Shown here one piece after another: positions 1 through 64,000 of a stretch of 64,000 bases of DNA. The position numbers and the translations under genes were made by a program. The notes beneath the pieces are model-generated. The model made no database searches and was not told the origin of the DNA. It saw only the letters and a program-made list of their open reading frames with translations. How positions within the stretch are numbered: position 1 is the stretch's first letter; every line of letters starts with the position of its first letter. Source of the stretch: Macrostomum lignano (taxonomy: Eukaryota); NCBI GenBank assembly GCA_002269645.1, contig NIVC01000089.1:310001-374000 (forward strand), in the 5' to 3' direction.

Positions 1-1561
1 TGTAGCTGAAACTGCAAAGCTGCAGGAAAGTCCAAATACATGGAGTTCTAATTTAAATGCTAGTTTAATACTGCATGGCTTTGGCTTCAAATGAATTCGA
101 TATTTCTGTGAGTTTAGGTGACTTTATTAGTATTCAATAGGAGTGAGCTGGCGAAGTTTCCTTGGCTGTTTAAAGCACTAAATTTATAAAAGCTGCGTAT
201 GGGCTGAGCCTACCACTCCAGATTCTCTCTATAGAACTCCCTGGCCGGCCGCCTCTTGCAGGACACGCAGGTCGCTAACGAATGCCCAGTTAATGAGCTG
301 TAGAGCAGTCAACTTTCTACTGCTCGACAAAGTTTACAGTAACTCACTCCCTCACTCACTGTGCATCTCAGCCCACTCCAATCTTTTGTGTGTCATTTAG
401 AAATTAAATATAAAAGGACCAATGGCTTGAGTTTGTTTGTGAGTGCACATTGTTGGCAATGGTCAAAACCTGCCAAGAGTTTGGGCAAAAGTTCTTTGTC
501 TTGAGAACACACAATTCCGCATCAACTCGCCCTAGCAGTTATTCTTAGACAGTGATTTGTAAGAAAAACCGCATGTGTAATTTCGGTAATAAATAGGCAT
601 ACAGGTACAGTCTTCTTTCCTGAAAGCAGTTTTTCCAAGGGCGTCATCGAAAGTCCAACCGAGAGAGAAAAATTTATTCAATTCTATGCAAAAATTAAAA
701 ACAGTTTTGTCTTTTCGTACGATTGATTCCAATGCTTGATATGATCTGGGTCATGAAAGCAATCCAAGTTGACTCCAAGTTGGCTGCCTGCTCTGCAGCT
801 TATTAATTGGGCACTCGTTAGCGACCGCGAGCTGCGGAGCTGCGCAGAGGGGGCTGCGGTCGGGCGTGTCCTGCAAGCGGCAGCCGGCCAGGGAGTTCCA
901 TAGAGAGAATCTGGAGTGGATCTCAAGTGAAATTCGCCAGGATCTCATTAAGCACTCGTTAGCTGTCTAACAGTGCATGCCGCCGCAGAAAAAGCTTTTT
1001 CTTCCAAGAGTAATTTGGCTTCCCATTTGTTGGCTAATTCGCCCCCACCTGACAGAGCGTGAATGGTGTCAGTTTTCACGAACCAGATTTCTTCTCTGGT
1101 ACTCCATGCGGTCGGCATTTACGATCGCAAGAAATTGCTGAGCTGGTCTCACGCGCTACCAGCATGTCGCGGATATCCCGCTGGAGGACTCCGCACCGCA
1201 GCGAAACACCCCCCCCCCTCAAAGCAGCGACCCTTCTCATAGCAGCTCCCAGCAAAGCAAATGGCTGTTACAGTGTCTTCACAATGCACCCGAGAGCTTA
1301 GAGAAAACCGAGGTTATTGATCAAGCCAGCTCAGCCCCGTGTTGCTTCGGCATACTCAGCAATATGATTATGCAGTGGTGGCCAGTAGAGTCGCCACCAT
1401 CGATTCAAAGGCGAGCGGCGCCACCCGCCACCCCACGATCTGCGCTCCACCGCAGCAGCAAAGTGAGTTGAATTCCCTCATGATTTGCTTGCAGCTGGCT
1501 CTGGTGGAAACACTGGCGTGAACTGAGCCCTGCAGGGGTAGCTCTCCCTGTCCCTTATGTG

Positions 1562-1568
1562 TATATAA
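1562..1568 (+). promoter_or_regulatory. TATA box of peptide gene copy 1
   Basis: TATATAA 100 nt upstream of the ATG, present at the equivalent position in all three copies. Confidence 0.5.
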
Positions 1569-1661
1569 TTGTTGTTAATATTTGCAACTCGGCAAATTAC
1601 TTTCTGCTCAAGCTATACACCACACTTAGCAAGCCAAAGAAACTCAAACCCAAAAGCAGTC

Positions 1662-1903
1662 ATGCTGAACTACAAGCAAGTGCAAGCCTTTGTGGCCGCG
1701 ATGCTCGTCCTGGCTATGACAGGTAAGAGAGACATCGATCAGTAGTTTATTGAGAATTTGGTAACTCATCGATTTGTCACTCATTATGGACTCTGAAAAC
1801 ATTTGCGTCCTTTTCAGCTGCCGCCATCGAGGTGCCGGCCGACGAAGCCGGAGATGAGGCCGACTACGCTAGGCGCAGATACCGCAGGTGCAGCGTCCTG
1901 TAA
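1662..1903 (+). CDS. Small secreted peptide precursor, copy 1 (2 exons; possible 3rd exon 2023-2032)
   Basis: Exon 1 1662-1722 (MLNYKQVQAFVAAMLVLAMT, donor AG|GTAAGA). 95-nt intron ending TTTTCAG. Exon 2 1818-1903 gives AAAIEVPADEAGDEADYARRRYRRCSVL*. An alternative donor CT|GTAAGC at 1900 joined to the acceptor at 2022 gives ...CSVLEW*. TATATAA at 1562, AATAAA at 2084. Missed by the ORF track because it is spliced. Confidence 0.75.
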
Positions 1904-2498
1904 GCCGGAGGCGCCAATCAGCCCAGCGATGTGCAGGCCAGTGAGGCCCGGCTCACTGACAGCTCTGACAGATCTTAATCGCTGCGGCAAAGCTTATTCT
2001 CGCTTTACTCTCTGGGTTGCAGGGAATGGTGAAGGCGCTGCTTGCTCTGTACATGCGGATTGTGGCTGCTGGCTTGGTGGGGAAATAAACTGAAGAAGCA
2101 GACAATTCAGGCACTCGATGCCTGATTCGGGAGTTCCGCTACCATCTTTTGGCAAATTAGTTTGTTATGGGTTGTCAGTTCTATCCTGATCGAGAGTGCA
2201 AGCAGGAGGTTGAAACTCTCGGTGGCTTCGTCGGAATTCGGTTGCACCAAATAGGGCTCCTTAACGTGAAGGCGACCGAAAAAACACCTGAGTTAAGCAC
2301 GGGTGAGTGGCGAAGAGTTATCTCCAGGTTCTATTTGCGGTCTCCTTGGCAAAGCAGGCCCTGTTGATGTGCAGATCAATGTACCAGGTACAGGGTCGCT
2401 GCTGTCGAGGGGGAAGGGGTTGGTGCGTTCCGGTGCAGAGTTCAAAGTGAGGTGGTTTGTTGCCGGGCGGGTCCGTGGCCGTGGGATATCCGATCCGT

Positions 2499-2738
2499 GA
2501 CATGCTGGTAGCGCGTGAGACCAGCTCAGCAATTTCTTGCAATCGTAAATGCCGACCGCATGGAGTACCAGAGAAGAAATCTGGTTCGTGAAAACTGACA
2601 CCATTCACGCTCTGTCAGGTGGGGGCAAATTAGCCAAATGGGAAGCCAAATTACTCTTGGAAGAAAAAGCTTTTTCTGCGGCGGCATGCACTGTTAGACA
2701 GCTAACGAGTGCTTAATGAGATCCTCGCGAATTTACAT
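2499..2738 (-). repeat. Partial inverted copy of the arm's upstream segment
   Basis: Reverse complement of about 931-1172; contains no peptide exons. Confidence 0.85.
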
Positions 2739-2856
2739 GCATGGCTGAAGCTGAGGCTGAAACCTTTAATTAAATCTGGAACTTCAAAGACTTAAGCATG
2801 GAGTTCTATTTAAAAGCTAATTTAGTACTCCATGGCTTCTGCTTGAAACAGCTCGT

Positions 2857-4570
2857 AAATGTGGATGTTCAATGTGATGTGAATTTTGATAAAAACTTTC
2901 ACTGCACTCGCCAAGCTCGCGGATCATTTCGTACTTGCACCCTCGATCAGGATAGAACTGACAACCCATAACAAACTATTTTGCCAAAAGATGGTAGCGG
3001 AACTCCCGAATCAGGCATCGAGTGCCTGAGTTGTCTGCTTCTTCAGTTTATTTCCCCACCAAGCCAGCAGCCACAATCCACATGTACAGAGCAAGCAGCG
3101 CCTTCACCATTCCCTGCAACCCAGAGAGTAAAGCGAGAATAAGCTTTGCCGCAGCGATTAAGATCTGTCAGAGCTGTCAGTGAGCCGGGCCTCACTGGCC
3201 TGCACATCGCTGGGCTGATTGGCGCCTCCGGCTTACAGGACGCTGCACCTGCGGTATCTGCGCCTAGCGTAGTCGGCCTCATCTCCGGCTTCGTCGGCCG
3301 GCACCTCGATGGCGGCAGCTGAAAAGGACGCAAATGTTTTCAGAGTCCATAATGAGTGACAAATCGATGAGTTACCAAATTCTCACTAAACTACTGATCG
3401 ATGTCTCTCTTACCTGTCATAGCCAGGACGAGCATCGCGGCCACAAAGGCTTGCACTTGCTTGTAGTTCAGCATGACTGCTTTTGGGTTTGAGTTTCTTT
3501 GGCTTGCTAATTGTGGTGTATAGCTTGAGCAGAAAGTAATTTGCCGAGTTGCAAATATTAACAACAATTATATACACATAAGGGACAGGGAGAGCTACCC
3601 CTGCAGGGCTCAGTTCACGCCAGTGTTTCCACCAGAGCCAGCTGCAAGCAAATCATGAGGGAATTCAACTCACTTTGCTGCTGCGGTGGAGCGCAGATCG
3701 TGGGGTGGCGGGTGGCGCCGCTCGCCTTTGAATCGATGGTGGCGACTCTACTGGCCACCACTGCATAATCATATTGCTGAGTATGCCGAAGCAACACGGG
3801 GCTGAGCTGGCTTGATCAATAACCTCGGTTTTCTCTAAGCTCTCGGGTGCATTGTGAAGACACTGCAACAGCCATTTGCTTTGCTGGGAGCTGCTATGAG
3901 AAGGGTCGCTGCTTTGAGGGGGGGTTCACTGCGGTGCGGAGTCGCTCCAGCGGGATATCCGCGACATGCTGGTAGCGCGTGAGACCAGCTCAGCAATTTC
4001 TTGCGATCGTAAATGCCGACCGCATGGAGTACCAGAGAAGAAATCTGGTTCGTGAAAACTGACACCATTCACGCTCTGTCAGGTGGGGGCGAATTAGCCA
4101 ACAAATGGGAAGCCAAATTACTCTTGGAAGAAAAAGCTTTTTCTGCGGCGGCATGCACTGTTAGACAGCTAACGAGTGCTTAATGAGATCCTGGCGAATT
4201 TACATGAATGCTTGCAGCTGAGGCTGAAACTGGAAAGCTGATACTCAAAGATATCAACATGGAGTTCTAATAATGTTCTAGTTTAGTACTCCATGGCTTT
4301 GGCTTGAATCGATTCGATATTTGTGTGAGTGAGTTGAGGGAACTTTATTCCTATTCAATGGGAGCGAATTGGCAAATATTTTTTGCTGGGTAAAGCAAAT
4401 TAAAAACAAACTGCCTGCCACTCCAGATTCTCTCTATGGAACTCCCTGGCCGGCTGCCGCTTGCAGGACACGCCCGACCGCAGCCCCCTCTGCGCAGCTC
4501 CGCAGCTCGCGGTCGCTAACGAGTGCCCAATTAATAAGCTGCAGAGCAGGCAGCCAACTTGGAGTCAACT
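2857..4570 (-). repeat. Segmental duplication arm 2
   Basis: Reverse complement of 13029-14617 plus 4834-4853, and of arm 1. Confidence 0.9.
3233..3474 (-). CDS. Small secreted peptide precursor, copy 2
   Basis: Exon 1 3474-3414, exon 2 3318-3233; coding sequence identical to copy 1. TATA at 3574-3568. The optional exon 3 stop is at 3106-3104. Confidence 0.75.
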
Positions 4571-4833
4571 GAGTGAATGAGTTCATGACTGAGTGAGTGA
4601 TTGAGTTCATTAGTTAGTAAGTGAGCCCATGACTGAGTTTATGAGTGAGTAAGTGAGTTCATGACTGAGTTCAGAGTTCATGAGTTCATGAGTTCATGAG
4701 TAAGTGAGGAGTGAGTGAGTGAGTTTATGAGTGAGTTCATGAGTGAGTTCATGAGTTCATGAGTTCATGAATGAGTGAATGAGTGAGTGAGTAAGTTAAT
4801 TTATGAATGAGTGAGTGAGTGAGTGAGTAAGTG
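4571..4833. repeat. TGAG/TCATGAG low-complexity spacer between arms 2 and 3
   Basis: Degenerate (TGAG)n and GAGTTCAT units. Confidence 0.85.
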
Positions 4834-4853
4834 AGCTGGCCAGGGAGTTCCAT

Positions 4854-5019
4854 TGTAGCATTAATCAGCTACAACCCTTTTGACCATAGACAAATACTCT
4901 ATTTCTCGTTACTGTATCAATCAAATAAAGCCGAGGCTAGTCGAGCCGAGCCGAGAGTTACAACCTTTCTATCTTGCTTCCACATAATAATTCCACTGCG
5001 TTCTAATTCACTCGCTACA
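4854..5019 (+). mobile_element. 5' LTR (166 bp)
   Basis: TGTAGC...CGCTACA with AATAAA at 4924-4929; 2 mismatches against the reconstructed 3' LTR. Confidence 0.95.
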
Positions 5020-5021
5020 AA

Positions 5022-5647
5022 TTAGTATCGCTTTTGACGCTCTAGATAAGACTTTAGACATTCAAAATAAGACTGCATAGGATTGCAAGCAAGGACAGGC
5101 TAGCCACGGCCAGAGCATGCCCAGTCTTGGCTGCAGGGATGGCTTGGCCATAGACTAAAAAATGGAATATCAAAATGAGAATAAGACGCTCAATATGAGA
5201 CCGGGAGTGAACGTAATTTATTTGCTTTTTGGCAGTCACCATACAAACAGCTAAGGAGAAATTAGGCAATAAACAAGAAGCAGAATAGCATATCGAAATG
5301 TTTAGTCCATCACTGAAGTCAGCCTGGCGGACTGCTGCAGGAATCGATGGTGCCATCACAGTGAAATCCAAGGGGTCAGATGCAACCCAAGGGGTGAAGA
5401 AGGAGAGCTGGCTGAGGGTCAGAGGGTTAGAGCGATATCTGAAGGCTTTCACACTCAGTCTCATATTGAGCGTCTTATTCTCATTTTGATATTCCATTTT
5501 TTAGTCTATGGCCAAGCCATCCCTAGCTGCAGCCAAGACTGGGCTTGCTCTGGCCGTGGCTAGCCTGGCCTTGCTTGCGATCCTATGCAGTCTTATTTTG
5601 AATGTCTAAAGTCTTATCTAGAGCGTCAAAAGCGATAGCAGAGCGTG
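5022..5647 (+). promoter_or_regulatory. Primer-binding site (initiator-Met tRNA-like), split by a MITE
   Basis: Excising 5028-5637 gives TAGTAGCAGAGCGTG three bases after the LTR, close to TGGTAGCAGAG, the complement of the 3' end of animal tRNA-iMet. The tRNA assignment is inference. Confidence 0.6.
5028..5635. mobile_element. Non-autonomous foldback element/MITE with TA TSD (Tc1/mariner-like)
   Basis: About 175-bp terminal inverted repeats (TCGCTTTTGACGCTCTAG.../...CTAGAGCGTCAAAAGCGA), flanked by TA at 5026-5027 and 5636-5637; no transposase. Confidence 0.85.
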
Positions 5648-5651
5648 TGGT

Positions 5652-7558
5652 ATGGAGGACACACAGCAGCAGCCGTTAGCGCCCGAAGCTGGAGCCCTGG
5701 CGCAACCAGTACAAGAGGCCTTCGTGCAACGCATCGCTATAAAACCTCCCGCCTTCTACCGGAAGTCGCCCGAGATCTGGTTCCGGCAACTGGAATCGCA
5801 GTTCACTTTAGCTGGAATCACCCACGCTGCGACCAAGCTCCATCATACGTTAGCGGCCCTGCCTGAGGACGTTGCCTGCTCGATCGACCTAGGCACAGAG
5901 GACTACGCCTCGCTTAAAACATCGGTGCTAGAAGCTTTGCGCGCCAACCGACACCAACGAATCGAAGAGGCCCTCGCTGCTGTGGAGCTCGGGGATCGCC
6001 GCCCATCTCAGTTGGTAACCGACATCAAGCGGCGCTTCAGCGAAATAGGTTTACAAGTCGATGACAGCATCATCAAGTCTCGACTCCTAACTGCCCTGCC
6101 CACCCACATCCGTTCGGCCTTGGTCGTCACGAACAGGCGGAGCTGGACGCGTTTGCGAAGATCGCCGACAGCATGCTGGCGGTCGCCGGTTGCACCACCC
6201 CATTCGCCTCTGTAAACCGCGCCGCTGCCACCGGCCAAGAGCACCCGAGGAGCAACGCTGGTCCTTTTCGTAGCAGGAAGCCTGAGGACCCGCGCTCCAA
6301 CCGGAACCCACGCCGACGGCCCAAGATCTGCAACAGTCATCTCTACTACGCCGCCGATGCTCGCACGTGCCGACCATGGTGTGAAGAGTTGATTCGGGAG
6401 GTGATCAGTCTTCCGAAAACTCCCACTTCCAGACACTTAAGCCTGGGAACAAAATCAGTGATCACTTACTGTTGTGGGCTCCTCTTCTTTGTCGCGCGTG
6501 TCTGTAGAGCTCATCTCCGTAGAGCTGTTCCTCCCGGGGTAGTCTTCTTGAAGTCTAGAGTCGGCCGAAGGTGAGAGCGTAACAATTAACTCGACGTCGC
6601 AGTATTTCTTCAAGTGCAGAATTCAATATATTCTCGAGTGCCGAAATCAATGTCAACGATGCGCCCTAGTAACAGAATCAACTTCTATAGCAATACGAGG
6701 TCCTCCAGAAAGGGCGTCTTCTTCTAGAACTAACGGAATCGGAGTCGTGTGCTCCTATCGGTTAATCTAGGATAACCAAAATCAATCAAATCAATAATCC
6801 TCTAAGGGTATCGGAATCGGTCCGCAGATCCTATCCAATCCCTTAGGAAAAGGGAGGCCTCAAACTCAATAGACTCAATAAAATCAACTGAACAGTAACG
6901 GCCGGCAATAACAATCGCTCTCAATAATCAAAATAACGAAGACTTGAACAAAGCTTACCAATTGGTGTTTATTTCTTCCTCAGAGATATAGCCTCTTTGG
7001 AGGCTGCTCCGAGTCTGAGATTTCAGCTCGGATTTTGCGTTTGTATTTATACACAATTTGTCGGCCTTGAGTCGGCCTTGAGCTCAAAACCGGTTTTTTT
7101 GATGAGTTCACGAAAGGAATTTTATTATTTGACAGGTGGGGTTTTTGAATAGAAAGGGGTGAGACTTGGGTTACATTCAGGTTAACATTTACCATATTTG
7201 GAAGTTCTAAAAATAGATGTCGAGAACCGGTTTTTCGAACAATAGCATAGCCACTCGCTGTTTGCGTGATATGACTGGTATTGCTAAAAATAGAGCATGG
7301 CACATAGCTATTTTTAAATTTGCCACTCGCTGTTTGCGTGATATTACTTGTATTACTAAAAATAGAGTATGACACATAGCTATTTTTAAATTTGTATTCA
7401 TAACTTTATATTACTACTTTTAGTAGGCTACTGTGTTTGAAGATCTCTACAGGTGCCAGTGGCCAGGCTCGAAACCGTCGACACTGCTTGTTAGCCGCCA
7501 GCCCACTCCGGCTCAGTCCCGGGTGTCCAGTCCGACACCAAGCCAGGTGTCAAACTAG
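5652..7558 (+). pseudogene. Gypsy gag, interrupted
   Basis: IKPPAFYRKSPEIWFRQLESQF N-terminus. A 1-nt frameshift near 6126 (restoring LVGHEQAELDAFAKIADSML). CHCC knuckle CNSHLYYAADARTCRPWC. Resumes after the 6382-7451 insert as WCQWPGSKP...VSN*. Confidence 0.85.
6382..7451. mobile_element. Solo-LTR-like insertion (1070 bp) in gag
   Basis: Starts TG and ends CA, with imperfect inverted termini (TGAAGAG/CTCTACA) and 4-bp TSD GGTG (6378-6381, 7452-7455). No pol sequence. Internal 78-bp tandem duplication at about 7250-7400. Confidence 0.75.
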
Positions 7559-7566
7559 TTGGTCCC

Positions 7567-10500
7567 ATGCCTCGGCCGAGCCGCGACCCATCAAAGGCCA
7601 CCACACTGCTTCTTCGTTGCCAAGTCCTCCGTACGCCCGTTTCGTTCATCGTTGACACCGGCGCCGAACGGTCGCTTCTTCCTTTGCAGTTTGTTCCTCA
7701 AAATCTACTCGCACCCACCCATGTCAAGCTTTGCGGCGTCGATGGCCGTGAAATCCGAATCTTCGGCCAATGTTGTGTCACACTGGCTATCCCCGGTCTT
7801 CGTAGACCATATCCTGCGACGTTCATTGTTACCAGTACCGCGCCCATCCTCGGTGCAGACTTCTTCCTCAAGTTTGGTCTCCTCATCGACCTGAAGTCAC
7901 GGCGCATTCAAGACCCTGTGACATCTTTGCGTGCGACTCTCTGTTCGTCTAGTGATTCAGTCCCTCAAATCATCGCCACCACGTTGCTTGAGCCCACCAC
8001 ACCGCTTGCTCGGTTCCCTCGAGTTCTGGAAGCTCCGGACTACACCGCAGCACCCGCCACGTCGGTTCGGCATCGTATTGAGACCACCGGCGAGCCCATT
8101 TTTTGTCGACCTCGACCGCTTGCCCCTGCCAAGTTCGCGGTCGCAAAAGCGGAGTTTGACAAGCTCCTGCGCCTTGGCATCGTCCGCCCCTCCGCCAGTC
8201 CATGGGCTTCCCCGCTGCACATGGTGAAGAAAAAGGACGGTTCCTGGAGACCTTGCGGAGACTATCGAGCTTTAAACGCGGCAACCAAGCCAGACCGCTA
8301 CCCTATCCCTAACATCAACCATTTCAATCATCAGCTGCACGGTGCAAAGGTTTTAAGCACCCTTGACCTCGTCAAGGCCTATCACTTCGTTCCGATGGCA
8401 GATGAGGACATCGAGAAGACGGCGATTTGCACCCCGTTCGGCTCGTTCGAATACCTGCGGATGTCTTTTGGTCTCCGGAACGCCGCTAGCACGTTTCAGC
8501 GATATGTCGACTCCGTGTTTCGGGACCTACCATTCGTCACTACCTACATCGACGACATCCTGGTGCACAGCAGGTCTCAGGAAGAGCACCAAGTACACAT
8601 TGAAACAGTTCTGCAACGACTTACCGACAAAGGTTTGGGAGTCAATTCGGACAAGTTTCGGTTCTTCCGCGAGTCTGTGGAGTTTCTCGGCTATCTCGTG
8701 TCTGCGGACGGCATTCGACCCTTGCCCCACCGTGTCGAGGCCTTCCGACAGCTTCCCCTCCTACTGACCACCAGGCCTTGCAGCGCTACCTCGGGATGTT
8801 CGGATTTTACCACTGGTGCATCCCGGACTACGCAAAGATCGTCCTACCATTGCGGCAGCTCGCCTCAACGACATTCGTCTGGACGGAGCACCACGGTCGC
8901 GCTTGGAAAGCGCTTCAGAACAGTCTCGCGGAAGCGGTCACGCTCGCTTTTCCTCATCCCCAGGCCACGTTTACGATCACAACGGACGCCAGCTCGACCG
9001 CCATCGGTGGTGCGCTACATCAAGTGGTGGACGGCCAGTCTTCACCCTTAGCTTTCTACTCGCGGAAACTATCCGACACCGAGACTGCGTACAGCACCTT
9101 CGATCGGGAACTCCTCGGTCAAGGCCTGGAAGAACATGATTCAAGGCCAGCAAACCACTGTGTTCTGCGACCACAAGCCCATCATCGGAGCCTTCGGCAA
9201 CAGAAAGGAGCGTTTTTCGGACCGACAGCAACGCCACCTATCCGTGATCACTGAGTTTGTCAGCGACATCGTTCACATCGCCGATAAGAACAACGTGGTT
9301 GCCGATGCACTATCTCGTCCCAATCTCACCTCCGAGGCGGAGCCACCATCGTCCGTCAGGCTACTAGCTGACATCCCGCCCTCTGTGGATTTGCCGGCTA
9401 TCCCTCGAGCCCAGAAAGACGGTCTACCCGCCAACGATCAACCAGTAGGCCGGTTCAGCAACTTCGAAATCGGGATTAAAGACTACCCATTACGCTGTGA
9501 GACTTCGCAGACTAACCCGCGTCCCGTAGTTCCTGAAGTACTACGACGCGCGGTGTTCAACTCGCTGCATTCGTTTGCACACCCCGGCAGAAAAGCTACG
9601 CAACGGCTCATTAGCTATCGGTTCTTCTGGCCACTAATTGGTTCCGACATTCGCAAGTGGGTAGCCGAGTGCCAACGATGCCAGCAGTGCAAGACTGGAC
9701 GACATGTTCAACGCCCACTGCAGCAGCTGCCTGTGCCATCTCAGAGATTCACTACGGTACACATTGACCTAGTTGGACCGCTACCGCCTCATGTGTCTGA
9801 AGATCCCGGCCCGAAGCCTCGCTACCTACTCACCATGATCGATGCCTACTCACGCTGGTTCGAAGCAGCACTGCTTTCGAACATTGCCGCCACATCAGTC
9901 GCACAAGCCTTCCTGGAAACCTGGATTTCTCGGTTCGGCCCACCTTTGACGCTGATCAGTGACCAGGGATCCCAATTCCGAGCTGAGCTCATGAAGAACT
10001 TGACGGACCTACTCGGCATCCACCACATCCGCACTTCAGCCTATAATCCGAGAGCTAACGGTATCATCGAACGTACACACCGGACGCTAAAGGTCGGTTT
10101 AAAAACGCGCGGCAAGAACTGGCTGCAGCAGCTGCCCGTCGTGCTCCTGGGCATGCGCATTTTCCCAGATGAGTCAGGTGCCTCTCCGTTCTCCATTGTT
10201 ACGGGTGAGCAACCGCTGGTCCCACGGTCGTCACCGACACTTCTGCGCTCAAGGAGCTCTCGACTAGTCTACACTCAACTTTTCTTCCCATACCGGCAGC
10301 CGAGAACGCGAGAGATAGCCGTGCATCTGCCAGCCCCGCTGAGCCCGTGCACACACGTCTGGTTGCGGCTGGACCGTGTGCGACGACCCCTGGAGGCTCC
10401 TTACCAAGGCCCGTACGCGGTGCTGGACAGGCACGACACCACAATGACACTCCAGATCAACAGCAAACCTACCGTAGTGTCAATCGATCGTGTCAAGCCC

Positions 10501-10665
10501 GCCACCCTGCCAACAGCCCATCAAGAGCAGCCGGCAGCTACACCAGACCCGCCAAGCGACGCTCCCGCCGCTAACACAAGGTCGCGCAGCTCAAACCGCG
10601 TGCGATTTAAGAGCGAGACCTCCGTGCAAATCTTCCAGAAGGACAATCCACCTAGCAATATTTGA
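7567..10665 (+). pseudogene. Gypsy pol (protease, RT, RNase H, integrase)
   Basis: IVDTGAERS protease, [18 protein letters not shown] RNase H, HPG...CQRC zinc-binding and D-D-E/GPY integrase motifs. A 1-nt frameshift near 8758 and a ~14-nt deletion near 9118. Pol is in the -1 frame relative to the gag end. Confidence 0.92.
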
Positions 10666-11509
10666 ACCATATTTTAACCGATAGACCTATAGCTTCTGCA
10701 TTGATTGCCTACTCGTTCCCCTGCACTGTTCAAACCAGTTTTTTTGTCTCCAATTATCTACAGCATAGTCATGTACTGTATTTCATCTAGGAGGGGGGAG
10801 TATCTTGTAGCATTAATAAGCTACAACCCTTTTGACCATAGACAAATACTCTATTTCTCGTTACTGTATCAATCAAATACACCATTTTACCCTCGATTTT
10901 GAACAAGGAAAACTTCGAAACTGACAAACTCCTCTTCAATATTGACACTCTATGGTCGGGCACTCAAAATCTAAAATCAATATCGACAGATCAAGCTTCA
11001 ATTTTGACAAACTCTGGTTCAATTTTGACAATGCACGTTTAGTCAACTTCTCCTGGGAGAATTCGGTAACAAAGTAATCCAATGAAAGCCTGAACGGGGC
11101 TGAAGTGAGCTGTGCAAAATCAGCTTATTCTGACTTTGCTTTTTGGATCTACAAGTATTGATAAAATTTATTTTTCTCTATCCTTTACACACACAGACTA
11201 AAATAGCCTGACTGGTTGGGCTGCAAAGTCCGATTCTATTTTGACAGAGTTGCTTCAAAACTGACACTCTATGGTTTGTGTACCCAAAAAGTCCGCTTCA
11301 TTTTTGACAACTCCGAATCAATATCGAACAGTTCACAATCGATTTTGACTAAGATTTCTCTCTTGCGGGGGGGGGGTACTTGCTATTCGGGAGAGGGGGT
11401 ACTGGCTGCATGTATCTACGAGTACATGTATGGGAATCTTTCTAGCCAGGGATGCTTGCTAGAGTCCCTGCTCTCTCAAGGGACTCTAGCAAAAGGCCGG
11501 TCATTTAAC

Positions 11510-11945
11510 ATCCCAAGACAGCAAGCATCCACCCAGATAGCAAGCATCCACCCAGATAGCAAGCATCCACCCAGATAGCAAGCATCCACCCAGATAGCAA
11601 GCATCCACCCAGATAGCAAGCATCCACCCAGATAGCAAGCATCCACCCAGATAGCAAGCATCCCCCAGATAGCAAGCATCCCCCAGATAGCAAGCATCCA
11701 CCCAGATAGCAAGCATCCACCCAGATAGCAAGCATCCACCCAGATAGCAAGCATCCACCCAGATAGAAGCATCCACCCAGATAGCAAGCATCCCCCAGAT
11801 AGAGAGCATCCACCCAGATAGCAAGCATCCACCCAGATAGAAGCATCCACCCAGATAGCAAGCATCCCCCAGATAGCAAGCATATTGCAGATAGCAAGCA
11901 TCATCCAGGTAGCAAACATCCACCCAGATAGCAAGCATACCTGGA
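11510..11945. repeat. 20-bp minisatellite (CAGATAGCAAGCATCCACC[C])
   Basis: About 21 tandem units at the centre of the foldback element. Confidence 0.9.
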
Positions 11946-12149
11946 TAGAAAGATTCCTATACATGTACTCGTAGTACCCCCTCTCCCAAATAGCAAGTAC
12001 CCCCCCCCCTACTCAAGAGAGAAATCTTAGTAAAAATTGTCTAAATCTCTTTCAAAAAATGTCTTAGTCAAAATCGATTGTAAACTGTTCAATATTGATT
12101 CGGAGTTGTCAAAAATGAAGCGGACTTTTTGGGTACACAAACCATAGAG

Positions 12150-12539
12150 CATGGATGAATGAATAGAATGGATTGCTATTCTGGCTCTGGCTATTTTCGT
12201 TTTTGACTCTTTTGCATCCGGTTCCCCCCCGTGCCTTTTCATTGGTTGATGATTGCCATAGACAATTTTCGGCCTTCGCCCCTTTCTTTCGATGCACAAG
12301 CGCTTTCGCTCGTGTTTTGAAATAAAGGGGGAAGACCTACGAGCGCTCGATATTCTCTGCAAGTAACTGACATTCTCATTTCTTTGCGCTTGTGCATCGA
12401 AAGAAAGGGGCGAAGGCCGAAAATTGTCTATGGCAATCATCAACCAATGAAAAGGCACGGGGGGGAACCGGATGCAAAAGAGTCAAAAACGAAAATAGCC
12501 AGAGCCAGAATAGCAATCCATTCTATTCATTCATCCATG
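12150..12539. mobile_element. hAT-type MITE (near-palindromic, 390 bp)
   Basis: CATGGATGAATG...CATTCATCCATG termini, about 155-bp near-perfect arms, 8-bp TSD CCATAGAG (12142-12149, 12540-12547). The hAT assignment rests on TSD length. Confidence 0.85.
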
Positions 12540-13028
12540 CCATAGAGTGTCAGTTTTGAAGCAACTCTGTCAAAATAGAATCGGACTTTGCAGCCCAACC
12601 AGTCAGGCTATTTTAGTCTGTGTGTGTAAAGGATAGAGAAAAATAAATTTTATCAATACTTGTAGATCCAAAAAGCAAAGTCAGAATAAGCTGATTTTGC
12701 ACAGCTCACTTCAGCCCCGTTCAGGCTTTCATTGGATTACTTTGTTACCGAATTCTCCCAGGAGAAGTTGACTAAACGTGCATTGTCAAAATTGAACCAG
12801 AGTTTGTCAAAATTGAAGCTTGATCTGTCGATATTGATTTTAGATTTTGAGTGCCCGACCATAGAGTGTCAATATTGAAGAGGAGTTTGTCAGTTTCGAA
12901 GTTTTCCTTGTTCAAAATCGAGGGTAAAATGGTGTAAAGCCGAGGCTAGTCGAGCCGAGCCGAGAGTTACAACCTTTCTATCTTGCTTCCACATAATGAT
13001 TCCACTGCGTTCTAATTCACTCGCTACA

Positions 13029-14617
13029 CCATAGAGAGAATCTGGAGTGGCAGGCAGTTTGTTTTTAATTTGCTTTACCCAGCAAAAAATATTTGCCAAT
13101 TCGCTCCCATTGAATAGGAATAAAGTTCCCTCAACTCACTCACACAAATATCGAATCGATTCAAGCCAAAGCCATGGAGTACTAAACTAGAACATTATTA
13201 GAACTCCATGTTGATATCTTTGAGTATCAGCTTTCCAGTTTCAGCCTCAGCTGCAAGCATTCATGTAAATTCGCCAGGATCTCATTAAGCACTCGTTAGC
13301 TGTCTAACAGTGCATGCCGCCGCAGAAAAAGCTTTTTCTTCCAAGAGTAATTTGGCTTCCCATTTGTTGGCTAATTCGCCCCCACCTGACAGAGCGTGAA
13401 TGGTGTCAGTTTTCACGAACCAGATTTCTTCTCTGGTACTCCATGCGGTCGGCATTTACGATCGCAAGAAATTGCTGAGCTGGTCTCACGCGCTACCAGC
13501 ATGTCGCGGATATCCCGCTGGAGGACTCCGCACCGCAGCGAAACACCCCCCCCCTCAAAGCAGCGACCCTTCTCATAGCAGCTCCCAGCAAAGCAAATGG
13601 CTGTTACAGTGTCTTCACAATGCACCCGAGAGCTTAGAGAAAACCGAGGTTATTGATCAAGCCAGCTCAGCCCCGTGTTGCTTCGGCATACTCAGCAATA
13701 TGATTATGCAGTGGTGGCCAGTAGAGTCGCCACCATCGATTCAAAGGCGAGCGGCGCCACCCGCCACCCCACGATCTGCGCTCCACCGCAGCAGCAAAGT
13801 GAGTTGAATTCCCTCATGATTTGCTTGCAGCTGGCTCTGGTGGAAACACTGACGTGAACTGAGCCCTGCAGGGGTAGCTCTCCCTGTCCCTTATGTGTAT
13901 ATAATTGTTGTTAATATTTGCAACTCGGCAAATTACTTTCTGCTCAAGCTATACACCACACTTAGCAAGCCAAAGAAACTCAAACCCAAAAGCAGTCATG
14001 CTGAACTACAAGCAAGTGCAAGCCTTTGTGGCCGCGATGCTCGTCCTGGCTATGACAGGTAAGAGAGACATCGATCAGTAGTTTAGTGAGAATTTGGTAA
14101 CTCATCGATTTGTCACTCATTATGGACTCTGAAAACATTTGCGTCCTTTTCAGCTGCCGCCATCGAGGTGCCGGCCGACGAAGCCGGAGATGAGGCCGAC
14201 TACGCTAGGCGCAGATACCGCAGGTGCAGCGTCCTGTAAGCCGGAGGCGCCAATCAGCCCAGCGATGTGCAGGCCAGTGAGGCCCGGCTCACTGACAGCT
14301 CTGACAGATCTTAATCGCTGCGGCAAAGCTTATTCTCGCTTTACTCTCTGGGTTGCAGGGAATGGTGAAGGCGCTGCTTGCTCTGTACATGTGGATTGCG
14401 GCTGCTGGCTTGGTGGGGAAATAAACTGAAGAAGCAGACAATTCATGCACTCGATGCCTGATTCGGGAGTTCTGCTACCATCTTTTTTGGCAAAATACAT
14501 TTGTTATGGGTTGTCAGTTCTATCCTGATCGAGGTGCAAGTACGAAATGATCCGGGAGCTTGGCGAGTGCAGTGAAAGTTTTTATCAAAATTCACATCAC
14601 ATTGAACATCCACATTT
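13029..14617 (+). repeat. Segmental duplication arm 3 (continues 4834-4853 across the Gypsy insertion)
   Basis: Removing 4854-13028 and one CCAT restores GGCCAGGGAGTTCCATAGAGAGAATCTGGAGTGG, as seen intact at about 887-919. Confidence 0.9.
13998..14239 (+). CDS. Small secreted peptide precursor, copy 3
   Basis: Exon 1 13998-14058, exon 2 14154-14239; coding sequence identical to copy 1. TATA at 13898. The optional exon 3 is 14359-14368. Confidence 0.75.
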
Positions 14618-16434
14618 GTGCGTTTCGCACAGGAAAGTTTGACAGAGCCATTGCGCTTACACTGCAGTTTGTCGTGAAATTTTCACTCATGATGGCCGGT
14701 ACACTTTGTTGAGAAAGTCATCATAGCATTTTCGTGCGCGTCCTCAGGGCTTTCTTAATTGAGGTGTCGCTGGCAGCGGGCCAACTGTCGCATCGGCTGT
14801 GCCATGCCTGAGATGCCCTCCGCAGCTGCGGATGCGGAAACAGCCTTAGGGCATCCGGGATGAGCGCTGATACTCGCATTCGCATTTTTAGTGACTAATT
14901 GTGCACTCTGTTGTAACACAACACCTCGGACAGTGTCACAACGTCACTTGTTCATGTATGTTACTCAAGGTGAGCTAGCAGTGGCTCCATCTCCAATAAT
15001 AACCCTTCACTGTTAAATTATCATGACACTATACTAAGAGTATAGTATTATATAGCAGTATATAGCACGAACAAGATAGTTAAAATATCTGAAACCATAC
15101 AATCGAATTAGCTAACAAATATTTAAGTGTTTAGATCGCTAACTACTCATAGTAGTAGGCAGTGGGATTTTGTTCTTTGCGTTTAATATTTCACAGATGA
15201 AATGTTTTGCAACCTGTGGACTTGAAATGTGCAATTCGTTTTAAAAGTTCCTGATACTGACTCTCCAATGGCTGCATATTGCACTGCCTCAACAATCTCA
15301 AGGACAAAAAAATCAAAGATCTCAATACTCCTTTGTGGAAAAATAAACTAGAGAATCAGTTGCTTCAGTCAATTTAACACCTAATTTTGGAGATAGGCTA
15401 CCATTTTAATAACAGCAGACACCAGCAGGGTTTAAGAGTTGAGGGCTCAGTTGCCCAGCTCTTAGCTCTCTCAAAACAAATCTCAGAAGTGCGTTCAATA
15501 CCGGAAGTATGAGTAGTTTCAAATATTTTATTGTTGATTGGTGACGTTGACGGAGCACATTAACAAAGTCACAATTATAACTGTGCCAGTTTTCACAACC
15601 TGCACAAAAATTCGTGTATATAGTTAGTAAACTATTCACTGGTGCACTAGAACAAAATTATTTTGGAAAACTAGCACTTGATAATGAATGCACCGGTATT
15701 TTTTAGCAATAACTAACGGTATGAAGTTTCTCTTTGCCCCATTCAGTTACATTACTCATAAGTCCCTTCTACGACTTACGAGTTGACCAATCTTCTCAAG
15801 CTAGCTGAGGCAATAATTTATGAGTTGCCTTCCCAGGCAAGGCAATATCAAACAAAGCTCTCGGCCATCCCCCGCGCGCTGCCCCGCCATATTAAACGAA
15901 ATGATTATAGTCTAAACACTACCCCTGTCGAGTTTCCGTTGCCAGAGCAGTCCCTGCATGCCACCAATTCAAGAGAGGGAGTTAAGACGGAAACCAAAAT
16001 TCCTGCACGATCGGTTTGCAGCTGGCACTGGTGGAAGCACTGGCGTAAACTAAGCCCAGGAGACCCGCAGCCAGAACTCAGACCAGCAACTCTACCAATG
16101 TCGATCCAGACAACCGTAGGCTGAATACAGTTTTTTTCAGCTTACTCACAAAAGACAGGTTTCGAGCTATACATATACAGTATTGATGAGGACGCAATCT
16201 TTCAATCTTAAAACCGCACATTTAGCTTCGATGCGCTTTTTCCCCTACTGTCAGTAGGCTAGCTTAGGATTGTCTCCCTATTCTCCCATCTAGGCTGAGT
16301 TCTATACTAATTTATGACATTACTTTTAACTATGTTAGACACTCAATGTACTTCCCCTAGGATTCTGATTTTGGGTTTTTTACGCATTTCTGAAGGGCAG
16401 GCGATCCGGGTCTGAGGTGGTTTGACCTCTAACA

Positions 16435-16485
16435 GTCTAGACCACAGATAATAAATAATAAGGTATTAGTATCTGTGGTCTAGAC
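16435..16485. repeat. 16-bp perfect inverted repeat (hairpin)
   Basis: GTCTAGACCACAGATA, a 19-nt AT-rich loop, then TATCTGTGGTCTAGAC. Confidence 0.8.
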
Positions 16486-16812
16486 AGGCGACACTAAGTC
16501 TGGGAGGAATGTTTTTAATCTCATCCTGACCCCCTGATTGGTCACTTTTTCTCTATTTTTAGTGACTTATGGCGGTCTAGCTGTCACTTTTGGCTCCAGC
16601 CTGTCTGGGTCAAAGAGGTCTTCCAGCCTCCTTCCCACTCGCTCTATTACCTTCTCCTTTGATTTATGGGCGTTTTGCAGTCACTTTCGGCGCCAGGCTG
16701 TCTAGACGAGTGACTTTTATTCGATTTTGCTCATGATTTATGACCGCGCCTGTCAACTTCTCTGGGGTCTGAAGGCCACCTGGTGGGGTGGGTTTTGGGG
16801 TCTTGAGCTCAG

Positions 16813-16945
16813 CCAATCAGAGTCGACCTGACCGCCCCCCGGCTCGACCAATCAGAAAATTCGGCGCCTATTTTAACAAAGGCCCTCAGCCAATAGGAAA
16901 ATTCGGCGCTCGTTATAACAAATCGGCCGCATGAAATCTATAAAA
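16813..16945 (+). promoter_or_regulatory. Promoter-like cluster: three CCAAT boxes, GC box, TATA
   Basis: CCAAT at 16813, 16848 and 16890; CCGCCCCC at about 16832; TATAAAA at 16939. No downstream gene identified. Confidence 0.4.
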
Positions 16946-19639
16946 GACGGCATGTTGGCCCGCGCTCGAAAAGGTCCTGGCCCCGTTCCTACTCTCTGGG
17001 ACCTCCCTTCTGTTTGGTCCCTGGCAATCTTGGACTTTTCGGGGCGGAGCTCCCTCCAACGCTCGCCCTTCGGCCGAGGTCACTCGTGATCCCCCTTCCA
17101 CCCGGCCTGCGCCCTAAGATCAGCAACAGCAACCGGCAAGTGAAGAGTAACGGCGGCACACGTCAGTTAGGATCAGCATCAGCATCCCGTCCGAGCGCTT
17201 CGGTCTCTGCGGAATCCTTGGCTACCGGCGGAAGGTCCTCTGATTGGTTGGGTGAGAGACTTTCTTGACCTGCTTAACTGGGTGCGCCCTTTGTCTGACC
17301 CCTTTTTAGGTAGTCCGATAGTATTTGCACTTTTGTTTGCTTGCTTTTGTGTGCCAAACTTGAGGCGGAAGTTACGTTTAATACTAAAAGTAGCCATTTG
17401 CTCTGACTCAATCTAAGGCGTTTAGGATTGCGGATTAAGTAAGAAAGTTAAATCTAGAAGTTGTTGTTAAAGAAGTTAAAGACTTAGTGTTTTCTTTCTT
17501 TTTCGTGGTAACGTGGTAATGAGATAGTACTTTTAGTAGTGTATAAAGGCTCGCCAGCGCAAGAACCCCCTGCAAAAGTCCTCTCTGTCCCTGCATGGCC
17601 AATGCGATCCTAGTCCCAGCAGCGTCCCTTCTATTCGGCTATGACTTCGAGATTTAGACAGCTAAAATACACTAGATGGCAGGTAAGTGCAGTGCCCCTC
17701 TAGTCGGAAGTCCGATTTCGATAGCTCCGGTTTGGTGAGCCGGGGCGCACGGACTGGTGGCAGCGGGTTAGTTAATCCGTGGATTAGCTAATCTCTACCT
17801 TTCAAATTCTCCCTGCTTGTCTCTCGCTGTCTTCTCCTAGCTATAAGACCTTGCTGCTCGCCCACAATCTAGCTACCACGGGGCTGACCATCTGACAGGA
17901 GTGAGAGGCCAGAGCTTTAAGTGATTCATTTCTGAGTTCTGAGGCCCGGAGCCACAGGCTTATGAAGGCCGAACCCATCAGTATATACATCAGTGGCTAA
18001 TGTAAAAATATATTTTTTCTCGACGTTCGCTTTCGATTTTACGCGTATAGTGACATTCGAGTCAATTCTGACAGAGATGCTGTCCTGGAAAATGAAACTA
18101 TAAAAATTTCCGCCAAATCGAAATTATGAGAAACTTTGTGCTTTAAGAACTTGTCAAGACTATAGCTCATTGTTCATATAAGTCTACTGCTAAAGCATGC
18201 ATTGATTTTTTACCTAATTGCGGAGAAAATGGGATGTTGAGGCTGACAGAAACCGGTTTAACAAAACAGAATTTGAGATCATGACGTAGCCCGGGCTGCA
18301 TGAGAATACCTGTGCAAACCCCTGGGCTCTGGCACTGAAAAGTACAGCTGCCAGGCCTCGCCTCTAAACTTTGTCCACCTGTGGATGGTGTGGCAGCTGA
18401 CGTTGCGGCCAAGATGCCATTATCTAGACAGCGAGCCGGGGTTTTTAGAAGGTACACGCCCCCACCAGTCACCTGTGCGGGAGTACACCCGGTTAGGGAT
18501 GTCGATTCCCCGAGGAATTTTCTTATCGGGACCCCGGGGAATTTACTGATTCAAGGTCAGGACTACATGTTCAAGGCGCAAACCGCTCAAGGGTAAAAAG
18601 TCAAAACTTTAAACATTATTTATTTAGAAAGTCTGTATTTGACAACGTGTGGCATCACATCACAAAATCGTGCACGCACCTTTGTTAAAAAGAGTTCAGA
18701 CTCCGGAGGCGGAAAATGCATGCTCAGCACTCAGCAGCTACGCTCATGGAAGGAACCGATAGAATGATAGATCATATTAGTAGGGCATTGTATAACAACT
18801 GGATAGCAACAGCAATCGGCAATAAAAAGTGAGCAATCAGCAAAAAGGTCTGGTACAGCAGATTGGTTTTGTATACGCATACGCATGCATTCGTAAGTAC
18901 ATCATAATACAATACATTACATATAAATCAATATACCGCCCCGCTCCCGGTATCGAGGCATGCAACGCAAGCAAAGGTGAAGCTGAAATTTATATTTGGT
19001 ACGAAATAGTTCTGTTCACAGTGGAAAGACCATGGGGGCTGTATTTCAAATATACACATTTTTCCTTTGTCTGGATCTCCGAAAATATTCAACGAATTGC
19101 CTTGATAATTCAAAGATAATCCAAAATTTTCCGCTCTATTCGATGAAGCAACTTCGAGAATCACGAAAAATCGGCATCGTCGAGATATTCAACGATTTTC
19201 CTCGGGGTGTCTGGTGGCAAAAACCACCAACATTGGAAAAAATTTTCTGCTCACAAAATCTCATCATGAAACCACGTCGGCTCGATAAATTATGCATATC
19301 AGTCGTAGAGGCCTTTGTTCTCAGCATCCCAGACACCCGGGTCCCCTTTCATCTCCGTCTGGAGCATCGGCGGCGACCGTCACGACCTTCAACGAAAGCA
19401 CCCCATCGGCGTCTCAGAGACGGCTGCGTTCCCAAAACTGAAATGGAAGAATCCTCTTCTGCATGCAGCATTCAAACATTAGACATAATCGGTGAATGAA
19501 ATGGACGTCGGCGACCCTCTAGGCTGACCTGTAGACATACAGGCGACCTTCGGGACCTTCAACGGAGTGCCACCACGCGGCCCCGACGAGCTGGCACCCC
19601 CAACATCGTGATTTTTCTTGATTCAAGGCACCAAACCTT

Positions 19640-19860
19640 AAAACAGCTTTGGTCACTTTGCTGTAGTCGCTCTTGCTATTCTCGTCGAGCTCAAGAAAAA
19701 CAGCCAGAGCCTCACCATCCAAAAACGTTGGCAGGTGCAAATGCTTGTCATTTACCCACTTGTTGGCTGCCGCGCACAACTCAAACCGCTGGAGCCACTC
19801 CTTAAAGTTGCCTGAGCTGAACGCCCTAGGAATCGCACGGTGACTGCCGCCCTCTGCCAT
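19640..19860 (-). pseudogene. Truncated retrotransposon gag relic
   Basis: MAEGGSHRAIPRAFSSGNFKEWLQRFELCAAANKW...LPTFLDGEALAVFLELDENSKSDYSKVTKAV matches the F..WL.RFE..A.AN.W...L.G.A gag N-terminal pattern; similarity stops abruptly. Confidence 0.65.
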
Positions 19861-22597
19861 AGTACACTCTGCTACCACTTGTAACACGCGGTATTTGGCA
19901 GCACCAAAAACACGAAGGCCCCGTGAGGCAGTGATCGCTTTATTTATGCAAGTTGAAGTTAAGCCTGCGATGTACATAGAGAGCGAACGTACATTAAATC
20001 AATTCGATGATTCAGCTAATTATTTGTCACGATTGCTAACAGTTCAGACTGCCTCTAAGGCAAGGAAAAAATATTACACTTCAACAGATTACACCAGGTG
20101 ACTATAGACAGCCTGATAAGAATTTCTCTAGTTTCGCTGATCAAGCTTCAATAATGAGCAAACCTCAACTGCTGGACATCCTCAGCTAGTCAGTCAAGCA
20201 TTCAGCCATCACCCCGACGCCGTCGGCACCTTCAACTCTTAAACTCTTCACCCTGCATGGTCGTGACCTGTCCTTGACCTCTGTCACCAAGCAACCCTAA
20301 TGACATCACCCGCCACCCGCGTGTGATTAGACGAGAAAATGGGGGTTAGGGCGCAGTGAAAAATATTTATTACCGAATACATGTATCTTTTGGCTTTCAA
20401 TGCTGGGAAGTGCACGTATTTTCTCATTTTATGTCGTGAACACGGGTGCACCCCACCTAGTTGGTTTTACTTGCTTCGTTCAGGCAGATTATCGGTAGAT
20501 GTTTGGTGGAATTCCAAAGAAGTATGCACAATTTTACAGCTTCAAGCACTCCAATGCCTGATTCAGGAGTTCTTCTACCAATCTTAATTTAAAAAGAAAT
20601 ATAGACAAAAAACTCCTAGTATCAGGCGATTCTTTGCATGTAATCCACGGCATATGCGACCTGAATATAACACCTTATCTCCGCCGTAGATAATGAGTTA
20701 TCTCCGCTATCCATGTCTATCCATCTCGTTGGTTTGTCTGTGGTAGCAGAGTTACGCTACTGATTATCACCGCTCATTTAATACTGGGGGAATAGACGAG
20801 AGGCGCACAAGCAAGGTGGATTACATACATGTACCTTTTTGTTAATATGGGTTACCACACAGTTTATATTATTTAATATAGCTCGTACTAATAATAAACT
20901 GAAACGCGGCGAAGCCAGGGAGGCTGAGGAGTTTGTGCCATAGAGCTAGTATCTCCGAGTTTCAGTGTACGTTTCAGTTCCGAGTTTCACGAGAAATTCA
21001 GTCTGATTGTATGCCTACACAAGTACACAACAAAACAAATCGTTTACACTTATTAATTAGTACTGTATTACATGTAGCTAAAGCCTCAAATGGATACTAT
21101 TTGACCATATAAAATCGATATGTACATGCAGATGCTGATTACTTTACTGTTTATTTGGCTCTATCGTTCTATAGGGTGCTGGGTGCTGACCAATTCGGCG
21201 ACAAACAAATTCGGCGACAGTCTAGTCAAATTCGGCAAAAAATAAAGGAAGAAAAATTGTGCATAATTTTATTAATTTTTTTAATCAATGGTATTAGTCA
21301 ATACATCTTAGCTTTCTTTTTTAATTGAGTTTGTTTTACCCATTATTTTACCCTTAAAATGTTCTTTTTAAGAATATTCGTTCAGGCAGTGTATTTTGGC
21401 CAGGTATAGGTCGGGCGACCACGGTGATTTTGACGACGGTCGCTGACGCTTGAAAATGACCTCTTCCCCCGATGACGAAAGTATTTTTTCGTCATCGCGT
21501 CCCTTGCCTGTTTTCGCGCCTGGCCATTTCGGTGGTTCCCTCCTCTTCCTTCCCTTGGTCCCGCCCATGTTCCCACCGTTGGTGGCCTGTTTCTGGCATT
21601 TAATTTTGTGCTTTTCCACGTGTTGACCCAATCCGGGGACTCCCCACTCCACCGGTTGCCCCATCGCCTGCCCCACTCAATGGTTGCCCATGTTTTGGAA
21701 GTTCTTTGGCATATGTATATAAACGATTGTTTCAAATGTAACTCTCTCGACTTTTCCCTCTACCTACTCGCTTAACTCTGTTAATTTTTTAGCCTTATTT
21801 TGTTAACCTCAACTAGCTAAACAATTTTATATTTATCTCACACCGCGGCTCTGCCGGACATATAGTACCTAGTCTGCTTGCTGAATTATAATATCCAACC
21901 TTTATTTATTAACACCGAGTAATAAATCGACGGAACCATATTTTTGACCGACAAGCCCATAGCTTTATCTTGAGTCTTTTGCCCATGGGGCGTAAAACAA
22001 CCCATTCTCAACTCCGAGCAAGCTTTGACAATCAAACGTTCCGTAATACGTAAATTACGGTGGTGGCAGCGATACGCTACTCTTAGTAAGATTCAACGAA
22101 TATCGGCGTGCATTCAATCTCTGGTGTCTGAGGACCCAAACTTGAAAGACCGTGCCTAACGAACACCGCTCGACTACGATTACGACTACCCTCCCCCCAG
22201 AATTGAGGACCCCGGCAGACGGAGTAAACAGGAGAACTTTGTTAAGATTCGACTGCGCGATTTTCCGACAATTCGTGCGAACTCAACGCAGGCGGCAGTT
22301 CAAACTCGCTAACCGCTACAACACTATAAAACATTCAAGTTGTATTTGCTTTGTATTAGGCCCTATAGTCCTCCCATCTAGGGCCATCTGATTATCTTGT
22401 TGGTTGATAATAATTGTTATGCCTAGACCTAACCCCACTTGACTTGGGTGTGGTAAATATTGGTAGGTCCCTAATACCCTTTCTAATTCTTACATATTAG
22501 CTATTTTTAGTCCTATCCTTTTCTATTAATGGTATAACATAACAACTTTTAGGGCCTAATCTATAGAACTAAATCTGAAAATATTATATTAAATAGT

Positions 22598-47700: not shown

Positions 47701-48835
47701 GGGAGAATCTCTATCTGACACAGGATAATGCTAAACTGACAGGAACCTCTCTATCTGACACAGGATAATGCTAAACTGACAGGAACCTCTATCTGACACA
47801 GGATAATGCTAAACTGACAGGAACCTCTCTATCTGACACAGGATAATGCTAAACTGACAGGAACCTCTCTATCTGACACAGGATAATGCTAAACTGACAG
47901 GAACCTCTCTATCTGACACAGGATAATGCTAAACTGACAGGAACCTCTATCTGACACAGGATAATGCTAAACTGACAGGAACCTCTCTATCTGACACAGG
48001 ATAATGCTAAACTGACAGGAACCTCTATCTGACACAGGAAACTGACGCAGACTGACAGGAACCTCTCTATCTGACACAGGATAATGCTAAACTGACAGGA
48101 ACCTCTCTATCTGACACAGGATAATGCTAAACTGACAGGAACCTCTCTATCTGACACAGGATAATGCTAAACTGACAGGAACCTCTCTATCTGACACAGG
48201 ATAATGCTAAACTGACAGGAACCTCTCTATCTGACACAGGATAATGCTAAACTGACAGGAACCTCTCTATCTGACACAGGATAATGCTAAACTGACAGGA
48301 ACCTCTCTATCTGACACAGGATAATGCTAAACTGACAGGAACCTCTCTATCTGACACAGGATAATGCTAAACTGACAGGAACCTCTCTATCTGACACAGG
48401 ATAATGCTAAACTGACAGGAACCTCTCTATCTGACACAGGATAATGCTAAACTGACAGGAACCTCTCTATCTGACACAGGATAATGCTAAACTGACAGGA
48501 ACCTCTCTATCTGACACAGGATAATGCTAAACTGACAGGAACCTCTCTATCTGACACAGGATAATGCTAAACTGACAGGAACCTCTCTATCTGACACAGG
48601 ATAATGCTAAACTGACAGGAACCTCTCTATCTGACACAGGATAATGCTAAACTGACAGGAACCTCTCTATCTGACACAGGATAATGCTAAACTGACAGGA
48701 ACCTCTATCTGACACAGGATAATGCTAAACTGATAGGAACCTCTCTATCTGACACAGGATAATGCTAAACTGACAGGAACCTCTATCTGACACAGGATAA
48801 TGCTAAACTGATAGGAACCTCTATCTGACACAGGA
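47701..48835. repeat. 40/38-bp minisatellite
   Basis: Unit CTGACAGGAACCTCT[CT]ATCTGACACAGGATAATGCTAAA. Confidence 0.97.
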
Positions 48836-49269
48836 AACTGACGCAGACGGTTTCACCTCGGGCAACATAAATTGCAACACCTTCTAAAAAGCGCAGGCAG
48901 CTGTTGCAGAATGTGCAGGGGATTTTCGCCCGGGGCAGGATTTCGTATGGCGACTGCGCAATCAGAAGACAATTTTTCAATTTGGTCGCGCGTTTTAAAA
49001 GTTGACCTTTCTGTTTAGTTGGATACTGTTAGTCGTGAACGTTTTCCCGCCTAGGTCCTGAGGTTGTTTTAGTGGGATTTGGAAAATCATTATAGGGAAA
49101 TGCGCAGGACTCGTCTAAGCTCGTAATTGAACAGTTTGAAAGCTGAATTTAGATTAATGTTTTAAGGACCCCTCAGCGACAGTTACTAGGCTTAAACTTT
49201 TCTACTTCTAAGTACATGTAGGATTCCCTGTGGACATGTAGTCTGGGAGTAGAGTTCAAGAGTAGACAA

Positions 49270-49550
49270 GTGAGAGTTGAGTAGACAACTGGGAGTAGAG
49301 TTTGGGGTAGACAAGTGGGAGTAGAGCTTGGGTAGACAAGTACATGTAGAAGTAGAGTTTGGGGTAGACAACTGGGAGTAGAGCTTGGGTAGACAACCGG
49401 GAGTAGAGCTTGGGTAGACAACCGGGAGTAGAGCTTGGGTAGACAACCGGGAGTAGAGCTTGGGTAGACAACTGGGAGTAGAGCTTGGGTAGACAAGTAC
49501 GAGCGTACATTTAGGAGTAGAGTTTGGGGTAGACAAGTGGGTGTAGAGTT
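49270..49550. repeat. 25-bp minisatellite
   Basis: Unit GGGAGTAGAGCTTGGGTAGACAACY. Confidence 0.9.
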
Positions 49551-50204
49551 GGTTGGGCAGGTGAGAAAAATACAGAATAGTTATAAAGATCTATATCGTA
49601 TCTGTTCCATATATTCGATCTTTTAAAAGTGTTCTAGCATGCACAGAGTGAAACTTATTAATGGAAGCGTAATTGAAGTTCAAGTTGAATCACTTAGCTT
49701 CAAGCCAAGATAGTCAGCTGCAGTACTTTATTTACATCTCCAGGTAGATTGCAGGCGCAACTGATTTAACAATACTTCATTAAGATACTACTGGTGTACT
49801 GTTATACAAAAACAGGAAGCATACAGCTCTTTAAGGGGCAGGGAGAAATGGGACAAATACACGGTAAGAACAATTTAAGATCGGGGAAACAGGGGTTGGA
49901 TTATAAAGTGCAGGAAAGGATTCAAGTGAAGCTCTCCGCATTCTGGGCCGCCCAGTTCGACTTCAAACTGGATCCGGGACAGCGCGCGGCGTTAAAATGG
50001 GCTCGAGTTTCGCGAGTTTGAGTGTGAGCACACTGGGGCCAGTGCTCTAAGACTCGATACAGATGGCTCAGTGACTACTAGGTTATTCTATGCTTTGACA
50101 GTATAATTTGACGAATGAGTAAGGAACCTGTCTAATGATTGAGCAGATTAGTGATGCACTTTGGTGATTGCTTGGTGTGATAAGTGAGCAAATTGGGAGT
50201 GGCG

Positions 50205-51608
50205 GTGTTGGGAGCCTGATTGCAGTGTTGGGAGCTTAATTACAGTGTTGGGAGCCTAATTGCAGTGTTGGGAGCCTAATTACACGGTGTTGGGAGCCTA
50301 ATAACACGGTGTTGGGAGCCTGATTGCACGGTGTTGGGAGCCTAATAACACGGTGTTGGGAGCCTAATAACACGGTGTTGGGAGCCTGATAACACGGTGT
50401 TGGGAGCCTGATAACACGGTGTTGGGAGCCTGATAACACGGTGTTGGGAGCCTAATAACACGGTGTTGGGAGCCTGATAACACGGTGTTGGGAGCCTAAT
50501 AACACGGTGTTGGGAGCCTGATAACACGGTGTTGGGAGCCTGATTGCACGGTGTTGGGAGCCTAATAACACGGTGTTGGGAGCCTAATAACACGGTGTTG
50601 GGAGCCTGATTGCACGGTGTTGGGAGCCTAATAACACGGTGTTGGGAGCCTGATTGCACGGTGTTGGGAGCCTGATAACACGGTGTTGGGAGCCTAATAA
50701 CACGGTGTTGGGAGCCTAATTGCAGTGTTGGGAGCCTAATTACACGGTGTTGGGAGCCTAATAACACGGTGTTGGGAGCCTGATTGCACGGTGTTGGGAG
50801 CCTAATAACACGGTGTTGGGAGCCTAATAACACGGTGTTGGGAGCCTGATAACACGGTGTTGGGAGCCTGATAACACGGTGTTGGGAGCCTGATAACACG
50901 GTGTTGGGAGCCTGATAACACGGTGTTGGGAGCCTGATAACACGGTGTTGGGAGCCTAATAACACGGTGTTGGGAGCCTGATAACACGGTGTTGGGAGCC
51001 TGATTGCACGGTGTTGGGAGCCTAATAACACGGTGTTGGGAGCCTAATAACACGGTGTTGGGAGCCTGATTGCACGGTGTTGGGAGCCTAATAACACGGT
51101 GTTGGGAGCCTGATTGCACGGTGTTGGGAGCCTGATAACACGGTGTTGGGAGCCTAATAACACGGTGTTGGGAGCCTAATAACACGGTGTTGGGAGCCTA
51201 ATAACACGGTGTTGGGAGCCTGATTGCACGGTGTTGGGAGCCTAATAACACGGTGTTGGGAGCCTGATTGCACGGTGTTGGGAGCCTAATAACACGGTGT
51301 TGGGAGCCTGATTGCACGGTGTTGGGAGCCTAATGACGGTGTTGGGAGCCTAATTGCAGTGTTGGGAGCCTAATAACACGGTGTTGGGAGCCTAATAACA
51401 CGGTGTTGGGAGCCTAATAACACGGTGTTGGGAGCCAGATTGCACGGTGTTGGGAGCCAGATTGCACGGTGTTGGGAGCCAGATTGCACGGTGTTGGGAG
51501 CCAGATTGCACGGTGTTGGGAGCCAGATTGCACGGTGTTGGGAGCCAGATTGCACGGTGTTGGGAGCCAGATTGCACGGTGTTGGGAGCCAGATTGCACG
51601 GTGTTGGG
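50205..51608. repeat. 22-bp minisatellite
   Basis: CACGGTGTTGGGAGCC followed by TAATAA, TGATAA, TGATTG or AGATTG. Confidence 0.97.
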
Positions 51609-51906
51609 AACTTGGTTTTTCGGGTCGAGAGCCGAGATTTCCACCGCAGGCACTGCAGTCCCATATTGTTGAGGTTTTCGAATTCAAACGATCTGTGCAA
51701 TACCGGTGAATGCTCAAGTTTATCAGGTGAGAACCGACTAAAACACCCAGGGTGCTGATTGTTGCTGTCTCTGAGTTTTGTCTCTGAGCAGTCTCTGAGC
51801 AGAGGGTGGCAAGTGTCTGTTTGGAATGCAGTCAAGCTGAATCGTCTTGTCAGATTGTTGGTTAATGCCGCGGATGCAAACATATGCTATTAATATTTTT
51901 GCGTAT

Positions 51907-52947
51907 TTAAACTTCGTTGGGAAAGGGCGGGGTGTACTTTAACGGAGGCTGCGGGTCGAAGCTCAGCTGCCTCCGAGATCGGAGCTCCTCCTGCTGCTGC
52001 TGCTGCTGCTGCTGCTTCTCCTTGTAGCGCTTCGGAGGCAACGGCGGCGGCACGCGGCCGCTGTGACCGGGCAGCCGCACCACCAGACCGCCCGCCGTCT
52101 CCCCGTTCGGAACCGGAGTGTCAGTCGCCGGTCCTCCTTGTGCAGCCGAGAGTGAGCAGAGGTCGGTCTCAGCCAGGCCGGTAGCGCCGGGTGAGTCCAG
52201 GCTGAGCAGTAGCGGCTCCTGGTGCTGCCGGCGATGCTGCGCCTGCGGCAGCTCGCTGATCTTGAAGTCCTCCGTGCCGTCGTCCGTGTCGCAGCAGACG
52301 CGAGCGATGCAGCAGGCCAGCAGGACCAGCACGATGGCGCCGACGCCGCAGGCAATGAGGATGCCCTCGGTGGTGCGCAGGAAGGAGGCGAAGCTGGCGC
52401 CGAAGGAGACGCACTGGCAGCGCTCGCGCTCGCTGCTCGGCCCCGCGCACTGCTTGCCGTTGTTCCTGGGCCTCGGGCAGCTGCACAGGCGCCGCTTCTG
52501 GATGTACACCTCCGTCTCGTTCTTGGCCGCGTGCCGGCAGTAATAGTCGCAGCTGCTGTACACGATCCAGTAGCACCACTGCCCGTCCAGCGGCGGGCAG
52601 CTGTCATTCGGGCACTGGTCGTCCGCGCCGCGCACCGGCTCCGGCTCCGGGTGGTCCGGGTGGTCGTTCATGCGGAACGCCGTCGGCTGCCGGTAGTCGA
52701 ACTCCAGCTGGCCTCCGCCGTCGCCGCCTTCGCAGCGGCGCCGTCGAGACCGGGTGGCCTGCGAGCAGTAGGTAACGAAGCGGCTCTCCTGCCGGTCCTG
52801 CACGATCACGCCGACAGTCTTGTTCTGCCAGTGGCAGCTCTGCTCGGGCATCGGCTGCCACCGGGTCCACTCGCAGGCCCTGGGGATGCCGGAGGCCGCC
52901 GCTGCCGCTGCCGCCACGGCCAGCGCCAGACCCACCAACTGCAGCAT
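51907..52947 (-). CDS. Single-pass membrane protein with thrombospondin type-1-like repeats
   Basis: 346-aa intronless ORF: signal peptide MLQLVGLALAVAAAAAASG; CEWTRW...RSRRRRC; DGQWCYWIVYSSCDYYC...QKRRLCSCPRPRNNGKQCAGPSSERERC (TSP1 pattern); TM helix GILIACGVGAIVLVLLACCIA; cytoplasmic PPPLPPKRY and polyQ. Confidence 0.82.
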   Translation of the reverse strand: MLQLVGLALAVAAAAAAASGIPRACEWTRWQPMPEQSCHWQNKTVGVIVQDRQESRFVTYCSQATRSRRRRCEGGDGGGQLEFDYRQPTAFRMNDHPDHPEPEPVRGADDQCPNDSCPPLDGQWCYWIVYSSCDYYCRHAAKNETEVYIQKRRLCSCPRPRNNGKQCAGPSSERERCQCVSFGASFASFLRTTEGILIACGVGAIVLVLLACCIARVCCDTDDGTEDFKISELPQAQHRRQHQEPLLLSLDSPGATGLAETDLCSLSAAQGGPATDTPVPNGETAGGLVVRLPGHSGRVPPPLPPKRYKEKQQQQQQQQEELRSRRQLSFDPQPPLKYTPPFPNEV

Positions 52948-53514
52948 TTGAACTTTTTAATCGAAATTCAAACCCGGACGAGACCGAGCTTGGAGTTCTC
53001 AGAGGATGAAGAAATCAAATATATTTATTATTTTATTTCTCGTGAAGCTACTGGAAGTTTCCCTGTACTTGGATTGCTTCAAGATAGCGGAAACGCTCTC
53101 TCTCCTAGCCGGCTCACGCAGTGGCTGTCAGCGACTTTGCCCGCGACTGTTTTCGCTCTGCTGCCACCACCCGTGAGAGCCTATGGCTGCCAGGCCGGCG
53201 CAGCGGGGGGCAGAGAGGGAATTAAAGTTGAAACTGTCGTCCCGTCCCACCGGCGGGTTCGGGCGCCCCTCCTCTCCTCCCCTCACCCACCCGTCATGCA
53301 GTTCGTGGAGCCGGAGGACTTTATCCAGCCGGAGTCTCCCCGAGACGCCAAATAAGTTTTCTATGAGCGCCACTCTCGGTCTGGGTTTGCCTGTTGGAGC
53401 TGCGTCACTTTTTCAACTGTTACTAATATGGATCCAGGCATGGGGCCCGCTGTGAAATACTCGTAATAACTTTCCTGCTGTAGTTTCATAATCTTGCTCA
53501 ACTCTGCTTTTTCC

Positions 53515-53630
53515 TGTGTCTCCCAGCGGTAATCCGCTAGCCTCCCCTGTGTCTCCCAGCGGATAACCGCTACCCTCCCCTGTGTCTCTCAGCGGTAATC
53601 CGCTAGCCTCCCCTGTGTCTCCCAGCGGAT
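53515..53630. repeat. 33-bp tandem repeat (3-4 units)
   Basis: Unit CCCTGTGTCTCCCAGCGGTAATCCGCTAGCCTC. Confidence 0.8.
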
Positions 53631-53649
53631 ATTCGGTACCAGGGGCTTT

Positions 53650-54205
53650 AGTGCCAGCACCAGGGGCGCCAGCACTAGGGGCGCCAGCACCAGGGGCGCC
53701 AGCACCAGGGGCGCCAGCACCAGGGGCGCCAGCACCAGGGGCGCCAGCACCAGGGGCGCCAGCACCAGGGGCGCCAGCACCAGGGGCGCCAGCACCAGGG
53801 GCGCCAGCACCAGGGGCGCCAGCCCAGGGGCGCCAGCACCAGGGGCGCCAGCACCAGGGGCGCCAGCACCAGGGGCGCCAGCACCAGGGGCGCCAGCACC
53901 AGGGGCGCCAGCACCAGGGGCGCCAGCACCAGGGGCGCCAGCACCAGGGGCGCCAGCACCAGGGGCGCCAGCACCAGGGGCGCCAGCACCAGGGGCGCCA
54001 GCACCAGGGGCGCCAGCACCAGGGGCGCCAGCACCAGGGGCGCCAGCAGCAGGGGCGCCAGCACCAGGGGCGCCAGCACCAGGGGCGCCAGCACCAGGGG
54101 CCAGCACCAGCACCAGGGACGCCAGCACCAGGGAGCGCCAGCACCAGGGACGCCAGCACCAGGGACGCCAGCACCAGGGGCGCCAGCACCAGGGGCGCCA
54201 GCACG
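53650..54205. repeat. 15-bp GC-rich minisatellite
   Basis: Unit GCCAGCACCAGGGGC. Confidence 0.95.
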
Positions 54206-54764
54206 TGGTCCCCATAGACATGAGTGTTATTCAGCAGGCAGCATCAGCCAACCGGCCTTTGTGACTTTCATTCCGAATAAAAAATGATAAAAGTCGCCAA
54301 TCAAAGCGGACAAAAGCAAAGTCAACACCCACCACAGGCTTAGGATCGGATGAATTGAAATGCCTCCAGCTCCAGACGGGGAGTTGAGAGGGCAGCACTG
54401 GGGAATCTCTTGACATTTTCTCCGCTTTACCTCCTGACTGCCCAACCCCTCCTCTCAGCGAAGCCGCAGCTGCTGTCACTCGTCTGAAAGAAGCCACAGC
54501 ATCTTCTGCTTGGCTTCAATGCCAAAAATTCGCCCAAATGTCACGCCAGCAGCCAGGCGGAGCTTTCCTTCTCAGCCAAGCTTTTTTGTTTAAGCGTTTT
54601 TTTGCTCCACGCAGCTGACAAAGGATGGAGTGGAGAAGCTGCGCGCTGAACTGCTGCCGAATACGAGTACTTTTCTTCAGTTAAATGAACTTTGTTTTTT
54701 GTGAATTTTAACTCCGCGATTTCTAACTGATGTGCAATTTTTTGCAGCCTTAAACCTGGAACTA

Positions 54765-55127
54765 TGGCGCCCCTTTCCTATCCGATGGCGCCCCTTTCCT
54801 ATCCGATGGCGCCCCTTTCCTATCCGATGGCGCCCCTTTCCTATCCGATGGTGCCCCTTTCCTATCCGATGGCGCCCCTTTCCTATCCGATGGCGCCCCT
54901 CCCCTATCCGATGGCGCCCCTTTCCTATCCGATGGCGCCCCTTTCCTATCCGATGGCGCCCCTTTCCTATTCGATGGCGCCCCTTTCCTATCCGATGGCG
55001 CCCCTTTCCTATCCGATGGCGCCCTTCCCCTATCCGATGGCGCCCTTCCCCTATTCGATGGCGCCCCTTTCCTATTCGATGGCGCCCCTTTCCTATCCGA
55101 TGGCGCCCCTTTCCTATCCGATGGCGC
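54765..55127. repeat. 21-bp minisatellite
   Basis: Unit ATGGCGCCCCTTTCCTATCCG. Confidence 0.95.
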
Positions 55128-56074
55128 TCCTTATCAGAGCCAACGCGACCAGTGTAAAACAGCAGCAAGCCAGTCTTCCCAGCGCAATTACAGTCACAAC
55201 AAGTAGCTCAGACTATTTATTTCTCTGTTTTAGTAAAGAAATATTAAACATAGCATTTCGCCGGCAGCAGAAGCCGCCAATAAAAAATAGCTGCATGCAG
55301 TAGCGCAGAGCTGGTGAGCAATGGCAGGGTGAATGAGACAGTCAGCCCAACCGACAGTGCGCCAGCACCAGTTTTTCCCCAATAGCTGCTCAAATGCTTA
55401 GAGAAGGAGCTGCTCCCGCAGTATTCTTACAGCCATTCGTTCCCCCTTCCCCCAAGGCTGTGGGGTTCTTGCGGACCGAAAAGTCAAAACTGCGCCCAAC
55501 CGCTTTTTGTTCTTCTGCACAAGGAGACCCGGGAGAAGCAACTCCTCCCAGAACTCCCTGCTAGTTGGCACTCCAGGTCCCAGCTCTGGGCCTCCTTGTC
55601 TTATCTGCCCTCCCCTTTGCAAGCCTACTGCAGTTCTGCTGCTGTGTCAGAGTGGATATTGCGGGATATTGTGCGTGTGCATGTGGCTGTTGGGACACGG
55701 CTGACTAAATAACTTTCGGCAGGAACGCCAGCGGCAGCCGGCATAGAATTGTATTGCGCTAAGTCGCGCACGGTTCCGCCCGTCGAGAGCCGCTGTCTCT
55801 GTCTGTCTTTTGTTCTGTTTCCAGCGTGTTGCTAACCGGCTTATGCTGTGAGAGAAGTGAACCCCCCCTCCCCCGGTGGAGGGGAGCGGGATCTGATTTG
55901 ATCGGAGCAGCGCTTGGTTGCCAAGTGCTTTGGGAAAACTGTTGAAATACCTGAGTAAATTGTTTGGCCAGAATAAATATAAAAAATTTATTTTAACCTC
56001 ATTTCACCTTTAAGGGTTTCTCCATCTCGCTATTCTGTCTGATCTTTCAAGCTCGTACCTACCTTCTCACTAAC

Positions 56075-57690
56075 TCCCTCTCCTTAGTCTCCCCCCTCTA
56101 CCCTCTCCCTAGTCTCCCCCTCTACCCTCTCCCTAGTCTCCCCCTCTACTCTCTCTCTGGTCTCCCCCTCTACCCTCTCCCTAGTCTCACCCTCTACCCT
56201 CTCCCTAGTATCCCCCTCTACCCTCTCCCTAGTCTCCCCCTCTACCCTCTCCCTGGTCTCCCCTCTACCCTCTCCCTAGTCTCCCCCTCTACTCTCTCTC
56301 TGGTCTCCCCCTCTACCCTCTCCCTAGTCTCACCCTCTACCCTCTCCCTAGTATCCCCCTCTACCCTCTCCCTAGTCTCCCCCTCTACCCTCTCCCTGGT
56401 CTCCCCCTCTACCCTCTCCCTAGTCTCCCCCTCTACCCTCTCCCTAGTCTCACCCTCTACCCTCTCCCTAGTATCCCCCTCTACCCTCTCCCTAGTCTCC
56501 CCCTCTACCCTCTCCCTGGTCTCCCCCTCTACCCTCTCCCTAGTCTCCCCCTCTACCCTCTCCCTGGTCTCCCCTCTCCCTAGTCTCCCCCTCTACCCTC
56601 TCCCTCTCTACCCTCTCCCTAGTCTTCCTCCTCTACCCTCTCCCTGGTCTTCCCCTCTACCCTCTCCCTAGTCTCCCTCTCTACCCTCTCCCTACCTCTC
56701 CCTAGTCCCCCTCTACCCTCTCCCTAGTCTCCCCTCTACCCTCTCCCTAGTCTCCCCTCTACCCTCTCCCTAGGTCCCCCCTCTACCCTCTCCCTAGTCT
56801 CCCCCTCTACCCTCCCCTGGTCTCCCCTCTACCCTCTCCCTAGTCTCCCCCTCTACCCTCTCCCTGTCTCCCCCTCTACCCTCTCCCTAGTCTCCCCCTC
56901 TACCCTCTCCCTGGTCTCCCCTCTACCCTCTCCCTAGTCTCCCCCTCTACCCTCTCCCCCTCTACCCTCTCCCTAGTCTCCCCCTCTACCCTCTCCCTAG
57001 TCTCCCCCTCTACTCTCTCCCTGGTCTCCCCTCTACCCTCTCCCTAGTCTCCCCTCTACCCTCTCCCTACCTCTCCCTAGTCCCCCCTCTACCCTCTCCC
57101 TAGTCTCCCCCTCTACCCTCTCTCTAGTCTCCCCCTCTACCCTCTCCCTGGTCTTCCCCTCTACCCTCTCCCTAGTCTCCCCCTCTACCCTCTCCCTACC
57201 TCTCCCTAGTCCCCCCTCTACCCTCTCACTAGTCTCCCCCTCTACCCTCTCCCTCTCTACCCTCTCCCTAGTCTTCCTCCTCTACCCTCTCCATGGTCTC
57301 CCCCTCTACCCTCTCCCTAGTCTCCCCCTCTACCCTCTCCCTACCTCTCCCTAGTCCCCCCTCTACCCTCTCCCTAGTCTCCCCCTCTACCCTCTCTAGT
57401 CTCCCCCTCTACCCTCTCCCTAGTCTCCCCCTCTACCCTCTCCCTAGTCTCCCCCTCTACCCTCTCCCTAGTCTCCCCCTCTACTCTCTCTCTGGTCTCC
57501 CCCTCTACCCTCTCCCTAGTCTCCCTCTCTACCCTCTCCCTAGTCTCCCCCTCTACCCTCTCCCTAGTCTCCCCCTCTACTCTCTCTCTGGTCTCCCCCT
57601 CTACCCTCCCTAGTCTCCCCTCTACCTGGTCTCCTCATCTACCCTCTCCCTGGTCTCCCCTCTACCCTCTCCCTAGCCCCCCCTACCTGC
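56075..57690. repeat. About 24-bp CT-rich minisatellite
   Basis: Unit CCCTAGTCTCCCCCTCTACCCTCT. Confidence 0.95.
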
Positions 57691-58279
57691 CTCCTACCAA
57701 TCTCTCACCTCTTAACAAAGCAATAAATTCTACAGCACAAGCCAGCAGACTCCAGACAGACAAAATCCCTCTGTAACAGAGTAGGCAGGAACACTACTAG
57801 TACAAATGAACACCGATGACATCCCGGCCTATGCGTACCAAATAACCTGCACTCAACCCGAAGTTTTCCCTTTGTGAAGCCCAAATTACGTGCAGACCCC
57901 GCCTCGCAGGACAAATTCGAGAAGAATTCCGACAACTCGGTGGGGGTGGGGGCTCGACTCTGAGCCGGACAGCCAAGCCCGGCCGCGCGGACTCGAGAAT
58001 CATAAATAAAATATGCAAATTAGTCCGAGCAGCAACAGCCTCGCGCTCCCCCGAGAGAAGGGGAGAGGAAGCGGCGGGAGACCGATTGAGTCGGCAATCG
58101 CTTTTGTTATTGTTCGCCCCTCATCTCCCGCCAGCTGCCCCTGACCCGCCTCTCATATTGCGACTCGTTCTCGGTTAGCTTTCACTTAGTAGCTGCTTCT
58201 CCCTGCCTGCGTGTTCACAGCGATGCGGTGCCCTGCCTTCGGCATCTGGTAGTGCGAAGAGAAAAGTCAGAGTCAGAAG

Positions 58280-59617
58280 GTGGGGTGAGAGTCAGACAGG
58301 TAGGGATGAGGTTCAGAAAGAGAGGGATGAGAGTCAAATAGAGAGGGATGAGAGTCAGAAAGAGAGGGATGAGAGTCAGATAGAGAGGGATGAGAGTCAG
58401 ATAGAGAGGGATGAGAGTCAGATAGAGAGGGATGAGAGTCAGATGGAGAGGGATGAGATTCAGATAGAGAGGGATGAGAGTCAGAAAGAGAGGGATGAGA
58501 GTCAGATAGAGAGGGATGAGAGTCAGATGGAGAGGGATGAGAGTCAGATAGAGAGGGATGAGATTCAGATAGAGAGGGATGAGAGTCAGATAGAGAGGGA
58601 TGAGAGTCAGATAGAGAGGGATGAGAGTCAGATAGAGAGGGTTGAGAGTCGGACAGATAGGGATGAGATTTAGATAGAGAGGGATGAGATTTAGATAGAG
58701 AGGGATGAGAGTCAGATAGAGAGGGATGAGAGTCAGATAGATAGGGATGAGATTCAGATAGAGAGGGATGAGAGTCAGATAGAGAGGGATGAGAGTCAGA
58801 TAGAGAGGGATGAGAGTCAGATAGAGAGGGATGAGAGTCAGATAGAGAGGGATGAGAGTCAGATAGAGAGGGATGAGAGTCAGATAGAGAGGGATGAGAG
58901 TCAGATAGAGAGGGATGAGAGTCAGATAGAGAGGGATGAGAGTCGGATAGATAGGGATGAGATTCAGATAGAGAGGGATGAGAGTCAGATAGAGAGGGAT
59001 GAGAGTCAGATAGAGAGGGATGAGAGTCAGATAGAGAGGGATGAGAGTCAGATAGAGAGGGATGAGAGTCAGATAGAGAGGGATGAGAGTCAGATAGAGA
59101 GGGATGAGAGTCAGATAGAGAGGGATGAGAGTCAGATAGAGAGGGATGAGAGTCAGATAGAGATGGATGAGAGTCAGATAGAGAGGGATGAGAGTCAGAT
59201 AGAGAGGGTTGAGAGTCGGACAGATAGGGATGAGATTCAGATAGAGAGGGATGAGATTCAGATAGAGAGGGATGAGAGTCAGATAGAGAGGGATGAGAGT
59301 CAGATAGAGAGGGATGAGAGTCAGATAGATAGGGATGAGATTCAGATAGAGAGGGATGAGAGTCAGATAGAGAGGGATGAGAGTCAGATAGAGAGGGATG
59401 AGAGCCAGATAGAGAGGGATGAGAGTCAGATAGATAGGGATGAGATTCAGATAGAGAGGGATGAGAGTCAGATAGAGAGGGATGAGAGTCAGATAGAGAG
59501 GGATGAGAGTCAGATAGAGAGGGATGAGAGTCAGATAGAGAGGGATGAGAGTCAGATAGAGAGGGATGAGAGTCAGATAGAGAGGGATGAGAGTCAGATA
59601 GAGAGGGATGAGAGTGA
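58280..59617. repeat. 21-bp minisatellite
   Basis: Unit GAGAGTCAGATAGAGAGGGAT. Confidence 0.97.
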
Positions 59618-60170
59618 TATTAAGGCAGTATAAAGACTTCAGACTCTTCAGCAAATTCTCAGACGGCAACAGCTCAGCAGCTGACGGTCGAACTAATGCG
59701 AATTAGTGATGTTCAGAGAAACTGCAGTGTATTTCTTGTTACGCCATAAAAATAAGTGGACGGATGGTTTTCAAAATTGAAAAAATTGGAATGAAGGCAC
59801 TGGAGAAGCTGGAGAAGCTGCTACTAAATGAGAACAGCGGCTATTTCTACTCGTAATAACAAATCTTCGCAGTGTGCAAAGCGGCCCTTTGGCTTTCTAA
59901 TCGCAGATGGGTCGCGTCATCAATGCTAGCAGCCAGGCTGTTACAAAGAAATTTCGCTAATATCAATAAAACCGTAAAGCATACGGATCAGAACGCTAAG
60001 AAACTATTAAGCAAAGCGCAAAGGGTTATACGAGTTATTCGTAAAAAAAAGCAAGCGGCAGAAGACAACGATTTGAAAAAGCAAAAAATAAGCTTTGAAA
60101 GAGATTTAACAACAGAGCTACAAGGCGGAGTCGCGAGTGTACATTAACAAAGCACACCAGAGCCCAGCGC

Positions 60171-63100
60171 CTACCCGTGCAGCACCTGGCTGTTGATCCC
60201 GTAGATCACGTGACGTCGACCTTCGCGAACGGCGTCGCGCAGGTCGTCAGGCCGGCCTGGAAACTCCGAATGGAACTGGCGTCTCAGCTGCGTGCGGTCG
60301 TAGCCTCTCTGCAAGTCGTGCAGCTCGGTCCTGTAGGGCGTCGTTGGCAACGGTTGCCATGGCGACGAAGCCTGCTGCTGCTTAGAGTCGCGCAGCTGCT
60401 CCTGGTCCAGGTAGACTGGCTCGGATCCGTAACCATAGGCAACCATCACATCCGTGTCGAAGTTGACACCTTTGGAAGACTTTGCTTGCTGCTGTGGCTG
60501 CTGCTTCTGGGCAGCCGGTGCAGCAGCAGAAGCGCCGTGAAGTTCGTAGAGCCGCGGTCTGCCGGGCAGGTAGCCAACGGCGGGCCCGGGCAGGCCGAGG
60601 GTGTTCATCAGACCTGCGCCGTCGCTGAAGCTCCAGGACGCGGAGGCGGCGGGCTCGTACTTCCTGCGCAGCCAGGCGATGTCGGACCGGGCGTCCGTGT
60701 CGGCGATGGCAACTGGCTGAGGGCTGCGCCGACTGTCAGACTCCACACGGCGTCTGCCAATCGTTGGTGTGAGGCGAAGCTGATCACTCACTCACTGATA
60801 ATTCACTCACTGTGCTTGATCAATCACTCACTGATCATTCACTCACTGATCACTCACTCACTGATCACTCACTCACTGATCATTCACTCACTGATCATTC
60901 ACTCACTGATCATTCACTCACTGTGCTTGATCACTCACTCACTGTGCTTGATCACTCACTGAGCTTGATCATTCACTCACTGATCATTCACTCACTGATC
61001 ATTCACTCACTGTGCTTGATCATTCACTCACTGTGCTTGATCATTCACTCACTGTGCTTGATCATTCACTCACTGTGCTTGATCATTCACTCACTGTGCT
61101 TGATCATTCACTCACTGTGCTTGATCATTCACTCACTGTGCTTGATCACTCACTGTGCTTGATCATTCACTCACTGTGCTTGATCATTCACTGTGCTTGA
61201 TCACTCACTCACTCACTGATCATTCACTCACTGTGCTTGATCACTCACTCACTGTGCTTGATCACTCACTGTGCTTGATCATTCACTGTGCTTGATCACT
61301 CACTCACTGTGCTTGATCACTCACTGTGCTTGATCATTCACTGTGCTTGATCACTCACTCACTCACTGATCATTCACTCACTGTGCTTGATCACTCACTC
61401 ACTGAGCTTGATCATTCACTCACTGTGCTTGATCATTCACTCACTGTGCTTGATCACTCACTGTGCTTGATCATTCACTCACTGTGCTTGATCATTCACT
61501 CACTGTGCTTGATCACTCACTGTGCTTGATCACTCACTGAGCTTGATCATTCACTCACTGTGCTTGATCATTCACTCACTGTGCTTGATCATTCACTCAC
61601 TGTGCTTGATCACTCACTGTGCTTGATCACTCACTGTGCTTGATCACTCACTGAGCTTGATCATTCACTCACTGTGCTTGATCATTCACTCACTGTGCTT
61701 GATCACTCACTCACTGTGCTTGATCACTCAGTCACTGTGCTTGATCAGCACACTCACTGTGCTTGATCACTCACTCACTGTGCTTGATCACTCACTCACT
61801 GTGCTTGATCACTCACTCACTGTGCTTGATCAGCACACTCATTGTGCTTGATCACTCACTCACTGTGCTTGATCAGCACACACAAATCAGTAACAATGGC
61901 CAGGCGGGAACCAAAGCACAGCCAACCCGCCCTTTGCTGCCGATCTAAAACGCATCTGTAATCAACTTAGAGCCGCTCGGGAGCGACGCCCGGGTCGGCA
62001 GGGTCGCGCAGATCCCCCTGGGGGCCGGCCGGCTTGGACAGGGGGGGGGGGGGCTTAAAGAAGAGAAGACAGAAGACAGACAGAGAGGGGGAGAAAGTCG
62101 GTCCCGAACCCACAGCCATCAGACGCGACCCCTTATAAGCCCGCCCGGCAGTGAGTGAAAATTGAATTGCAAAAAAGCCAAATGAACACACAGTGGCTTC
62201 CGCGTATGCAGAAAGGCAGGAAACACGCTGACAGACACGGGACGCGCGCGCAATACTTGTATCGAAATTCGAAACACTTGGAAAGAACACCGAATGCCCG
62301 GTGCCTTGGCGACAAAAGTTCACATTTAAATTGATTTTTTAAAACACAATCAGCTTGTGCAGTTACTTTGCAGCTTTTTTAGTCACTCAGACGTTCATAT
62401 CTCGGCTCTCATCTTCATATCTAGGTTCTCATCTTCATATCTCGGCTCTCATCTTCATATCTCGGTTCCCATCTTCATTTCTCGGTTCTCATCTTCATTT
62501 CTCGGTTCTCATCTTCATATCTCGGTTCTCATCTTCATATCTAGGTTCCCATCTTCATATCTAGGTTCCCATCTTCATATCTAGGTTCCCATCTTCATTT
62601 CTCGGTTCTCATCTTCATTTCTCGGTTCTCATCTTCATATCTCGGTTCTCATCTTCATATCTAGGTTCCCATCTTCATATCTAGGTTCCCATCTTCATTT
62701 CTCGGTTCTCATCTTCATTTCTCGGTTCTCATCTTCATATCTCGGTTCTCATCTTCATTTCTCGGTTCTCATCTTCATATCTCGGTTCCCATCTTCATAT
62801 CTAGGTTCCCATCTTCATATCTAGGTTCCCATCTTCATATCTCGGTTCTCATCTTCATTTCTCGGTTCTCATCTTCATATCTCGGTTCTCATCTTCATAT
62901 CTAGGTTCCCATCTTCATATCTAGGTTCCCATCTTCATTTCTCGGTTCTCATCTTCATTTCTCGGTTCTCATCTTCATATCTCGGTTCTCATCTTCATTT
63001 CTCGGTTCTCATCTTCATATCTCGGTTCCCATCTTCATATCTAGGTTCCCATCTTCATATCTAGGTTCCCATCTTCATATCTCGGTTCTCATCTTCATTT

Positions 63101-63517
63101 CTCGGTTCTCATCTTCATATCTCGGTTCTCATCTTCATATCTAGGTTCCCATCTTCATATCTAGGTTCCCATCTTCATTTCTCGGTTCTCATCTTCATTT
63201 CTCGGTTCTCATCTTCATATCTCACTAAACGCACTCTATTTATAGTACAATTTCACTATCCCATACATTATACCCCCCAAAGACCCTCAATTCCAGTTCG
63301 GCTGTCTCACCTGCTGTAGTCCCGGTAGCGGCTCTCCAACTCGCTGCCCCAGGCCTGCCCCCCACCATAGCCGCCGTCCTTGGCGTCAGCTCCGTCCCTC
63401 TCAGCAGGCCGCTGGCCATCGGCTGACTCATCAGCGACAGGCGATTCCGGCCTGGAGATGAAGGGGATTCGGGATGGATCGCAATGATGCTGCAGGATTT
63501 GGCGATGGGGCACGGCG

Positions 63518-63554
<37 letters not shown>

Positions 63555-63639
63555 GCAGACAGACATACAGGCAGACAGACAGGCAGACAGACAGACAGAC
63601 AGGCAGACAGACAGACAGACAGACAGACAGGCAGATAGG

Positions 63640-63701
<62 letters not shown>

Positions 63702-63704
63702 GGG

Positions 63705-63746
<42 letters not shown>

Positions 63747-63768
63747 GCAGACAGACAGACAGACAGGC

Positions 63769-63813
<45 letters not shown>

Positions 63814-64000
63814 GGCAGACAGACAGACAGCATCACCTGCTGCTAGCCTGGGAGGCGGCCCGCCACTGCTGCTGCTGCACCAGGGCATCCCAGTTGTCGG
63901 GCAGGTTGTGGTACTCCCGGCCCTCCAGCAGCCAGCGCTCCGATCTCTCCCTGTCAGTCTCAGGTCTGACGCGCTCTGCAGCCGTCCGGGAGTCGCCCTG
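60171..64000 (-). CDS. 3' exons of an uncharacterised gene (5' end outside the window)
   Basis: Exons >64000-63837 (donor AG|GTGATG), 63451-63311 (acceptor CTTCATCTCCAG, donor AG|GTGAGA) and 60779-60171. GC-rich codon usage. The last exon ends [37 protein letters not shown]. The phase into the last exon does not match without a frameshift or a missed exon. Confidence 0.6.
60781..61878. repeat. About 21-bp minisatellite (intronic)
   Basis: Unit TGATCATTCACTCACTGTGCT and variants. Confidence 0.95.
62390..63222. repeat. 20-bp minisatellite (intronic)
   Basis: Unit CTMGGTTCYCATCTTCATWT. Confidence 0.95.
63520..63830. repeat. (CAGA)n microsatellite (intronic)
   Basis: Tetramer array between two GC-rich exons. 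Confidence 0.95.

Follow-up and report, generated by a model that had tools for sequence, protein, structure and literature searches.

A lineage-restricted micro-gene of Macrostomum lignano, duplicated within a local cluster and predicted to encode a short secreted peptide

A 64,000-nt stretch of the Macrostomum lignano genome (contig NIVC01000089.1, positions 310,001 to 374,000; hereafter the window) carries the same short spliced reading frame three times among transposable elements, which raises the question of whether this repeated unit is a gene and, if so, what kind of product it would make. Positions 1-23999 of the window match NIVC01000089.1 of M. lignano assembly GCA_002269645.1 at 100% identity. 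We found that the micro-gene, GenBank cluster Mlig001779, is a real, transcribed, two-exon gene. We consider it fairly probable that it is a genuine, lineage-restricted protein-coding micro-gene, locally duplicated into a cluster, whose product is a secreted, bipartite, taxon-specific effector. The structure of the gene, the architecture of its copies, its transcription-derived annotation, its coding-like composition and its orphan status are directly supported.

Gene structure, transcription and coding signal

A string search of the window with exon 1 returned three exact matches, at 1662-1722 (+), 3474-3414 (-) and 13998-14058 (+), with 0 mismatches and a chance expectation of 0. The three copies proposed in the initial annotation, here A, B and C, hold at every coordinate, with the ATG at 1662 (+), 3474 (-) and 13998 (+) and an identical coding sequence in each. 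In every copy a TATA box precedes a signal-peptide exon of 61 nt, which a phase-1 intron of 95 nt separates from exon 2; by direct reading, TATATAA lies at 1562-1568 (+) in A, 3574-3568 (-) in B and 13898-13904 (+) in C, and it is unchanged in seven of seven aligned copies. On the plus strand, sequence reading and translation place the copy A CDS at 1662-1722 and 1818-1903 (TAA at 1901-1903) around intron 1 (1723-1817, GTAAGA...TTTTCAG), preceded by a 5'UTR free of upstream ATGs (1596-1661) and followed by an AATAAA in the 3'UTR (2084-2089). The putative copy A transcription unit spans 1596-2110, with its 5' end borrowed from the g10 model described below, and splicing of intron 1 yields MLNYKQVQAFVAAMLVLAMTAAAIEVPADEAGDEADYARRRYRRCSVL (48 aa). 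Splice signals are also present for an optional second intron in copy A (1900-2022, +, 123 nt, GTAAGC...GGGTTGCAG), use of which gives a 50-aa product ending ...CSVLEW. Sequence reading and the GenBank models place the transcription unit of copy B at 3026-3540 (-; CDS 3474-3414 and 3318-3233, AATAAA 3052-3047) and that of copy C at 13932-14446 (+; CDS 13998-14058 and 14154-14239, AATAAA 14420-14425). Each copy would be transcribed from its own TATA promoter into an RNA of about 420 nt once its single intron is removed, and the first AUG of that RNA would open the 48-codon ORF.

The unit had been described as unannotated, which proved wrong: GenBank already holds RNA-seq-derived models, with the product named hypothetical protein, as BOX15_Mlig001779 g10 and g12 in the window, with g2, g4 and g7 spread over two further contigs. 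M. lignano gene models were built from RNA-seq with StringTie/TACO, a de novo transcriptome and TransDecoder, with repeat-overlapping transcripts removed first (PMC5730564). All of the Mlig001779 models span the 1722/1818 junction and terminate in ...RRRYRRCSVL, and the string ...LAMTAAAIEV... across that junction is present in six GenBank proteins (PAA91356/7, PAA87287/8/9 and PAA47528). The sole clean model, g10 (PAA91356.1, copy C; 5'-partial CDS 13932-14239, +), has the gene structure that had been claimed, and its 5' end at 13932, equivalent to 1596 in A, lies 34 nt past the TATA box. The coding part of g12 (PAA91357.1; CDS range 3233-13999, -) is supplied by copy B, and in the translated 5'UTR its product has Q in place of H, in agreement with a copy-B-specific base at alignment column 126. 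GenBank has no called gene on record for copy A itself. Four of the six models are chimeric, containing antisense first exons or joins between copies, which makes the transcript evidence for this repeated locus noisy. The suggested 50-aa EW isoform found no counterpart: its splice signals exist, but exon 3 is used by no public model. We found no mention of Mlig001779 in the searched paper texts and supplements, and a compilation of the M. lignano transcripts tested in situ (PMC7336406, file 16) does not include it.

A real transcript may nevertheless carry a functionless ORF, young and possibly de novo, that arose from a duplicated, transposon-rich segment and resembles a signal-peptide precursor only incidentally, a reading we regard as unlikely. 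It draws on the orphan status of the protein: searches covering 5.8 and 1.84 billion proteins matched only M. lignano copies, with no relative beyond the species. The peptide has no recognisable family because it has no homologue beyond M. lignano, which bears out the initial annotation on this point. Coding constraint among the copies is likewise not measurable, as the variable columns (2 of 147 in the CDS, 2 of 214 in introns and 7 of 154 in UTRs) show copies too alike to reveal purifying selection; the chimeric and antisense models suggest that the locus is transcribed promiscuously, and short ORFs readily gain hydrophobic N-termini by chance. However, the ORF starts at the first AUG, and codon usage, which supports the reading frame, is strongly frame-specific, with a log-likelihood of +13.3 bits in frame 0 versus -16 and -10 in the other frames, a score reached by 0 of 2000 shuffles. 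GC3 is 0.77, compared to 0.76 in neighbouring genes, and the contrast in GC between exons (0.54 and 0.66) and intron 1 (0.37), together with a phase-1 intron at the signal-peptide boundary, suits a coding gene. A diverged paralogue elsewhere in M. lignano (UniProt A0A1I8FGA5, frameshifted in its source assembly, which is error-prone) also keeps the signal peptide intact, with 96% identity over residues 1-26, and four of its five visible exon-2 changes fall at synonymous positions (four third-codon-position changes versus one replacement).

Predicted layout, processing and role of the peptide

Secretion, cleavage sites and biological role are inferred. The N-terminal 23 residues comprise an n-region (MLNYK) made positive by K5, an 11-residue hydrophobic core (AFVAAMLVLAM) within the about 7-15 residues typical of an h-region, and a c-region (TAAA) that, in manual evaluation, places small residues at -1 and -3 (Ala at both, T-A-A-A/I). 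Hydropathy averaged over 9 residues peaks at 2.9 (residues 9-18), an acidic flank follows the cleavage region, and the phase-1 intron immediately precedes it. These residues would act as a cleavable ER signal peptide, with translocation probably post-translational because the precursor is so short, and cleavage past AAA would free IEVPADEAGDEADYARRRYRRCSVL, a peptide of 25 residues, in the secretory pathway. Sequence and charge computation confirmed the proposed order of signal peptide, acidic segment and basic segment: the post-signal product divides into an acidic half of 15 residues with a charge of about -6 (-6.2) and an Arg-rich half of 10 residues with a charge of about +5 (+4.7), which contains C45, the only Cys in the product. 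The acidic half may neutralise the Arg-rich half until release or processing. Convertase motifs (R-X-[KR]-R or dibasic) are present at RRR (39-41) and at the furin-type R-Y-R-R (41-44). Cutting at these basic residues would ruin the cationic segment; just YRRCSVL or CSVL would remain, products that fit poorly with an antimicrobial peptide freed from its propiece.

The product is most likely a taxon-specific effector secreted by a differentiated cell, either secretory or epithelial, with a host-defence-like design for which the bipartite antimicrobial families of Hydra are a precedent; a gland product or a seminal one is roughly as likely, and a classical neuropeptide is less likely than either. 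Dosage selection and the antimicrobial, toxin, seminal-fluid and signalling roles raised in the initial annotation are pure inference. Its comparison with defensin-like and toxin scaffolds fails because the product has one Cys only, where a disulfide scaffold has an even set of at least 4-6, and no Pfam match accompanies it.

As a neuropeptide or hormone precursor, the product would yield small signalling peptides through convertase cleavage at RRR and RR. Signal peptide, acidic spacer and basic sites are indeed a generic prohormone layout, and R-Y-R-R matches the furin/PC consensus, but the hallmarks of such precursors are missing. The sequence has no Gly-dibasic amidation signal (G-[KR][KR]), the candidate products Y, CSVL and YRRCSVL are atypical or too short, the 5.8 and 1.84 billion proteins searched held no relative from another flatworm, where a neuropeptide family would usually be conserved, and a palindromic multi-copy cluster is atypical of neuropeptide genes. 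We judge this reading improbable.

Somewhat more doubtful still is a membrane-bound or lipidated micro-protein, either held by an uncleaved signal anchor or bearing RRRYRR-CSVL as a polybasic CaaX tail of geranylgeranyl type on a chain completed in the cytosol. The 48-aa form in all GenBank models ends in C-S-V-L with five Arg in the preceding six residues, the 48-residue chain is complete before its signal sequence fully clears the ribosome, and the alternative EW splice, a hypothetical isoform, would mask the CaaX motif. In CaaX motifs, S is tolerated at a1 and L at X marks the GGTase-I type. On the other side, the short 11-residue core, the TAAA c-region and the placement of K before and acidic residues after it predict a cleaved signal and a lumenal C-terminus, away from cytosolic prenyltransferases; a C-terminal CxxL also has a non-negligible chance frequency. 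The specific version in which the 48-residue product, too short for co-translational targeting, would be finished in the cytosol and geranylgeranylated, with the EW splice as an off switch, is very improbable. If true, the lipidated peptide would be either a membrane micro-protein anchored at both ends or the animal equivalent of the prenylated peptide pheromones of fungi.

Cluster architecture and copy history

Self-BLAST and a repeat search resolved the repeat units around the copies. In unit A (750-2202, +) the micro-gene is preceded by about 850 nt of upstream region and followed by a short 3' flank; its segment 923-2202 matches 4207-2934 (98.7%) and 13261-14540 (98.8%), and 750-919 matches 4589-4418. 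Unit B (2857-4589, -) lies tail-to-tail with A over a unique 721-nt spacer (2208-2928), which holds one more partial copy, without a gene, of the upstream segment of the units: 2493-2847 matches 3957-4308 and 13511-13160 at 90%, and 2493-2734 matches 1174-930 at 97%. Unit C (13029-14617, +) has a far-upstream remnant at 4836-4853, beyond an LTR retrotransposon. The copies are oriented + - +, with an A/B palindrome arranged tail-to-tail and B/C head-to-head, and the 98.7-99% identity among units upholds the claim of recent amplification. The wider family includes at least four copies on sister contig NIVC01000237.1, one on NIVC01004420.1 and the diverged paralogue. The A/B/C arrangement, with its copy-specific variants, recurs on a second, independent contig, and at a few sites variants are shared in a mosaic pattern among copies and among sister contigs, suggesting gene conversion. 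In our reading, local inverted duplication produced the copies before the two sister contigs diverged, and gene conversion probably keeps them alike.

The 8.2-kb LTR retrotransposon (4854-13028, +) is inserted 903 nt upstream of the copy C transcript start. It has 167-bp LTRs (4854-5019; 10806-10879 plus 12935-13028), a 4-bp CCAT target duplication (4850-4853 and 13029-13032) and Pfam matches to DUF7041 gag-like, RVP, RVT_1, RNase H and integrase domains. The segment ggccagggagttCCATagagagaatctgg is unbroken in copy A (about 891-919) and interrupted by the retrotransposon in C; an original B/C head-to-head palindrome was later split by this insertion. Its 3' LTR contains a nested 2.06-kb element (10880-12934) whose 397-nt terminal inverted repeats are perfect and whose target duplication is TA. 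This nested element carries a 19-bp minisatellite (11516-11938).

In a locus so crowded with repeats and insertions, and with sequencing able to generate false palindromes, the unit could belong to a mobile element, or its copies could be an assembly artefact such as a PacBio fold-back palindrome, and in either case the gene family would be spurious; we hold both highly improbable. Within the window the unit has no transposon domain, TIR, LTR, bounding target duplication or other substantial ORF, and its ends are ragged and unlike between copies, whereas the neighbouring LTR and TIR elements have clear termini and target duplications; these missing features and ragged ends argue against a transposon identity. 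Because the unit lacks transposon features and the GenBank gene set leaves out repeat-overlapping transcripts, the refutation by a high-copy transposon that the initial annotation had named is not triggered, and a 15-billion-protein collection, in which the protein sits on only 3 contigs, agrees. Against an artefactual palindrome speak arms about 1.3% apart with indels, the unique spacer and the second contig.

Comparison with known systems

Ampliconic palindromes, such as those of sex chromosomes, are homogenised by arm-to-arm gene conversion and have arms of tens to hundreds of kb. The M. lignano copies are likewise inverted, with arms at least 98.7% identical, short spacers and mosaic variant sharing, but their arms are tiny (1.5 kb) and conversion is suggested by a few sites only.

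The polybasic-CaaX pattern is that of the tails of K-Ras4B, Rac1 and Rap1, and RRRYRR-CSVL is likewise polybasic with C-a-a-L. Fungal a-factor-type lipopeptide pheromone precursors have 30-50 residues and are multi-copy, and the 48-residue micro-gene product is similarly short and multi-copy. CaaX GTPases and a-factor-type precursors undergo their modification in the cytosol and have no signal peptide at the N-terminus; the CaaX resemblance is probably coincidental because a signal peptide is predicted in the M. lignano product.

Drosophila short-form Bomanins and honeybee apamin are viable secretory products made from signal-peptide precursors of at most 50 residues with a tiny mature peptide, and such very short secreted-precursor genes often stand in multi-gene clusters. 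Bomanins carry a CXXC motif and are immune-induced. The M. lignano precursor is similarly short, clustered and lineage-restricted, with no sequence relationship to them. Amphibian temporin/dermaseptin-type prepropeptides run from signal peptide through acidic spacer and basic processing site to a very short C-terminal peptide, a general layout shared with the M. lignano precursor without homology. Theirs is a single KR site ahead of the peptide, whereas the M. lignano C-terminal piece consists mostly of basic residues and lacks an amidation Gly.

In the Hydra antimicrobial families arminins and periculins, a signal peptide precedes a bipartite, charge-biased product of anionic and cationic parts, and the genes form several paralogues at one locus with homologues absent outside the genus (PMC10945409). 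The M. lignano peptide has no sequence similarity to them and is much shorter, with 25 residues post-signal, a 10-residue cationic part and a single Cys. The cationic part of arminin 1a has about 31 residues. In layout, with no activity implied, the micro-gene shares with the Hydra families the order of signal, anionic and cationic parts, the clustering of paralogues and the restriction to one taxon.

A two-exon micro-gene and its public models

An exact string search with the 61-nt exon-1 coding string of the micro-gene, which encodes a short peptide bearing a signal peptide, returned exactly three occurrences in the window against 0 expected by chance: copy A at 1662-1722 (+), copy B at 3474-3414 (-) and copy C at 13998-14058 (+). 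Copies B and C align to A by simple offsets without indels, and the coding sequence is identical in all three, confirming the three identical copies reported in the initial annotation. The elements it had listed for copy A, all on the forward strand, were likewise confirmed by reading and translation: a TATATAA at 1562-1568, a start ATG at 1662, a 95-nt phase-1 intron (GTAAGA...TTTTCAG, 1723-1817) and a second exon that starts at 1818 and ends in the stop codon TAA at 1901-1903. An AATAAA follows at 2084-2089, and translation gives MLNYKQVQAFVAAMLVLAMTAAAIEVPADEAGDEADYARRRYRRCSVL. A possible second intron (GTAAGC...TTGCAG, 1900-2022, +) overlaps the stop codon and would yield a product ending CSVLEW; its splice signals are good, making a third exon and an EW isoform a possibility. 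When the 50-aa form was searched against 5.8 billion proteins, only M. lignano entries named "hypothetical protein BOX15_Mlig001779g..." matched; both matches covered 48 of the 50 query residues, and no public product ended in EW. Between the 48-aa and 50-aa products initially offered, the 48-aa form is thus the supported one, as all GenBank products end CSVL.

The same entries indicate that the description of the gene as unannotated was incorrect, since transcript-derived GenBank models of it are already present; the micro-gene is real, but already in the databases. These models were built with TransDecoder, a de novo transcriptome and RNA-seq assembled by StringTie/TACO (PMC5730564). Every product of the Mlig001779 transcript cluster reads ...LAMTAAAIEV... 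across the 1722/1818 junction, which is therefore backed by transcript-derived models. Transcripts overlapping the repeat annotation were taken out before genome submission (PMC5730564), so the micro-gene had not been classed as a repeat, and we rejected the reading of its unit as a transposon, an outcome the initial annotation had allowed for.

Over positions 1-23999 the window matches contig NIVC01000089.1 of GCA_002269645.1 at 100% identity, its position 1 being 310001 of the record. Two models fall in the window. Model g10 (PAA91356.1, 13932-14239, +) represents copy C with exactly the two-exon structure and an open 5' end, and g12 (PAA91357.1, 3233-13999, -) spans 10 kb to link copy B with an antisense bit of the copy C 5'UTR (MTAFGFEFLWLA); among the GenBank CDS features of the contig, no gene is called for copy A. 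The annotation is poor, since chimeras between copies make up four of the six public models: g12, together with g2, g4 and g7, whose CDS features lie at 9761-26313 and 10001-24741 of the record L001 (sister contig NIVC01000237.1) and at 8382-12174 of L003, the record of a further contig with a family model. Chimeras either begin with a first exon antisense to the 5'UTR of one copy or join exons 1-2 of one copy to the 5'UTR of another 10-16 kb off, and the joins use AG acceptors within the 5'UTR, which in copy A numbering follow 1612 and 1629. Genuine antisense or read-through transcripts could explain these models, as could a multi-mapping artefact, and the simple two-exon model should take their place.

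Coding signal and predicted product

In the inferred transcript the ORF opens at the first AUG, the 5'UTR (1596-1661) containing no ATG. The coding exons have GC contents of 0.54 and 0.66 versus 0.37 for intron 1, and GC3 is 0.77 versus 0.76 for seven ORFs nearby. Trained on these seven, a codon-usage log-likelihood scored frame 0 at +13.3 bits, compared to -15.9 and -10.2 bits for the other two frames and -5 to -26 bits for antisense, and +13.3 bits was reached by 0 of 2000 shuffles. When eight copies are compared, the CDS has 2 variable columns among 147, the introns have 2 among 214 and the UTRs 7 among 154. Both CDS columns belong to one adjacent double substitution, TAC>TGG (Tyr>Trp, RRRYRR>RRRWRR), which keeps the aromatic residue and is the sole coding difference seen among copies; it lies in a single, fourth copy on the sister contig (L001 9544-10105; ~28.4-29.0 kb of NIVC01000237.1). 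With 0-4 differences per 515 nt, divergence is too low for the copies to reveal selection, and a selection test among them was set aside. We found no other credible ORF in the unit: a 20-codon hydrophobic ORF (MVKALLALYMRIVAAGLVGK, 2026-2088, +) in the 3'UTR or putative exon 3, with equivalents in B and C, is probably meaningless, since both of its between-copy variable sites are replacements.

The predicted N-terminus has one Lys in residues 1-5, a hydrophobic core (AFVAAMLVLAM, 9-residue hydropathy 2.9) and a T-A-A-A c-region with Ala at -1 and -3, followed by acidic residues; judged by hand, this pattern is that of a cleavable signal peptide and not of a transmembrane anchor. Predicted cleavage leaves a 25-mer of 2.9 kDa and pI 5.0, in which an acidic 15-mer (charge -6.2) is followed by an Arg-rich decamer, RRRYRRCSVL (+4.7), with one Cys. 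This single Cys led us to reject a defensin-like classification. The decamer contains a furin-type site, R-Y-R-R. The C-terminal RRRYRR-CSVL also matches a polybasic CaaX pattern, a fit that is probably coincidental given the predicted lumenal C-terminus.

Palindromic units, a nested insertion and the sister contigs

Self-comparison placed each copy with its upstream region in a repeat unit (A, 750-2202, +; B, 2857-4589, -; C, 13029-14617, +), with 98.7-98.8% identity among the three. Units A and B lie tail-to-tail around a 721-nt spacer in which part of the upstream segment occurs once more (2493-2847), and the original arrangement of B and C was head-to-head, with a (TGAG)n-type microsatellite (~4590-4835) between them. 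A young LTR retrotransposon (4854-13028) now sits 903 nt upstream of the copy C transcript start, with 167-bp LTRs 98-99% identical and a CCAT target duplication; the insertion site is uninterrupted in copy A. Its overlapping ORFs (5652-10665) encode a gag-like DUF7041, RVP protease, RVT_1, RNase H and integrase. The 3' LTR in turn hosts a 2.06-kb fold-back-like element (10880-12934) with a TA target duplication, perfect 397-nt terminal inverted repeats, further internal inverted repeats and a 19-bp minisatellite of ~23 copies (11516-11938). A segment of ~210 bp upstream of B (4208-4417) and C (13029-13260) is missing from A and has a 77%-identical copy at 38-268; it may be a small mobile element of the non-autonomous type.

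Sister contig NIVC01000237.1 is 99.8% identical to the window contig over 11 kb, retrotransposon included, and carries the same A/B/C set plus the fourth copy ~14 kb further out, while NIVC01004420.1 carries one copy. Recurrence of the set and the retrotransposon excludes an assembly fold-back artefact, and because duplications and insertion are common to both contigs they predate the contigs' divergence. The equivalent of the fourth copy on the window contig would fall ~13 kb before the window start. The A copies (923-2202 versus L001 23766-25040) differ by 1.1%, compared to only ~0.1% over the surrounding 9 kb. The sister-contig A copy is a mosaic, B-like in its upstream part (2 differences versus 11) and A-like in its transcribed part (1 difference), the pattern expected of gene conversion between palindrome arms, which these alignments suggest.

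Elsewhere, many long minisatellite and microsatellite arrays (24839-26134, 34997-36856, 38662-40158, 43497-44459, 50342-51031, 53413-54221, 54677-55303, 58215-59669 and 63240-63888) give rise to long spurious ORFs in several frames, and local GC and AT skews are strong (for example at 56-60 kb). Two conserved host genes of GC 0.63 lie on the forward strand, one for an Sfi1-like repeat protein (40330-43437; Pfam Sfi1, E = 3e-8 on 41282-42001) and one for the mitochondrial ribosomal protein MRP-S35 (45170-46174, E = 1e-37).

A lineage-restricted family and its nearest described design

Homologues outside M. lignano were returned neither by a word-indexed search (E up to 10) of 5.8 billion proteins nor by HMMER run in full over 1.84 billion representatives, bearing out the initial failure to recognise the family; the product had no Pfam match, and Rfam had none anywhere in the window. 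In the literature searched, neither Mlig001779 nor the peptide strings occurred and no expression data were found; the cluster name was also absent from the M. lignano paper supplements searched, including the covered portions of two of the largest tables, and from a compilation of transcripts tested in situ (PMC7336406 file 16). One distant relative, UniProt A0A1I8FGA5, is a 263-aa model named "Secreted protein" from an older M. lignano assembly. It contains PKAV-MLNYKQVQAFVAAMLVLAMTAAAIE, with the signal-peptide exon intact; exon 2 comes next with its frames shifted and several substitutions, and the flanks are unrelated. Lying at a different locus, beyond the window, it is either a pseudogene or a diverged paralogue. 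Exon 2, reconstructed indirectly from the frame-shifted translation, re-frames as ...DEAGDEADYARHRYR..., with four changes at third-codon positions and one replacement (~p = 0.19, not significant); this is suggestive, subject to ascertainment bias and assembly error.

Orphan, clustered genes for small secreted peptides are common in invertebrate genomes, and the micro-gene is an uncharacterised gene of this common kind, with nothing surprising in kind about it. The most likely reading is a multi-copy gene, confined to this lineage, whose product is a very small secretory peptide. The precursor would be imported post-translationally into the ER and cut after Ala23, and a secretory or epithelial cell of differentiated type would release the charge-bipartite 25-mer, perhaps as a disulfide dimer or after trimming at basic sites. 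Roughly equal plausibility attaches to a gland or seminal-fluid product, and less to a neuropeptide, for which an amidation signal and conservation are absent and the candidate products are implausibly short.

M. lignano is a free-living macrostomid flatworm with a neopolyploid genome, and transgenesis and RNAi are available for it. If secreted and active, the peptides would be among the first taxon-restricted secreted effector families described for a macrostomid. Because the copies are near-identical and the TATA promoter is compact (~0.9 kb), one dsRNA or one reporter would cover the whole family. The locus also offers a small, datable case of how a palindrome forms, takes up a retrotransposon and probably undergoes gene conversion in a neopolyploid genome; in practice it is mainly of value for the corrected gene model and for an orphan peptide family that is open to experiment in a transgenic flatworm model. 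Among described designs, the closest is that of the genus-restricted AMP families of Hydra, which combine signal-peptide cleavage, bipartite charge and clustered paralogues with no homologues elsewhere (PMC10945409), a likeness of layout and not of membership.
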